The notes beneath the pieces were generated by a model that had not been told where the DNA came from, searched no databases, and saw only the letters and a program-made list of their open reading frames with translations. Shown one piece after another: positions 1-64,000 of a stretch of 64,000 bases of DNA (its first letter is position 1; each line of letters begins with the position of its first letter). The position numbers and the translations under genes were made by a program. This DNA is from Planctomycetota bacterium (lineage in GTDB: Bacteria; Planctomycetota; GCA-002687715; DRQF01), in assembly GCA_036479435.1 (NCBI GenBank), contig JAZGFI010000235.1, positions 22,426 to 86,425 of the forward strand, given 5' to 3'.

Positions 1-358
1 GATCTTCTGACGCATTCCAAAAAATGGTGACACAGGGAAGTCCAATCGCGTCGAGGTCGCGCGCAAGAACCAAAGCCGTCGCGATCTTGAAATCCACTAA
101 GGTTGGTCCGCCGAGCAATCCCGGTTGCTGTCCCGTGACAATGACAGCGGCTCCCGACCTCAGTTTTTCAATGGCAGCCTCGCGCGATTCGTCGCGAGCA
201 AGGTGTTCCTGGGAGGATTCAATTACATCTATCGTTGCTGCTGGTAGCGCCGTGACTTGTTGGGCGCGATCTCTTAGAGCTTCCCATCCCAAGGGTTGAA
301 CAAACAGTTCTGACGCCAATTTGCTTCGGGCTATTAGCTCATCACGAAGCGAAGACAT
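1..358 (-). CDS. bshC: Bacillithiol biosynthesis cysteine-adding enzyme BshC, N-terminal part (runs off window start)
   Basis: Not in the ORF track. Manual minus-strand translation from ATG 358 (overlaps the upstream TGA) is open to position 1 and gives VIVTGQQPGLLGGP...FKIA...IFWNASED, the BshC/YllA N-terminal motifs. Confidence 0.8.
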   Translation of the reverse strand, partial: MSSLRDELIARSKLASELFVQPLGWEALRDRAQQVTALPAATIDVIESSQEHLARDESREAAIEKLRSGAAVIVTGQQPGLLGGPTLVDFKIATALVLARDLDAIGLPCVTIFWNASED

Positions 359-1128
359 CAAACTCGGATTTCTGGTTTCTTGGCGACGAGGATGACGCGT
401 GATGATTGTGGCGTAATGGGCTTGCCACCGAAGTCGCCATAGCGTTGATCTAAGACCAAGCCAGCCTCTTCCATCATTTCTTGCAGGTCTTGTTCATTGT
501 AAAGGCGAACCGACTCCCGGTGTTCTCGTTGCCAACCATCGTCGCGAATCATGGTGATCGTTTTTTCGACTCGTTTTCCGTCGGCTGTGATGCGGCGCTG
601 TTGGTAAACGACCAGGTCTTTTTTTCGTTCCTCGCTTCGTTCGACAAGATGGTGACGGACGTAGTCAGCGTTCAGGAAATCAAGAACGAAACTACCTCCA
701 GGGAGCAGGGATTTTGCAACGCCGACCACAACCGTGAGGTCTTCGGCATCGTCTTCAAAGTAACCGAAAGATGTGAACAGGGAGGTCACGAGTTGAAAGT
801 AAGAGTCGAAAGAAAGGTGGCGCATGTCTCCTTCCAAAAACAAGACGTTGGCAAGACGCCTCGCTCGAGCTTCCTGAATGAGGTCGTTGGAAAGATCGAG
901 GCCAAGAACGGACAGCTGCTTTCGGGACCAGGCCGCTGCGTGTCTTCCGTTGCCACAACCCAAATCTAAGACTGGTGCGGAAAGGGCGGCGTCAACTTTG
1001 GTCCAAGTTGATATCTTGTCGACTTCCTGCGAAGCGGCTTCGTCGGTCCGGTGTGCGTAGAGGTCGAGATAAACTTTTTCGAAAGCACGACGGAACCACT
1101 CAGATCCTCGCTGCTTAGATTCGCTCAT
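358..1128 (-). CDS. Class I SAM-dependent methyltransferase
   Basis: VLDLGCGNGRH motif I, GLDLS, GDMR, FTSFGYF, LLPGG. Confidence 0.9.
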   Translation of the reverse strand: MSESKQRGSEWFRRAFEKVYLDLYAHRTDEAASQEVDKISTWTKVDAALSAPVLDLGCGNGRHAAAWSRKQLSVLGLDLSNDLIQEARARRLANVLFLEGDMRHLSFDSYFQLVTSLFTSFGYFEDDAEDLTVVVGVAKSLLPGGSFVLDFLNADYVRHHLVERSEERKKDLVVYQQRRITADGKRVEKTITMIRDDGWQREHRESVRLYNEQDLQEMMEEAGLVLDQRYGDFGGKPITPQSSRVILVAKKPEIRV

Positions 1129-2036
1129 CGAGACGGCTTTCTGGCGTCATCAAGTTCGCGATTCCATTGTTTTACCGCGGACTCGATTGCGCTTTTCCAA
1201 GCTATTGGTGCCGGGCCTTTACCCCAAGGCTCGGTGATCCCCCGCGACAAGGCGACAAGAGCGCGGCTTCCTTCAGAGTCGAAGGCATGGGCGGCATCGG
1301 CCATGGTCGCCCCCTGGGCACCAACTCCGGGCACCAAAAACCAAGTGTTCGGCATCATGGCCCGCAGGTGCTCAAGTTCTTCGGCGTGAGTTGCGCCCAC
1401 AACTGCGGCAACGAGTGGGGACTCCTCGTCCGATCGACGCATTGAGTTCCCCCACTCCTTGACCAACTCAGCAACCCTCTCAAAGACCTTCCCCCCACCG
1501 GAGGATTCCGATAAAGGCAATTCCAAAAGTTCAGCCGAAGAGGGATTGCTGGTGCGAACCAAGACAAAGACTCCCTTTCCCATCGTGGCGGCTCGTTTGA
1601 AAAACGGCATGACGCCATCGCTACCAAACCAGGGATTTACGGTGATGGCATCAAATGCGGTGTTTTTATGGCCCGTTCCTAAGCTTGCTCTTGCGTAGGC
1701 TTCCGCGGTGCTTCCAATATCAGCCCTTTTGATGTCGGCGATCGTGATGAGACCACAGGCCTGTGCATGCGCTGCGAGCTCATCCATGACTTGAAGCCCG
1801 GACGTTCCGAAAACCTCAAAGAATGCGCTTTGAAATTTGATTGCCGCGGAAAGCGGGCCAACAAGATCAATCACCGCTCGTCCAAAATCGGCAATAGCTG
1901 TCGTCTCAGAGGAAGATGCAGCAATTAATTCCGAAGGAATGCGGTCCGGGCGGGGATCAAACCCGACACAGAGGTGAGAACCGACTTTTCGACAGCGCTG
2001 AGTCAGGCGATTCGCAAAGGAGGCGTTTAAGTCCAT
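1125..2036 (-). CDS. pyrF: Orotidine-5'-phosphate decarboxylase (type 2)
   Basis: LCVGFDP, KFQSAFFE, DIKRADIGST, LVRTSNP, VVGAT, LVPGVGAQG. Confidence 0.95.
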   Translation of the reverse strand: MDLNASFANRLTQRCRKVGSHLCVGFDPRPDRIPSELIAASSSETTAIADFGRAVIDLVGPLSAAIKFQSAFFEVFGTSGLQVMDELAAHAQACGLITIADIKRADIGSTAEAYARASLGTGHKNTAFDAITVNPWFGSDGVMPFFKRAATMGKGVFVLVRTSNPSSAELLELPLSESSGGGKVFERVAELVKEWGNSMRRSDEESPLVAAVVGATHAEELEHLRAMMPNTWFLVPGVGAQGATMADAAHAFDSEGSRALVALSRGITEPWGKGPAPIAWKSAIESAVKQWNRELDDARKPSR

Positions 2037-2632
2037 GAAAGGAAGTTCCTAAGCATGAGAGCCCCACCCTCCGTAAGGAAAGACTCCGGATGAAACTGAA
2101 CTGCTTCCCAGGGGCGTTCGCGATGCCGCAGTCCCATCAGCACCCGCGATGACCCCATGGTCCAAGCGCTTGGCTCGAGTTCGGCGTGGGCTGGCATGAT
2201 GGGGACAGACAGCGAATGGTAACGAGTCACCGAAAGAGGGTTGGCCAAACCTAAAAAGATTCCTCGACCGTCGTGGCGGATTGTTTCTGCTTTGCCGTGT
2301 ACTGGGGTTGGACTGAGCTCCCATCTTAGTCCGAAGTGCGCAGCAAGACACTGTTGACCGAGGCAGACGCCGAATAGGGGAAGCTGTGGCGGCAACAATT
2401 TTAGTAGACCCATGGCGACCGGGGCTTCGTCGGGGTTACCTGGTCCCGGTGAGATCAGAACTCGAGTCGGCATGGGGTTCAACAATTGCTGCAGCCGTCG
2501 TTCGAGATCCCGACCAAGGTCAAGGCCGAGGTCGGCGCTTCGAACCACCTTTGGCCGGTCACCCAACTCTTCGAGAAGGTGAACGAGATTCCAGGTGAAA
2601 GAATCATTGTTGTCGAGAACTAAGGTTCCCAG
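2027..2632 (-). CDS. Anthranilate/aminodeoxychorismate synthase component II (class I glutamine amidotransferase, TrpG/PabA)
   Basis: ISPGPG, GVCLG, RYHSL, QFHPES. The frame extends upstream of the track start (2566) through the conserved LVLDNNDSFTWNL to a CTG at 2632, just after an in-frame TGA. Confidence 0.85.
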   Translation of the reverse strand: MGTLVLDNNDSFTWNLVHLLEELGDRPKVVRSADLGLDLGRDLERRLQQLLNPMPTRVLISPGPGNPDEAPVAMGLLKLLPPQLPLFGVCLGQQCLAAHFGLRWELSPTPVHGKAETIRHDGRGIFLGLANPLSVTRYHSLSVPIMPAHAELEPSAWTMGSSRVLMGLRHRERPWEAVQFHPESFLTEGGALMLRNFLSWT

Positions 2633-2689
2633 CGATCAACCCTCAGTCAGTTTAGGTCGTAGCCCCATGTATGGCTTTCTTCTCTTATC

Positions 2690-3025
2690 TAGAGAAGCAG
2701 TCATCATCATAAGGGCACGTCGTATTGGGAACAGCGCTTGGGGAAAATGTCGAAAGTCGTTCCAAGCGGGGACTTTAAGGACTCGTGTTGGATTGGGGAA
2801 TGGGCGTGGAGGAAGTGCGGATGGCGTGTCAAAAGACGGCGGGAATAGAGCCAGTTCTCAACAGCCCTGAGGCGGTAGGCGTCCGAGCTGTGGATAACTC
2901 GGCCCTTTTTACCCACGGGCTTCACCGTCTTCCCACAAGAACGCGACAGAAAGTGTGTGTAGAGGTGGGGGTGGTTGGATCCAAGACCCCCCAAGGAGAG
3001 GCGGGGATCACCTTGGGGGTAACGC
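2690..3025. other. Candidate replication origin (oriC): DnaA-box cluster with trinucleotide repeat
   Basis: Perfect TGTGGATAA at 2889-2897. Near-matches TGGGGAAAA 2739-2747, TTCTCAACA 2855-2863, TTACCCACG 2909-2917, CTTCCCACA 2929-2937 and TGGGGGTAA 3014-3022. TCATCATCATAAGGGC at about 2701-2716. Region is intergenic, with parS/parB 6 kb away. Confidence 0.5.
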
Positions 3026-3063
3026 CGCCAACGCACCACCCTTGGCCGCCCCAAAGGAGTGCG

Positions 3064-3870
3064 CTAGGGGTTGAGGATCTGACCCAAGCGCCGCAGGCAA
3101 CTCAATTCGATTTGCCGGACTTTTTCACGGCTTGATCCGAGGATCTTGCCGATTTCCTTCAGAGTCATCGGCTCGACGCCCTCCAAACCATAGCGCAATT
3201 TCAGCACCGTTCGTTCGGCTTCCGAGAGGTCCTTCACCAAGCTCTCAAGATGCTTGAGCTCAAGGTCATGGAGAACGCTGAGGTCAGGGCCCCTCCCCCG
3301 CTCATCAATCACCTCGTCACGGACGCGCTGAGAAGCATCGAGAGAGCTGATTTGTTCAAGATGCGTCGAGGTGTCGATGGCCCGACGAAAGCTGCGACGC
3401 TCGGAGTTTTTTAGTTCCATGGCGTCGAAAAGCTCGTCGTCGCGGGGCCGGCGACCTAAAGCCAGTTCCATTTCTATGCGCTTGGTCTTCCAGCGCGAGA
3501 TGAGATCAAGAACATAGGTAGGTATCCGCACTGTCTTCGTCTGATTGTTGATGGATCGACCGATCGACTGCCTAATCCACCAGGACGCATAAGTGCTGAA
3601 CCGACACCCTTCTTCGGGATCGAACTTCTCAACCGCTCGGATGAGGCCCAGGTTTCCTTCCTCAATAAGGTCGAGAAGGGTCAAGCCGCGACCCAGGTAG
3701 GCCTTTGCGATAGAGACCACCAACCTCAGGTTGGATTGGATCATCTCTTCGCGTGCCGCCGAGTCTCCCTGTCGCACCCGGCAGGCAAGCGTCCGCTCAC
3801 CCTTGGCATCCAGGAGCGCTGTTTCTGAAATTTCTGCCAAATAGGTCTGCAAAACAGATTTTTCAGCCAC
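3064..3870 (-). CDS. RNA polymerase sigma70 factor, RpoD/RpoS-like (no region 1.1)
   Basis: [47 protein letters not shown]...REKVRQIE. Confidence 0.95.
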
Positions 3871-3932
3871 CGTCGAACCCCCTAGGACCCCAAAGCTCCG
3901 GGCGGCAAGGGGACCCTAAGTGCCCACTACAA

Positions 3933-5168
3933 TCAGGGCACTTCGGGATCTCGACCCGGGACAAAATCGAACTGCTTGCGATGGTGCCGTAGGAAAAACT
4001 GACGCGCCGTGGCGAAGACCACAAAGAGGTCCAAGCAGGGCGACCAGGTATTCACGTAGGCGAGATCGAGATCGAGCCGACGACGAATCGAGGTGTTTCC
4101 GACGTATCCGAACGCTTGCGCCAGGCCCGTCAGGCCCCCACGCGCACAATGTCTGTGGGGATACATCGTCATACTTTTAGTAAATACTTGAACAAACTCT
4201 GGACGCTCTGGTCGCGGTCCAATCAAACTGAGATCACCGCGCACGACGTTCCAAAGCTGTGGTAGTTCATCAGCCCAAGAACAACGTAACCATCGACCCA
4301 AAGCGGTGATGCGATCGTCGTGGGGGCCCGGCCAAACCGGCTTGTTGTCAAGCTCGGCGCCTCGTTTCATGCTCCTGATCTTCAAGATGTGAAAAGGACG
4401 GCCACCCTCCGTTAAGCGCACTTGCTTGTAGAATCCGGGGGAGCCCTGAGTGATGCGAACCAAGAGCCATAAGACCGCCAAGACGGGTACCAAGGCCAGA
4501 AAAAGAGGAACCGCGAACAAGAGGTCACTGAGGCGCTTCACCCTTCCACTCAAGCCCTCGATAGGCCACTCCCGTGCCTGGATGCGGCGTCCCGAGGGTG
4601 AATGAACAAAGACGCGCAGACCTTCAGCAAATCCGTCTGGTAGGTGCCAAACCTCAGTAGCTGCCCCACTTGGGGCGGCCTCAACCGCCCAAGCCGGGCT
4701 GTCTTTTAGGGCGGCGACGAGCGCCGTAAGCTCGCCCTCAGAGCCACGAAACTCAACCAAAGTGCGGCAGCACCGCGATGCGCCATAAATGAGGACGAGC
4801 CGAATGGCGCAAGCGAGGCCAAGGAATGTCCACAAATGAAGGAAGCCAGGCCCCCGAAAAGGCGTCAAAACGGCGAGCAGAGACCACAAACCGATAGCGA
4901 TCAGTCCCACGAATCCGAAAGCCGCGACTCGAAGCGAGAGACACATGGGGATTCGGAAGTCGTACTGGCGAAACCAGTAAAGGAGCGCAATGCTGACCCC
5001 AGCGACCACCACAATCGACCCTAGGTCTGAGGTACACCCCCAAGCCCACATCAGCACGAGACCGTCAAAGACGATCGCCATGCTCCCCAAACACAAAGCC
5101 CGAATCCGGGTCAAATGAGGAGCTCCCCAAGGGCAGCGGGCGGCCAGCAAGGGTCCAACGCCGCGCAA
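3933..5168 (-). CDS. Polyprenyl-phosphate sugar-1-phosphate transferase (WcaJ/WbaP-like); start uncertain
   Basis: N-terminal TM helices; C-terminal KIRSM, DDRIT, DELPQLWNVVRGDLSLIGPRP, GLTGLAQ. Confidence 0.88.
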   Translation of the reverse strand: MRGVGPLLAARCPWGAPHLTRIRALCLGSMAIVFDGLVLMWAWGCTSDLGSIVVVAGVSIALLYWFRQYDFRIPMCLSLRVAAFGFVGLIAIGLWSLLAVLTPFRGPGFLHLWTFLGLACAIRLVLIYGASRCCRTLVEFRGSEGELTALVAALKDSPAWAVEAAPSGAATEVWHLPDGFAEGLRVFVHSPSGRRIQAREWPIEGLSGRVKRLSDLLFAVPLFLALVPVLAVLWLLVRITQGSPGFYKQVRLTEGGRPFHILKIRSMKRGAELDNKPVWPGPHDDRITALGRWLRCSWADELPQLWNVVRGDLSLIGPRPERPEFVQVFTKSMTMYPHRHCARGGLTGLAQAFGYVGNTSIRRRLDLDLAYVNTWSPCLDLFVVFATARQFFLRHHRKQFDFVPGRDPEVP

Positions 5169-5226
5169 AAATATCGTAATTCTTTTGTGGGTAATCGATT
5201 CGGAGACATTTGACTATGGCGGCCGA

Positions 5227-5255
5227 CTGGGACTTTCCACTTTTCAGGCTATAAT
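5227..5255 (+). promoter_or_regulatory. Putative sigma70 promoter of the HPr-domain gene
   Basis: Perfect TATAAT at 5250-5255 with CTGGGA 17 nt upstream; ATG at 5270. Confidence 0.45.
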
Positions 5256-5269
5256 CGCGCGCCGACACC

Positions 5270-6616
5270 ATGACGCAAGAATCAAGACCAAGACCAACGC
5301 TCACCGAATCCCCCGCCCCCCCGCCGGTCGAGACGGTTTGCAGCGAAACAGAATTCGCGGGCATTCTGGCGATGCACGTGCCATCGCTGATTCGAATCGA
5401 CAACCTGGTCGAGTCGAATCGGCGCGCCCGCCTAAGTCGTCGGGTGCTGTCAACGATCAGCGAAGAAGCTTCCAAGCTTGAAGACTTGCTGACGGACTAC
5501 GATGCTCCCTACAACCACGCCTTTTGCAAGTTTTACGAGCTTGTCGCAGCCCTCAGAAGTTTCAGCGCCGCAGGCTATACCGCCAAAGTTGTTGAGCTTC
5601 GCACGGCGCGCCGACCCAGTTTTAATGACAAAAAACTCGACGCTGCCTTTCGCGAGGAGACTGCGAAAGCCCTGGGGTTCATCGAGGAAGGGGTGCGGCA
5701 GCTGCTGAGATCGTGCCGCTCTGAGGTCGAAAAGCTCAGTGGCACAGAGCTTGAGGAGGCAGCCCCCCAACACATTTTTCAAGACAGCATGGACCACCGC
5801 TCTTTGCCCCACACCCTTGGGGCCGACGACGTTACCGATCAAAAAAGTCGTATTGCGGCGGAGGCCTCTCTTTTTCTTACCGCACACCAGACATTGCACC
5901 GCCGTTCCCAAGGGGCGCGGTTCGACGACCCCGAGCTTATGCAAAGGTTTGTCTTGGATGTTTGCGACGAAGAGCAGTCGCGATTTTTTGAGGTGAAACT
6001 TCAGAACATCCAAAGTCGCTACGATACCTTTGTCATGAACACCCTGGCGGAAAAACGGGATCCACTCCTTCGCGAGTTTCGCGTGGCGGTCGGGAACAGT
6101 TTAGAGCTGATACGTATCGTGGCTCGACTCGTTCACTTTTTTGAGCGACACGAGGATGACTCTCGTCCAGAAGAAGCCAAGGCGGCCGTTGCCCAACTTG
6201 TCGACAAGCAGGGGGTCCTCGATACGATCTTGAATTATGCGCTTTATTACGCGCATCGATTCATGGAAGTCGGCGAGCCCTTGGCGGAGTCCCTTCTCCA
6301 AAAGTACACCGTCAAGGAATCGGTGGCCTTGTCGCTGCCGGCAGGCGTCGTCCTTCACGCGCGGCCCGCGTCGCTCATCGTGAAAGTGGTTCAACACCAC
6401 GGAACACCGGTTCAAATCCAACTGGGCGACCACTCCTGCTATGCGGGCTCGATTACTCAGATCATCATGGCAGCGGGCCAAAACCCCGCGATTGGCTCGG
6501 TGAAATTTGAAGGCGACCGCAAACCGATTGCAGACCTCACGCTTTTATTTGAGCATCGGCTCGGCGAAGATGGCCTAGATAATCTCCCTCCCGATCTGAG
6601 TTACCTACGTCGTTAA
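5270..6616 (+). CDS. Large protein with C-terminal HPr phosphocarrier domain
   Basis: C-terminal VLHARPASLIVKVV (His15-like) and YAGSITQII (Ser46-like); about 345-aa helical N-terminus. Confidence 0.8.
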   Translation: MTQESRPRPTLTESPAPPPVETVCSETEFAGILAMHVPSLIRIDNLVESNRRARLSRRVLSTISEEASKLEDLLTDYDAPYNHAFCKFYELVAALRSFSAAGYTAKVVELRTARRPSFNDKKLDAAFREETAKALGFIEEGVRQLLRSCRSEVEKLSGTELEEAAPQHIFQDSMDHRSLPHTLGADDVTDQKSRIAAEASLFLTAHQTLHRRSQGARFDDPELMQRFVLDVCDEEQSRFFEVKLQNIQSRYDTFVMNTLAEKRDPLLREFRVAVGNSLELIRIVARLVHFFERHEDDSRPEEAKAAVAQLVDKQGVLDTILNYALYYAHRFMEVGEPLAESLLQKYTVKESVALSLPAGVVLHARPASLIVKVVQHHGTPVQIQLGDHSCYAGSITQIIMAAGQNPAIGSVKFEGDRKPIADLTLLFEHRLGEDGLDNLPPDLSYLRR

Positions 6617-6722
6617 GCGGCCCCCGCAGAGCGCCGGCAATTGAAGGCTATTGGCCTCTCAAGCCCCCGTGTTACGGTGCCGCGCCTTGCAGCATGTCCC
6701 TTATTTCCAACTCTTGAGGTAA

Positions 6723-7220
6723 GTGCGGTCCATGTGGATCGGAGTGATTTCAGACACAGATGGTGGGCTTCATCCGAAGATCCTTGAGATCTTTTCGACC
6801 ATGGACTTCATTATCCACTGCGGCGCCATTGGCGCTCCGGAGGTTCTACTGGACCTGTCAAACTGCTCGCCTATCTCCGGGGTTTTGGGGCCCAATGACC
6901 ATGCGGAGGAATTTCAGCCGCTTGGGCTGGAGTTGTGCAAGACCTTTTTAGAGGTGCCGCTGTTCGTCCGCCATGATCTCGGAACCCCGAGCAAGCCGAC
7001 GAAGGACCTGCCTCGCATCCTCGAAACCGTCGCCCCTAAAGTCCTTTTGTTTGGCAAGACTCGAGAGGTCTTCAACGGCACCGTTGATGACCGACTTTGG
7101 TTCAATCCAGGGTCCGGGTCACCATCATCAAATGGGCGCGCCTGCAGCATTGGGATTTTGGAGATCGAAGGGCAGAGCGTTCGAGGCGAGATCATCCCCC
7201 TGCCGAACACCTTGAGCTAG
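6723..7220 (+). CDS. YfcE-like calcineurin-fold phosphoesterase homolog with degenerate metal ligands
   Basis: IGVISDTDG, IIHCGAIG, VLGPND, LFGKT and FNPGS follow YfcE motif order. Confidence 0.75.
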   Translation: MRSMWIGVISDTDGGLHPKILEIFSTMDFIIHCGAIGAPEVLLDLSNCSPISGVLGPNDHAEEFQPLGLELCKTFLEVPLFVRHDLGTPSKPTKDLPRILETVAPKVLLFGKTREVFNGTVDDRLWFNPGSGSPSSNGRACSIGILEIEGQSVRGEIIPLPNTLS

Positions 7221-7267
7221 GGCGCGCGCTCATCCGGGAATTTAGGTGAAGAGACTCAAGGGACGAC

Positions 7268-7993
7268 CTATCGCCCGAGCCTGAGTCGCTCGGCGAGCAG
7301 CTCTGGCAGCCCCGCGGCGCGGATCTTGTCACCCGCACGCTGCAAATCGTAGCGAACGCGTTCTAGGCGGTACTCACCTGTTTCCGAATCGTAGACCCCA
7401 TAGGCGGCCTTTGGGTTCTCGTCCCGCGGTTGCCCAATGCTGCCGACATTGACCAAGGCTCTTCGAAATCCCGACAGATCGGCCCGGTGCGACATGGAGA
7501 GGTGAATGGTTTCGTCCATGGCGAATATCAGGGGAACATGGGAATGCCCGACAAAACAAACCGTCGTGGTCATGGCGTTGAGGGACCGTGCCGCATCGTA
7601 ATAGGACTGGATGTAGTTGAATTCTTCCGGCTTGTCGACCGTGGCGTGGGTGACCATGACTTCGTTGGATACGATTTCTTGCAGCGAGAGGGATGCGATC
7701 CATTCACGATCTTCGGCGCTGAGGGCTTGAGCCGTCCAGTCGATCGCAGCTTTCGCGTAAGCATTGAAAAATGAAGTATCGAGCTGGCCCACGGCGGCCC
7801 AATCGTGATTTCCAGCCACCACCGTGGCGCCGATCTCCCGCACTCGCCTAATACAGGGCGAAGGATCAGCGCCGTATCCAACGATGTCACCAACACTTAG
7901 GTAGTGGGCGACACCCTCAGCCTCAAGGGCTTCAATGACCGCATCGAGGGCCTCGATGTTGGCGTGAATGTCGCCCAATACACCGTACTTCAC
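7268..7993 (-). CDS. Metallophosphoesterase (calcineurin-like)
   Basis: GDIHAN, GDIVGYG, GNHD, GHSH, NVGSIGQPRD; GTG 7993 with GAGGAG RBS. Confidence 0.92.
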   Translation of the reverse strand: MKYGVLGDIHANIEALDAVIEALEAEGVAHYLSVGDIVGYGADPSPCIRRVREIGATVVAGNHDWAAVGQLDTSFFNAYAKAAIDWTAQALSAEDREWIASLSLQEIVSNEVMVTHATVDKPEEFNYIQSYYDAARSLNAMTTTVCFVGHSHVPLIFAMDETIHLSMSHRADLSGFRRALVNVGSIGQPRDENPKAAYGVYDSETGEYRLERVRYDLQRAGDKIRAAGLPELLAERLRLGR

Positions 7994-8034
7994 AAGCCGA
8001 GCCCCTCCTCTGCCCACAATCTCATGGGTACATG

Positions 8035-8907
8035 CTATGACTGTGACGAACTGCCGTCAAGCGGTACCAGGGTAGTCCCTAGGCGTTCTAATATCCAAGT
8101 AAGGACCAAGTTAGAAGTTAGCCAGTACAAGGAAGTTGAGGCGAAAAACCAAGCCCATGCTGCCGCGTCATGGGAGGCGATCTGCAGATGACGCCCGAGA
8201 TCAAGGGCAGGAAAAAGGAGCCCCAGCGAGTGTTGCCAAAAGGCCAGCTGATTTTGGCCTTCGAGGGGATGATGAAGGGTCGAAGACAGAAGCTGGGTGG
8301 CAAAGAGAAGAGCCAGAAACACCAGAGCGGCCGGGGCGAACCGCAACCGGACCCCAATGATCCTGGCGAGGGCCAGAAGTCCGACGCCCTGCAGAAGCCC
8401 GGAGCTAAAGCCAGCCACCAGGGTTGCCAGATCGCCACGACTCCAATGTACGTCAGGCCGCCACCAAGGCAGGGTGATCAAGCCCACAAGTTGGACCCCC
8501 AAAACCAGCAAACTTCCCAAGCAAAACACGAGCAAGAGCCCCAATCCATGGCGAAGGACGACTCCCAAGGTTGCCCACGCGGGTGTACCCAGCACTTCGG
8601 CCCGAAAAAGGAACTTGCCACTTTGGGTTGAAGGAAGACCGCACAGGATCGCGAAAAATACTCCCCACAAGAGACTTGTGGCGGGCGCGCCCTCAAGCGC
8701 GAAGGCTACAGGGCCCCGAAACCGTACTGGTACCAGTATGGGCCCGAGGGCAAGGAAGGCCCCAACCCCCAAGGCCACCCTGAAGACAGTTGACCTCCAT
8801 GTTTCCAGAAAGGCAACCTTGGTGGTAGAGTGAAGCAATCGAATGACTCCGGTGGCGGTCGTTCGCCGACAAGAAATGGGGAATGTTCCACGTGGAACAT
8901 CATGCAA
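8035..8907 (-). CDS. Multi-pass membrane protein (ABC-2 permease-like); start uncertain
   Basis: About 6 hydrophobic segments; sits directly upstream of the phosphoesterase on the same strand. Confidence 0.55.
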   Translation of the reverse strand: MHDVPRGTFPISCRRTTATGVIRLLHSTTKVAFLETWRSTVFRVALGVGAFLALGPILVPVRFRGPVAFALEGAPATSLLWGVFFAILCGLPSTQSGKFLFRAEVLGTPAWATLGVVLRHGLGLLLVFCLGSLLVLGVQLVGLITLPWWRPDVHWSRGDLATLVAGFSSGLLQGVGLLALARIIGVRLRFAPAALVFLALLFATQLLSSTLHHPLEGQNQLAFWQHSLGLLFPALDLGRHLQIASHDAAAWAWFFASTSLYWLTSNLVLTWILERLGTTLVPLDGSSSQS

Positions 8908-9602
8908 AGCGGGGACAGGGCCGAGTAGTGGTCGTAAAGGGTTTGCACCCTCGATCTATTTCCACCACCACGACGATCCGCCTCGCACAACTCTTCGCTT
9001 TTGCTTCGGAATCTTGCCTTCTCATTGACCTGGGGCCAAGAGGGGACGCTACACGCCGCCTGGGCGCTTCTTTGACCCAGTCCGGCCTCCTCGCCGCCAT
9101 CTTGTCTGGCGCCGAGCCTGGAGGGCGTCTCGGCCTCCTGGTCCGCTCGGTAGCGCCTGGGCTCGACCTTGTCCCCTATGATCTTGCCCTGGACGATGTG
9201 GAAGTCTCCGGAGTCCTGGCCGAGGCCGAGGCCTGGGCCCAGACTTTGCGCGAATTTTGCGCGCAGTACAGCTGGATCCTCATCGATTGTCCTCCGGCCA
9301 ACCCTAAGCTGGGCCGAGGCTGTTTTGCCGCCTCCGATGAGATCCTTTTCACCACCACTAAGCCCGAGTATCTGACTTGTGAGCTTGGTGAGAAGAACCG
9401 AAAGGGTGACCCGGGGCAGGTTCTCAGGTGCCGAGATGCTTTTGGGGGCGCTTTGGACCTGGACTCAAAAAATGGCGTGCCCGAGGATTTAAGCTATCTG
9501 CGCCCTGACAACTCTGACTGGGACGATCTAGAAACGACACTCGAGAGGCGTGCGACGCGCGCCTACATCGCACTCGCAAAGGAGCTAAGAAACGGTGGTT
9601 GA
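8883..9602 (+). CDS. ParA/Soj-family homolog with degenerate Walker A
   Basis: TTTTIRLA, LLIDLGPRGDAT, LDLVP, YSWILIDCPP, C-terminal AYIALAKEL; overlaps the parB start. KGGVGKT is absent. Confidence 0.7.
   Translation: MFHVEHHAKRGQGRVVVVKGLHPRSISTTTTIRLAQLFAFASESCLLIDLGPRGDATRRLGASLTQSGLLAAILSGAEPGGRLGLLVRSVAPGLDLVPYDLALDDVEVSGVLAEAEAWAQTLREFCAQYSWILIDCPPANPKLGRGCFAASDEILFTTTKPEYLTCELGEKNRKGDPGQVLRCRDAFGGALDLDSKNGVPEDLSYLRPDNSDWDDLETTLERRATRAYIALAKELRNGG
8884..8899. promoter_or_regulatory. parS centromere site
   Basis: Perfect palindrome TGTTCCACGTGGAACA matching the established parS consensus, immediately upstream of parA-like/parB. Confidence 0.92.
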
Positions 9603-10512
9603 ACGAAAATTAGGCCGAGGACTCGACTTCCTCATCAAAAAACCCACGACTCCCGAAGTTCCTAAGGTTCTGGAAACGGCTTCCGAGACTCGCGGCAAAA
9701 CGATGATCTCGGTGGAGGACTTGGTCCCGAACCCCTTTCAGCCCCGTCGTGTTTTCGACATCGAGGAACTCAATCAGCTCATCGAGAGTGTTCGCCTCCA
9801 CGGCGTCCTACAGCCGGTTGCTGTGCGGCAAGCCGCAAATGGCTTTGAGCTCATTGCGGGCGAAAGGCGTTGGCGGGCGAGCCGGGAGCTCGGGCTTGAG
9901 ACGATCCCCGCGGTCATCCACGAGGTCAGCGACCAAAAGATGCTCGAACTGGCTCTGATCGAGAACCTGCAGCGAGAAGATCTTGATCCGATTGAGAAGG
10001 CGAAGGCCTACCGTCAATTGATGCGAGAATTCAATTTGACCCAAGAAGAAGCGTCAAAGCAGCTTTCCATCAAGCGGTCAACGGTGGCGAACCACCTCCG
10101 TCTGCTCGACCTTCCCCGCGAGATCCAAGAACTCGTCTCCTCTAAAAGGCTCTCAATGGGGCATGCGCGAGCGCTCCTGGCGGCGCCAAGTCCCGAGCAG
10201 AGGCTCAGTTTGGCAAAACGAGCCGTGGCGGGGGAGTTGACGGTGCGAGATGTTGAGCGCCTGGCAAGCGCAAGTAAGCAGGCTTCCGAGCTCGCGAACC
10301 CCGGCAAGCCCAGCCCCAAGCAACTCGACCCCAATCTTGAGGACTACCTATCTCGATTGAGGAGTGGCCTGGGTACCAAGGTGACCCTCCGAGGGACCGC
10401 CAAGCGCGGCAAGATCACGATCGACTACTTTGACGCCAACACGCTCAATCATCTCTTGGAGGCCATTGAGGCCACCCCCGCGCGACGTTCAGAGGCAGAG
10501 CAAGTGGAGTAG
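9595..10512 (+). CDS. parB: Chromosome partitioning protein ParB/Spo0J
   Basis: LGRGL, PNPFQPRR, GVLQP, LIAGERRWRA, ALIENLQREDL, RSTVANHLRLL, GHARALL. Confidence 0.96.
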   Translation: MVERKLGRGLDFLIKKPTTPEVPKVLETASETRGKTMISVEDLVPNPFQPRRVFDIEELNQLIESVRLHGVLQPVAVRQAANGFELIAGERRWRASRELGLETIPAVIHEVSDQKMLELALIENLQREDLDPIEKAKAYRQLMREFNLTQEEASKQLSIKRSTVANHLRLLDLPREIQELVSSKRLSMGHARALLAAPSPEQRLSLAKRAVAGELTVRDVERLASASKQASELANPGKPSPKQLDPNLEDYLSRLRSGLGTKVTLRGTAKRGKITIDYFDANTLNHLLEAIEATPARRSEAEQVE

Positions 10513-10534
10513 TCTTTGCTGCGCGGCCAATCCC

Positions 10535-10575
10535 AAAAAAAAGCCCCACAGCCATGTCGGTCGTGGGGTTTTTTC
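10535..10575. terminator. Bidirectional intrinsic terminator between convergent parB and cyclophilin-like gene
   Basis: A-tract, GCCCCAC...GTGGGGT stem, T-tract. Confidence 0.75.
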
Positions 10576-10628
10576 AATGTCGCGGGGTAACGAGGGCCGC
10601 CGGGCGATCCGTTTTGAACTCGCGGATC

Positions 10629-12017
10629 TCAGTCCTTTTTCTGATCGTCTTTTGTATCGGGCTCGGCGTCGGTCTTGGCCTCTTCTTTGATGGCCTCGTA
10701 GAAGCCCTTTTCTTGGTCGGTCTCGTCAGGGACCTCAGGCAGTTTTGGGCTCGGCTTCCAACTGTCCACGCTCGGGAATGCGATGACTCCCTCCACCGTG
10801 ACCGACTCAAGTCCCAGACGCACCCGAGGTAGATCCGGGTTGCTGATTCCAGTTTCGTCGTGGACTTCGGTTTGGAACCACTCCTTCAGACTGTCGAGGC
10901 CTTCGGTCACTTCAGCGAAGACGGTGAAGCGCTTCGACGTGGCTTCTTGGGCCGCCATGTGGACATTGAAGTGAAAGCCATCCGTGTTCACCCCGCGACC
11001 GGAGAAGGAAACGCTGCCCTTTTTGACGGGAAGCAGCGCGTTCTGCTCGTTCGGCACGGTGTAGTGCCCTTGAGTGTTATTCCAAATCGCCTTGCGTCCG
11101 CTGGCCAACCTCGAGAGGGGGTTTCCAAAACTGATGGTGTTGTCGATCTTGTTGATCGCATGTACCGCGGTGCCCTCATAGAAACCGCCCTTCACATTCT
11201 CGAGGAAGGCGGCAACCGTCTTGGGCGCGACGCGGCTAAAGAACTTGAACATGAGGGTCTGGCCATTGGCAAACTTGAGGGTCGCACTCAGGCCTTGGTC
11301 GGCGGTGATCGCAGCGTCCAAGTTGTGTTTTTCGAAAAAAGCCAGCTCTTTGCGAGCAAGCTCGCGCCACAAGGTGATGCCACTTGAGTCCGGATCGCGC
11401 GTATCGGACTTCAACTTGAGGGCGATGACGTCGCCATGATCTTTCTCTAAGGTGTCGAGCAGCTTCATTTGCTCGTTCAAAAAGGCGATCTTTTTGTTGT
11501 TGTCACGGCTGTTGCGCGCGGCGAAAAACAAAAGTTGCTGGCGAACGTGCAAGTAAAGCCAAGCTTGGTCGCTCGCCAAGAGAAGATCTTTTTTTTCGTC
11601 AAAGGTCGCGAGCACGGACTCAACTTTGTCAACGTACTTTTTGCAGTCCTCGGGTGTTGTGAGTGGGCCGACCACGGACTTGCGTTGCGCGTTGGGAACC
11701 GCGAGCTGGTCGTAGTAGGCGCCGCCTTCCGCCGTCGTTCCGAGACTAGCCTTATTGATGGTCATGAAGTCACGAAGGGGAGTGGACGGCAACAGCTCGA
11801 TGCCGGAAAAAATCAGGTCACTAGCTTCAGCTTTAGTGTCCGAGTCGCCCTTTTTGATGAACTGCCAAGCCGTGATCCCGATAGCGACGACAAGCGCGGC
11901 GATCACGAGGTACTTCAAGAGGCCCATGACCGTGTCGCCACCCTGCTTTTGGTCGGCCATATTCTGGAGCCAACTTGGCGCGCCACCTTCGGGGGGATTC
12001 TTTGTCTTGGTATTCAT
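10629..12017 (-). CDS. Membrane-anchored protein with C-terminal cyclophilin-like domain
   Basis: N-terminal TM; APKTVAAF...GFYEGT, KGSVS, FTVFAEVTEGLD. The canonical FHR appears as VHA. Confidence 0.72.
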   Translation of the reverse strand: MNTKTKNPPEGGAPSWLQNMADQKQGGDTVMGLLKYLVIAALVVAIGITAWQFIKKGDSDTKAEASDLIFSGIELLPSTPLRDFMTINKASLGTTAEGGAYYDQLAVPNAQRKSVVGPLTTPEDCKKYVDKVESVLATFDEKKDLLLASDQAWLYLHVRQQLLFFAARNSRDNNKKIAFLNEQMKLLDTLEKDHGDVIALKLKSDTRDPDSSGITLWRELARKELAFFEKHNLDAAITADQGLSATLKFANGQTLMFKFFSRVAPKTVAAFLENVKGGFYEGTAVHAINKIDNTISFGNPLSRLASGRKAIWNNTQGHYTVPNEQNALLPVKKGSVSFSGRGVNTDGFHFNVHMAAQEATSKRFTVFAEVTEGLDSLKEWFQTEVHDETGISNPDLPRVRLGLESVTVEGVIAFPSVDSWKPSPKLPEVPDETDQEKGFYEAIKEEAKTDAEPDTKDDQKKD

Positions 12018-12019
12018 TA

Positions 12020-12511
12020 TTAAGTGCTTTCTACAAAGATGGTTATCAAAAACTCATCCTTGCCGTCTTGAGCGTCTGGGGTCAGGGTGACGGTACACCT
12101 TTGACCGGTCTTCACGAAGGTCATTCGATCTGAAGCGGCCTGAACCGAGGATTCGCCGCGTTTCCAACCAAAGGGCCCTTTGGGCATCATGGCTTCAAAG
12201 TGCCGGAGGAGTTCAGCGCGCTTGCCGTAACCCCAGTAGACGAAACGCCCAATCCTACGATCGCCGAAACGATAGCTAAAGCTCTCGTTTCGATGGTTCC
12301 GCAGGAAAAAGCCCTCGGGGACGGGGATATCATCAAACTGGATTCGCGACAACTCCTCGGACCGGCTTCGGGCCTCTGGAGGGGTGGTAGCCCCCACGCC
12401 GGTGAGCGAATCACTGATCGGGTTGTTGGTTTCCTCGACATTGACACATGCGGTGGTCCACACGAGGACCAGGAGGAGTGGCAAGATCTTCAATTCGTAT
12501 CGGCTGGTCAT
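12020..12511 (-). CDS. Putative lipoprotein
   Basis: ATG 12511; signal ILPLLLVLVWTTAC with lipobox; FDDIPVPEGF motif. Confidence 0.65.
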   Translation of the reverse strand: MTSRYELKILPLLLVLVWTTACVNVEETNNPISDSLTGVGATTPPEARSRSEELSRIQFDDIPVPEGFFLRNHRNESFSYRFGDRRIGRFVYWGYGKRAELLRHFEAMMPKGPFGWKRGESSVQAASDRMTFVKTGQRCTVTLTPDAQDGKDEFLITIFVEST

Positions 12512-12572
12512 GTTGAGCACCCTCCCCGGTGCATGGTCATCAATCTGGTTACGCCGCGTGGCGTCGACTTGA

Positions 12573-13298
12573 TTATAGCGCGGAGTGGGGCCGACCCGCA
12601 GAGGGCGGTTGCATTCCGAACTGAGCCCAGAATTCTCGAACTTTTCGATCCGCTTCCCGGACGAACTCATCCATCAATTCGGAGAGCAGCGAAAGAAGAA
12701 GGTCCGCCGCCACCGACTCCACGCCGGCGATGGTCGCCGTGTCGGCTTGCCGCAGTCCCGAGAAGCGACGGTCGAGGAAACGCCGCCCCTCCGCGTCGCG
12801 TAACAAGACATGGAACTCGATCTCGGCCAGGACCTCGATACTCGGGATGATGGGAATGAGTCCCAAGAGGTCGCGATCGGATTTGGCATAAAAGTGGTAG
12901 AGCGTGATCTCGAGTTCGTGGCTGGCCTCTTGGCCCCCTGCGTTTGATCGAAAGACGCCGGCTTGGGCAAATTCGCCGAGCACGACGCGCTTGAAATTGC
13001 TGGCGACCGAGCCCCGCAAGAGCGACTCGGAATACCAAGACTCGTTTAGGTAGTTGATCCGGCCGATCTCGAAACTGGGGCGGCGGTCACGAAAACTCGT
13101 GAGCGAAAGATCTCCGTAAGGCGGATGAGAGGCACGGAACAGGGTTGACTGATAAGAGGCATCACCCGCCGACAACGGAGCCCGTGGATTGGTCCCACAA
13201 GCCCCCAAGATCGAGAGCGCTATCAAGGCTCCCAAGCCGTTTCCTGCGAGCTTCCAGATCGATAATCTAGACGGCGTTAGTGTTTTCGCACGAGCCAT
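12573..13298 (-). CDS. Putative lipoprotein (YajG-like fold possible)
   Basis: ATG 13298 after purM; ALSILGAC lipobox; FRDRRP motif. Confidence 0.6.
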   Translation of the reverse strand: MARAKTLTPSRLSIWKLAGNGLGALIALSILGACGTNPRAPLSAGDASYQSTLFRASHPPYGDLSLTSFRDRRPSFEIGRINYLNESWYSESLLRGSVASNFKRVVLGEFAQAGVFRSNAGGQEASHELEITLYHFYAKSDRDLLGLIPIIPSIEVLAEIEFHVLLRDAEGRRFLDRRFSGLRQADTATIAGVESVAADLLLSLLSELMDEFVREADRKVREFWAQFGMQPPSAGRPHSAL

Positions 13299-13314
13299 GA
13301 ATACCACGAGGGAC

Positions 13315-14448
13315 TCAGCTCCGGTGAAGTCTATCCTTGCCGCCCACGAGGCCATACTGCGGCAGGCGTACTTCTTTTTTGTGTTCATCAGTGGCGTAGC
13401 CGATGACCTGGGCCTTGGCACCGGTCTTTTCGATAAGGCCAAGGGCATCCTCTACGCGGTCCTTGGGGATCACGGCGCAAAAACCAATCCCCATATTGAA
13501 GACTGAGAACATCTCCGCGTCTTCAATGCCGCCCGTCTCTTGAATCAAGCCAAAGATTGCCCCCGGTTCTGGCAGGCGATCAATGACGAAGCCGACATCG
13601 GCTCGGATGCGGTTGAGGTTGCAGTATCCGTCACCAGTGAGGTGTACGAGTGCGTTGAGCGGAATGCCAGCGTCGCGCAGCGCCATGATGGGCGCGACGT
13701 AAATGCGGGTCGGCTCCAAAAGAGCATCGCCGAGCGTTCGCTTTAGGCCGCTGGGAACCGCGCGCAGATCCAGGCCGCCTTTTTCCAACAGAATATGCCG
13801 TGCCAAGGTGAAGCCATTGGAGTGCAGGCCACTCGATGCGATGCCGATTACCACATCCTGCGACCGGACGGCCTGACCCCAATTGATTTGATCCCAAGCC
13901 ACTAAACCCACGGCGGTCCCTACGAGGTCGAGCCCCTTTGAGGCTCCATGGCTTTGTAGCAGTTCCTTGACCTGAGCAATTTCACCGCCGGGAATAGAAA
14001 TCTTCGATTGCCGCGCCCCCTCCAGGAGGCCGCGCCCCAATTGGTCAAAAACTTCGTCGTCGATGTTGCCGACCGCGATGTAATCCACGAGGGCAAAAGG
14101 CTCGGCGCCGACGCACAAGATATCGTTGACATTCATCGCAATCATGTCGATGGGGATGGTGTCATAGCGTCCAAGGGCGTCGGCAATGAGGATTTTGGTT
14201 CCGACACCGTCGGTGCAAATCGCTAGACCTTGTCGACCGGGCAGCTCCAAGACATTCGCGAAGTAACCGAGTCCCATCGCGGGCCGACCAAAGTCGCTGC
14301 CATCGCGAAGGGTCAGGGTTTGATTGATCGACCGCGCGAGGCGACCCAAGCCGGTCTGTGCGCGCTCGGTGTCAACTCCGACTTCGTCATACTGGAAGGC
14401 ATCTTGATTCATGGTCGTTCCATCACTCACAGCTTGTTCTTGGCCCAA
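13315..14448 (-). CDS. purM: Phosphoribosylformylglycinamidine cyclo-ligase (start may be 14412)
   Basis: TDGVGTK, AMNVNDI, GGEIA, SSGLHSNGF, LLEPTRIY, FNMGIG. Confidence 0.96.
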   Translation of the reverse strand: MGQEQAVSDGTTMNQDAFQYDEVGVDTERAQTGLGRLARSINQTLTLRDGSDFGRPAMGLGYFANVLELPGRQGLAICTDGVGTKILIADALGRYDTIPIDMIAMNVNDILCVGAEPFALVDYIAVGNIDDEVFDQLGRGLLEGARQSKISIPGGEIAQVKELLQSHGASKGLDLVGTAVGLVAWDQINWGQAVRSQDVVIGIASSGLHSNGFTLARHILLEKGGLDLRAVPSGLKRTLGDALLEPTRIYVAPIMALRDAGIPLNALVHLTGDGYCNLNRIRADVGFVIDRLPEPGAIFGLIQETGGIEDAEMFSVFNMGIGFCAVIPKDRVEDALGLIEKTGAKAQVIGYATDEHKKEVRLPQYGLVGGKDRLHRS

Positions 14449-14740
14449 AAGGCCGAAACGCTGGTCTGGCTCGGGATGAGGATTTCATTTCTTTCCAAAG
14501 GAAGGTCCTTAATTCACCCCGAGGGGGTGACGTCGACCGGGCCAGAACTTCAAGTTCTTGCCTCGGAGAGGGCAGAGTAGGAACTGCGAATAAGGGCAGC
14601 AAGCACAGTGCCCACCGACTTGGGAGCGTTTGGCCACCCTTATAGAATGCGGCCCATCTCCGCTTGGCGTCTCGCCCTCGGGGAGCCTAGAACCCGAGGC
14701 AGCAAGACCCACTGCCCACCACGACCGCTCGGAGCCTCTC

Positions 14741-15889
14741 ATGAAAATCGAAACCAAGGCGATACACGTCGGCCAAGAGCCTTGTGCCCTAACGGGCGCG
14801 GTCGCGGTGCCCATCTATCAGACCAGCACTTACGTGCAGCCCGAAGTCGGCGTCCATCTTGGCCACGAATATAGCCGCACCAGCAATCCCACCCGTGATG
14901 CCCTAGAATCTTGCCTCGCTTCGCTCGAAAACGCCGAGCATGGCCTCGCTTTTGCGTCGGGCATGGCCGCGATCACCACCATCATGGCGCTCTTTAAGCA
15001 GGGCGACCACATCGTTTGCGCCGACGATGTCTACGGCGGCACCTTTCGGGTCTTCGACAAGATCATGGGCCACTACGGGCTCGACTTCAGCTTCGTCGAC
15101 ACCACCAATCTCGATGCCGTACGGGAGGCCATGCGGCCCGATACCCGCTTGCTCTGGCTCGAAACCCCTAGCAACCCCATGCTAAAAATCTCGGACATCT
15201 CGGCACTGGCTGAGATTGCTCACGAAAAAGACGCCTGGTTGGGCGTCGACAACACCTTCCTGAGCCCCTATTTCCAGCGGCCGCTCGATTTTGGGGCGGA
15301 TTTGGTCATGCACAGTTCCACCAAGTACCTCGGGGGCCACTCGGATGTTGTCGGTGGGGCCGTGGTGACTTCCCATCCAGAAATCGCCGAGCGCCTGCGC
15401 TTCAACCAAAACTCCATGGGCGCTATCCCCGGACCCTTCGACTCTTGGCTGACCCTGAGAGGCATCAAGACCCTAGGGGTCCGACTCCAGCGGCACGAGG
15501 AGAACGCTCAGGCTGTCGTGGCTTTTCTTCAAGAACACAAATTAGTTGATCGGATCTACTATCCTGGCCTCAGCGACCACCCTGGCCACGAAATCCAATG
15601 CAAACAGGCAAATGGCTTCGGAGGCATGGTTTCTTTGACCCTCAAGGCGGATCTTGAGGGCACAAAACGGTTTTGCCAGTCGACCAAGCTCTTTTTCTTG
15701 GCTGAGAGCCTAGGAGGGGTCGAATCGTTGCTTGAGCACCCCGCAATCATGACCCACGCCTCGGTTCCGGTCGAAACGAGGGCCGAACTTGGCATCCTCG
15801 ACAACTTCGTTCGCTTGTCCGTTGGCATCGAAAACCAAGATGATCTTCTGAAGGACCTGGACCAAGCGCTCGACTCCGTCGATAATTAG
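14741..15889 (+). CDS. Cystathionine gamma-lyase/synthase (Cys/Met PLP family)
   Basis: YSRTSNPT, FASGMAA, ETPSNP, VDNTF, HSSTKYLGGHSD, AESLGGVESL; ATG 14741 with GGAG RBS. Confidence 0.95.
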   Translation: MKIETKAIHVGQEPCALTGAVAVPIYQTSTYVQPEVGVHLGHEYSRTSNPTRDALESCLASLENAEHGLAFASGMAAITTIMALFKQGDHIVCADDVYGGTFRVFDKIMGHYGLDFSFVDTTNLDAVREAMRPDTRLLWLETPSNPMLKISDISALAEIAHEKDAWLGVDNTFLSPYFQRPLDFGADLVMHSSTKYLGGHSDVVGGAVVTSHPEIAERLRFNQNSMGAIPGPFDSWLTLRGIKTLGVRLQRHEENAQAVVAFLQEHKLVDRIYYPGLSDHPGHEIQCKQANGFGGMVSLTLKADLEGTKRFCQSTKLFFLAESLGGVESLLEHPAIMTHASVPVETRAELGILDNFVRLSVGIENQDDLLKDLDQALDSVDN

Positions 15890-16037
15890 CCCCCGGTCGT
15901 CACCTATAGTGGACGACCGCCGCCTTCGGCGGAGCAGTCGAAAATCATCGAATGCTCACCGGGGGCGGCGAGAACAAATTGGTGGGGGCCCAAGGCGTCT
16001 TCTGCCCAACTTCTAGTTCCAGTATTCGGAGTCATTC

Positions 16038-16418
16038 GTGAAGAGTTTTTTGGAAAGCCGAGAGCTGATTCGCCGCTTGAAAGAAGGTTCCCCAATTGAG
16101 GTTGATGGCGAAGTCGTCAGACTTCCTCGCTTCTCAGAAATCCAGGAAGCACAGCCGGGGGATTTTGGTGCCAAGGGCAAACAGGATTTAATCGTCGCGA
16201 AAGCTCGCACTGCGACTTGGTGTGTGTGGCCACTTAACCGGCGCGCGAAGTTTCAAAAGAAAGACAGCGAGGGCTTCACCCTAATCTTGAAGGCACTCGA
16301 AGAGTCTATTCCTGACAAGCCGGTAGTGGGTTGGGTTTTGACGACGGGTCCGATTGACGACGCCGTCCGAGCCAAGATGAATGAGGACGGCCACCGCGTT
16401 AATCGCGTTCCGCTTTAG
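16038..16418 (+). CDS. Hypothetical protein (weak Mrr/REase-fold resemblance)
   Basis: Clean 126-aa ORF with GGAG RBS filling the gap; QDLIVAK...GWVLTTG pattern. Confidence 0.55.
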   Translation: MKSFLESRELIRRLKEGSPIEVDGEVVRLPRFSEIQEAQPGDFGAKGKQDLIVAKARTATWCVWPLNRRAKFQKKDSEGFTLILKALEESIPDKPVVGWVLTTGPIDDAVRAKMNEDGHRVNRVPL

Positions 16419-17153
16419 TCAGAATCGCCGGCGCGGTGCGTGCGAGTATCGGCATTGTCCGCAACGGAGACTGTCGATGCCGTAGACCACCGCGCTGCGC
16501 GTGGAACGCTGAATAACGAAGGCGTCACCGTTGCTGAGGTCGATGATTTCGGGGCTGTTGTCGGCGGTGAGTTGCGCCGGGCCCCGAACAATTTCTACCT
16601 GCACGACGTCATCGGGCTTCAGCACCAGGTGGTGTAGGAACTCGGTGCAGTTGTTGAAGGCGAGACCCATCCCGGTTCTGATGACGGTGTTGGTGATACT
16701 GCGGAAGTAGGCCGAGCTGCCGAAGGGCGTCGCGGCTACTAAGCCGTCGCCAATGGTCTCGTCGCTCACCATCTTATTGTTCACTGCGACGCGAAAGCGA
16801 ACCGAGCTCCGAACATCTGAGTTGCGAAGGATGATGTCGTTCATTCCACGTAGACGCTTGCCGTCGATGGTGGCGGTGATCTTCATCAATTCTGTTTTGG
16901 CCAGCTCCCCGCTCAAGAAGCGATCCAAGACGAGGGCGTCTTCATGCTCGGGGCATTTGGTGACCGCGCTCGCATCGCGCATGCCGAGTTTGGGAACTTC
17001 CGGAAACTCTCGTTCGGCACCAATCAAAGTGCCGTCACCGCCGTAAGAAATAAGCAAGTCTGCGGCGTCGAAAGAATCGGCGAGTTCGATTCCTCGGGCC
17101 TCCAGCAGAGGCTTCAGGATAGCGGCGTTCTTACCCACCAATCCGAATTTCAT
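16419..17153 (-). CDS. nadK: NAD(+) kinase
   Basis: SYGGDGT, MND, GDGLVAATPFGSSAY. Confidence 0.88.
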   Translation of the reverse strand: MKFGLVGKNAAILKPLLEARGIELADSFDAADLLISYGGDGTLIGAEREFPEVPKLGMRDASAVTKCPEHEDALVLDRFLSGELAKTELMKITATIDGKRLRGMNDIILRNSDVRSSVRFRVAVNNKMVSDETIGDGLVAATPFGSSAYFRSITNTVIRTGMGLAFNNCTEFLHHLVLKPDDVVQVEIVRGPAQLTADNSPEIIDLSNGDAFVIQRSTRSAVVYGIDSLRCGQCRYSHAPRRRF

Positions 17154-17245
17154 CGCACACCCCCAATCCGAACGACTTACCAGGGATCATTATCGGCCTC
17201 CACGCTTTGGGCGCAACCCGCCCCGCGACCTCCCGACGGTGAATT

Positions 17246-18373
17246 TCAGCGCAACTTGAGGGTGGCGAAACTTAGGACGCAACAAAGTAGCGAAACGATC
17301 CAAAAGCGCAGCACGACTTTTGTTTCCGCGAGGCCCTGGTGCTGGTAGCCGTGGTGGGCGGGAGCTCGAAAAAAAATGCGCCGGCCAATCCAGCGGATGC
17401 CGACGTAGTCTTGGATCAACACCGAAAAAGCTTCGAAGACGAAAACCCCGCCCGCGATAAGGAAGAGGAGCTCCTGCTTCGACAAGATTGCCATCGCCCC
17501 CAAGCTACCTCCAAGCGCCATTGCACCGGTGTCGCCCATGAACATCTGAGCCGGATATCCATTGAACCACAAAAAGCCAAAACAGGACCCGACGACTGCC
17601 GAGGCGAAGATCGCAATCGCTTGCATGTCATGGGCCGGCATGTAGTCAAAAGCGAAGAACTTAGAGGTTTGGTTGTTCCACATCATGTACGCGACGACGC
17701 CAAAGACCGCAGCGGTGAGGGCTGTCGGTAAGACCGCCAGCCCGTCTAAGCCGTCGGCGAAATTGATCGCGTTGGTGATCGACACCAGGGCGACAACCAC
17801 GAATGGCAAGTAGAAGTAGCCGAGGTCGATGGGCCCCAGAATCTCGGGTCTCGGAAAGGGGAAGTAGAGATTGGTGCGAATCTCCGCGGGGAAGGGCGAG
17901 GTGCCGTCAGACAAGATGATCGCGCCAAAGAAAAAGGCGAACAGGGCCTGGAGAAAAAACTTTAGATTACGAGACATCCCGGCGTCACTCGACCCACCCA
18001 CAACTTTCATCATGTCGTCGACGCAACCAAGCGCTCCGTACCAAAGCACCGTTAAGACCAAGAGGTGTGCCACTCGGTTCTCAGCTTCGGAGAACAACAA
18101 GGTCGCCAAGATGATGCCACCCACGATCAGCAGGCCCCCCATCGTAGGCGTGCCACTTTTCGAGTGGTTGAAGTACTCGCCGTAGTCGCGAACCCGATCG
18201 CGCATGCCGCGACGGTAGAGCCAGGCCGCTGTCCTGCGTCCAAGGAGAAGCACAAATCCAAACGCGACGATGAAAGCACCCACGCAACGGACCGAGGCGT
18301 ACTGAAGAATGCGAAGCGGCGTTTCGCCCAGATTCAGCGGAGCGGACAACAAGTCATAGAGCCACGGCAACAT
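17246..18373 (-). CDS. mraY: Phospho-N-acetylmuramoyl-pentapeptide transferase
   Basis: KSGTPTMGG, DD motif, NAINFADGLDGL, FMGDTG, APAHH; about 10 TMs. Confidence 0.96.
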   Translation of the reverse strand: MLPWLYDLLSAPLNLGETPLRILQYASVRCVGAFIVAFGFVLLLGRRTAAWLYRRGMRDRVRDYGEYFNHSKSGTPTMGGLLIVGGIILATLLFSEAENRVAHLLVLTVLWYGALGCVDDMMKVVGGSSDAGMSRNLKFFLQALFAFFFGAIILSDGTSPFPAEIRTNLYFPFPRPEILGPIDLGYFYLPFVVVALVSITNAINFADGLDGLAVLPTALTAAVFGVVAYMMWNNQTSKFFAFDYMPAHDMQAIAIFASAVVGSCFGFLWFNGYPAQMFMGDTGAMALGGSLGAMAILSKQELLFLIAGGVFVFEAFSVLIQDYVGIRWIGRRIFFRAPAHHGYQHQGLAETKVVLRFWIVSLLCCVLSFATLKLR

Positions 18374-18376
18374 CGA

Positions 18377-21300
18377 TCAGCTCTCCTGAGGGGCCGGCCC
18401 GGTCGCCGCTAGAGGACCCGAATCTTCGGACCCTGCATCTTGCAGACCATTTCGGGCGGTGAAAATCGCCTCCTTGAGCGCGAAAGTCGGATTGAAAGAG
18501 TCGCAGGTAATCAAGACATCATCAAGTTTGGACAACAAGAGTTGCCAGTCCTCGACGACCCCACGTTTCCACAGCTCGTGGTAGACCTTGACGACCGCGC
18601 TACGCACCTGCCAATTGCGGTGATAGTGGAGCTTTTCGAGGTCCAACAGAATCGATTCGTCCAAAGCCGTGGCGCCGTAGGCCAACACCGCGGCGACGGC
18701 GACCTCAAAGTTGCGTTCGCGGACGCGAACGCGAAGGCGGGCGTTGGCGCGTTCGCGAGCCGGTGGGGTTAGCACCGTGGCGTAGGTGCGTAGAGCATGA
18801 GCGGCCGTGCTTCGAACTTCGTAATAGGGATCGTCCAATGCCGTCAGGAGAGCGTCTTCAACGTCCGGGTCGATGGCCTCAAGTGTTCTCAGGGCAACGA
18901 CCGCATTGCGACGCACAAAGCCGGGCTGTTCGAAGTCCGCGCCCCAAATACGCGGCCACAATGGTGCCGGGCGTCGGTTCTTGACGATGTCGCAGAGTTC
19001 GTAGCGCAAGGCCTGTATTTTCAACATGCCTGCGAGTTTCACACCGACATTGCGAACACGCCAATCGCTGTTGCCGAGGAAACTCTTGACTCGGCGAGTG
19101 AGGTTGGCGCCCTTCACGGCGGCGGGCCGGTGTAGGGCTACCGAGAGCAAGTGAAAGGGCTTAAGGCAGTAGACGTTAAGCGGCATGGAACGGGCAGGCG
19201 CTCCTCGCCGCTGCCGCGGCAAAAACCTGCTGACGCGCGCCAAGACTTCATCCACCTCGGGAGACTTGGCGACGAAGGCGACACCCAAAAAGACGAGGGC
19301 ACCTAATCCCGCCGGAATGCTGAACACGACCAAGCGTGACAGAACGGTCGGCAGCAAGTCGAAATCCCGAGTGACTTCATAGGTGAACCACGCCACCGGG
19401 GCGGCAGCTAGGGTTCCCAGCATCGTCGCTTGCAAGGAGGGCAAAAGGTCTTTGGCTTGAAAGCCTCCGCCGTCGCGAGTGAGATTGCGATTGAGATGCC
19501 AAATGCGGAACAGGCCGTTCGCCAAGAATGAAATCGAAGTTCCCAGCGCAACGCCAACGAAGGACAGGTTTAATCCGAACGCAAAGTAGAGTGACAACAC
19601 GATGTTGAGGGCGACGGCGCCGAGGTTGATCAACATCGCTTGGCCGACCTCAAGCCTCGCGGCGTAGAAGCGACCGGTAAGGCCCTGCAAACCCCACCCG
19701 ATCAAACCAATCGAGTAGGCGCAGAGAGCCGCCGCGACTTTCTGCGTGTCGGAGACATCAAAGTTGCCGTACTCCAACACCAACTCGACTGTGGGAACCG
19801 ACAACACCACCATCAATGCCGAGATCGGAATCAGCAAGAACACGTTCCAGTTGATCCCGCTAGTGACCAGGCGGCGGCAGTAATCCAGATCACGCGCGGC
19901 CTGCGACTCAGAAAACTCTTTGAGGGCGACCGTATTGATCGACTGCGACACCAAAGCAAAGGGAAGTTGAAACAAGACCAAAGCGAAGAAGAGGGTCGAA
20001 GGGTCTCCGACGGCGAGCGTTGAGACGATCATGATGTCGACGACGGAGCCGACTTTCGAAATCGTGACGTCGCCAAGGATCTTCGGCGCCGCGCCGCGCA
20101 CCTTTTTGGCGCCCGTCTCTCCCCATGCGAACAGAGGGCGGAAGTCGACCTTGAAGCCCCGTCGAAACTCTTTGCCCAAGATCACGGGCAAATGGAGGGC
20201 GGCTTGCCCCAAGCCCCCGAGCAACACCCCAACTCCCAATCCCATGATTCCCAGCCGGGGATAGAGAAGGATGCCGACGATGACGCCGATGCTGTACATC
20301 AGCGACGCGTAAGCGGGAAGGCCGAAGCGATTGTGAGCCCGGCAGACCGCACTGAAAATCGCCGCCACCGTAACCAGGACGAGGTAGGGCAACATGAGCC
20401 GAGTCAGGGTGATGGCGTCGCCAATCAAACCCTTGGCGACAAAGCCAGGCAAGACCCAAGGCAGCCACCAGTGTACCGTCAGCATCGCCAGGGCCGCCAC
20501 GACGGCAGAGGCGCCGACTACCGTGGTGAAGACGGTTCGCAGCAAGCGCTGTGCTTCTTCGGGACGGCCATTGCGCCGCAACATCATGAAGCTCGGCAAG
20601 AACGCGCTGTCGATGGCGTTCTCGGCGAAGATGCGTCGAAAGAGGTTCGAGATTGTCAGGCTGGCGGCAAAGATATCCATGACGCCGGTGGTGGCGAAAG
20701 TGAGACCCAGCACCAGGGTTCGAACCAAGCCAAAACAACGCGAAAGAAGGGTCCCTAGCCCGGTTGCGATAACTCGCGAAAGAACGCTTCCGCGTTGATG
20801 GGGAATTTCGAGAGTTCGAATCTTGGCATCGAAAGTCAGCCGATTGGGACCAATGCTCAAGACTTGACCGGGCGACAGTTTGGTTTTGCTCTCAACTTTG
20901 ATGCCGTCTACCGAGATCTGTCCACGCCGCGGAATCAGAAGATACTCGGTGTTCTCGCGACCCACTCCGACGCGGCGAATCAAGGCACGTTCGCGCTGGC
21001 CGCGGTCCTTCAAGACGATGTCGGAGCCACTTCCGTGTCCGAGGGTGCTGACGTTGAAGAGCAACTCGGTTTCGATCCCAGTCGCATCGCGAATCAAGCC
21101 CACTAACTGCTGCTGACTCTTGCTAGTGGGCGCGGGGGGAGGAGACGCCAAGGCGAGAACGGCATCGGTGTTGGCGGCTAGGGCATTGGGCACGACGAGT
21201 TCCCGAAGCGCTTCCGACATCGATTCTCGACGCGCCGAGTCTTCGAGAAGCTCGCGGACTCGGCGCGCTAGTTGATCGCCGTGAACTCGCGTGATCGCTG

Positions 21301-22309
21301 CCCGCCCTTCGTCGTAGCTTTCTTCGAGCATGACGTCGGCGCGACCTTGGTCTTTCAGCGTGATGGCGTTTGCAAGCTGATGGGCATCGGCCCCATCGCT
21401 CTTGGGGATGAGAAGGATGGGCTTGCCTAGCGTCGCAAGCTCCATGATCGCTCCCGCACCGGCGCGCGTCACGATGAGGTCACTCGCCCCGTAGGCGGCT
21501 TCGATCTCGTCAAAAAATCGTCTCGGAAGATAGCGTTCCCGGCGCTGCGGACTCAGCGAAGTTTTCTCAAGGCGAAGTCGGGTGTCGTTCCAGGCGTCAT
21601 AGGCGCCGCGTTCGGCCAATCCCGTGCTGTGAATGACGGTGATGTTCTCGTCTTCGAGAAGTCGATTCAGGCCGTCGATCGTGGCCCGGTTGATCGATCG
21701 TGATCCCATCGATCCGCCAACAAAAAAAGCAACACGGTGGTGATTCGGAATCCCGAGTCGCTCGCGGTGCTCTTGGCGGCTAGCGTTGCCAAATCGAGCG
21801 CGAACGGGATAGCCAGCGTGGATCGCCTTGCTTTCGGGAAAAAAGTCGAGCGATTCCCGAAAAGAAACTCCGATCTTGGTCGCGAAACGCGACAGCAATA
21901 GGTTCGCTTTGCCGGGGTGGACGTTTTGTTCGTGCAAATAAATGGGTCGGCGGAGAATCGCCGCCGCCAACACCGTTGGCACGGACACATAGCCGCCGCT
22001 GGCGACGACAACGTCGGGACGAAATCGCCACAGCGTCACGAGCGCACGCAATACTCCTAAGCAAAGGGCGAGGCTAAAACGCGCAAAGGCGTAAAGACGG
22101 CGGGGCGAAACGAAGGGGTGCGCGGACAGGGATAGAAAGGGAATCTCGGCCTTGCCGACCATCTCGTGTTCGGCGCCACGCGCCGTGCCGAGATAGAGAA
22201 TCTCTGCCTCCGGTTCACGTTGCCGTAATTCGCGAATGATCGCGAGATTGGGCGTGACGTGTCCTCCGGTCCCTCCGCCGGTAAAAACAAAACGCTGATT
22301 GCGACTCAA
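18377..22309 (-). CDS. Fusion protein: MurG glycosyltransferase + FHA-like domain + MurJ/MviN lipid II flippase + HEAT repeats
   Basis: aa ~1-385 GGGTGGH, GGYVS, HEQN, GGSMGS, RAGA, HQLANA (MurG); aa ~405-497 FHA-like; aa ~507-1027 SRCFGLVR, FRRIFAE, SAFLP, FQLP, FYA (MurJ); C-terminal DWRVR, DPYYEVR, NWQVR (HEAT). Confidence 0.88.
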   Translation of the reverse strand: MSRNQRFVFTGGGTGGHVTPNLAIIRELRQREPEAEILYLGTARGAEHEMVGKAEIPFLSLSAHPFVSPRRLYAFARFSLALCLGVLRALVTLWRFRPDVVVASGGYVSVPTVLAAAILRRPIYLHEQNVHPGKANLLLSRFATKIGVSFRESLDFFPESKAIHAGYPVRARFGNASRQEHRERLGIPNHHRVAFFVGGSMGSRSINRATIDGLNRLLEDENITVIHSTGLAERGAYDAWNDTRLRLEKTSLSPQRRERYLPRRFFDEIEAAYGASDLIVTRAGAGAIMELATLGKPILLIPKSDGADAHQLANAITLKDQGRADVMLEESYDEGRAAITRVHGDQLARRVRELLEDSARRESMSEALRELVVPNALAANTDAVLALASPPPAPTSKSQQQLVGLIRDATGIETELLFNVSTLGHGSGSDIVLKDRGQRERALIRRVGVGRENTEYLLIPRRGQISVDGIKVESKTKLSPGQVLSIGPNRLTFDAKIRTLEIPHQRGSVLSRVIATGLGTLLSRCFGLVRTLVLGLTFATTGVMDIFAASLTISNLFRRIFAENAIDSAFLPSFMMLRRNGRPEEAQRLLRTVFTTVVGASAVVAALAMLTVHWWLPWVLPGFVAKGLIGDAITLTRLMLPYLVLVTVAAIFSAVCRAHNRFGLPAYASLMYSIGVIVGILLYPRLGIMGLGVGVLLGGLGQAALHLPVILGKEFRRGFKVDFRPLFAWGETGAKKVRGAAPKILGDVTISKVGSVVDIMIVSTLAVGDPSTLFFALVLFQLPFALVSQSINTVALKEFSESQAARDLDYCRRLVTSGINWNVFLLIPISALMVVLSVPTVELVLEYGNFDVSDTQKVAAALCAYSIGLIGWGLQGLTGRFYAARLEVGQAMLINLGAVALNIVLSLYFAFGLNLSFVGVALGTSISFLANGLFRIWHLNRNLTRDGGGFQAKDLLPSLQATMLGTLAAAPVAWFTYEVTRDFDLLPTVLSRLVVFSIPAGLGALVFLGVAFVAKSPEVDEVLARVSRFLPRQRRGAPARSMPLNVYCLKPFHLLSVALHRPAAVKGANLTRRVKSFLGNSDWRVRNVGVKLAGMLKIQALRYELCDIVKNRRPAPLWPRIWGADFEQPGFVRRNAVVALRTLEAIDPDVEDALLTALDDPYYEVRSTAAHALRTYATVLTPPARERANARLRVRVRERNFEVAVAAVLAYGATALDESILLDLEKLHYHRNWQVRSAVVKVYHELWKRGVVEDWQLLLSKLDDVLITCDSFNPTFALKEAIFTARNGLQDAGSEDSGPLAATGPAPQES

Positions 22310-22581
22310 TTTGGACTCCCCATCGCCCGGCGGAATCTCAGTACGGAGACTCCCTGGCTATGCCGACGCGCAGCCCCCAGCCTACTGGTCGCCGCCGACG
22401 GCTCTTGGGCCTGAAGTTCGCGGCATGAGCCCTCAGGAAATGTCATTCCCAGGGTTGGAGAGGTGTTTGTGTTTGTTTGGGTTCGCCCCGTTCCTGGTGG
22501 ATGGCAGGGGGCGAAACTTCGCAACCACCGCCGAGGTCGCGAAGGGCCAGAATAGCCGGGCTGGCGCCGAAAGTGAAGTGG

Positions 22582-23598
22582 CTACTCCGTCACTTTCGGG
22601 ATGACCCCATCTTGGGCATCGAGCTCGGCGTTTAAGCGCCTTCGCTTGGACCAACGCATGATGACCAAAAAGAAAGTGATCACCGCGATAAAGGCCCCGA
22701 ATCCAAACTCCATGAGCTTGCCCGGCGGAAACCCGAACCAACTTCGCTGACCCTCTAGCCATTCGGCCTCTAGGCCCGCGCGATCGACCCCGATCACGGC
22801 TTTTAGCGAGAAGTCGAGATCGAAACCGCGACTGAGCAGCTTCAGTAGATCGGGGATGTTGCGTCTTTTGCTGCCACGCTCTGCGATGAAACGGACGAGG
22901 GACAAGGACTGGACGTAGGCCAGCTGGCTAGCCCCCTCTTCGTCGGGAAAATCCCGTTCGAGTTCGTGAAGCGGAATCAGGGAATTTGCGGCGCGGGCCC
23001 TTTCCAAGACTTCGTTGCTCCCCCAAAACACTTTTTCACTCGTCCATTGTGCGAGCCCTTCGTTGAGCCAAGTCGGAATAATGCAGCGCGGGCGGACCCT
23101 CATGAGGTGTCCCAAAAAACAGTGCACGAGCTCGTGTTGGAAGATGGTTTCGAGAGTCTCGCGGTGATTCGCGGTCCAGGCGCGGCTCTTAAGGATAATG
23201 AGGTCCTGGAATCCGAAGGCCACCGCCGCGATGTGGTCCGGCTTGGGCCGACCTCCTTCGGCGATGATGTTGGCGTTGAAGGCCTCGTGATCCCGAAAAA
23301 GCCGGACCCGAAGGCGTTGCGGGTAAGAAAACCCTAGTCGTTCCTGGGTTTCTCGCAAGATCCGGGGGTAAAACTCGCGAATGCGGCGGGCGGCACCCTC
23401 CAGGCCGTCCGCCGCCTGAATGTCGAGTGCTTGGGGGTCCGAGGGAGCTTGTTTGAGAAAGGAACCCCGCGCTTCGGCCCCTTTTTGGCCTGCAGCTGCG
23501 GCAACTGGCGGGCCTTGCGGCGGCACGCTCGCCGAAATCGGGGACGAAAGCGCCCACAGCATCGCTAAGACCGAGACCGGGACGAAGACGAGTCCCAT
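22582..23598 (-). CDS. Peptidase MA-like zinc metalloprotease, membrane-anchored; start uncertain
   Basis: HELVH (HExxH), PTWLNEGLA, LAYVQS; N- and C-terminal hydrophobic segments. Confidence 0.8.
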   Translation of the reverse strand: MGLVFVPVSVLAMLWALSSPISASVPPQGPPVAAAAGQKGAEARGSFLKQAPSDPQALDIQAADGLEGAARRIREFYPRILRETQERLGFSYPQRLRVRLFRDHEAFNANIIAEGGRPKPDHIAAVAFGFQDLIILKSRAWTANHRETLETIFQHELVHCFLGHLMRVRPRCIIPTWLNEGLAQWTSEKVFWGSNEVLERARAANSLIPLHELERDFPDEEGASQLAYVQSLSLVRFIAERGSKRRNIPDLLKLLSRGFDLDFSLKAVIGVDRAGLEAEWLEGQRSWFGFPPGKLMEFGFGAFIAVITFFLVIMRWSKRRRLNAELDAQDGVIPKVTE

Positions 23599-23657
23599 CA
23601 GCGCCGGGCCAAGAGGGCTGTTAGCATGGCGGCCCCTACTCACCATCGAGAGTTTTT

Positions 23658-24542
23658 GTGTCCTCAACATTCGTAGCCAAGCTATCAGCCCTTGAGATGT
23701 CCGCGCTGGAAAACGCCATGCGCGGCGGCAGTTTTAGTTTCAAAGCCCTGGCCTATGCAGTCTTTAGCGCCAAGGGTGAAGGGGTTTCCTGTGCTCTTTA
23801 TAACTCCGGAAAATGCGTGGTGCAGGGCAAAGGTACCGAGCAATTCGTCGCCCATTATCTTCCTAATCACGCGGTTGCCCTGGAGGCACCCCTAAGGCTG
23901 GAAGCCGAGTTCACCCAAACGGTGATCGGCAGCGACGAGTCGGGCAAAGGCGACTATTTTGGACCTCTGGTTACCGCAGCAGTGGCCTGTGGCCCCGAAC
24001 ACGCGGTACTGCTCGAGGACGTTTTGGTTACCGACAGCAAAAAGATGTCCGCCGGAGCTATTCGGCAGAGCGCCGCGGGTATTCGCGAGACTCTCGACTA
24101 CGCGATCGTGGTCATCAATCCCGAGCGCTACAACCAGCTTTACGCCAAGATCGGCAACCTCAACAAGTTGCTCGCATGGTGCCACGGCACGGCGATCGAA
24201 GAGGTGTTGGAAAAAAGAGACGTCGGCATGCTGGTCGTCGACAAGTTTTGCGACGAGCGAACGCTACTGGCCGGGTTTAAGCCCAAAGCCAAAACCAAAC
24301 AATTGGTGCTGCGTCCCAAAGCGGAAAGTAATCCGGCGGTCGGTGCCGCTTCGATTCTCGCCTCGGACGCCTTTACACGCGGACTCGAGAAACTTGGGCG
24401 CGACAACAATCTCAAGCTGCCGAAGGGCGCCGGCAGCCCCGTCGAAGCCGCGGCGAGGAGGCTGCTCCAATCTCAGGGTCGCGAAGTTCTGAGTCGGGTG
24501 GCAAAGATGCACTTTCGGACGACGGAAAAAATCGGCGGATGA
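23658..24542 (+). CDS. rnhC: Ribonuclease HIII
   Basis: N-terminal YNSGKCVVQG (TBP-like), IGSDESGKGDYFGPL, DSKK, AASILA, LPKGA, KMHF. Confidence 0.95.
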   Translation: MSSTFVAKLSALEMSALENAMRGGSFSFKALAYAVFSAKGEGVSCALYNSGKCVVQGKGTEQFVAHYLPNHAVALEAPLRLEAEFTQTVIGSDESGKGDYFGPLVTAAVACGPEHAVLLEDVLVTDSKKMSAGAIRQSAAGIRETLDYAIVVINPERYNQLYAKIGNLNKLLAWCHGTAIEEVLEKRDVGMLVVDKFCDERTLLAGFKPKAKTKQLVLRPKAESNPAVGAASILASDAFTRGLEKLGRDNNLKLPKGAGSPVEAAARRLLQSQGREVLSRVAKMHFRTTEKIGG

Positions 24543-24555
24543 TCGAGGTCAAACC

Positions 24556-26553
24556 GTGATCGAAACGGTGGTCGCAACCCTAATCGCGTGGATTCTCGCA
24601 ACTGCTGCTGCTGGAGGAGCGAGTGGGGAGCCCCTCCTTGACGGGTTTTGGGCTTGGGCTCTACCGGTGGCCTATGTCGCCATCGTGCCCATCGTGCGCG
24701 GCCTGTACGCTCGAGTTTTCGTGAAGCGAATCGCTGCGATTCGCCGCGGGCAATCGGGGTTTTCCGGTGCGGTGACCTTGCTTCAGGTCATCGGTTTCGC
24801 GGCACTGTGCAACAGCGGATGGGCGCAGTCATGGTTTGCGGGCCGACCTAATTTCGAGCTGGCCGCGCTCATGATGCCCTGGTTCGCCGCGCACGCTCTA
24901 TCTTTGTTCGCGCGGCGAGCGGTGGATCAAGCGCGCACGAATCGCGCCTGGTCTTTTGCCTCCTATTGGCATCTTCACTTGCGCCTGTTGCTGCTGCCGA
25001 CGCTGCTCGTGCTGCTGTTGCTAGTCGTAGAGCGCGTGAGCGCTGGTGTCTTTTGGGGCGACGAAGTCATGGCCGCCTTCCCCATTTTGGCCGCCGCTAT
25101 GGTCTTGGTGGCGATTGGGCTGTCTTTTGTCTTGGCGCCCTTCTTTTTGAGGATTGCCCTGCCCACGCGCACTTTGGCGAAGGGCGTTCTTCGGGACCGC
25201 CTCGAGGCACTGGCCGCCAATGAGGGGTTCAAGCTGCGCGACATTCGCGTGATTGAAACCGATCGCAACGTCGTGAACGCGGCGCTGGTCGGACTCATGG
25301 GCTGGGCGCGCTACGTTTTCTTCTCCGACGGCATTCTCGATCGTCTTGACGAGGACGACTTGGTGGGGGTGTTCGCGCACGAGATGGGCCACGCCCAGCG
25401 GCGGCACCTGCTCTTGAACTTCATCATGTTGGCGTCTTTTATCGCGCTCATGACGGTTATCAGCACCTTGTTGCTGCGATCCGTCGGAGTGTCGTCTTGG
25501 GTTGAGTACGGGTTGCCCATTGTTGCGATGCCCGCTTTCTTGATCCTGTTCTTTTTTCCGACCACGCGAGCCTTCGAAACCGAAGCTGACGTTTACGCGG
25601 GGGAGGTTTTGGGTGGAGCCAAGGGAATCCACCCGGCGCTGAGTTCCATCGCGCGGCTGTTCCCATCAAAAATGGCGAAAGGGGGCATCTTGCACCCCAG
25701 CCTTTCGCAACGTCTCGAGTTCCTCACCCGCTACTTCGAAAGCGAAGATGTTCGAAGCGAGTTTCGCGTTCGCGGCATCAAGTTACGAGCTCGTGTTCTC
25801 GCGCTGGCGGCGTGCGCGATTTTGGTTTGGGGTGCGGTTCTTCCCGGTGAGCTGAGTCGAGGCGGCCTGTTGCTGCGGGTCGAAAAGGCCTACCGCAACG
25901 ACGACGAGGCTCTCGCGAAGGAGGCTTTGGTTGATCTCGACGCGGCGGTGGCCAAAGGCCGTGAACAAGACCCCAATTTTCGCCTTCGCATGCCGCTGTG
26001 GCAGGTCATCAGCACGGAATACCAAGATCGTGGCGACTACGAGGGGGCCGAGTTTTGGCTCGACAAGATGCGGGCCGCGCGTGACTCCTTTGCGGTGGAC
26101 GATGCCGCCAGCCACTACAGCGCGGCCATCATCTTGGCGCAACAGGCGGCGGCCAAAGGCCGCTGGCCCGCCTTTAGCCGCGAGCTTGACCGCGCCGCAC
26201 ACTGGCTCGAGAAGTTGGAGTTGCGCTACGAGACCGCCCCCAGGTCCCTTTTGAAGGAGAGAATTGACCTCGGCTTCCTGCGTCGCGGCGTCCAGCTCTT
26301 GGAACGGCGAAAGGTCTTGGTGATGACCGGCACGCATCCTCCGCTCCCCGCCTTGCCCCTTGGGCCTGAGTACGATCTGATTTGCCGGTGGACCATCGCC
26401 CCGGACGCCGCCCCCCTAAGCGGCGAAGATGCTCTCGACAGCCCCGCCATGAAGGGATTGAAGGAGCGCTGGCGCCGGGATTTTCTGCTTCAGCTGGCGG
26501 CCATTTCTGCACCCCGCAAAACGCCCTCAAACCCGAGCCCTGACGGGCAATAA
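24556..26553 (+). CDS. M48 (Ste24/HtpX) family membrane metallopeptidase with C-terminal TPR-like region
   Basis: Multiple TMs, NAALVG, AHEMGH, ETEAD, HPSLSQR. Confidence 0.85.
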   Translation: MIETVVATLIAWILATAAAGGASGEPLLDGFWAWALPVAYVAIVPIVRGLYARVFVKRIAAIRRGQSGFSGAVTLLQVIGFAALCNSGWAQSWFAGRPNFELAALMMPWFAAHALSLFARRAVDQARTNRAWSFASYWHLHLRLLLLPTLLVLLLLVVERVSAGVFWGDEVMAAFPILAAAMVLVAIGLSFVLAPFFLRIALPTRTLAKGVLRDRLEALAANEGFKLRDIRVIETDRNVVNAALVGLMGWARYVFFSDGILDRLDEDDLVGVFAHEMGHAQRRHLLLNFIMLASFIALMTVISTLLLRSVGVSSWVEYGLPIVAMPAFLILFFFPTTRAFETEADVYAGEVLGGAKGIHPALSSIARLFPSKMAKGGILHPSLSQRLEFLTRYFESEDVRSEFRVRGIKLRARVLALAACAILVWGAVLPGELSRGGLLLRVEKAYRNDDEALAKEALVDLDAAVAKGREQDPNFRLRMPLWQVISTEYQDRGDYEGAEFWLDKMRAARDSFAVDDAASHYSAAIILAQQAAAKGRWPAFSRELDRAAHWLEKLELRYETAPRSLLKERIDLGFLRRGVQLLERRKVLVMTGTHPPLPALPLGPEYDLICRWTIAPDAAPLSGEDALDSPAMKGLKERWRRDFLLQLAAISAPRKTPSNPSPDGQ

Positions 26554-26694
26554 GTGCTTGAAACTAAAGCACTTTTGGTTAAATTCCTCGGTTCGCGACC
26601 ACGTCTAAATTCATCCTGATTCAAGGGGGTGAAACGCGGTCGTAAGCTCTTCCCGAACAAGGGTTAAGGACGGCCGCTTTCAGGCCGAAACGGC

Positions 26695-29190
26695 ATGAGC
26701 GAAAAAGACCCCGAATCAGGCGATCAAGAGGAAGTGGACCTCAATCTCCGAGTGGCCGAGCAACAGCTCGATCAGGAGATGAAAGAGTCTTACCTGTCCT
26801 ACGCCATGAGCGTCATTATCCAGCGCGCTCTACCCGATGTGCGCGACGGCCTGAAGCCCTCTCAGCGCCGTATCATGGTGGCGATGAACGACCTGAATCT
26901 TGGGCCGCGCACGAAGTTTCGCAAGTGCGCCAAGATTGTTGGTGACGCGACGGGTAACTATCACCCGCATGGAGACCAGACCGTCTACCCGACACTGGTG
27001 CGCCTAGCTCAAGGCTTCAACATGCGCTACAAGCTGATCGACCCGCAGGGGAACTTCGGCTACGTCGACGGCTCACCGCCCGCCGCGATGCGCTATACCG
27101 AAGCCCGCATGACGGCGTCGGCGACCGAGATGCTCGACGACCTCGAAAAAGACACCGTCGACTTCGAGCCGAACTACGACGATACGCGGCTTGAACCCTC
27201 GGTGTTGCCCGCACGTTTCCCAAACCTGCTCTGTAACGGATCACAGGGCATTGCCGTCGGGATGGCGACGAGTATCCCGCCCCACAACGTGGGGGAGACT
27301 TGTGACGCTTTGATCGCGCTCATCGAGAACCCCGACATCGAGTTTGCCGAGATTCTACGGCACATTCCCGGGCCGGATTTTCCGACGGGCGGCATCATTT
27401 GTGGGCGCGCTGGCATTACCAAGGCCTATCTTACCGGCCGAGGCCTGATCACGGTGCGCGGTAAGGTTGATATCGAGCAAAAGCGGGGTGATCGCCAAGC
27501 CATCGTCATTACCGAGCTGCCCTACCAGGTCAATCCCAACACGATCTTCGACCGCCTCAAGATCTTGATCGCCGACGGCATCATCAAGGGCATTACGAAC
27601 GTCAACGACGAAACGGACCGCCGAGCCGGCCTCCGCTTGGTTATTGACATCAAGCGCGGCGAGAACGCCGAGCTTATTACGAATCAGCTCTACAAGATGA
27701 CGCCGTTGCAGTCGACTTTCAGCATCATCATGTTGGCCCTCGACAAAGGGCGGCCCCGCACCTTTGATTTGAAGGGGATGTTGGAGGCGTTCCGCGATCA
27801 CCGCATCGTCGTCATTCAGCGTCGGACGCGCTACTTGTTGCGCAAAGCACTTGACCGCTGCCACATCGTGGAAGGTCTAAGAATTGCCGTCGCCAACATC
27901 GACGAAGTCGTTCGACTGATTCGGGAATCGAAAAACCCGGAGTTGGCACGCGATGCTCTAATCGCGACCTTTGAGCTGTCGAAGCGCCAAGCGGACGCCA
28001 TCTTGGCCATGCGTTTGGCGCGCCTCACGGGCCTTGAAGTCACCAAACTCGAGGAGGAGTACCGTCTTCTTCTTGAAGAGATCGAACGTCTGAAGTCGAT
28101 CCTGGGTGATGTCTCAATCGTCCACGGCATGATCATGGACGACCTTCGGGAGATGAAGGAAAAGTTTGGCGACCCGCGCCGGACCGCTATCGAAGAAGTT
28201 GAGACCGAGATCGAAGACGAGTCTTTGATCGAAGACGAGTCCGTCATAGTTTCCGTGTCGCACTCTGGCTACATCAAACGTGCGGTCACTGAGACCTATC
28301 GTGCCCAGGGTCGAGGCGGCAAGGGAGTGGCGGGCGCCGATCTGAAAGACGGCGACTTCATCGAACGGATCATCGCCGCGCGCACGAAGGACTTCTTCCT
28401 CATCTTTACCGACCGGGGTCGGATGCACTGGTTGAAGGTCTACCGAATCCCTGAGATGTCGCGGACGAGCCGCGGCCGGGCCGTCGTGAATCTCTTGCAG
28501 CTGCAAGACGACGAATCGGTGACCTCGATCATCCCTGTTCGCGAATTCGATGAGCGCTTTTTGGTCATGGTCACGGAGAAGGGCTTCATCAAAAAAACGC
28601 CCCTTTCCGCCTTCAGCAACGTACGTTCCGCCGGCATCATCGCGATCTCGCTGGACGAAGGTGATCGGCTCCGCAAGGCCGTCATCACCGAAGGCGAAAA
28701 CGAGATCCTCGTCGCCACAGCTTCGGGTCAGGCCATTCGCTTCCCGGAGACGGGAGTGCGACCGATGGGCCGCACCGCGCGAGGCGTTCGCGCCCTGAAG
28801 TTCAAAAAAGAAGACGATCGGGTCGTGGGTGTCGTCGTGATCCAAGACGACACGACCTTGCTGACCATCTGTGAGGGTGGCTACGGCAAGCGCACCGAAT
28901 TCTCGGAATACCGGGCCCAAGGTCGCGGTGGTTCCGGTATTCGCAACATCAAGACCCCAGAACGCAACGGATCAGTGGTGAACGTCTTGGCGGTTCGTGA
29001 TGACGAGGACCTCATCTTCATGTCCGAAAAGGGCATGGTCATGCGGACGGGCGTCGACACAGTTTCTCTTATTGGTCGTGACACTCAAGGCGTTCGGGTG
29101 ATGGGCTTAAAGCCCGAAGACCGCCTCGTCGCCTGTGCCATCTTGGCCAGGGAGCCGGACGAAGTGGTTCCCGAGGAAGAAGAATCTTGA
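26695..29190 (+). CDS. gyrA: DNA gyrase subunit A
   Basis: [25 protein letters not shown], GyrA box QGRGGKG, beta-pinwheel repeats. Confidence 0.98.
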
Positions 29191-29420
29191 TGGCTCGCAA
29201 AAAACCGCAGGCCTCAGCTTGCAAGACCACGAATCCCGTTGAGATCCTGGAGAATTTGGGGAGTATTTCTGAACTTAGCGAACTTGATGGCGCACAAAGC
29301 TTTAGCGAAGCGCCGATCTCCACGAGAGCGTGTTTTTAGCAGATTTGAGACAGATTTTGCGCCGTTTTGGGCTGAACCTCGCCAAGAGGAGTGGGAAAAA
29401 CGGTGCTTAGGGCTCGTTGG

Positions 29421-29457
29421 TAGCGCCAAGGCTTAACAGCCTTGGCGCTATCTTTTT
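29421..29457 (+). terminator. Intrinsic terminator downstream of gyrA
   Basis: TAGCGCCAAGGC-TTAACA-GCCTTGGCGCTA followed by TCTTTTT. Confidence 0.8.
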
Positions 29458-29497
29458 AGCTCGACTTTAGGCGCGTCGGACGCCAGTTCTCGTTGCC

Positions 29498-29652
29498 CTT
29501 CGCTGTGCCGACCTTTCCTATCTGGATTCTTTGGATCGATGAACCTGGAGGTGCCGCGCCGCGTTTAGGTAGCGGGCCCCAGCCTGATCAGGTGCCACCC
29601 TGGCGAATCTTGAGAGGGAGGTGGAGGCCCACCGCTTGATGCACCAGCAAAG
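29498..29652. ncRNA. Candidate rod-like structured ncRNA (6S RNA-like)
   Basis: Ends pair (CTTCGCTGTGC / GCACCAGCAAAG); internal pairings CCTTTC/GGGAGG and GATTC/GAATC; minus-strand TAAAAT just upstream; minus strand carries 6S-like GGTTCA and CGGCAC. Confidence 0.4.
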
Positions 29653-29774
29653 CCTTCCTATTTTACTCTCCTGCCAAGGGCGGAGCGAGAATCTAAGCCT
29701 CGTTGCCATAGGCAGTTAAATATCAAACCCTGCCCTCCAAGGTGGGGACTTTCAGCCGAGAGAGCGAGTTTTCG

Positions 29775-30908
29775 ATGTCGCACCCTGTCAAAATAGCGAT
29801 CTTCTTTACGACGCTGGCTCTTTTCTTGCTGCCTCACAGTGGCTGGGCTCAAAGCGCGCGGGCCAAGGTTGCCTATCGCAACAGCAGCGGCACCGAGCGT
29901 AGTGAGCGCGGAGACGTCTTGAGCCACAGTTGCCGCGGTTTAGTGATGAAGCGCCGTGGTGGTCAAAAAACAATCGCCGAAGACGATTTGATTAGTGTCA
30001 CCTACTCGAAACTACCGAACGGCTATGTGGCCGCGATGGAACTCTTTCAGACCGGCGGTTACTACGAGGCCATCGACGCTCTGCTCGAGATTCTGCCGGA
30101 AGTCGAAAAAAAGAAGTCTCTCAGCTGGGCGAAGCAGGAAATTTACTTCCACGCTTCAGAGGCGGCCTACCGAGTGGGCGACTACGCCGCCGCGGCCGAG
30201 TACGCCAAGACCCTCAGCTCAAAGATCGCCGATACGCGCTACCGGCCGCAACTTGAATTGCGCAGCGCGGGCGATTTACTCGCCGCGGGAAAATACAAAG
30301 AGGCTTTGGCCGCCTACGGGAAGACGAGTTCGGGGGGACCGAAAAAGTACTCCGCGAGTTTCGTGCTCGCGGGTGCCGTCGGCAAAGTTCGGACCCACCT
30401 CCATGCGGGCAATCTCGAATCGGCGATGTCGGCCGTGAAAGCAGCGGAAGCCCTCGTGAAGAAGCCCGAGGGCAAAGACCTCGTCGCGGCCTGGAAAGCC
30501 CGTACGCTCGTTGCACAAAAGAAGTTTGCGGACGCAGCGAACCAGCTCAGCGCTTTGCTTCTCAAAGCCAGCGCCAACAAGCGTTATCAAAGACAACCGG
30601 CGCTCTTGGCCGTGGCGGCGAACGGACTCGGTGATATTGCTTTCCAAAAGCAAGACTTCGAGAAGGCCGCCCTGGAGTACTCTAAGACCTTCGCTCTTTT
30701 CGGCGACCTGGCCGACCTTCGTCACGATGTCGGCTGGGCGACCTGGCAGTTCTCCCTGTGTTGCAAGCGAATCGCCACCTCGACGAAGGAAGACGATAAG
30801 CGAAAAGTCTACACGGGCCGCCATCGCAGGATGCGCGAACGCGCCGCGGAAGATTTTCAAATGACGCGAGGGGGTCAACTCGCTCGTAAGGAACTCGGTA
30901 TGAACTAA
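29775..30908 (+). CDS. Secreted tetratricopeptide-repeat protein
   Basis: Signal peptide ending GWAQ; repeated A/Y-rich TPR helices (AYRVGDYAAA, GDIAFQKQDFEKA). Confidence 0.75.
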   Translation: MSHPVKIAIFFTTLALFLLPHSGWAQSARAKVAYRNSSGTERSERGDVLSHSCRGLVMKRRGGQKTIAEDDLISVTYSKLPNGYVAAMELFQTGGYYEAIDALLEILPEVEKKKSLSWAKQEIYFHASEAAYRVGDYAAAAEYAKTLSSKIADTRYRPQLELRSAGDLLAAGKYKEALAAYGKTSSGGPKKYSASFVLAGAVGKVRTHLHAGNLESAMSAVKAAEALVKKPEGKDLVAAWKARTLVAQKKFADAANQLSALLLKASANKRYQRQPALLAVAANGLGDIAFQKQDFEKAALEYSKTFALFGDLADLRHDVGWATWQFSLCCKRIATSTKEDDKRKVYTGRHRRMRERAAEDFQMTRGGQLARKELGMN

Positions 30909-31168
30909 GGGCTCGGTCAAGAATAAGTTCGCAGAGTTCGCACTCAGATTTGCGTCAGATTTGGTTCGGGCGATTGAGCACGGACCGAAGATGGCGTGAA
31001 GCTGAGCGGCGAGAATGTGAAGTTATTTTTGATTGAGCCCTAAGAGCGCGCGCCCTGATTCCTCGCTCGAGATTGGCTCGGCGAGGTGCTGCGATTTTGT
31101 TCGCATGGGCGCGTCAACGGCGAAGTCTCAGGGGTACTCCCGATTGATTCTGAGAGCACGAGGCACCG

Positions 31169-33175
31169 GTGGCACCTGCTAAGAAGAAACGTCTGATCTT
31201 TGCTGGCCTCCTTGGCCTTCTCATCGCCCTCGTCGCCATTTGGGTTTTCCGCCATGTCTACGACCCCTTCGCGGATGACGTCGAGGACTTGGCGCTCTTG
31301 CTGCCCCAAGACATCGACTTTTTCGTAGAGATCGACGACTTCCCCAGCTTCGTGCGCGGCCTCGAAAACCGCGAGTTCTTCTCGCGGCTTGACCGCAACC
31401 GTGACATCCAGGCCTTCCTTTCGAGCCCGCGGGTCGAGGAGACGGAGTTCATCCCCTTGCTGCGGAATGCCTTGCGAGAGGTCAATCGCGCTCAGTCCAA
31501 TCCCGACATCCCACTGGGCTTGGAGGTGCTGGGAGACCTGTCGGGGACTCAAGTTGTCGTCGGCGGCTACTTGCCCAAGAACGACGGCGAAGACATCAAG
31601 ATGATGGTTTGCTTCAAGCCGGAGTCGGTGAAGGCGATCGTCGCGATCAACGCGGTCCTCGACGAGACGATCTTCAAGTTTTTTGTCGAAGACCGCTTGC
31701 CGGATGTTGAGGTCGTTCACCGTAATTGGGGGGCTGAGCTAACCATCGTCCAAGACGGCAAGCGGCAAGTTTGGGCCTTAGCCAGAATTGAGAATGCGGT
31801 CATCATTGGCAATGAGCTGGATTTAGTGAAACGCAGTGTCAATCGCGTACGCCGCGATGGGATCTTACAGGTTCGACCGCGACGGCTCGAGGGTCGGTGG
31901 GTGTTTGAAGGTGCTAGCGGGGCCACCATCCGAGCCGCGATGTCGCAGGGGACCGCGGGCGAGAAAGTGAGCATCATCGACCGTTTCTTGGCTCCTCTGT
32001 GGGGCCAAGATTCAGCCAGTGCTTTCGAGAGCATCTTTCCGAGCTTCGAGGGGGATGACTTACGCCTGGGCTTGGAAATCGACGAGGTCTTCACCGCGAA
32101 GTTGGCGATTGAGTCCGTTGCTCGCCATCGCCCGAGCCCTTTTGAAGAGATGACGAGCCTGAATGTCGAACGGGTCGAGTCCCAGTTTGAAGATGTCCTC
32201 GAAAAACTTCCTCACTATGTATTTGGCTACGGCTACATCTCTAGCCGGCCGGGTACGCTGGTATCTCACCTGTTCAACCAACCGGGTTTGGTCGACGCTG
32301 ACAAGCGGGCGCTTTGGTTCGAAGAACTGGCCAAGAACATGCCGAGGTTTGCCGACGCCCCCATGGGCGGTGACGGGGTGCCCGATCTCGTGCCCCGGTT
32401 GCAGCGCGAGTTTGATACGGCCTTTGGCCGCGGTGTCGGATTTGCGTTGTTCAAAAAAGAGCGCGATGACGGAGGCGAGAACAAGGAGCCGGGACTGGCG
32501 CTCGTTCTGGATGTCAACGACCGAACTTTCATCGAAGAGTTGATCCAAGCCCTAGGCGCCATCGCTGGCGAAGATCGCCGCGCGCTTGAACGCGAAGAGA
32601 TCGACGGCGACGTCTTTTGGCGGGTCGCGAACACCTCATTTTTGGACGACGCTGAGAACAACCGACCTGGTTTCGCGCTGATTGGCGATCACTTTGTCAT
32701 CACCAACTGGTACCGACTTCTCGAGGACTACCGTGCCGTGAGTCGCCGCGAACTCGCCAGTTTTGGGGCCGTGAACGCCATTCGCGACGGGATCGATCGG
32801 TCCGAAGACTGGACCCGCGGGTTCTTTTTCCTCGACTCGGCTCGGCTCTACGCCTATATGGATGACGCGAAGCCGGGTTGGATTAAAGAGCGCATGGTAG
32901 TCAGCGACGAGGATACCTTTGCCGCGGCCCGCAAGTTTGAACTCGAAGCGGAGCGTCGCCGCTTGCCCGCGGAGGGCCGCGATCTTTGGATTGACCAGCA
33001 GGTGGAAGTCTGGTTGAGAAACGAAAGGCAAAGTCGTAATGAGCAGGCGATAGCCCACGAGATTGATCAGTATCTGGACTACTTCCGAGCTGCTTTTGAA
33101 TCCGTATTCATCTCCGTCGGCCAAGTCGACGACGAGGTGAGGATTGGCCTCAGACTCTTGGCTTCCCAGCTTTAG
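31169..33175 (+). CDS. Membrane-anchored periplasmic hypothetical protein (DUF3352-like)
   Basis: KKKR + TM anchor, LALLLPQDIDFFVEI; long ORF with core-like codon usage. Confidence 0.65.
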   Translation: MAPAKKKRLIFAGLLGLLIALVAIWVFRHVYDPFADDVEDLALLLPQDIDFFVEIDDFPSFVRGLENREFFSRLDRNRDIQAFLSSPRVEETEFIPLLRNALREVNRAQSNPDIPLGLEVLGDLSGTQVVVGGYLPKNDGEDIKMMVCFKPESVKAIVAINAVLDETIFKFFVEDRLPDVEVVHRNWGAELTIVQDGKRQVWALARIENAVIIGNELDLVKRSVNRVRRDGILQVRPRRLEGRWVFEGASGATIRAAMSQGTAGEKVSIIDRFLAPLWGQDSASAFESIFPSFEGDDLRLGLEIDEVFTAKLAIESVARHRPSPFEEMTSLNVERVESQFEDVLEKLPHYVFGYGYISSRPGTLVSHLFNQPGLVDADKRALWFEELAKNMPRFADAPMGGDGVPDLVPRLQREFDTAFGRGVGFALFKKERDDGGENKEPGLALVLDVNDRTFIEELIQALGAIAGEDRRALEREEIDGDVFWRVANTSFLDDAENNRPGFALIGDHFVITNWYRLLEDYRAVSRRELASFGAVNAIRDGIDRSEDWTRGFFFLDSARLYAYMDDAKPGWIKERMVVSDEDTFAAARKFELEAERRRLPAEGRDLWIDQQVEVWLRNERQSRNEQAIAHEIDQYLDYFRAAFESVFISVGQVDDEVRIGLRLLASQL

Positions 33176-33233
33176 GCCGGGCTTTTTGGTCTGGAAGTCC
33201 GGGGCGCGCGCCCTATAATCCCCCAGCTACTGA

Positions 33234-33319
<86 letters not shown>

Positions 33320-33327
33320 CTCTTTGA

Positions 33328-33408
33328 AAGACCAACGCAAGCTGGTCTTTTTTGAAGACCAACGCAAGCTGGTCTTTTTTGAAGACCAACGCAAGTTGGT
33401 CTTTTTTT
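33328..33408 (+). terminator. Three tandem 27-bp terminator hairpins
   Basis: AAGACCAAC-GCAA-G(C/T)TGGTCTT-TTTT starting at 33328, 33355 and 33382. Confidence 0.85.
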
Positions 33409-33595
33409 ATCGCACACTCAAAGTGATCCTTCTTGAACACCTGACCTGAGCCAGTCTTTTCCCTGCCGCAGGGCGCGAGCCAACGCTCATCGCGCGCACC
33501 ATCCCCCCTCCAATACCATCGGACACGAAGAAGGCCCCCGGCGGCGATAGCCACCGGGAGCCCCCCAGCTAATGCTTTGCGTTTAGGTCTAGGGC

Positions 33596-34582
33596 CTAAG
33601 GCCAGACGTAGCGCTTGACCGAGCTTTGCGATTCCAAAGTTCCTGCGAAGACGACGGCGAGCACGTAGTCAAAAGTGGTCCCCGAGGGGACGGCGGCCGA
33701 CGATACGAAGGTCGAGTAGTCGCCCATGGGGTCCGTCCCGGTGTGGAGACCGGCGGTGCCGAAGGGCAAAGACAGGATGTCGAAGATCAAGGGATCAAGG
33801 TAAAGGCCCAGAAGCGGACCACCACCGATGGGGCCACCGAGGTTGCCGCTGATCAAGTTGTAGAATTCGCGCGAAGGTTGAACCGTGTGGACGGCAATCA
33901 TCTGCGATGCGCCTTGGTCACTAAAGGTGACGCTGTCGGCTTCAAAGCCGGTGCCCGCGGCGAAGTCGAAGTTGTCGAAGTAGCCGCGCGAGCCTTGCGT
34001 GCCGGTGTTCAAGTTGCCGATATGTAAAGTCACCGTGAAAATCGTCGACGTCGTTGCGGTCGGGAAGAGAGCTCCGAGATCGGCGCTGATGTTAGATATC
34101 GGGCTTGTGGAGCTGCCTGCGGCGGATGAAGGCGTGCCGCCGGGCGTGTCGCTCGCATCGAGGTGCATGATGTTGTAGACGATGGCGCCGTCACTGACGC
34201 TCGCTTCCATGAAGTCACCGTTCGTGGCATCCAAGCTCACGAACTGGCAATCGAAGGTCAAGAGCGTGTTCGACTCGTTGGGAGTCGAAAAAGTCTGTGA
34301 GAGCTGCGCGGTCCCCGTTGCATCGCTGCCGGCGCCGCCTTCATTCGAATGTGGGGTTCCAGGCCCGGTGCTTGCCCCAAAGAACGACAGGAAGAACGAG
34401 CCGGCGGTCGGCATGTCCGCGTCGGTAAAAACAGTCGCTCCCGGCGAGCCTCCGCCCGCAGGCGTCCAGTCGTTTGGAACTCCAAAATTACTCTCGAAGC
34501 CAGGATTGGCAAGTTGCGCCGATGCGCTCAGACCGCAGGTCGCGATCAGAGCGATGGCGAGGATGATTCGTGTCGCGTTCAT
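33596..34582 (-). CDS. Secreted beta-rich hypothetical protein (carbohydrate-binding-module-like start)
   Basis: ATG 34582 with GGAG RBS; signal peptide SASA-Q; LANPGFE...W and YFDNF are typical jelly-roll termini. Confidence 0.65.
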   Translation of the reverse strand: MNATRIILAIALIATCGLSASAQLANPGFESNFGVPNDWTPAGGGSPGATVFTDADMPTAGSFFLSFFGASTGPGTPHSNEGGAGSDATGTAQLSQTFSTPNESNTLLTFDCQFVSLDATNGDFMEASVSDGAIVYNIMHLDASDTPGGTPSSAAGSSTSPISNISADLGALFPTATTSTIFTVTLHIGNLNTGTQGSRGYFDNFDFAAGTGFEADSVTFSDQGASQMIAVHTVQPSREFYNLISGNLGGPIGGGPLLGLYLDPLIFDILSLPFGTAGLHTGTDPMGDYSTFVSSAAVPSGTTFDYVLAVVFAGTLESQSSVKRYVWP

Positions 34583-34830
34583 GCTCACTCCGTCAAAGGA
34601 AAGGCCCAGGATGGGGCCGTCACGAAAACTAATGTCTTGGGCTTTGGCTGCAGGCCCGAATAACAACCAGCCGGGCTCAGCCATGGCCTCGACTCTTGCG
34701 AGGCATCGTGGGGGTGAAATCAGGGCTAGTGATAGACCAGCCGTTCCGGCATTGAAACCGAATGTGCTCCCGGGGCCCAGCCTTTTCTAGAAACCAGTCG
34801 ATATCCAGGGGCATGAACACCCAGCTTTCT

Positions 34831-34858
34831 TCAAGTTTCAGTGGGTATTTGCCGAAGA
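34831..34858 (+). promoter_or_regulatory. Putative sigma28 promoter
   Basis: TCAAGTTT-N12-GCCGAAGA versus consensus TAAAGTTT-N11-GCCGATAA. Confidence 0.45.
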
Positions 34859-35003
34859 TAGAGAGTCTCTAGATCTCTGCGGGGGCCGCATTGGACCCGG
34901 AGCGGGCAAGACCCGTGAAAAACACGGTCTCAGCCGCTTGGGCTAAATAACGTTGCGGCAAAGACTTCCTGCGAAACAGCTCAAAGCTGCGAAAAGGACT
35001 CGG

Positions 35004-35030
35004 AAAAAGCCTCAAGGCTTTGGCCGATAG
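35004..35030 (+). promoter_or_regulatory. Putative sigma28 promoter of flgM-like gene
   Basis: AAAA-N15-GCCGATAG, ending 72 nt before the ATG. Confidence 0.5.
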
Positions 35031-35102
35031 TCCTAAAAGAGAAATGGAAGAAAAGCTAGTGAATGAGGCCCCCCGGGGCCCCGAGGCAGAAAGGAGTATC
35101 CG

Positions 35103-35405
35103 ATGGACATTCATGGGATCGGACCCAAGGCCGGATCGTCGGCTGCAAATAGTCACAAAACCACCAAAACTCAGGGTGGGACTAAGGGCGAGGCTCACGC
35201 CGAGCTGTCCAGTGCCACCGACTTCTTTGAGAACTCTGGGAAGCTGGGCCGTGTTCGGGCTCTCATCAACGACTTGGTGCAGGTTCCCGACTTTGACCTC
35301 GAGGCGGTAGCGCGAGGCAAGGAGCTCCTTGAGTCAGGAGCACTTGATTCGGCCGAAGCCTTCGAAGGTGCGGCCGAGGGATTTCTAAGTGGCGACGCTT
35401 ACTAG
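35103..35405 (+). CDS. flgM: FlgM-like anti-sigma28 factor
   Basis: 100 aa; disordered N-terminus; C-terminal VPDFDLEAVARGKELLESG...AAEGFL resembles FlgM; AAGGAG RBS; sigma28 boxes upstream; fliA 3.3 kb away. Confidence 0.6.
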   Translation: MDIHGIGPKAGSSAANSHKTTKTQGGTKGEAHAELSSATDFFENSGKLGRVRALINDLVQVPDFDLEAVARGKELLESGALDSAEAFEGAAEGFLSGDAY

Positions 35406-35440
35406 TTAGCTTCGCTGGGCTAGGCGCCCAGATATCCAGA

Positions 35441-35488
35441 CAACAAAGACCCGGCCCGAGGGAGTTACCTTCGGGCCGGGTCTTGTTG
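35441..35488. terminator. Hairpin terminator between convergent flgM-like and GT2 genes
   Basis: AAGACCCGGCCCGA...TCGGGCCGGGTCTT stem. Confidence 0.7.
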
Positions 35489-35509
35489 GTTGAGACGAAA
35501 CGTCTTTTC

Positions 35510-37081
35510 TTAAGCGGTCTCAGCTGAGACGGAGGCTGTGGCCAGAGTTGGGCGAGCTTGCACCACGGACTTGTAGCCGACGTAACCAAAGCCCCAAAAG
35601 AACAAGAACAAAAACGGTACGGCCATCCAGAGGCCTTGCCAGACGGCGTAAAGCAAGACCATAAAGAAGTAAGCGGCGAAGAAGAGTTCAAGCATGGGCA
35701 TCATGCTGCGGCGCGCCTTGTATTTCTTGGCTTTCCAGGCGTCCTTATCGTGTTCGCCCGCGAGATACTTCGGCGTGCGAACGAAAGGACTTTCGTGCCC
35801 AAACAAAGCCTCGAACACGGCTTTTGATTGACTTAGGCAAAGCCCGATGCCAATCGCCATCAACAGCGGCATGTAGTGAAGCCGTTGGTACCAGCGCGAA
35901 TTGATCTGACGTTCGGAATAGGTGTAGAACGACAAGATGCTGACGGTCGCGCCGACGAAGAGACTGACGTCGAAGAAAATGGCCCACCACCCGGTCAGCA
36001 TCTGACTCCGGTAGTAAAGAGCTGGCATCATCAAGATGCTCAGCAAGACCATTAAGGGGTAGGTCAGGTTGTTGCACAAATGGAAGGTCGCTTCGATCTT
36101 CACTTTCAGTGGTTGCGAACTCTTCCAAACCGGGCCTAGGAGCTTGAGCATCGCTTGAATGAAGCCTTTCGCCCAACGATGCTGCTGGCTTTTGAAGCCG
36201 TTCATGTCGACCGGCAACTCCGCCGGAACTGCTTGGTCAACGAGGTAGACCCCCTTCCAACCCTTTAGCTGGCAGCGGTAGGAGAGGTCGCAATCTTCAA
36301 CGAGGGTGTCGTGTTCCCAGCCTCCGGCATCGGCGATCGTGGCCTTGCGCCACGTGCCCGCCGTTCCCGAGAAGGTGAAGAAGCGACCCGAGCGATGGCG
36401 TGCCGTGTGCTCAAGAACGAAATGCCCGTTTAAGAACAGGGCCTGGAGTTTCGTGAGAAGGGAGTGGTTCTCGTTGAGGTGAGCCCAGCGAGCTTGCACA
36501 AACCCGACCTTGGGGTCACTGAAGTGGTGGACCTGGCGTCGGATGAAATCTTTGGTCGGAACAAAGTCGGCGTCGAACATGACGATAAACTCGCCACGGC
36601 AGATCTTCAGACCTTCGTCTAGGGCACCAGCCTTGTAGCCGTTGCGATTGCTGCGGTGGATGTGGCTGATGTCGAAGCCTTTGTCCGCCCACTTGGCGAC
36701 ATGAGCTCGGCAAATCTCGACGGTTTCATCGGTCGAATCGTCGAGCACCTGAATCTCAAGTTTGTCGCGCGGGTAGTCGATGGAACACACCGCATCGAGC
36801 AGGCGCCGAACGACATACATCTCGTTGAAGACGGCCAACTGAACCGTCACGACCGGAAGGTCGGCTTCGGCGAAAGGCGCCAGGGCTTGCGGGGCGTTCT
36901 TTTTGTAGCGCGCGTAAGTGGCCATGATCGTGTAGCGGTGAACGCCAAAAAGCCACAGCACAAACAAGACGACCGCGTAGAGACCAAGCACGAAAATCTT
37001 GAGCCATCCGGCGTCATCGGGGGCCATCACAGCACCCTGAATTATTCCGTCATTGAAAACGGCAAAACCGGTCCCAAACAT
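35510..37081 (-). CDS. Processive GT2 glycosyltransferase (cellulose synthase-like)
   Basis: LDDSTD, GYKAGAL, FDADF, EDCD, QQHRW (QxxRW); multiple TMs. Confidence 0.92.
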   Translation of the reverse strand: MFGTGFAVFNDGIIQGAVMAPDDAGWLKIFVLGLYAVVLFVLWLFGVHRYTIMATYARYKKNAPQALAPFAEADLPVVTVQLAVFNEMYVVRRLLDAVCSIDYPRDKLEIQVLDDSTDETVEICRAHVAKWADKGFDISHIHRSNRNGYKAGALDEGLKICRGEFIVMFDADFVPTKDFIRRQVHHFSDPKVGFVQARWAHLNENHSLLTKLQALFLNGHFVLEHTARHRSGRFFTFSGTAGTWRKATIADAGGWEHDTLVEDCDLSYRCQLKGWKGVYLVDQAVPAELPVDMNGFKSQQHRWAKGFIQAMLKLLGPVWKSSQPLKVKIEATFHLCNNLTYPLMVLLSILMMPALYYRSQMLTGWWAIFFDVSLFVGATVSILSFYTYSERQINSRWYQRLHYMPLLMAIGIGLCLSQSKAVFEALFGHESPFVRTPKYLAGEHDKDAWKAKKYKARRSMMPMLELFFAAYFFMVLLYAVWQGLWMAVPFLFLFFWGFGYVGYKSVVQARPTLATASVSAETA

Positions 37082-37332
37082 CGCATTGCCTCACTCTGTC
37101 ACGAGTCACCTAAGACTCAATTGGCGTCGCGGCCACCCCGCATTCGAAATGACGCCCGATGATTTTGACGCGGCTGGAATAGTGAGTCCGGGATGACCCG
37201 CACTTGGCGCCTGCCAAGGGACTTCATCCGCGGGCCGGGGATTCAATTCGCGTACAAGATCTACGGGGAGTATAGCCCTGGCCGAATGGCCATCAAGCGT
37301 ACCCAGGGGCGGGACAGCCACTGTTTTCGATC

Positions 37333-38007
37333 TTATGGATCGGAGCTGGGAGGAGCCGGGCGGCGCTTCAGGGCCCGATCGAGCGTTGCGATGGTGCGAT
37401 CGGCCACAAACTGGCGAAAGAGCCGAGGAGAAATGAGGACCTTTTCATGCTCAATGAGCGAGCGATTTGGGTCTTGGTAATGAACATCATAATAATTATG
37501 AGCATCTGCCGCGACCCGCTGGTCGTTGGCATCGAGCCGAAAATCGCTGGCCCAGGCCACGCGACCCGTTCGACAGTCCAAAAGGAACAAGCGAACACCG
37601 AGTCGGATGGAGGGGTAGGTGCGAGACTCGGTGATCGACCCCGCCAGAACGCCGTCCACTCCGAATCGTCGGTTCAGGGCACGGAGGTCCTCCGTGCTGT
37701 AGGTCCCGCGGTTGCGAGCGCTGCTCAGATTGATGTCGTCGAGATCCCGCTCAGAAATGGGAAGAGCTTCGAAAAGACCACGTTGAGTGATGGCGCCTCG
37801 AAGCTCTTCTCGAAAGCTCGCGGCCGTCTTGTCGTCGAATCCTTCGATCTCGAAGGGGATCAAAGCGACCCGCTCGAAGCGTTGCGGTGCTCGATCGGGC
37901 CTTTCGTAGGGGATGATGTCTTGGATTCCTGGGGTGCGATCGAGAATGATGCAACCGCCAAGGCCCAGACTGATCGCCAAGGTGAAGATGGGAAACAGCG
38001 TTCTCAT
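37333..38007 (-). CDS. Putative lipoprotein (GNA1162/CsgG-like fold)
   Basis: LGLGGC lipobox, RVALIPF, GVDGVLAGSI, DCRTGRVAW. Confidence 0.65.
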   Translation of the reverse strand: MRTLFPIFTLAISLGLGGCIILDRTPGIQDIIPYERPDRAPQRFERVALIPFEIEGFDDKTAASFREELRGAITQRGLFEALPISERDLDDINLSSARNRGTYSTEDLRALNRRFGVDGVLAGSITESRTYPSIRLGVRLFLLDCRTGRVAWASDFRLDANDQRVAADAHNYYDVHYQDPNRSLIEHEKVLISPRLFRQFVADRTIATLDRALKRRPAPPSSDP

Positions 38008-38507
38008 TGACCGTCGTTCGTGCTTCCGATGCCACCGATTTGTTCGCGCACTGCGGCCTGTTCTTGGCGAACGGCCTCCAGACGAGCGAGTAGCAACTGG
38101 CGTTGCAGTTCACGCTCACGTTCTTGCGATGCCTTGAGCAGGTTCTGAAGGCGATCAATGTCGTCCTCGAGGCCGGCCTCTTGCGACAAGTTCATGCTTG
38201 ATTTTTTCTCGTGGCGTTGGAGCTTCGCGGAAACCGTCTCGAGTTCGCCGCGCAAGCTCTCGCGGTCGGAACGCAGTTGCTCGATCATGGCGAGCTGGTT
38301 GTCTTCGATGTCGCGTTCGTCAAGAGTGGGTGCAGACTTGATCGTCGGCGCGCCCCGCGGCTCCGTGTCCGAGTCGCCGGCCGGCGGCATGGAGATCTTC
38401 AAGAGCGCCTCGTTGCCGCTACCGGTACTGGCGCAAGACCCGGCGAGCGACAGGCCAATGGAAAGCAGAAGGGTCAAGATGAACAATCGCTGTAGTTGGG
38501 TCTTCAC
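38004..38507 (-). CDS. Putative coiled-coil lipoprotein
   Basis: GTG 38507 overlapping the upstream stop; LAGSC lipobox; heptad-rich C-terminus. Confidence 0.65.
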   Translation of the reverse strand: MKTQLQRLFILTLLLSIGLSLAGSCASTGSGNEALLKISMPPAGDSDTEPRGAPTIKSAPTLDERDIEDNQLAMIEQLRSDRESLRGELETVSAKLQRHEKKSSMNLSQEAGLEDDIDRLQNLLKASQERERELQRQLLLARLEAVRQEQAAVREQIGGIGSTNDGQ

Positions 38508-38737
38508 GGTGTAGTCTCCTCGGAATACTCGCACTCGATGATGATCGTCTTGCCGCAAGAGCAAGCGACTTCAATGGCTTTGATTTCGTCGCCTTCGCGG
38601 TGCAAGACAATGCTGGGTTCTGGCCCCTGGGGACGGCTTGCCGTCTCGGAAGCAGCAATGCCGACGGACAGCCCCAAAGTGGGCGCTCCTACCTGAATAC
38701 GGCCTTTCTTAATGATGCGCCGCGTGGGGACGGTCAT
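38504..38737 (-). CDS. Small Cys-motif protein (CxC...C)
   Basis: 77 aa, translationally coupled to fliA and the downstream gene; IEVACSCGKTIIIECEY. Confidence 0.6.
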   Translation of the reverse strand: MTVPTRRIIKKGRIQVGAPTLGLSVGIAASETASRPQGPEPSIVLHREGDEIKAIEVACSCGKTIIIECEYSEETTP

Positions 38738-39499
38738 TCAGATCTCCTGTTTGTTTTCGTAACTGAGCGCCTGGTTGAGGCGAAAAACCGCGCGGCTATG
38801 CAGCTGAGAAACGCGCGACTCCGTGACGCCCAAGATGGCACCAATTTCCTTCAACAGCATGCCCTCTTTGTAGTAAAGCACGATCATGTGCCGCTCGTTT
38901 TTGGGCAGGGCCGCGATGGCTACCTGAAGCTGCGCTTTGAGTTCGTTGCGCTCTGAAAGATCGGCTGGCGTCGGGGTGTTCATGCACGACAAGCAGGCGG
39001 CGAGACTAGAATTCTCCTGCCCTTCGCTGTTACTCTCGCCTTGGTCGAGAGAGAGAATGGCCGCGCCGTGCATGTTCACTAAGACACTCTCGACCTGTTC
39101 GATCGAAAGCCCCATGGCGTCGGCGATTTCTTCGGGAGTGGCGCAGCGGCCAAGCTCTTCTTCCAACTCGTCGGCTGCCTGCTTTACTTGCTTGATCCGA
39201 TCGCGGCGCGAGCGAGGCAAGACGTCGTGGCGTCTTAGCTCATCCAAAATGGCGCCGCGGATGTTGACATAGGCGTGGGTCTTGAACTGCGCACCCTTGT
39301 TGGGATTGAATGACTTCGCCGCGTTCATCAAGCCGAGGACACCAACTTCAAAAAGATCGTCTTGATCCATGAAGGCCGGCAGCGACAGCGGCAAACGCCC
39401 AATCACATGGCGAACGAGCGGCAAGTACTCTTCGACGAGAGTGTTGCGCTCTTTGTCCGTAATGGAACCGCGGGCGTAGGCGTCTTCGGCGTAACTCAT
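38738..39499 (-). CDS. fliA: RNA polymerase sigma28 factor (FliA/WhiG family)
   Basis: YLPLV, DDLFEVGVLGL, IRGAILDELR, LKEIGAILGVTESRVSQLH. Confidence 0.93.
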   Translation of the reverse strand: MSYAEDAYARGSITDKERNTLVEEYLPLVRHVIGRLPLSLPAFMDQDDLFEVGVLGLMNAAKSFNPNKGAQFKTHAYVNIRGAILDELRRHDVLPRSRRDRIKQVKQAADELEEELGRCATPEEIADAMGLSIEQVESVLVNMHGAAILSLDQGESNSEGQENSSLAACLSCMNTPTPADLSERNELKAQLQVAIAALPKNERHMIVLYYKEGMLLKEIGAILGVTESRVSQLHSRAVFRLNQALSYENKQEI

Positions 39500-39798
39500 G
39501 CTGCCTCAGAACCCGTGGCAGCCGGCAGCTCAGAATTTCTCGACACCTTGAGGCCAGATGATGGTGAGCGTCCGAGTTCTCTTCCGAGCGTGTGCATCAA
39601 GACACGGGTTAGCAGCGACAAGCCCACGAACATGATCACTCCCACCACCACCGCGCGGCCCATGGCGGTGGACAATGCCACCCCTTGCCACAGGGCAGCA
39701 GCGTAGGCCAAGCCCGCAGTCGGGAGGGCGACCGTGGCGCCCACGAGCTTGCCAAGCAAGGCGGGGGCGCTGAGTTTTCGGGGCGGATTCTTCGCCAT
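39496..39798 (-). CDS. Small 2-TM membrane protein heading the fliA operon
   Basis: Two hydrophobic helices; ATGA overlap with fliA; GAGG RBS. Confidence 0.65.
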   Translation of the reverse strand: MAKNPPRKLSAPALLGKLVGATVALPTAGLAYAAALWQGVALSTAMGRAVVVGVIMFVGLSLLTRVLMHTLGRELGRSPSSGLKVSRNSELPAATGSEAA

Positions 39799-39830
39799 AG
39801 TCCTCGGATCCAGGTCTCCTTACGAAACCT

Positions 39831-39859
39831 TTATCGGCATTTTCATGCATCCACCCTGA
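39831..39859 (-). promoter_or_regulatory. Putative sigma28 promoter of the fliA operon
   Basis: Perfect GCCGATAA on the minus strand (39838-39831); weak TCAG -35 element. Confidence 0.55.
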
Positions 39860-40083
39860 GGCCCCGCCTGCATGAATTCTCAGAGCCAGATTCGATTCGA
39901 GAGCCCCTTCTGACCTCGCGCAACCTGCCTTAACAGTATATTGACAAATGATTTAAACTGATCTGCCTGGATTTCTTCAGCGAAAACGCAAAGCCGACCG
40001 AAAGGTGGGTGCTCGGAGACGGCGACCCAACCAGGCGCGCGCCGAGCTCGAAAGCCTCTTTTTCTACGCAAAGGAGACGAGCG

Positions 40084-41964
40084 ATGAACTTCCTCGCCAC
40101 CATCCCCTCTCGCCCCGCATTGACGCGGTCTTGGTCCCTCTTCATGACGATGACCCTGGTCGCCGCCGCCCTGCTTTTTGGCAGTGCCGCCTCCCTCATC
40201 GGGCAAACCGCCTACGTCGGCCTCTACGACAAAGGCAAAGGCCCAGCCTTTTTGGCTGAGCTCAGCAGCTTCAAGTCCTTCGTCAAGCACGACGCCACGA
40301 TGGCCCAAAAGGGCCTCCGCCTGATCGACTTCAAAGCAACAGGCAGCGGAGCGGACCGGCGTTACCTCGGCAGCTACGTCGCCGGCGGCGGCAAGCGTTT
40401 TTTGTCTCGCCTGGAGTCCTTCGGGGCTTTCTCTAAACACTTCTCGAAGAAATTCAAAGATGGCCTTCGTCTGATCGACTTCGAGACCTTCAACTCCGCG
40501 GGAAAGCGCCACTACGTAGGCGTCTACCGTCAAGGCAAGGGCGGAGCCTTCCTCTCTCATTTCACCAAGTACAAGGCCTTTAGCAAACACCTCGCCACCG
40601 CCTACGGCCAAGGTTTGCGTCTGATCGACTTCGAGTGCTTTGTCGAAGGCGGCAAGCGCCACTACGTAGGCGTCTATCGTCAGGGCAAGGGTGGCAACAT
40701 TTTGGCGATGAAGGACAGTTGGAAGGGATTCCGCAGCAATCACAAAAAGCTCCTCGCCAAAAACCTCCGCCTCGTCGATTTTGACTACTACCGTGATTCT
40801 AAGAAACGCCACTACGTCGGCGTGTATCGCGCCGGCAAAGGCCCGTCCTTGGCACTTCGCCATTCGGGTTTCGAAGCCTTCAAGGCGAGCTACAGCAAAC
40901 GATACAAAAAGGGCTTTCGCTTGCGCGACATTGAAGTCGTCCCCGCTCCGCCCTGGTCGAAGAAAAAGGCCGTAAGTGCCGCGATGGCGAAGTATCGTGC
41001 CGCCAACAAAGTCACCGGGATGAGCACCGCGATTCTAAAAGACGGTGAACTCGTGTACTGCGAGGGTAGTGGTTGGGAAGACCGCAAGAACAAAAAGAAG
41101 GCGGGCGCCAACACCATCTACCGCTTGGCTTCGGTCTCCAAGCCCATCACTTCGACGATTGCCATGCGCCTCGTGGATCAGGGAAAACTCGACATCACCC
41201 GCGATGCGCGGGCCTACGCCAAGGGCCTCCCCAAGAAAAAATGGTCGTTCACCGTACGTGACCTCATGTGCCACCTCTCCGGAATCCGCCACTACGCGGG
41301 CAGCAACGACCCGATCCGAAACGTGAAGAAAGAGTATGCAACCTGCACGGAGGCGATGAACTTGTTCAAAAACGACCCCCTAAAGTTCAAGCCGCGCACC
41401 AAGGTAGCTAAGTCCTACAGCACCCCGGCCATCACCGTTCTCGGCGCTTGTATCGAAACCGCCGCTAAGCGTTCTTTCAAGTCTCACTTCGAAGCGCTCA
41501 TCACCAAGAAGTTCGGCTGCAAGACTTTCCGCGCCTACAACGCCAAATCAAAACTGCCGCACGTCTCCAAACTCTACGCCAAGCAATCGACCCAAGAATC
41601 CAAACCCGATCGCATCAGCTGGAAACTCCCCGGTGGCGGCATGATGAGTTCAGCTCCCGACCTCGCCCGTTTCACCGGCTACATCCTCGCGGGCCGCATC
41701 GTCTCTAAAAAGAACATGAAGAAAATGTGGACTCGCCAAATCCGCGACGACGGCAGCGTCTCCGGTTTCGGTTTGGGCTGGGGCGTCTCTTCGGTCAATG
41801 GTCGCAAAGTCGTGCAACACAGCGGTAGCCAAAACGGCGCCGCAACCTTCCTGCGCGCCTACCCCGACCACGGCTACGTAGTCGTCGTCCTTTCGAACTG
41901 CCGCGGCCACAAACCTGCACAGCTCGCCGCCACGATCAACGGCATCCTCTTCCCAAGTTCTTAA
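40084..41964 (+). CDS. Secreted serine hydrolase (class C beta-lactamase/PBP family) with five 50-aa N-terminal repeats (BTRD1-like)
   Basis: ASVSK (SxxK), YST, HSGSQ; repeats GLRLIDF...YVGVY; AAGGAG RBS. Confidence 0.88.
   Translation: MNFLATIPSRPALTRSWSLFMTMTLVAAALLFGSAASLIGQTAYVGLYDKGKGPAFLAELSSFKSFVKHDATMAQKGLRLIDFKATGSGADRRYLGSYVAGGGKRFLSRLESFGAFSKHFSKKFKDGLRLIDFETFNSAGKRHYVGVYRQGKGGAFLSHFTKYKAFSKHLATAYGQGLRLIDFECFVEGGKRHYVGVYRQGKGGNILAMKDSWKGFRSNHKKLLAKNLRLVDFDYYRDSKKRHYVGVYRAGKGPSLALRHSGFEAFKASYSKRYKKGFRLRDIEVVPAPPWSKKKAVSAAMAKYRAANKVTGMSTAILKDGELVYCEGSGWEDRKNKKKAGANTIYRLASVSKPITSTIAMRLVDQGKLDITRDARAYAKGLPKKKWSFTVRDLMCHLSGIRHYAGSNDPIRNVKKEYATCTEAMNLFKNDPLKFKPRTKVAKSYSTPAITVLGACIETAAKRSFKSHFEALITKKFGCKTFRAYNAKSKLPHVSKLYAKQSTQESKPDRISWKLPGGGMMSSAPDLARFTGYILAGRIVSKKNMKKMWTRQIRDDGSVSGFGLGWGVSSVNGRKVVQHSGSQNGAATFLRAYPDHGYVVVVLSNCRGHKPAQLAATINGILFPSS
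40200..40945 (+). repeat. Intragenic tandem repeat, 150-bp period x5
   Basis: CTGATCGACTTC-like word at 40321, 40471, 40621, 40771 and 40921. Confidence 0.85.
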
Positions 41965-41985
41965 TCTATGGCTGACGTGAACCAA

Positions 41986-42038
41986 GGGAGCCCCGCAGTC
42001 TCGGCTCATCCGTCGAGGCCCGTGGGGCTTCTTCTTTT
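41986..42038 (+). terminator. Intrinsic terminator
   Basis: GGAGCCCCGC...GTGGGGCTTC stem followed by TTCTTTT. Confidence 0.65.
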
Positions 42039-42276
42039 GGCAAGCGTTCCCAAAAACCAACACCGGTGTCTTCTTGAACTTCCCGCACTAGCCATAGGTC
42101 ACTGAGTTCTTTGGCGTTCAGCATCCAAGCCGACCAGGCGCTGAAGAAAGCCGAAGGTAACTGGACATCTGACTACGCGTGCCGCATGATGAAAATGAAA
42201 TGGGCGTAGTAACTAGAGATCCCCAGCAAGTTCGCAGCTTTGGGCTGCCCTTGCGGACCAAAGGAGCAGAGTCCTC

Positions 42277-42783
42277 ATGAGTACGTGTTTTGTCGTGATG
42301 GGCTTCGGCATCAAGACGGACTATCGCACCCAGCGGACGCTCGATTTGGACAAGACCTACAAGATCATCAAGTCAGCGGTTGAAAAAGCAGGCATCGAGT
42401 GCGTCAGGGCTGATGACATCGTGCATTCCGGTATTATCGACAAGCCGATGTACGAGATGCTGCTTAACGCCGACATCGTGATTGCAGACCTTTCGACTTC
42501 AAACGAGAACGCAATCTACGAATTGGGCGTGCGTCACGGGCTCCGACCGTTTACGACGATTGTCATCGCTGAAGACAAATTTAAGTTTCCCTTCGACCTC
42601 AGCCACGTCATGATTCGACCTTACCAACATCTTGGGACCGGTATTGACTTCGAAGAAGCAGAGCGACTACGAAACGAGCTGATCAAGGCGATAGCTGAGT
42701 TGTTGGAAAAAAACGTCGTCGACAGCCCCGTCTATTACTCGTTGCCTAATCTTGATCCGCCGCATGATGGCGGTGCGAATTAG
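42277..42783 (+). CDS. Nucleoside 2-deoxyribosyltransferase-like (DRHyd) domain protein
   Basis: CFVVMGFG, CVRADD, ADIVIADLSTSNENAIYELGVRH, PFD, DSPVY. Confidence 0.8.
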   Translation: MSTCFVVMGFGIKTDYRTQRTLDLDKTYKIIKSAVEKAGIECVRADDIVHSGIIDKPMYEMLLNADIVIADLSTSNENAIYELGVRHGLRPFTTIVIAEDKFKFPFDLSHVMIRPYQHLGTGIDFEEAERLRNELIKAIAELLEKNVVDSPVYYSLPNLDPPHDGGAN

Positions 42784-42804
42784 AACTGGTGGAGAAGTAC
42801 GACG

Positions 42805-43536
42805 ATGTCTGAAATGCAAAGCGAACAACCAGCATCACAACCGTCCAGCTTTAGTGAACTGCTCGACGCTTTTCATGAGGCGAGAGTCATAGGCGATTTC
42901 GAAGAGGCATGCCGCCATATTGGGTTACTTCGGGCTCGCAATCCAAGCGACCCCTATCTCGTTCAGCAACATGCTTTGGTCACCTACAAAGGCAAATCTC
43001 CGAATCTGTTGGAAGCGCTCCAGGAAGCGCTCAAGATCTTGTCAGAGAAGCTTGATCCTCATGAGAGCAACGATCCCGAGACACTAGGACTCTGGGGAGC
43101 CATCCACAAACGTCTGTGGGAAGAGACCGACGATCGCAAACACTTAGACGAAGCAGAGTGGGCCTACGAGCGTGGGTTTTACCTTCGGCGGGATTACTAC
43201 AACGGCATCAATTTTGCCTTTTTGTTAGACGTTCGGGCGAAGCTGCAACAAGACCCCGATGAAGCGACAGCGGACCGAATCATCGCAAAAAGGGTGCGAA
43301 GGCGTGTCTTGAAGTACGTCGATGACGCCATTACCGCCTTACCGAAAGACCGAAACGGAAAGCAGAATCCGGAAGAAGTCTATTGGCTCAATGCAACGCG
43401 GGCTGAGGCGTTGATGGGGCTTGGCGACGACGTGGAGTTTGACCGCATCAAGAAATCCTTGTTCGACAGCGCTCCCGAGGCGTGGATGGTGGAGTCAACT
43501 GAAAACCAGCTTGATTCGTTGCGCAAGCTACTATGA
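42805..43536 (+). CDS. TPR-S / MAP3K TRAFs-binding (DUF4071-like) domain protein
   Basis: QQHALVTYK, DPETLGLWGAIHKRLW, YERGF...YYNGINFA, YWLNATRAEA; GGAGA RBS. Confidence 0.8.
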   Translation: MSEMQSEQPASQPSSFSELLDAFHEARVIGDFEEACRHIGLLRARNPSDPYLVQQHALVTYKGKSPNLLEALQEALKILSEKLDPHESNDPETLGLWGAIHKRLWEETDDRKHLDEAEWAYERGFYLRRDYYNGINFAFLLDVRAKLQQDPDEATADRIIAKRVRRRVLKYVDDAITALPKDRNGKQNPEEVYWLNATRAEALMGLGDDVEFDRIKKSLFDSAPEAWMVESTENQLDSLRKLL

Positions 43537-43644
43537 GCCGGCATTCGACGACCATGAAACACGGGCCAGGGTTTGTCGGCAACCACCCGTCCAGCATGAG
43601 CACAACAGCTTGCTTGTGTCAGATCGTCATGGGATTTGATTCAG

Positions 43645-45381
43645 ATGAATGATCATGGTGGACATGTCTTCATCAGCTACTGCACGAAAAATAAGGGGGC
43701 AGCAACATCGCTGGCGAAGGCCCTCGAGGGCAGCCTGCCTTGCTGGTTCGCGGAACGAGACATCCCGGCTACGTCTGACTGGCAATCCGAAATCGTGAAG
43801 GCTATCGAGGTGTGCTCGGTGCTCGTATTGGTCTTGACAGCAGAGGCGAACCGATCCAGAGACGTCAGAAAAGAGGTCTTGCTCGCCGACCAACTTCATA
43901 AGCCAATCCTGCGTATCAACATTGGAAAATTCAAACTATCGCGTTCGTTGACGTATCAGCTTTCAGGAATTCAGTATCTAAGTTGGAGTCACTTCAAACA
44001 CGTCGACTTCAATAAAATCAAACGTGTAGTTGAGCAGCGCCAGTCACAAAGACCGATCGCTGAGGCTGAAGGCCCCACCGCTGAGATTGCCCAAGATCAA
44101 CCCGAGCAACAAGAGCTCTGGTTCGAAGAATCGATAGGAGTTTCGTCGGCGCATCGCCCCAATCTTCGTCCTAGGCATCGGCCTCAATCAACGAGTCGCC
44201 CCGCGGGGATTGTTTCCGAAAGACAACGAGGCAACGCAACGCGGGTGTCGGTCGTTTTTCAGCAGTTTCGAGACGTACCCGGTGATTTGCGGATCTTTGC
44301 GGCGCGGTTTTTGAAGCGAGTCGACCCGGATACATGGCAGGGTCGCAAGGATTTTGCCCTGGTCGAAAAGAAGTTCTTGTCGACTGTCGATAACGTGGCC
44401 GATGTGTTGAGGCGATTGTTGAAAGCGGAATTGCAGATCGCGACCAAACTTCGGCTGGACATCATGACTGACATCGAAGATGCTTTTCGCGCCACAAACG
44501 CTTCTCTACTTGCGATCCGTCCCGATTCTCGGGACGAGAAAGCCGACCGGCTGCTGGAGCAAAACATCTTTGATTTCGAAAAGCTGGCGCGGCGCTATCG
44601 AGCTCAGATTCGACGCATTTACCGGCTTCGCAACTACGCACTTACGAGCGCGTTGACTTTCGGATTTGCGGCCACCTTAGGCGGGCTCGCTTGGTCCGTT
44701 GCGGCCAACTGGGCATGGTCGTCTTCCGTTCTTGACATCAGTTTTTGGCCAAGGCTTGAGGACCGGGAGAAGTACACTCGCTTTGGGTTTTCAAGTAGTT
44801 GGAAAATTGTCGCTGCACTCGTTCTGGTGGCGTTTTCAATCGGCATGGCGCGTCCACAGAGATGGATTCGTCGTGTCTTGTTCGTTGTCATCGGAGCTAT
44901 CGGAGCGACCTTGATCTTGCGATGGAACACTCTTGGGCCCTTCTACTTCCACATGAAGGATCCGACTGCGGTCTGGGATAGCCTAACTTCGGCCTATGGC
45001 AACATGACTAGTGCCTTCACAGATTCTGACAAACAGAATCAGATTATCCGCGCTTTTGCCTCCGTCGGAGTTGTTGCTGGGATCTTGTTTTTGATCAAAG
45101 ACATCCGGAGCGCGCACCGTCCAGCTTGGTGGAAATTAGGCGTCTACTGGATTGGGGCCCTTGGGGCGATTTTCGTGACACACTTCGTCCTAGAGCAACT
45201 ATTCGCGACGACGTCCAAGGGCCAAGGCCGTAACGGTTTAGCCAGCTTGAGAACCCCGATCATCTTGACGCGGGCCGCACTGACCTCGTGTCTTGTAATT
45301 GCCGTGTCGCTTGTCTTGAAGGCGCCATGGATCTCGTGGGGGTTGGACAAGCAAAGGCGCGCATTCAAGGCCCAATGTTGA
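43645..45381 (+). CDS. TIR-domain protein with C-terminal multi-TM region
   Basis: HVFISY, CWFAERDI, EIVKAI, SRDVRKEV; about 6 TMs at the C-terminus. Confidence 0.85.
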   Translation: MNDHGGHVFISYCTKNKGAATSLAKALEGSLPCWFAERDIPATSDWQSEIVKAIEVCSVLVLVLTAEANRSRDVRKEVLLADQLHKPILRINIGKFKLSRSLTYQLSGIQYLSWSHFKHVDFNKIKRVVEQRQSQRPIAEAEGPTAEIAQDQPEQQELWFEESIGVSSAHRPNLRPRHRPQSTSRPAGIVSERQRGNATRVSVVFQQFRDVPGDLRIFAARFLKRVDPDTWQGRKDFALVEKKFLSTVDNVADVLRRLLKAELQIATKLRLDIMTDIEDAFRATNASLLAIRPDSRDEKADRLLEQNIFDFEKLARRYRAQIRRIYRLRNYALTSALTFGFAATLGGLAWSVAANWAWSSSVLDISFWPRLEDREKYTRFGFSSSWKIVAALVLVAFSIGMARPQRWIRRVLFVVIGAIGATLILRWNTLGPFYFHMKDPTAVWDSLTSAYGNMTSAFTDSDKQNQIIRAFASVGVVAGILFLIKDIRSAHRPAWWKLGVYWIGALGAIFVTHFVLEQLFATTSKGQGRNGLASLRTPIILTRAALTSCLVIAVSLVLKAPWISWGLDKQRRAFKAQC

Positions 45382-45390
45382 CCCTCATTT

Positions 45391-46827
45391 TCAGAGGGTC
45401 TTTAGGAACTCGATGAGGGCAGATTTTTGGTCCTCGCTCAGTTCGCTGCCGTAGCTGTGCCCTTGGTTGCCATCGCCACGGGTCTTGGTGTCGTGCAACC
45501 AGCCTTCGCGTTTGGCATCAGGCCCCTTGCATACAAAGCCGACGTCTTGCGAATCGTAAACGTCAAATCCGCGGTAAAACTTTGAGACACGATTTTCCGG
45601 AATCTTGAGGAGTTCGCGCAGATTGGGGACTGAGCCGTTGTGAAGATACGGCGCCCTCATCCAGATGCCGTCTAGGGGTGAGCTTAGGTAGCCAGTCTGC
45701 TTGATGACAGGTTCTCGGCCTTTGAATCCCATGTCATCGACAACTTCATTGAAGGTATCTGCGGCAAATTGCGACCATGCTCTTTCCCGCTCGGGATCGG
45801 TCTGAATCTCGTCCAGACTGATCACGGTGTTGGTAAGGGCTTGGCCAGGCTCGTGGCATCGCGCGCAGTGCTCAGAATAAAGAGCGCCGCCGCGAGTGGC
45901 TAGCGGCTGATTGATTTCAAAGGGGTAGGGTGGCGGGGCTAGATTGTTCATGAAATCTTCGATACGCTTTGCGTGATCAGAAAACTCTGAGTCCGGCTGT
46001 GCGCCTACGCCTAGGGCCGAGTCAATCACGACAGATCTCAAAGAAGGCGACTCGCCGCACCAATTTAAGTACTTGTTGGAGCCAGTGCGGGCCTTCATGT
46101 TCCAAACGGAATTAAAATCGCAGGCACCTGCAGAGCCATCGACGGTCATATTGGCCAAAGCGTACTTCGGCAAGTTGAAAGCATCGTCGCGACCGGGGCC
46201 CCACTCGGGATTGTCGTTCATCCAGTCGAGTTTTTTGCCCTGTTCAATGAGGGCGGCTTTGGTGCGCGGGATGATGACGAATCGGTAGAGCACTTTGTCG
46301 AGATAGGACAGCTCGGTTTCCTTTTGGATTTCTTCGAGCAAAGTGCTGGCGGTGAATCTCGGGTCGTTCGCCGCAGCTACGAGGAATCGCAGCATTTCTT
46401 GGACACGAAATGAATGGCCGGGGGCTCCGATGACGACTGTCGGAGTCTCGTCGAGCTTACTTCGGTAGGTGCCGACGTGGCACAAAGCACAGTTGTTTCC
46501 CACTCGAGGAAAACCGATGGTTCGTTTTGTGAACCCCACTGGCAGCTCTTGACCCTCTTCCCAGACAAGGCCGAAAGCCTTGTAGCCTCCAGCTCTTGGC
46601 ATGTGCTCCGGGAAGATCCGAGGCAAGACGAGCCAAATCCAATAGGGAATGCCGGCGTCCGCTTCGCCACCGACCGAGCCGTACTTGAATTGTTCGTTTG
46701 CATCATCAAAAGTCTGCTCGGGTTCTTCGCGGAAGAACTTGTACCAAGCGACAAGGCCAAGGATGACCATGAGGATGCCCAGGATGAGGCTGAACTTGAT
46801 CAGTCGCTTTTTGGTGCTCGTTTTCAT
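45391..46827 (-). CDS. Membrane-anchored di-heme c-type cytochrome, RoxA/MauG-like
   Basis: CALCH and CARCH; LDGIWMRAPYLHNGSVP; GNQGH; ALIEFLKTL. Confidence 0.85.
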   Translation of the reverse strand: MKTSTKKRLIKFSLILGILMVILGLVAWYKFFREEPEQTFDDANEQFKYGSVGGEADAGIPYWIWLVLPRIFPEHMPRAGGYKAFGLVWEEGQELPVGFTKRTIGFPRVGNNCALCHVGTYRSKLDETPTVVIGAPGHSFRVQEMLRFLVAAANDPRFTASTLLEEIQKETELSYLDKVLYRFVIIPRTKAALIEQGKKLDWMNDNPEWGPGRDDAFNLPKYALANMTVDGSAGACDFNSVWNMKARTGSNKYLNWCGESPSLRSVVIDSALGVGAQPDSEFSDHAKRIEDFMNNLAPPPYPFEINQPLATRGGALYSEHCARCHEPGQALTNTVISLDEIQTDPERERAWSQFAADTFNEVVDDMGFKGREPVIKQTGYLSSPLDGIWMRAPYLHNGSVPNLRELLKIPENRVSKFYRGFDVYDSQDVGFVCKGPDAKREGWLHDTKTRGDGNQGHSYGSELSEDQKSALIEFLKTL

Positions 46828-46837
46828 CGTCTGACGC

Positions 46838-48754
46838 CTAAAAAGTCTTCATGTATTCAACGATTGCGTCTTTATCACGGCTTGAGAGTTCTGTTCCATA
46901 CTCTGGGCCTTCGTGGCCTTGGTTGCCGTTGCCCTTGAGCTTTGTGTCAAACGAGAAGAACTCGCGATCACCTTCGCGCTGGACGCTAGAAACAAAACCG
47001 ACGCGCTTAGAATCGAAGACGTCATAGCCCCGAAAAAAGGACTCCGGTCTTCTGGAGGCGGGTTCCATCAAGTCTCGGAGGGTCGGCACTGAACCGTTGT
47101 GCAAGTAGGGGGCCCGCAGCCAGATGCCGTCAAGCGGCTGGTTGGCATAACCAAAAGTTTTGCGGAAGTGGCGGAATCTCTCGTCGGGATAGCCAGCGTA
47201 GAGTGAATTTTGGTTCGCAGCCAAGATGGCGGTGTAGGAATCAAGACGGTGAGGATCTGTGCCAATCTCTTGGATAGGCGTCACCATTCCGACGAGTTCG
47301 CCCGAAAAATCTCGGCCAGTGTTGCCATGACAGCGGGAACAATACTGCATGTACAGCGGCTGGCCACGTTTTGCGAGCGCCTTGTCGAACGAAACGAGTG
47401 GGGATTCTTGCGGGAATCTGGGAGGTTCGGCATCCTCCAACCACGCCACGATTCGATTCATGGCATCGCGATCAAGAGTGGTGGGGAAGGCGCCAGTGCC
47501 AAAAGCGGCACTTCGATTGCGTTCTTCAGTGCGCGTGTTGTTGCCGTCCCAATGAAGTTGCATGCCCCGGCGTGGGCGCTGGAGCCAAATGGAAGTCAGG
47601 TCGCAGTTGCCGACCCATTCTCGTTCGGGAAGGTCTTTCATGGGGAAGTTCATGAGGACCTTGGGAGAATTGAAGGTGTCGACCCGACCCGGGCCAGCCT
47701 CCGGTTCTCGGTCGAGGAAAGATAGAAATCGCTGACGAAGCATCAACAGCCGGTCGCGCATCAAGCTGACACCCACGTAGCGAAGCAACAAGCGGTTGAT
47801 GAAGTCCTCTTCGATGCCCTGTCGTTCCAACTCTGCCATGATGCGTTCACCGGTGAATCGCTCATCCGTCGCACAGGCAAACAGAAATCGTTCAAACTTT
47901 TCGAGGTCCAAAGCATTGGCCGGCATCCCTAGGACGACTTGGCGCGGTTGATCGGGCGCCAAACGCACTGTGCCGACGTGGCAGACCGCGCAGTTCAAAA
48001 AGACGGTTTCAATGCCGCGTACGTTGCGTTGCGAGACACCGATCGGCAGGTCCTTGCCGTTTTCGTAAAGAAAGCCAAGGGACCTCAAGCCTTCGCCCGG
48101 AAGGTACTCAGGAAACATCTTTGGCAGCAGGTGCCAAATCGCCAATGGGATTCCGGATTTGCGTTCGCCGCCCGTCGATCCGTATTTGAAATGATCTTCG
48201 GCACTTTCGTAGCCGACAGCTTGGTCGCGGTTGATTCGAACAAGCAAATACACAGTGATGACCAAGATCGCGGCCAGAGTTGCCGCCATCACTCGGCGGG
48301 CGAGCCTAGGTGGGGCTTCGTAGTTGTACCTCAAAGAAAAGTAGCCGACTCTCCATTTTCTAATGAAGACAAGACCCAAATAGAGACCGGGCGCAATTTC
48401 TCGCACCTCGTCTCGCACTGCTCGGGCAATCAACGATGTCTTGGAATAGTCGAGGATGTAGCAGGGTTTTCCGTCCAGCCGGCTTGGCCCTTCAACGACA
48501 TTGGCTTTGATATCACGAAAGCCAAAAGGCGAGACTCGATTCTTGAGGGTTCCCTCAGAACGATTGACCACCTTGCCTTGCCAAATGAAAACCCGAATCA
48601 AAAAAGTCAAGAAGCGCCCATGCCAAGTCCCAGGGCACAACATGGCCGCTCCGGTTCCTTCGCCGTCCGGAGCAGCACCAAGGGCACTGTCTCGAAAGAG
48701 CGCATCAAGCTCCTCAGGACATTTGGCGGAAAGTGAACGTTGGTTCAAAGTCAT
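46838..48754 (-). CDS. WQGK-type N-terminal domain fused to RoxA-like di-heme cytochrome c
   Basis: N-terminal WQGK...DYS...RDEVREIAPGLYLG; TM; CAVCH, CSRCH, APYLHNGSVP. Confidence 0.85.
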   Translation of the reverse strand: MTLNQRSLSAKCPEELDALFRDSALGAAPDGEGTGAAMLCPGTWHGRFLTFLIRVFIWQGKVVNRSEGTLKNRVSPFGFRDIKANVVEGPSRLDGKPCYILDYSKTSLIARAVRDEVREIAPGLYLGLVFIRKWRVGYFSLRYNYEAPPRLARRVMAATLAAILVITVYLLVRINRDQAVGYESAEDHFKYGSTGGERKSGIPLAIWHLLPKMFPEYLPGEGLRSLGFLYENGKDLPIGVSQRNVRGIETVFLNCAVCHVGTVRLAPDQPRQVVLGMPANALDLEKFERFLFACATDERFTGERIMAELERQGIEEDFINRLLLRYVGVSLMRDRLLMLRQRFLSFLDREPEAGPGRVDTFNSPKVLMNFPMKDLPEREWVGNCDLTSIWLQRPRRGMQLHWDGNNTRTEERNRSAAFGTGAFPTTLDRDAMNRIVAWLEDAEPPRFPQESPLVSFDKALAKRGQPLYMQYCSRCHGNTGRDFSGELVGMVTPIQEIGTDPHRLDSYTAILAANQNSLYAGYPDERFRHFRKTFGYANQPLDGIWLRAPYLHNGSVPTLRDLMEPASRRPESFFRGYDVFDSKRVGFVSSVQREGDREFFSFDTKLKGNGNQGHEGPEYGTELSSRDKDAIVEYMKTF

Positions 48755-48811
48755 GGATTGTCTCGATCTGCGTGCAGCCGGATGGAACTTCGCTATCTAG
48801 GTTGCGGCGAA

Positions 48812-49285
48812 CTAACTTTTGCTGGCCAAGGCGAATCTCAAAAACGGTTTCTTGCCGGCTTTCTTCTGTCCCCAAAACACAACGCCGAGATAAACTCCGG
48901 GTTCGACTTCGCGAATCTCGTCGCGGATCGCTTTGGCAAAAAATGACGTTGTGGAATAGTCTATTACGATGGTCTCTTTGCCATCGAGCCAGCTCTTATC
49001 TTTGTAGACTTTGGCCACGACGAAGGTAAGGCTGAAGCACGAGACTTTGTTGATAAGGAGGCCATGATCCGGTGGGGCGAAGATGTCAAAGACCTTGCCT
49101 TGCCATCCAAAGCAGCGAGCGAAGGCGGCGATGCATCTTGCAAAGATGCTCCCCGCGACGATCGCAGTCCCCCGCGTATCACCTTTTGGAAGTTCGCCGG
49201 CTTTCGCCGATGAATAAATCTTGTCCAAGTCCTCCGGGGACATCCCCAGCCACTGTTTGATTTTTGTGTTCACCATTTGGCTCAC
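48812..49285 (-). CDS. Stand-alone WQGK-type domain protein
   Basis: WQGKVF...DGK..IVIDYS...IRDEIREVEPGVYLG; a clear paralog of the next gene's N-terminus. Confidence 0.8.
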   Translation of the reverse strand: MSQMVNTKIKQWLGMSPEDLDKIYSSAKAGELPKGDTRGTAIVAGSIFARCIAAFARCFGWQGKVFDIFAPPDHGLLINKVSCFSLTFVVAKVYKDKSWLDGKETIVIDYSTTSFFAKAIRDEIREVEPGVYLGVVFWGQKKAGKKPFLRFALASKS

Positions 49286-51591
49286 ATTCTCTTCAACAAT
49301 TCGATGATGCCGCGCTTGTCTTCATCGCTCAGGTCTTCACCGAATCGGTGACCCTTGTTGATGACGAAGTCTGGGCACTTGCTGAGTTCAATGAGTTCTT
49401 GGCCGACTTTTTCTTTGAGGTACCGACGAGTCTCATCTTCGTTGAGCCTTTTGACCTTGACGTGAACCAAAGCAAGTTTGATTTTGACCAACAGACGAAC
49501 GAGCTTGCGAGCCTTGCCAATATCCTTGATGCCTTTGAGTCCGAGATCGAGACTGGCGAGGAGGTTGATCGGCATTCCCTTGGGTATCGGGCCGATAACG
49601 ATGTGATCCACGCCATCGATGGATTGAACGAGTTCCGATCCTAAGGCTTTCAGCACGGCGCCGACGAATCTTGGCAACTCAGCGGTGGGAACCTGAATCG
49701 CACTGGTGTGCTTGCAGCGGTAAATGGCCAGTTCTTTTGAAATCCGTTTGTCTGGCCACAAAAGCTTTTGGCAAGCGTCTTCAAAGAGTTCCATACGTCC
49801 TTTGATCGATGGATCGGGATTGGCATTGGGTTCTTTGGGTGCACCAAGCGAGTTGTTGTGCAAAAACGGAGCCGAGGTCCAGATCGCGATCAAGGAAGGC
49901 GTGCGGTAGTAGCCGACGCTCTTGCTGGCCTTAGGCTGAAAGACCTCGTCTTGTTGTGTCAGCGGGTTGTAGAAGTCGATGGACTCTACCGCGTCCAATT
50001 CCTTGTAAGTCTCTGACGAGAAGTTGTCCCAGATGCTGCCGCGGGTGGCATTGGTTCCGAGGGCCCGGCCGGCGTTGGTGCCGATGTCAGAAACGAGATG
50101 ACGACGCTCATCGGAAAGAAAATTGTTGACGAGAAAGTCTGCTGAGAGGACGGACTTCTCAAACCACGCGGCTTCTTGCTCTAGATCTAATCCGGCTGGA
50201 GGCCGTTTGCTCGAGTGGCATTCTGCGCACTCTTGAGCGAAGGCCCTCTTTCCTCGCTCAAGTAAGGCCTCATCTTGGGATAGGTAAGATGATCCGGGTA
50301 GTTCGGCTCCTGCCACCGCTCTTGATTTCGCATCGGCGAGCGGCATGGATTGGAAGGAAGACAAAAATGTGGCGATGTTTTCCAGCCGCTCTTCGGTAGC
50401 GCGCCAAAAGACGGAGTTTTTCTGTGCGGTCGCAATCGAAAAAGGCTCTTGGTGTCTTACGCCGACGAGAGGCTTGTGGAGTGTAAGCCACTGTTCAGAG
50501 AACAAACCGATGTTGACGTAGACACGGATGGTTGCACCCGCGACGCCAATTGAGTCGGAACCGTCTTTCAGGATGCGTGGCACCGGACGCGGGTTTGTTT
50601 TTTCTTGGCCCACAAATGACTTCAGCTTTGTTGTGGCCGAACTCATGGATTCCATGGCCTTCGCATTGTCTTTCGCAGTCTGAAGGCGTGTGGGAACTCT
50701 AAAGATGGCGTTGATGGTGTTGGGATTGTTGATGTGATCCGTCGCCATGCGCGACGTATCTGAGGTGCCCATGGGTTGGGTGCTCATCATCTCCCACAAG
50801 AAGCTACTGGGTTGACCATCGGCGGGTGCATGCAAGTTGGAGGCGAAGACCGCACCTTCACGGAAGTACTGGTTGCCGATTGCGGATGAAAGATTGTCCC
50901 AATCCGGTTCGTTCGGATCGATTGGAGGATTGAGCGGATTGGGCGCGATGTGACACACGCCGCAGGCCATGCCAACCCGGTAGGGCCGGATGAGTTCGCG
51001 GTTCATCGAGTAATTGTCATCGGAGTAATACTTGCCGATGTTAGCTTTCCATTTGGCCTTCGCCGCTTCGTTGAAATCGGGGTTTGGGTAAAGCCTCAGG
51101 CCCAAAATTCCCGTTGAGCGTCCGTAGACGGAATCCTTGATTCCTTCCTTGGCGATCATTTGATCGATGCGACCCATCTTGTGGCCATCGGCGGGCACGT
51201 CTAACCACAATCCATACTCATCGGGTTCGCTAGGCGTCATGAATCCGGGTTCATTGATCAGCCCAAGTTTTTCGAAACGAGTGCCGCGTGCGCGCGAGTC
51301 AATCATTCGAAGCGTGTCGGACATCCCGTAGCTGTTTTTAGCCAGCCAGTCGAGAAAAGCCTGACTCCCACCAGTCCATATGTTCCAGGTATTGCGCCCC
51401 TGGATTCCATGCGCGGTCAATGGTGTTCCCAAATCCATGCCCGCGAATACATCAGCTTTGAGTTGCGGCAAGTCCGACGTCTTGAGACCTTTGCGAGTCG
51501 GCTCGTCTTTGGCCTCTGATCCACATCCAAAGAGGCCTGCAATTAGGACCAACAACGTCGCTGAGGCCGACAAGGAAGTGAGGCGTTTCAT
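49282..51591 (-). CDS. Large di-heme c-type cytochrome lipoprotein (RoxA-superfamily)
   Basis: ATG 51591 with GGAG RBS; LFGC lipobox; CGVCH and CAECH; PSLIAIWTSAPFLHNNS. Confidence 0.85.
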   Translation of the reverse strand: MKRLTSLSASATLLVLIAGLFGCGSEAKDEPTRKGLKTSDLPQLKADVFAGMDLGTPLTAHGIQGRNTWNIWTGGSQAFLDWLAKNSYGMSDTLRMIDSRARGTRFEKLGLINEPGFMTPSEPDEYGLWLDVPADGHKMGRIDQMIAKEGIKDSVYGRSTGILGLRLYPNPDFNEAAKAKWKANIGKYYSDDNYSMNRELIRPYRVGMACGVCHIAPNPLNPPIDPNEPDWDNLSSAIGNQYFREGAVFASNLHAPADGQPSSFLWEMMSTQPMGTSDTSRMATDHINNPNTINAIFRVPTRLQTAKDNAKAMESMSSATTKLKSFVGQEKTNPRPVPRILKDGSDSIGVAGATIRVYVNIGLFSEQWLTLHKPLVGVRHQEPFSIATAQKNSVFWRATEERLENIATFLSSFQSMPLADAKSRAVAGAELPGSSYLSQDEALLERGKRAFAQECAECHSSKRPPAGLDLEQEAAWFEKSVLSADFLVNNFLSDERRHLVSDIGTNAGRALGTNATRGSIWDNFSSETYKELDAVESIDFYNPLTQQDEVFQPKASKSVGYYRTPSLIAIWTSAPFLHNNSLGAPKEPNANPDPSIKGRMELFEDACQKLLWPDKRISKELAIYRCKHTSAIQVPTAELPRFVGAVLKALGSELVQSIDGVDHIVIGPIPKGMPINLLASLDLGLKGIKDIGKARKLVRLLVKIKLALVHVKVKRLNEDETRRYLKEKVGQELIELSKCPDFVINKGHRFGEDLSDEDKRGIIELLKRM

Positions 51592-52035
51592 GATTTTGTC
51601 TCCGAGGGCGATGAGATGCGTGGCGCTTTTCCACAACTTGCTGAGCAACATCACTTTCTTTGACGACACGTCCTGCTTGGTGCAAGTTGCCGTACAAGAA
51701 TGTTTCGCGATGACCTGCCTGATGAGTGGTCCGTAATCCACTCCAATAGTCCGCAGTTGTACGCAAAAGTCAACGCGTACTTTTTCACTAAGCAAGACGG
51801 CAACGCAATCTTAATGAAATCAACACAAAGCTAAGCGCAAGAAAGACAGAATCAGTTTCAGGCCTTGAGCGGCACCGCGAAGTGCTCGTTGCGCTCCTCT
51901 GGCGGTCTAGCGCAAGGCCGATGTCATGATCAGCTCGAAACGCGTTGAAACCGCGGTGATCTGATCCCGGTCCCTTGTTGCCGTGTAGATTCCGGCTCAC
52001 TATGTTGAAGGCACAGGCTCTTAGGGAGTGAACAT

Positions 52036-53442
52036 GTGGCGACGGTTTTTGTTTCTTATCGGACAGCTGATTCCACGGAAACTGTAGAGCGCTTGTGCGA
52101 CCGACTTCGTGCCGCACTTGGAAAAGATCAGGTCTTTCGAGATCGAAATGCGATTGAGATTGGTAACGACTATCGAGTTGCGATCGACGATGCCTTGGAA
52201 TCCTGCGACGTGTTACTTGCGGTCATCGGCGAGGACTGGATGGGACCAAAGCCCGACGGCAGGTCGAGAATGTCCGACGAAGACGACTACGTTCGTTTTG
52301 AAATCGAAAAGGCGCTTGCAGGTAACGCAGTTGTCATTCCCGTGCTGTTGGGCTTAACGCCCATGCCCAAGGCCATTGACATCCCACCATCTCTCGAACA
52401 ACTGACCTACCGTCAGGCCACGAACTTGCGATCAGACCCTGACTTTGATTTTGACGTGGCCCGTATCTTGAGGCGAATTCCGGGCGCAAGTCCGAAGAGC
52501 TTCAAGACCAATGTTCTCCTCGTAGCAATGTTGTTGCTCGTTATTCCGAGCTGGATATTGCTCTATGCTGGGCCTTGGGGGCTTGCGACAGCAGCCTTGG
52601 CTCTCGTTCCGTTCCCGCTCCTTTTTGGGTTGATGTTCGTGTTTCGAAAACGACGAGCCGAAGCGATCCGACTTTGGATTGATCGAAAGATCTTGATTGG
52701 GAAGTGGACCACGCATGTGCTGTCCTGTTGCCTTTTTCTTGCACTTCTAACGACTGCTTTTCTGGGCACAATCAGCATCAAGAGGGATGAGAATGACACC
52801 ACACATCTCAAAGTCGAGCATGATGATGACGGTGAACGTCACGCTCTTGATGTCGGCACCAACTACCATGTGTTTTGGACGACATTGTGGTCGCCGCGCG
52901 ACGTCACGGTTCGCGTCGATGGGTTGCCGAGGAAAGTCGTTCGGCTGCGGCCTTACCAACGACTGACTCTAGAGATCCCCCATGCGTTCATCAAAAGAGT
53001 GCTGCTGGTTCGAAGCGGGACTTTGTTCCTGGCCGATACGGCGTTTCACAACGATGAGCATTCGTTTGTGATGCAAGTGTACAAAAACAACATCTTGTCG
53101 GCTGAGGCAGAATTCGATGGCCAGTCTGTCTACATCGGGTGTGAAAAAGCGACTGGGGTTCCGGAAGCGCTGAGAACAACTTGGCGGCAAGAACTCGTCG
53201 ACGGCAACTATACCGCCAAAGAGAAGACGAACTTGATGCCGAAGTATTGGACGAAGGTCGGCAATGACCTTGAGTCCTTCGAGCTTGAGCCCAAAGATAA
53301 GATCCGAATTGATCTCATTAAGATGTCGGACTCGAGTGCCGGCGGGACGTTGTTTGGGAGAAGCAAGATGATTGAGGTTAATTCATCGAGGGACTCAAGG
53401 TTTAGTCCCCAAGTCATCACCATCGAAGTCCAAGAGGACTGA
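52036..53442 (+). CDS. TIR-3TM-extracytoplasmic domain protein
   Basis: VFVSYR, VFRD, VLLAVIG..W, DYVRFEI, VIPVL; three TMs; about 220-aa soluble C-terminus. Confidence 0.87.
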   Translation: MATVFVSYRTADSTETVERLCDRLRAALGKDQVFRDRNAIEIGNDYRVAIDDALESCDVLLAVIGEDWMGPKPDGRSRMSDEDDYVRFEIEKALAGNAVVIPVLLGLTPMPKAIDIPPSLEQLTYRQATNLRSDPDFDFDVARILRRIPGASPKSFKTNVLLVAMLLLVIPSWILLYAGPWGLATAALALVPFPLLFGLMFVFRKRRAEAIRLWIDRKILIGKWTTHVLSCCLFLALLTTAFLGTISIKRDENDTTHLKVEHDDDGERHALDVGTNYHVFWTTLWSPRDVTVRVDGLPRKVVRLRPYQRLTLEIPHAFIKRVLLVRSGTLFLADTAFHNDEHSFVMQVYKNNILSAEAEFDGQSVYIGCEKATGVPEALRTTWRQELVDGNYTAKEKTNLMPKYWTKVGNDLESFELEPKDKIRIDLIKMSDSSAGGTLFGRSKMIEVNSSRDSRFSPQVITIEVQED

Positions 53443-53452
53443 GGAGGAAAAC

Positions 53453-54385
53453 ATGAGGCAAAATAGCCCATTTTCGTCAACGCTACTTTGCATCGCCGTG
53501 CTGTTAGTAGCGTTGGGTTCATTCGCTGGCGCGCAAGCTACGAAAGAAAAGATCTCGCTTCGGTTTGCGTTTGAAGGGAAGACTGTCCGCAATGCCTACG
53601 ACGGATTTCCTGACTTGGAAACAGCGGTCGGCAATGCCGTTCTTGAACAGCTAAATTCGGTCAAGGCTCTGGAACACTGGACCTTGGAGCTGGCCGACAA
53701 GACAAACCCGATTAAAAGCGGACTCGCCGTTACCCTCGTCTACACAAAGCGCGAACTCTATGTGCGGATGCGGGCGTTATCTGGATTTTTGTCGGCTGAA
53801 GACAAAGAACTCGCAGAGTGGATCGGGCGTTTGGTTGATCCAGCAGTGAATGCAGAGGAAACCACGGACGGCATTCCCAATAGCGACCAAGTTCCATTCA
53901 TGGTCAAAAGCGCGATGGCCAGAATCCTCGACGAGGCGAGTGAGTCCGAATTGATGGACACTTTTTCTCAGGCTTTTCCTCTGGGCCAATTTCCCAAAGG
54001 GTTCAAACCACACACTGAAGGCAACAAGGCTGTAACGGTGATTCCGCTGGATGCAGAATCCGACAAGAATTGTTTCTTGAAGTATTCAGATTTCGAATTG
54101 AGATGCACTTCGTCGCGAGATGGCGACACGCGTCTTAGGGTACACGCGAGTGGAATGACGACGCCCTTTCCCGATTCACAAGGCAGCGTAAAAATTGTGA
54201 ATGCCATCAAGGTTGAGATCCAGGGTATTGGATTCGGAAAGCCACCCACCGAAGCGGTTCAACACGCTGAGCACCACGACATCATCGTGAATTCCCAACT
54301 GCAGTTGTTCTTTCTCCATGAACTCAACGAGACAGTTCACCATTGCCATCACGGCGATGTGTCGCTCGCTGGGGGGGGGAGCTAA
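53453..54385 (+). CDS. Secreted hypothetical protein
   Basis: GAGGAGG RBS, signal peptide ending AGA-Q, 10 nt after the TIR gene. Confidence 0.75.
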   Translation: MRQNSPFSSTLLCIAVLLVALGSFAGAQATKEKISLRFAFEGKTVRNAYDGFPDLETAVGNAVLEQLNSVKALEHWTLELADKTNPIKSGLAVTLVYTKRELYVRMRALSGFLSAEDKELAEWIGRLVDPAVNAEETTDGIPNSDQVPFMVKSAMARILDEASESELMDTFSQAFPLGQFPKGFKPHTEGNKAVTVIPLDAESDKNCFLKYSDFELRCTSSRDGDTRLRVHASGMTTPFPDSQGSVKIVNAIKVEIQGIGFGKPPTEAVQHAEHHDIIVNSQLQLFFLHELNETVHHCHHGDVSLAGGGS

Positions 54386-54387
54386 AC

Positions 54388-56286
54388 ATGAAGCGCATCG
54401 TCATTGCTTTGGCGCTGGTCATGGTGCTCTTGGCCTCGCTGTCGCTGACAGCTCAGCGCCGTTCCCCGCAGCTTGATCGCGACGCAGCGCGCGTGAAGAA
54501 ACTGGCCAAGAAATCAAAGGCCTTGCGCAAATTGATCTTGCAAAAGGACTCAGGTCTTAGAAAAGAGATCCTCTCCAACAAGAAATTGCGCTTGGCTTTG
54601 GACAAAGACCGCAATATCCGCGAGCGACTTGCGAGAGACAAAGAATCGGCGCTCAAAGACAGTGAGTTTTTGGAAAAACTTCTGAAGCGAGATGATGTTG
54701 TCAATCATCTCTTGGCCCAAAAGGAAGTGAAGATAGCTTTTCAAGACGAGCTTAAGAACTACCAACGCGCTTTGAAGGACGCTCGAAATTCCTCGAAATC
54801 TGGCGCGCACAGAATGGCAGTTTCGCAATACGAAGCGGCCACCAACGAGGCTCGACGAATCAAGAATCCCCATGCCGAAGCGCAAGCACTGATCTATGGC
54901 GCTCGAGAACTTGAGGCCATTGGTGACAGGCACGTCCTGACGGCAGACAAGAAGCGGGCTCTTGCTTGGTACGACTCCGCGATTCGAATTGGAGACACTC
55001 AGCAACAGGCACTCGCGCGCAACAACAAAGGGGTGGCACTTCTTGAAACCAAAGACAGCGCAGGTGCGCTCACGGTGCTCAGGGAGATAGACCTCAATCA
55101 AGTTGACAAATTTCAGCGGCCCCTATTTCGTTACAATCTTGGGCGAGCCCTTGAGCGAGAAGGTGCTCCGCTTGAAGCCCGCCAAGAATACTCCAAGGTC
55201 CTGGCCGAAAAGCCGGACTTTCGCCCGGCCAGCGACAGTGTTTTTCGCTTGCTCTTGCAGTCCAAAGACAAGTCCAAAGTCAAAGACGCCGCGGCACAAG
55301 TAGATCAGCTTACGTCCGGGAAGCAGATCCGAATTTCCCGAGCCAACGCAAAGAAATGTCTTACTCAGTGGAGGGCCGATGCCGACGCGCCGTTGCTTTG
55401 CAAGTCTCTGATTCGCAATTACCGAGTTTCCGGAATACGTCCGAGGCGTTTCGCAAGAAAGGAGAAGCCGTATTTCAAGAAGCTCGCCGAAAGCTCCAAG
55501 GACATGAAGCCTTTTGCGGATGCCATGATGATGGTGTACGAAGGGAAGTTGGAAATCGCGATCAACAACCGAAAAGCCCTATCGGTGTTTCCTTATTGGG
55601 AGCGTCCTGAAATGAAGGCGGAGTGGGCTAAACTGTTAAGGGCCACCGCAGACAAGTTTGACAATCGTGGAGACAGTGAACAGGCTCTGGCTAGGTACTT
55701 ACTGAGCTGGAAGCTTGACCAAGAAAGTACCGAATCTTTGGTCTACATCGCAGAGCTCTTTCGCCAGAACCCCAAATTACTCGTGAAACAACCCGCAGTT
55801 TTTGAGGCGCTCATAGATCGCGTCATGGTGGCGAAAGGCATTGCCTACTCCAACTCATACACCTCCAGTGATGAGTGGACCAACATCCGTCGCTACCATA
55901 TTCTCTTGGGCACAATTTTTGAAAACCAGCGCAAATGGGGCGGACCGAAGACCATTCGAAGCGCGATTTTTCAATTTGAGCGCGCAATTTGGACACGGGC
56001 AAAGATCGAAAAAGCAAGTGGAACTCGCCTAGGCCCTGCGCCGGGTCTTCACTATCGCGCCGGAAAGGCCTGGCATCATCGAAAGGACTCGAGTCCTGAC
56101 GATCGTGATAGGGCTTACAATCACTACATCAGGGCCACGCAAATTTTCATTAAGCGCGGAAATGCCTCAGAGGCGATGACCTGTCTTGATGCAGCCAGCA
56201 AAGTAAAACTTTCCAAAGATCGAAGGCTGCTGGGGGCACTGCGAAACTTGAAGACGGAAATTCGAAAAATTCGCCAGCGGCGTTAG
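54388..56286 (+). CDS. Secreted basic TPR protein
   Basis: MKRIVIALALVMVLLASLSLTA signal; TPR units ARNNKGVALL, RYNLGRALE, LLGTIFE. Confidence 0.8.
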   Translation: MKRIVIALALVMVLLASLSLTAQRRSPQLDRDAARVKKLAKKSKALRKLILQKDSGLRKEILSNKKLRLALDKDRNIRERLARDKESALKDSEFLEKLLKRDDVVNHLLAQKEVKIAFQDELKNYQRALKDARNSSKSGAHRMAVSQYEAATNEARRIKNPHAEAQALIYGARELEAIGDRHVLTADKKRALAWYDSAIRIGDTQQQALARNNKGVALLETKDSAGALTVLREIDLNQVDKFQRPLFRYNLGRALEREGAPLEARQEYSKVLAEKPDFRPASDSVFRLLLQSKDKSKVKDAAAQVDQLTSGKQIRISRANAKKCLTQWRADADAPLLCKSLIRNYRVSGIRPRRFARKEKPYFKKLAESSKDMKPFADAMMMVYEGKLEIAINNRKALSVFPYWERPEMKAEWAKLLRATADKFDNRGDSEQALARYLLSWKLDQESTESLVYIAELFRQNPKLLVKQPAVFEALIDRVMVAKGIAYSNSYTSSDEWTNIRRYHILLGTIFENQRKWGGPKTIRSAIFQFERAIWTRAKIEKASGTRLGPAPGLHYRAGKAWHHRKDSSPDDRDRAYNHYIRATQIFIKRGNASEAMTCLDAASKVKLSKDRRLLGALRNLKTEIRKIRQRR

Positions 56287-56320
56287 TGGTAGACGGCTGT
56301 CTTAGGCCATTGCGAAGGTG

Positions 56321-57265
56321 TTACTTCAGACTATCGTAGTCATACCATTCCGTCGGGTCGAGCACGTCTTCTGGCCGCATCGACTCACCGAGAATCGCGA
56401 CCATTTGGTCGTTGAGGCGATGTCCCGCTGGACCCTCCGTCGGAGATGGCCGATAGACGCGGCCGTGGTTAGCCATCCACGCCTCCCAGATCCGGTCGAC
56501 GTTGCAGTGATTGAGAAAGAACACGGGATCGTTCGGGGACGTACCGGGGCTCATGTCCCCTCCGACCCAGACATGGACCCGGTTGTGCAACTGAGGACCG
56601 TTGAGCCACCCTTCGAGGCGGTTGCGGTGCGAAACGGACCCCATGCCCCATGAGGGCTGATCGTATTGTGATTCCTGGTGGGCCTGGATGACGTCATCCT
56701 CGTTGGGCAAGTCGGGCACATCGCGGCCGGCATCCCGTTCGATCGGGCGCGGGTCAATCGACCACAACACGCCTCCGCTTTGCCACAGTCGTACCCGCAT
56801 CGCGCCGAGCTGCCCGCTGTTGACTTCGTTGCGCGCGTCACCGAGGTGAGTACTCGACCATAGGATAGTCTGCCATTGTTGGTTGGGGGGTTGGATCTCG
56901 CCGTCCGCTGCCCAGTCCCAATAGGGAAGAGCGAAGTTGGGGTCGGCGAGAACCCGCTGCAACTGCTGCTCCAGACGGATCAGGTACATGCGGTGCCAGG
57001 GCAGGAAGATCGGCCCGCCGTGTGCGGCATTTCCGACGCTGAGTTGGATGCTCATCGTGGCGACGTGCCACAGAACGAATAGGTCGTAGGTCGAGAGGTC
57101 CTGCTGAATCCCGCGCATCGGCAGACTCGGGATGTTGCTCCGCAGAAAGTTGAAGACATCCTGCGCCGTCACTCCGGAGTCCTCCTGGTCGAGCAAGACG
57201 CAACCCCGAAGATAGTCGTTTCGCGCCGAAGAGCTAGTCAAGATGTTGCTACGCCTGCCCGTCAT
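56321..57265 (-). CDS. Tyrosinase (MelC2-like, type-3 copper)
   Basis: FVLWH, AHGGPIFLPWHR, PYWDW, LHNRVHVWVGGDM, SPNDPVFFLNHCNVDRIW. Confidence 0.93.
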   Translation of the reverse strand: MTGRRSNILTSSSARNDYLRGCVLLDQEDSGVTAQDVFNFLRSNIPSLPMRGIQQDLSTYDLFVLWHVATMSIQLSVGNAAHGGPIFLPWHRMYLIRLEQQLQRVLADPNFALPYWDWAADGEIQPPNQQWQTILWSSTHLGDARNEVNSGQLGAMRVRLWQSGGVLWSIDPRPIERDAGRDVPDLPNEDDVIQAHQESQYDQPSWGMGSVSHRNRLEGWLNGPQLHNRVHVWVGGDMSPGTSPNDPVFFLNHCNVDRIWEAWMANHGRVYRPSPTEGPAGHRLNDQMVAILGESMRPEDVLDPTEWYDYDSLK

Positions 57266-57635
57266 GCCCGCTCCCTTCCCCATGCCCATCCGGGTCTCCG
57301 CAATCGCTCCCGAGTTCGTCATTCGGAAGAGGTCTTTCGCTGTCGATGATTTTCTTAACCATGTCCAATGCCGATGAGAAAGAGTAGTTCGGCAAGCCAT
57401 GGCAGTGCACGGAACCGTCGTCAAGTACTTTCGTGTGCATCGTCAACGGCTTGCCATCGATCTCGATCTTGTATGTCGTGTGGATCACGAACTTTCGATC
57501 CCGGTAGATCGAGGCCCTCGTCGAATGAAAAGTGTCGTGGTGTTCGTGCTCTCCTTGCACCACGCCTTCTGGAACCGCTAGGTCGTCCCGGTAGATCGCG
57601 GCGGCGAAGCCGCTGGGGTCGTTCCGTTTTGTCAT
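57249..57635 (-). CDS. Tyrosinase caddie/copper chaperone (MelC1-like)
   Basis: YRDRKF, IEIDGKPL..H....DG...H...Y.....A...K..ID pattern; His-rich; overlaps the tyrosinase start. Confidence 0.7.
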   Translation of the reverse strand: MTKRNDPSGFAAAIYRDDLAVPEGVVQGEHEHHDTFHSTRASIYRDRKFVIHTTYKIEIDGKPLTMHTKVLDDGSVHCHGLPNYSFSSALDMVKKIIDSERPLPNDELGSDCGDPDGHGEGSGHDGQA

Positions 57636-57894
57636 CGGGGGTGGTCCTTTACTTGTCGTTGATTCCTTGACCTTGTGCCTGAGGTCCCCATCGTAGCAAG
57701 GCATTGCCGTTCCCGTTCTTGCAGATTTCGCCACGGGAGTCTGTGCTGATCCAGTGAGGCTCGGAACAGACTCCCGATCGTTAATCTCGTTGCCGTGGTC
57801 GGGCACCCGAGCTTCCTGGGTAACATTGTCGTTTTCGCGTGCTATTGCCATCAATGTAGAGCGTTGCGATGCCCGTGGCTCTATCCCGCGACCT

Positions 57895-59985
57895 TCAATA
57901 TCCTGAGAGATTGGTGATCGGTCGCAAGAGTTTGGACCCCCGAATGCGCTGAAGGGTTTGAGTCATCACTTCAATGTCATTGTCGAAAGAGCCGTGAGAT
58001 GTCGCGATGGTGCTGCCATCCGTCGCCGTCTTAGTGCGCTTTCTCTTGACGACCTCCGGATCATTGCCGGCGCGCATCAGATTTTGCCAATCTTTGACTT
58101 CTTTTTGTTGCGAGTGATGAAAGTCATTGCGGTTGGGATCTTGATCTTCCCAAATGGTTTCAAGACCCAAGATGGGCATCCGGTGGACGTCTTCGAGGGC
58201 CCTAGAAACCAAGTACAACAGGGACTTGCCGTAGGGCCCGACGGAGTCGCCTAGTTCGCGCTCGTCACTGAGGATGTGGGAGTAAAGTGCTTTTTTGGAC
58301 AGTGTCTTGTTGGCGAATGCTCTGCCGTATTTGTCGTTGGCGAATTCGACCGTGCAAGCAGCTGCAAAAAGCGTCGTGGAGGCTGCCTTGATCTTGGCTC
58401 TTTTCATGTTGCCCAAGAAATGCCCCAAAACGATCGAGCCTGCAGAGTGCCCGACGAGGTGAATCTCGAGATTGCGGTTCAACTCGAGTTTGACCTTTTT
58501 GTCCAGAATCCGGAGGGCGCGTGCGATCTGTCCCAGCCCGGCGTGACTTCGCGAGCTTGCTTCGGCGTTTTGTTTCATCTGTGACCAGATGGCTTTCACC
58601 AAGAGCTGTTCCGCGGCGACCTCCACCGTGCGGTCTTTGGCTTCAATCGCTTTTGCTTTTGCGGATTCGAACTGCTCTTTGGCCCAGTCCCACAGTCCTT
58701 CGGCCTTTTGACCTCCAAAGATGTCACTGATCTTGTCGCTAAGGATACCCTCGATGCTTTCGCGCGTACCTGTCTTCCAAGTGATGAAAATGGGCACGAT
58801 GCCATTGGCTTCGAAATAAGGCGCCATTGCGCTGATGCGACTGACGGAGTCTTCTTCCGCGTTGAGGCCGCCATGCGCATAGATCGCGATTTTTCGACTC
58901 TTGCGTTCCTTGAGTCGTTCAAAGGCCAGGTTTACACAGACTTCTTCGACCGCAGCGCGCGCGTTGGGAAGGTCGATAAATCTATTTTCCGGGACGCCGT
59001 CGTTGCCAAGGACGACCGTCCGTAGGTACGACTCCGTCTCTGAGAGCTTTGGCAAGGCCTTGCTGCGCGAGGTGCTATTGACCGTGCTGGACGCAGCAAA
59101 TTGTAGCGTCTTGGCCGCCTTAGAGGAACTCTTGGTGATCGTTCGCGAAGCGGCTTCAAGTCGCATCGGCGCTCCGAGGACCGCAACCCAAGCGTCCATG
59201 CCATTCATGACCCAGTCCGCGTAACTCAAGATCGCAAAGCCCTTGTATCCCCATCTTGAGCCCCAAGAGTTTTGCACGATAAAACCAAGTTCATTGTATC
59301 CGACCAAAGCGAAGGCATGCCCGCCTTCGGCTTTGCTCATCTTCATTACGGACAGGGTCTTGCTGCCGGGCTTAGTCCAGCCGTTGTGAACTTCGGCGGA
59401 GACATAGATGGCACCGACTTCTTGAATCGCTGCCTGCATATCGAGAATGGACTCGTGATTGACGCGGTAGTAGGCACCAAGGGGGCGCGAGGCGGCGTCT
59501 TGACTCCAACCTTCTTGCGGACCCCTTGTCTTGGAGGTCTTGTTGTCTTTCCATGGCTTGTCCCAAAGTCCACGGCAACATACGCCATGTTTGTGCCAGC
59601 CTTTCATCGCTCCGCGGCAGCTCGACCCCTCGTAACTTTCGCCGGGCCACTCGTCGTAAGTTTTGGCCAGGTGATAGAGCATATCCGGACTGACTTGCTC
59701 GTGCTCCAGATGCTGGAGTTCTTCGATGGTGCAACCGTCAATGCATCGTTTCCACAGCAGGTAGTTGATGACGGCACTCAGTCCGTATCCAGTGCAAGAG
59801 CCTTGCTTGCCCTGGTTTAAGATCAAGCCCTTGCCGACGTAATCGTCAATGTTTTGGTGGACGAATTCGCGGGCGGGGATTTCCTTTTCGAGTGACACCA
59901 ACGGCGGTTGGTAGGTGCGATCACGAAGATCAACGCGGTCCGGGCGGGCGTCGTAAAGGCGATTTCCGCTTTTGATACTTGGCAT
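57895..59985 (-). CDS. Papain-like C1 cysteine peptidase fused to alpha/beta-hydrolase domain
   Basis: QGKQGSCTGY, GGHAF, QNSWG..WG; then YAHGGLN, LVGHSAG (GxSxG), HGSFDND. Confidence 0.88.
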   Translation of the reverse strand: MPSIKSGNRLYDARPDRVDLRDRTYQPPLVSLEKEIPAREFVHQNIDDYVGKGLILNQGKQGSCTGYGLSAVINYLLWKRCIDGCTIEELQHLEHEQVSPDMLYHLAKTYDEWPGESYEGSSCRGAMKGWHKHGVCCRGLWDKPWKDNKTSKTRGPQEGWSQDAASRPLGAYYRVNHESILDMQAAIQEVGAIYVSAEVHNGWTKPGSKTLSVMKMSKAEGGHAFALVGYNELGFIVQNSWGSRWGYKGFAILSYADWVMNGMDAWVAVLGAPMRLEAASRTITKSSSKAAKTLQFAASSTVNSTSRSKALPKLSETESYLRTVVLGNDGVPENRFIDLPNARAAVEEVCVNLAFERLKERKSRKIAIYAHGGLNAEEDSVSRISAMAPYFEANGIVPIFITWKTGTRESIEGILSDKISDIFGGQKAEGLWDWAKEQFESAKAKAIEAKDRTVEVAAEQLLVKAIWSQMKQNAEASSRSHAGLGQIARALRILDKKVKLELNRNLEIHLVGHSAGSIVLGHFLGNMKRAKIKAASTTLFAAACTVEFANDKYGRAFANKTLSKKALYSHILSDERELGDSVGPYGKSLLYLVSRALEDVHRMPILGLETIWEDQDPNRNDFHHSQQKEVKDWQNLMRAGNDPEVVKRKRTKTATDGSTIATSHGSFDNDIEVMTQTLQRIRGSKLLRPITNLSGY

Positions 59986-60074
59986 GTCATTCCTCTTTCT
60001 TGGTTTGTGGCCTCACCTACAGGCGATCGTTTGGCCCGAAGTCCTGGCTCAATCGGAGCATCTCACAGAATCTC

Positions 60075-61130
60075 TTAACCCGGCACGACAAGTTGGTAGA
60101 TGCGACAGTCGTCCCCGCAAACGACACCGAGTTGAGCGTTCCGTTGGACACGCCCTCTAGAGTCTTTGCATTTTTCAATCCATGCGCCGCAATCCATGAT
60201 CACCACGGGATGATCGGGTTTCGTTATTCGGTCGACTGAAATTTGTGCGCGGTGTGTGTGGCCAATCACGACCAGACGGACCTTAGGCCAAGCCTCGTGA
60301 AGGTCTTCACGTTGTGCGCAAGTATGCACCAACTCGACGGCTCGGTGGAGCAAAGGATGCTCGTCACCTTCGCCTCGTAGCGAGACATTGTGGATTTTGG
60401 GTGGCGAGGAATTGGGTGTGTTGACCTGTCGCAGCGAACCGACTTTGGCGGCGCCGTCGATGCGAATGCGGTTCACGAGTGTTGCCGCGTCGGGCTGGTG
60501 ATCGGCGATCAGGGTTTGCAGCTCGCCGATGTCATAGCTGCCTTCTTTGGGGATCTTGCCGGCAATTTGAACAAAAAATGCTTGGAGCCAGTCGGGAAGG
60601 GCCGTTTCCAACGGGTCGAACCAGTCGCCGTGCATCGCGAGCCCAAAGGGCGATTCGCCGCCGAGAAATAGTCGACGAAAGAAACTGGGATCGGCCGCCA
60701 TGGCGGCGTCGTGATTCCCCGTCAGGACTTTGGCGCGCAGCCCGTCAGGGTGCCGGTAGAGATAAGCCAACAATGTGGAGTGGTCGTCCATGATGGACGT
60801 GGGGTCATCCCTACCCTCTCGCCAAAAGTCGTAAAGGTCTCCAAGTTGGATGCACTGCAGTGAATGTTCTTCTGCCTCCAAATCCTCGCGCGCCCTTAAG
60901 AGTCGATTCATCATGACGACGAAGGCATGTCGGTGATTAAAGCTATAGGAATAGCGAAGGCTTGCCTCATCCGACACCAAATGCAGATCTGGAACAAAGA
61001 CCTGGACCTCATTGTTGTCGGCGTTGCCGAGGATTGGATCGCAAAAACGAGCCACGAGTCGCAACTCGACAAAAAATGGCTCAAGCAAGTGTGCGAGGAT
61101 CGTGTGGTGACACTGGTGTGCGGTCAGCAT
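60075..61130 (-). CDS. Calcineurin-like metallophosphoesterase
   Basis: PDLH, LGDLYD, GNHD, HGD, GHTH, DCGAW. Confidence 0.85.
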   Translation of the reverse strand: MLTAHQCHHTILAHLLEPFFVELRLVARFCDPILGNADNNEVQVFVPDLHLVSDEASLRYSYSFNHRHAFVVMMNRLLRAREDLEAEEHSLQCIQLGDLYDFWREGRDDPTSIMDDHSTLLAYLYRHPDGLRAKVLTGNHDAAMAADPSFFRRLFLGGESPFGLAMHGDWFDPLETALPDWLQAFFVQIAGKIPKEGSYDIGELQTLIADHQPDAATLVNRIRIDGAAKVGSLRQVNTPNSSPPKIHNVSLRGEGDEHPLLHRAVELVHTCAQREDLHEAWPKVRLVVIGHTHRAQISVDRITKPDHPVVIMDCGAWIEKCKDSRGRVQRNAQLGVVCGDDCRIYQLVVPG

Positions 61131-61142
61131 GGCGATTCCCGA

Positions 61143-61739
61143 TTAGTCCAATTCAGATTGGTACCGAGGAAATAAGATCAGCTTGTTGAAAGCTGTTCGG
61201 CCGAAGGGAGAACTAAGCCCCGGCCCTTCAACCGGCGGTAACTGGGGGCTTTTGGCCCAAAAGCTCCACCACATCTGGCGGTACTGAAAGGCGACCGCGT
61301 TGAGTAGGGGATCACGAACCTTGTCACGCGAATCCACGACAGGTTGACGGCCCGCGCTGCGTGCGATTTGTGGAATACCGATTGCTTCTGCGACGAATTT
61401 CGCTTTGGCCAATTCGCCTTTGTTGGCAAGTAGTTGCAACAAGCTGAAAAGCTCGGCGTCCATTTCAATTTTGACGGCGTCGACCTCTCTGAGGCGATCC
61501 GCATGGATGCTGACGAAGTCGAGAAGCTTTTTGAAAGCGGGGAATTCTGAGGGCGAGGCGAGGTACTCTTCCAAAGTCGCGTCGGCGTATCTTTGAGCAA
61601 GCGGAAGTTTAGCTTCCGTGCGGGTGGGAACCTTGGATGCTGTTCCTTGCGGGGGCACGGGAAGCGGCCACTTGGAGGCGCTAGCACACCCCCAGCACAC
61701 ACTGACTATGATGGCTATCGCTGTGAACCTCGTCATCAT
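61143..61739 (-). CDS. Putative lipoprotein
   Basis: GAGG RBS; VCWGC lipobox; first gene of a minus-strand run. Confidence 0.55.
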   Translation of the reverse strand: MMTRFTAIAIIVSVCWGCASASKWPLPVPPQGTASKVPTRTEAKLPLAQRYADATLEEYLASPSEFPAFKKLLDFVSIHADRLREVDAVKIEMDAELFSLLQLLANKGELAKAKFVAEAIGIPQIARSAGRQPVVDSRDKVRDPLLNAVAFQYRQMWWSFWAKSPQLPPVEGPGLSSPFGRTAFNKLILFPRYQSELD

Positions 61740-61841
61740 TGTTCCTCTCCGAATTGTCGGCTTGTTTTTGCGACGCCTTGCGCTTTAGACTACACCAAGA
61801 TTTCTTTGAGGGATAGATCGGTCGTAGGGGATTCAGTCAAC

Positions 61842-63875
61842 ATGTCTTGGGCTTGCTCTTTACCTTTAGCTTGGCGCATCGTTTTTGCGGTGGTGTTGCT
61901 GAGTGCCTGCAGCACCGTCATTCAGGTCAAGGGACCGATCGACCCTTTGCCGACACCAAGTGGAGCAGCGCGCGCAGGTGCCGCCAGTACCGACATCACC
62001 TGCTCACCTGGCCCACCTTCCTTTGGGTACTCAGAAAGTGCTCGGTTCGACACCTACCGTGGCCATCGCACGCGGCTTTGGTCACACGCGATGGTTCTTT
62101 CAGACAAGAAAGGGCAAAGGCTTGCGCTGGTTACGGTGGATCTTGGAAACGTAAGTGCGCTGATGCATCGCTTGGTTGCCGATCTTGTGCACGCCGAGAC
62201 TGGATTGACGGCTGATCGCATCTTGATTTCAGCCACGCACACTCACAGCGGCCCCGCCGGATTTAGCGGCAACAGATTCTACAACGTCTTTGGCTCAAAG
62301 GGCCTGTTCACGGGTTTTGATTCCCGGCTGACCTCGTTTCTTTGCAGCCGAATCGCCGAGTCCATTATCAAGGCAGATCAAGACCGCGAAAAGAGCGTCG
62401 ACCCCATTCGGGTCGCTTTCGGAGAGCGCGAAATCCCGTGTCTGACGCGTAACCGAAGTCGCGAAGCTTGGCAGGCCAACGCACAAAAGTTGACGAAGGG
62501 TGTCGAGCCCAAAGTCTCCGTCCTTCGGATTGATCGGATCAACGCTGGGGCAGCGAACGGGATCAAGAGCTTGGGTGCCTATGTGGTTTACAGCGGTCAC
62601 CCAACGGTCATTGGGACGGATAACGACCTGTGGCATGCCGATGTGTTTGGCGTTGCCGTTCAGCAAATGCGACGCTTAAGCCAAAGATCCCAGGACTCAG
62701 CAGTTTTCTTACTGGCCAATGGCGCTGAGGGTGACGTCTCATTTGCTTGGCGAGTTCAACGTCACGACGAAGCCCTAAAGCTCGGCAATGAGCTGGCGAC
62801 AGCAACCGTCGAGCTCTTCGAAAACTTGGCTCAAAGATCGCCTGCGTCAACGACACAGCTAAGTCTGGCCCACGCCTTTGAGATCGTGAATTTGCCGAAC
62901 GCAGAAACCGGTCTTGGAAAACAACTGTGTCGGCGGGCCACTTTTGGAATCCCGACTTTGGGTGGTGCAGAGGATGGTCGATCCGATCTCTTCGGACTGG
63001 GTCTTTTTGGACACACGATTGAAGAGGGCGTTCGGTTTTCGAAACCCAGGGGTTGCCAAGGCCACAAGGTTCCGGCCTTGGGTGCCTTGCAGTCATTACT
63101 TGTTGCCGCCGAGGATTTTCCCCAGACGGCCCCCCTTCAGATATTCAAGATTGGCCCAGTGGCCATACTTGCGGCGCCGTTTGAGTTGACAACCGAAAGT
63201 GGGGCGCGCCTGAAACAAATCGTCTTGCGACGATTGCAAGGGAGAGCGGGCATCGATCACGTTGTGGCGGTGTCCATGGCCAATGGATATCTGGCTTATG
63301 TGGCGACGCCGGAAGAGTACTCCATCCAGCACTACGAAGGCAGCTCAACGGTCTACGGGCCTGAATCTCTGCCATTTCTGCAACAACAATTTGAATGGCT
63401 CACCGATCGAGTCGTAAGCGTCGTGGCCACGAGCCGACACCTTAATCAGGCGCCCCTAGCCCGAGAGTTTAGTCCTGGGCCCGATCGCCCACGACTTAGC
63501 GAGCCTGCGGATAGCGACGCTCCGATCAGCCGTCGCCTTGGTCCGACTGTAGTCGCTCAAGGGATCATGCAAGTTGTCTGGCAAGACGTTGACCTGGGGC
63601 GCCTAGCCATCGCCGACGACTGGTTGGTTGGCATCGAACAAGCCAATCCCGGCGGGGCTGCTCCTTTTTTGTTGACGGTTGATGGGCAAGTCGCGAACGA
63701 CCGCGGCCTTGATTTTGAATTGCGTTGTCTGTGCTCCACAGATTTAGATTCGCTTTGGCGTGCTCGGTGGTTTGTGCCCGCAAGCGTCTCCCCAAACAAA
63801 GATCTTCGTGTCCGTATCAAGGGAAGAGCTGGCCGCCCCGATCTTATTGGCGAGTGGTTTCGCATTGCTCCCTAA
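61842..63875 (+). CDS. Neutral/alkaline ceramidase family lipoprotein
   Basis: LLSAC lipobox, ISATHTHSGP, NRS, GHPT, NGAEGDVS, PFELTT, ANGYLAY, YE. Confidence 0.88.
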   Translation: MSWACSLPLAWRIVFAVVLLSACSTVIQVKGPIDPLPTPSGAARAGAASTDITCSPGPPSFGYSESARFDTYRGHRTRLWSHAMVLSDKKGQRLALVTVDLGNVSALMHRLVADLVHAETGLTADRILISATHTHSGPAGFSGNRFYNVFGSKGLFTGFDSRLTSFLCSRIAESIIKADQDREKSVDPIRVAFGEREIPCLTRNRSREAWQANAQKLTKGVEPKVSVLRIDRINAGAANGIKSLGAYVVYSGHPTVIGTDNDLWHADVFGVAVQQMRRLSQRSQDSAVFLLANGAEGDVSFAWRVQRHDEALKLGNELATATVELFENLAQRSPASTTQLSLAHAFEIVNLPNAETGLGKQLCRRATFGIPTLGGAEDGRSDLFGLGLFGHTIEEGVRFSKPRGCQGHKVPALGALQSLLVAAEDFPQTAPLQIFKIGPVAILAAPFELTTESGARLKQIVLRRLQGRAGIDHVVAVSMANGYLAYVATPEEYSIQHYEGSSTVYGPESLPFLQQQFEWLTDRVVSVVATSRHLNQAPLAREFSPGPDRPRLSEPADSDAPISRRLGPTVVAQGIMQVVWQDVDLGRLAIADDWLVGIEQANPGGAAPFLLTVDGQVANDRGLDFELRCLCSTDLDSLWRARWFVPASVSPNKDLRVRIKGRAGRPDLIGEWFRIAP

Positions 63876-64000
63876 ACAAGGGAAATTGTGTGATGCACCC
63901 TCGGCCTGCGCCAGCTCGTTGTCGCGCCAAACTGTCAATGATAAGGAGTGGTCTGCCTTCATGAAAAGGTCACATGAAGACAGCTGGTAGATTGTCCATT

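Follow-up and report, generated by a model that had tools for sequence, protein, structure and literature searches.

A MurG-MurJ fusion with FHA-fold and HEAT parts encoded directly upstream of mraY

We find that one gene in a 64,000-nucleotide stretch from the genome of an uncultured planctomycete (Planctomycetota; hereafter the window, meaning the whole stretch that was analysed) encodes a MurG glycosyltransferase domain, an FHA-fold domain, a MurJ flippase domain and a HEAT-repeat tail on a single chain, and that mraY follows it directly (Table 1). These two translationally coupled genes probably constitute the organism's housekeeping machinery for the membrane stage of peptidoglycan precursor synthesis, in which the HEAT tail would serve as a docking adaptor for MraY. 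There is a long-standing debate over the identity of the lipid II flippase and over whether MraY, MurG and the flippase join in a single physical complex. Natural MurG-MurJ fusions have at least two origins, with opposite domain order, and provide Rosetta-stone evidence for a coupling of synthesis to flipping through MurJ. New here are the HEAT module with its mraY linkage, the separate reverse-order fusions, an FHA domain without phosphothreonine-binding residues, the missing R270-type arginine of MurJ and the loss of the third histidine in MraY.

One reading frame encodes four domains

The fused gene is read without any internal stop, and its start position matches the aligned starts of homologues (M-S-R..RFVFTGGGTGGH). 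Pfam models identify GT28_N at residues 7-147 (PF03033, E 7e-32, 110.8 bits) and GT28_C at residues 194-367 (PF04101, E 7e-22, 78.7 bits), both above cut-off, followed by the FHA-like model Yop-YscD_cpl at residues 410-494 (E 0.012), MurJ at residues 538-980 (E 6e-79) and HEAT_2 at residues 1132-1176 (26.5 bits, slightly below the cut-off of 27.7). An earlier note on this DNA had described a single uninterrupted four-domain frame of 1310 residues and placed its junctions near 21150, 20800 and 19200. The translation and the Pfam and NCBIfam domains bear this out, and the estimates agree with domain borders at 21155, 20804/20785 and 19241/19192.

Table 1. Positions of the fused gene, its domains and mraY in the window
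Feature	Position	Strand	Detail or basis
Fused gene (P0001)	18377..22309	-	1310 aa, MurG + FHA-fold domain + MurJ + HEAT tail
TTG start codon	22309-22307 (element 22307..22320)	-	GGGAG 22320-22316, 6 nt upstream
MurG (GT28) domain, residues 5-385	21155..22297	-	Pfam, NCBIfam, MurG structure matches
FHA-fold beta-sandwich, residues ~397-502	20804..21121	-	AF2 pLDDT 89.1, Foldseek, profile vs structures
MurJ flippase domain, residues 509-1023	19241..20785	-	TIGR01695, E. coli MurJ structures
HEAT-type alpha-solenoid tail, mraY-linked module, residues 1040-1310	18380..19192	-	AF2, Foldseek, family alignments
Coupling junction	18371..18387	-	AGGAG 18387-18383, stop TGA 18379-18377, 3-nt spacer, mraY ATG 18373-18371
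mraY (P0002), 375 aa	17246..18373	-	TIGR00445; sole MraY orthologue found in genome

The functional motifs of MurG comprise Gly-rich loops and UDP-GlcNAc-binding residues (GGTGGH, GGY, HEQN, GGS.G, the E of RAGA...E, HQ..NA). In the fused protein, TGGGTGGH (10-17), GG (105-106), HEQN (126-129), G199/S200/G202, R282, GAG (284-286), E290, PK (302-303), HQ (310-311) and NA (314-315) align with the same motifs in MurG structures 1f0k and 3s2u and are invariant in 16/16 fused homologues, confirming that the motif set is complete. The domain matches the E. coli and P. aeruginosa MurG structures at E ~1e-29. The NCBIfam murG model TIGR01133 covers residues 5-377 with 221 bits, below its equivalog cut-off of 250.25, which we count against our preferred reading; relative to solved MurGs, roughly residues 232-262 are an insertion.

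For the FHA part, nearly all of the top listed Foldseek matches to the AF2 model were FHA domains, the best being those of CEP170, EmbR, GarA, OdhI, FhaA and KIF1A (TM 0.6-0.69). A sequence profile matched FHA structures as well (3hx1, E 5e-5; EmbR, E 1e-3), and the Pfam FHA model gave no match in the fused protein at E <= 0.1. FHA domains bind phosphothreonine through the Arg of GR, the Ser and His of SxxH and the Asn of NG. Upon alignment to the EmbR FHA domain these canonical residues are absent: IGR, VSRHHA and SSNG of EmbR align to v-g-a, g-r-r-a-r-a and p-R-r-G, and the only residues invariant in 14 sequences are G404, G411, L416, F418, D430, R461, G463 and L478. Fold and alignment together thus uphold the earlier description of an FHA fold devoid of GR, SxxH and NG. 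Certain relatives (L159, L160) have no FHA domain; it is dispensable in these proteins and therefore cannot be essential to the mechanism, a further point against our preferred reading.

The MurJ part is full-length, as had been claimed: the NCBIfam murJ model TIGR01695 matches residues 509-1023 over model positions 2-505 of 506 (275.7 bits, above the cut-off of 235.55), and E. coli MurJ structures match at E ~1e-33. R524, R530, D545 and R558 are the equivalents of E. coli R18, R24, D39 and R52. The equivalent of E. coli R270 is V778 and not an arginine, which again counts against our preferred reading; the position is Arg in 10/10 unfused planctomycete MurJs versus 1/15 fused-family proteins. 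R18, R24 and R270 are described as the three essential cavity arginines of E. coli MurJ in the available portions of PMC9973255 and PMC13661225. Judged by alignment, the MurJ part lacks one arginine of this essential triad, which makes the family a natural experiment on MurJ substrate capture. The cationic triad may also come from other positions: the accessible text of PMC13661225 gives K22-R176-K302 for S. aureus and reports that M171R suppresses R24A in E. coli MurJ. The fused protein has not moved its arginine to the place of E. coli M171, in the manner of S. aureus: counted on the alignment, the equivalent residue is V676. Conserved basic residues specific to the fused family are R579, R/K657, K/R797, R885, R935 and R1025. 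In homologue P0099 the MurJ part is degenerate (R18 replaced by H, R52 by M), and this protein sits on a long branch of the MurJ tree.

At the junction with mraY (...CAGGAGAGC TGA TCG ATG), the AGGAG lies within the 3' end of the fused frame. The gene had been said to end 3 nt before mraY, and it does, with the stop at 18377 and the ATG at 18373. The mraY product exceeds the cut-off of NCBIfam TIGR00445 (270.6 bits; cut-off 192.05) and matches structure 4j72 at E 2e-67. All of 23 aligned sequences keep its catalytic residues D119, D120 and D281. The cytoplasmic-loop motif that is HHH in Aquifex MraY is HHG here. Its third His is replaced in 28/28 HEAT-linked MraYs and retained in 7/10 planctomycete MraYs without a HEAT neighbour. 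Against our preferred reading, these relatives are not independent and the signature may only mark a subfamily.

The fusion is authentic and conserved

A contig-level comparison with sequencing runs recovered the segment 17000-22700 unbroken: each of 4 runs, drawn from 3 studies and including two that may be the source, has a single contig that spans it with 0 differences and no joints. Database records place the identical protein on 4 contigs, of which the longest measures 3.99 Mb. The same four-domain frame occurs in independent assemblies at 30-63% identity. That the long frame is an assembly or frameshift artefact joining separate genes is, in view of these matches, barely conceivable, even though the genome is a 299-contig MAG and the runs were compared on contigs, not on raw reads. 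The earlier concern about artefactual junctions is answered by the intact contigs of the 4 runs and by the relatives of the same order that share the fusion.

Within the family the fusion is found in 8/8 genomes (one copy cut by a contig end), and in the same order in 12/14 further genomes (9 full-length, 3 cut by contig ends). The remaining 2/14 (86% and 90% complete) gave no match to the fusion at all, which speaks against our preferred reading. Sequence databases contain 97 rows (clusters at 90% identity) in which GT28 and MurJ occur together, one being the window's own and 96 further, and these fusion proteins carry automatic MurJ or MurG names. The earlier statement that the architecture is undescribed therefore stands in part: text searches of the literature found no paper describing it, but the MurG-MurJ architecture is common in sequence databases, with at least 96 further clusters.

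A reverse domain order, MurJ-MurG-HEAT, is found in frames of 1225-1229 aa in two Desulfobacterales. In the MurJ tree these nest among unfused murJ genes that adjoin murG-HEAT, and a branch with UFBoot 100 and aLRT 99 separates the 15 MurG-FHA-MurJ-HEAT rows from the rest. By this tree, the fusions with opposite order arose separately.

The fused gene supplies the sole MurG and MurJ copies found

In the 92%-complete MAG, searches found no MurG or MurJ orthologue besides the fused protein. The genome's next-best MurJ match is a Wzx-like Polysacc_synt protein and its next-best MurG match an MGDG-synthase-like glycosyltransferase, so that a search for stand-alone murG and murJ, which had been proposed as a check, returned second-best matches belonging to other families. 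No Amj was found in this genome at the same completeness. A Wzx-like MOP protein (contig C147) and two SEDS proteins are encoded in the genome. Its dcw cluster, on contig C18, comprises rsmH, PBP, murE, murF, ftsW, a LysM protein, murC and murB, and is without mraY, murD and murG. No dcw genes were found among the 13 + 33 other large window frames scanned, in line with the earlier observation that none lie nearby.

The HEAT tail is a module linked to mraY across phyla

The AF2 model of the HEAT tail (pLDDT 90.3) has 15 helices. Foldseek matched it to alphaRep and HEAT repeats, that is, to generic binder-type solenoids only, and a look-up in the ESM Atlas likewise returned generic HEAT clusters only. 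HEAT_2 scores far above cut-off in relatives, for example with 87.4 bits in the L040 HEAT frame. W1083, G1130, R1134, Y1162, E1164 and R1236 are invariant in both HEAT-family alignments; against our preferred reading, they look like ordinary structural HEAT-repeat positions and do not point to an interface.

As a module in its own right, the tail occurs in sequences carrying at least seven different phylum-level labels, and it is fused to MurG, to MurJ-MurG or to MurG-FHA-MurJ, or stands alone. A profile search of 1.84 billion representatives gave 656 matches at E <= 1e-30, a number that takes in very large generic HEAT proteins matched in many partial stretches and is not a family size. Among the best 150 of the 656, 84 were single full-length matches (7 of >=1200 aa, 33 of 600-790 aa, 9 of 419-507 aa and 35 of <400 aa). 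Eight of the nine 419-507-aa matches are 5'-cut MurG-HEAT or MurJ-HEAT fragments, and the ninth (P0141) is HEAT only.

Directly downstream of HEAT and on the same strand, mraY was found in 27/30, 78/80 and 14/14 loci, three sets that partly overlap and that include both stand-alone HEAT genes whose genomes have murG on a different contig (G027, G034) and loci ordered SEDS, HEAT, mraY. In one genus (L024, L026, L051, L052) a TPR gene, not mraY, follows the fusion, which counts against our preferred reading. MurG-HEAT genes paired with mraY occur in Syntrophobacteraceae, including the cultured Desulfacinum infernum DSM 9756 (L090), and also in Acidobacteriota, Latescibacterota, Gemmatimonadota and Myxococcota; literature searches found no paper on such pairs. 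HEAT and mraY, and not the fusion of MurG to MurJ, form the conserved core here, and their pairing suggests a previously unnoticed MraY adaptor. Since D. infernum carries the MurG-HEAT form, bench study is possible. Comparative genomics strongly backs the earlier note in linking the three membrane steps functionally, through the sole copies, the conserved fusion, the independent reverse-order fusion and the cross-phylum adjacency of HEAT and mraY. Channelling, and partner binding by what the note calls interaction domains, are putative.

Proposed mechanism and alternatives

In our preferred reading, the first gene would produce one inner-membrane protein of four parts. It would start with the cytoplasmic MurG glycosyltransferase, continue through a short Pro-rich linker and an FHA-fold spacer ending about 10 residues before TM1 of the MurJ flippase, and close with a cytoplasmic HEAT solenoid past the last helix. 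MurJ has 14 helices (PMC9973255, in the portion available); because this number is even, the soluble parts should all lie on the same side of the membrane, namely in the cytoplasm, where MurG has to act. MraY, from the second gene, would make lipid I. On the fused chain, the tethered MurG domain would turn it into lipid II and the MurJ domain would then flip the product. As a docking adaptor, the HEAT tail would keep MraY beside MurG and MurJ through physical contact, giving a fixed-stoichiometry complex for the three steps. A single-chain MurG-MurJ with co-expressed MraY is accordingly an attractive cryo-EM sample for the whole membrane stage. We hold only tentatively a farther-reaching version, doubtful on balance, in which HEAT is a dedicated MraY-docking adaptor that hard-wires, in many phyla that have received little study, an MraY-MurG(-MurJ) assembly line for lipid II, and in which, in the MurG-FHA-MurJ-HEAT form, the tethered MurG hands lipid II straight into the TM1/TM8 portal of MurJ. 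Such direct hand-over would explain how the lineage could lose the R270-type arginine from its substrate-capture triad and why the MraY HHH loop is remodelled.

We consider it unlikely, though deserving weight, that the fusion provides equal expression and membrane anchoring of MurG only, that HEAT binds a partner other than MraY (such as Mur ligases, a SEDS/bPBP synthase or a cytoskeletal scaffold) and that adjacency to mraY reflects co-expression and not contact. The order SEDS, HEAT, mraY, with the SEDS gene directly before the other two, in two planctomycete genomes would fit this account, as would the generic solenoids returned by the HEAT fold search and the description of B. pertussis MurG as a scaffold for cytoplasmic Mur enzymes in the accessible part of PMC6420597. 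Moreover, some natural Mur chimeras link non-consecutive enzymes (PMC10214165, as far as its available text goes), so a fusion is no proof of substrate passage. Co-expression by itself sits poorly, however, with mraY being the one constant neighbour of HEAT in all architectures, even where murG is unlinked, and with the change of the MraY cytoplasmic HHH-motif region along with HEAT presence. Very improbable, in our judgement, is a MurJ part that no longer flips lipid II and acts as a membrane anchor or scaffold for MurG, with flipping left to a SEDS protein or to the Wzx-like MOP protein of contig C147. The loss of the R270 equivalent in 14/15 family members, the degenerate homologue P0099 and the presence of those candidate proteins in the genome would agree with it. 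Against it, the domain exceeds the TIGR01695 cut-off over the entire model, retains the R18, R24, D39 and R52 equivalents and carries the family-specific basic residues; the triad can be built from other positions (PMC13661225, in the part available); and the genome yielded neither another MurJ nor Amj.

Comparison with known systems

With respect to E. coli MraY, MurG and MurJ (structures 4j72/8g01, 1f0k/3s2u and 6cc4), the window's two genes belong to the same three families, keep their catalytic motifs and are predicted to catalyse the same consecutive reactions. They differ from the separate E. coli enzymes in having MurG and MurJ on one chain and mraY and murG outside the dcw cluster, and from the E. 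coli and canonical enzymes in lacking the R270 equivalent of MurJ and in having HHG for HHH in MraY.

Mycobacterial MurJ (MviN) has an intracellular pseudokinase domain and works with the FHA protein FhaA, according to the available text of PMC6180346, which cites Gee et al. 2012. The window's MurJ resembles it in having a large extra cytoplasmic region and an associated FHA domain. In mycobacteria, the same text describes FHA as a separate protein binding the phosphorylated pseudokinase domain C-terminal to MurJ, whereas the FHA fold here is in cis, N-terminal to TM1 and without the phosphothreonine-binding Arg/Ser/His/Asn, and the C-terminal extension is a HEAT solenoid instead of a pseudokinase domain.

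Surveyed natural Mur chimeras include MurE-MurF, MurC-Ddl, MurC-MurB, MurG-MurC, MurD-FtsW and MraY-MurG, and are taken as evidence for pathway complexes (PMC10214165, available portion). The window's gene is alike in joining two peptidoglycan-pathway enzymes in one conserved polypeptide. The MurG-MurJ pair is absent from the list in that portion of the survey, which excluded unidentified species, and the chimeras given there are without a flippase, FHA-fold spacer or HEAT adaptor, unlike the window's gene.

The MurG-HEAT and mraY pairs share the HEAT module at 33-40% identity to the window's tail, always directly before mraY, but their chain contains neither MurJ nor an FHA domain. In these genomes murJ is unlinked, or lies just upstream of murG-HEAT or just after mraY.

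The fused gene and its neighbour

The domains of the fused protein were placed with Pfam and NCBIfam models, and the window was scanned for other large open reading frames (ORFs). An earlier note, made from the sequence alone, had described one frame joining MurG, an FHA-like domain, MurJ and HEAT repeats, adjoining mraY and with no other division/cell-wall (dcw) genes nearby. The ORF, the domain models, the junctions and the scan, which found no dcw gene among 46 further large ORFs, all agree, and the observation is therefore correct in each checkable detail. A GGGAG lies 6 nt 5' of the TTG of the fused gene, and homologues have the same aligned start position. The ATG of mraY stands 3 nt past the TGA of the fused gene, with an AGGAG within the 3' end of the latter.

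Positions of the features discussed, in the window, in the fused protein or in the locus named
Feature	Position	Strand	Details
Fused ORF	18377-22309	-	1310 codons, uninterrupted frame, TTG start
MurG part (GT28 N + C)	residues 5-377	-	TIGR01133 221 bits, below cut-off of 250.25
Insertion in MurG domain	21520-21615; residues ~232-262	-	~30 residues
FHA-like part (Yop-YscD_cpl)	residues 410-494	-	E 0.012
MurJ part	residues 509-1023	-	TIGR01695 275.7 bits, cut-off 235.55; model positions 2-505 of 506
HEAT repeats	residues from about 1132	-	HEAT_2 26.5 bits, cut-off 27.7
mraY	17246-18373	-	TIGR00445 270.6 bits, cut-off 192.05
TPR-S sensor-type protein, then TIR-domain protein	42805-45381	+	TIR-domain protein of 581 aa
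Second TIR-domain protein	52036-53442	+	468 aa
dcw cluster (host contig C18, L145)	1181-12903		rsmH, class B PBP, murE, murF, ftsW, LysM-domain protein, murC, murB
SEDS-HEAT-mraY group, L038	313-3293		
SEDS-HEAT-mraY group, L039	1-3518		

The fusion is a conserved housekeeping gene

The worry raised earlier that the junctions are assembly artefacts is answered by their integrity elsewhere. The stretch 17000-22700 is unbroken, with 0 differences and no joint, in contigs (not raw reads) of four public runs from three studies (this assembly may derive from two of those runs), and an identical fused protein is recorded on four contigs, the longest of 3.99 Mb. Most telling is the presence of the same four-domain ORF in relatives, at 44-63% identity: all 8 genomes from the window's family carry it (one copy truncated at a contig end), and so do 12 of the 14 other genomes from the order (9 copies full-length, 3 truncated likewise). 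The fused ORF is a real gene, not an artefact. In two genomes of the order, G014 and G015 (86% and 90% complete, 2.4-2.6 Mb), the fused-protein query gave no match, so neither MurG nor MurJ was detected there with this query, which could mean that the pathway has been lost or that a contig is missing. A protein search returned 97 rows with both GT28 and MurJ domains, including the window's own protein; the database names of these fused proteins are all automatic (MurJ, MurG, or both).

The host genome is metagenome-assembled (a MAG); its 299 contigs total 5.47 Mb, at 92% completeness. Stand-alone murG and murJ, which the earlier note had proposed to look for, are not found in it: the fused gene alone gives a real match to either, the runners-up being a Wzx-like Polysacc_synt protein (MurJ search) and an MGDG-synthase-like transferase (MurG search). 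mraY is likewise single, and a search of the same MAG for Amj found none. Compared with the canonical dcw order, the cluster on contig C18 is without exactly mraY, murD and murG, and its LysM gene occupies the usual murG place. The two membrane enzymes have left the dcw cluster and joined murJ, and the fused gene is the housekeeping copy.

Sequence features of the fused enzymes

The MurG motifs checked (TGGGTGGH, GG, HEQN, GS.G, R.GAG...E, PK, HQ..NA), which had been read as complete from the window, are invariant across 16 fused homologues (27-63% identity) and line up with those of the E. coli and P. aeruginosa MurG structures. Relative to these two proteins the MurG domain carries the insertion listed in the table, which may be why the TIGR01133 score falls below its cut-off.

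Residues 392-508 are predicted to form an all-beta domain (pLDDT 89.1) whose best structural matches are FHA domains (CEP170, EmbR, GarA, OdhI, FhaA Rv0020c, KIF1A), together with a type III secretion protein; its profile also reaches FHA structures by sequence (Slr1951, E 5e-5; EmbR, E 1e-3). The canonical Arg, Ser, His and Asn positions hold other residues in the EmbR alignment and are unconserved among 14 relatives, so the segment is an FHA fold that most probably does not read phosphothreonine, as had been guessed at the outset. The domain is dispensable, since two acidobacterial relatives (L159, L160) join MurG directly to MurJ. Mycobacterial MurJ-FhaA offers the closest analogy, but that system works differently (PMC6180346).

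In the MurJ part, the equivalents of E. coli R18, R24, D39 and R52 are kept as R524, R530, D545 and R558, and the R270 position is V778. In E. coli MurJ, three arginines of the cavity, R18, R24 and R270, have been called essential (PMC9973255, PMC13661225). Arginine occupies the R270 position in 10/10 unfused planctomycete MurJs and 2/2 MurJ-MurG-HEAT proteins, and in only 1/15 MurG-FHA-MurJ-HEAT proteins. In more distant members of the latter family the residue just before this position is Arg or Lys; among close kin of the window's protein neither site is basic. A loss of function might be read from this, but work on S. aureus MurJ shows that the cationic triad can come from other sequence positions (PMC13661225), and the family has conserved basic residues of its own (R579, R/K657, K/R797, R885, R935, R1025). 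We therefore read the substrate site as probably remodelled rather than dead. Separately, one fused homologue of 1254 aa (P0099), on a very long branch, has a degenerate MurJ part (R18 equivalent H, R52 equivalent M, FAENA motif gone); its MurG and HEAT parts appear intact.

The HEAT tail is tied to mraY

The HEAT tail is the key to the system and is a putative new adaptor module. Its predicted fold has 15 helices (pLDDT 90.3) and resembles alphaRep and other HEAT-type binders in a structure search. A search with the tail by itself covered 401 genomes from the phylum, counting the host genome, and matched 46 of them. Among the 46, only genomes of the window's order have it in frames of about 1300 aa or longer; outside that order it is encoded by itself (~230-300 aa) or within frames of 620-680 aa.

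In a pattern scan that took a single genome for each species, 195 of the 209 candidate stretches were confirmed, and the best 80 were examined. These are labelled Planctomycetota, Latescibacterota, Gemmatimonadota, Myxococcota, Acidobacteriota, Glassbacteria and Thermodesulfobacteriota, the last with Syntrophobacteraceae, Desulfobacterales and the cultured Desulfacinum infernum DSM 9756. MurG-HEAT accounts for 58 of these 80 loci, MurG-FHA-MurJ-HEAT for 13 plus one cut copy, HEAT as its own ORF for 6, and the opposite order, MurJ-MurG-HEAT, for 2. The gene directly 3' of HEAT, in the same orientation, is mraY in 78 of these best 80, in 27/30 planctomycete loci (a set that has some genomes in common with the 80) and in 14/14 acidobacterial loci. 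The four loci without mraY (L024, L026, L051, L052) belong to one genus of the window's family and have a TPR-repeat gene after the fused gene instead; one further locus stops at a contig edge. The HEAT-mraY link is kept where murG sits on another contig (G027, G034), and two planctomycetes from a different family have a SEDS gene (FtsW/RodA), a lone HEAT gene and mraY in that order, almost abutting (L038, L039). murJ often adjoins in the best 80 loci, 5' of murG-HEAT in four and just after mraY in eight.

The window's MraY matches Aquifex MraY (E 2e-67) with HHG in place of HHH. The third His is replaced in 28/28 HEAT-linked MraYs and kept in 7/10 planctomycete MraYs without a HEAT neighbour; an Arg directly before the A-P of the loop is found in 22/23 first-aligned and 5/5 later-added HEAT-linked MraYs versus 0/10 without HEAT. 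Such a signature would be expected of co-evolution with a cytoplasmic partner, but the relatives compared are not independent, and what it marks may be a subfamily and not an interface.

Origins and proposed working

A maximum-likelihood tree was built from 33 MurJ parts; it is unrooted, with several long branches and compositional outliers, and its fused rows included some flanking residues filled by them alone. The 15 MurG-FHA-MurJ-HEAT rows, which comprise planctomycete and Aminicenantes/Acidobacteriota-type proteins, form one side of a branch (UFBoot 100, aLRT 99), and the two MurJ-MurG-HEAT rows cluster with unfused murJ genes adjoining murG-HEAT. This topology suggests two origins of the MurG/MurJ fusion. 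Among 301 acidobacterial genomes, MurG-FHA-MurJ-HEAT was present at full length in 9, an FHA-less form in 2 and MurJ-before-MurG frames in 5.

MurG acts on the cytoplasmic face. MurJ has 14 helices, with a TM1/TM8-flanked portal opening into its cavity (PMC9973255). The MurG part, the FHA spacer and the HEAT tail are accordingly all expected on the cytoplasmic side. MurG would be tethered by a ~15-residue linker to a compact domain fixed just before TM1, and the HEAT tail would dock MraY, such that lipid I would be made beside MurG and finished lipid II would pass into the adjoining MurJ. We infer the activities, the topology, the HEAT-MraY docking and any hand-over; the functional reading of the fused gene and mraY is probable, and the full docking-and-hand-over model is tentative and somewhat less likely than not.

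Text searches of the literature outside subscription journals returned nothing on a fusion of MurG with MurJ or on a HEAT protein associated with MraY, in keeping with the earlier remark that no described protein was known to have this architecture. The six pairs listed in a 2023 survey of Mur chimeras include MraY-MurG, but MurG-MurJ is absent from that list (PMC10214165). The fused gene is a real, conserved and apparently unpublished variant of a known theme of fused cell-wall enzymes. Elsewhere in the window, the TPR-S and TIR-domain genes may be defence genes.
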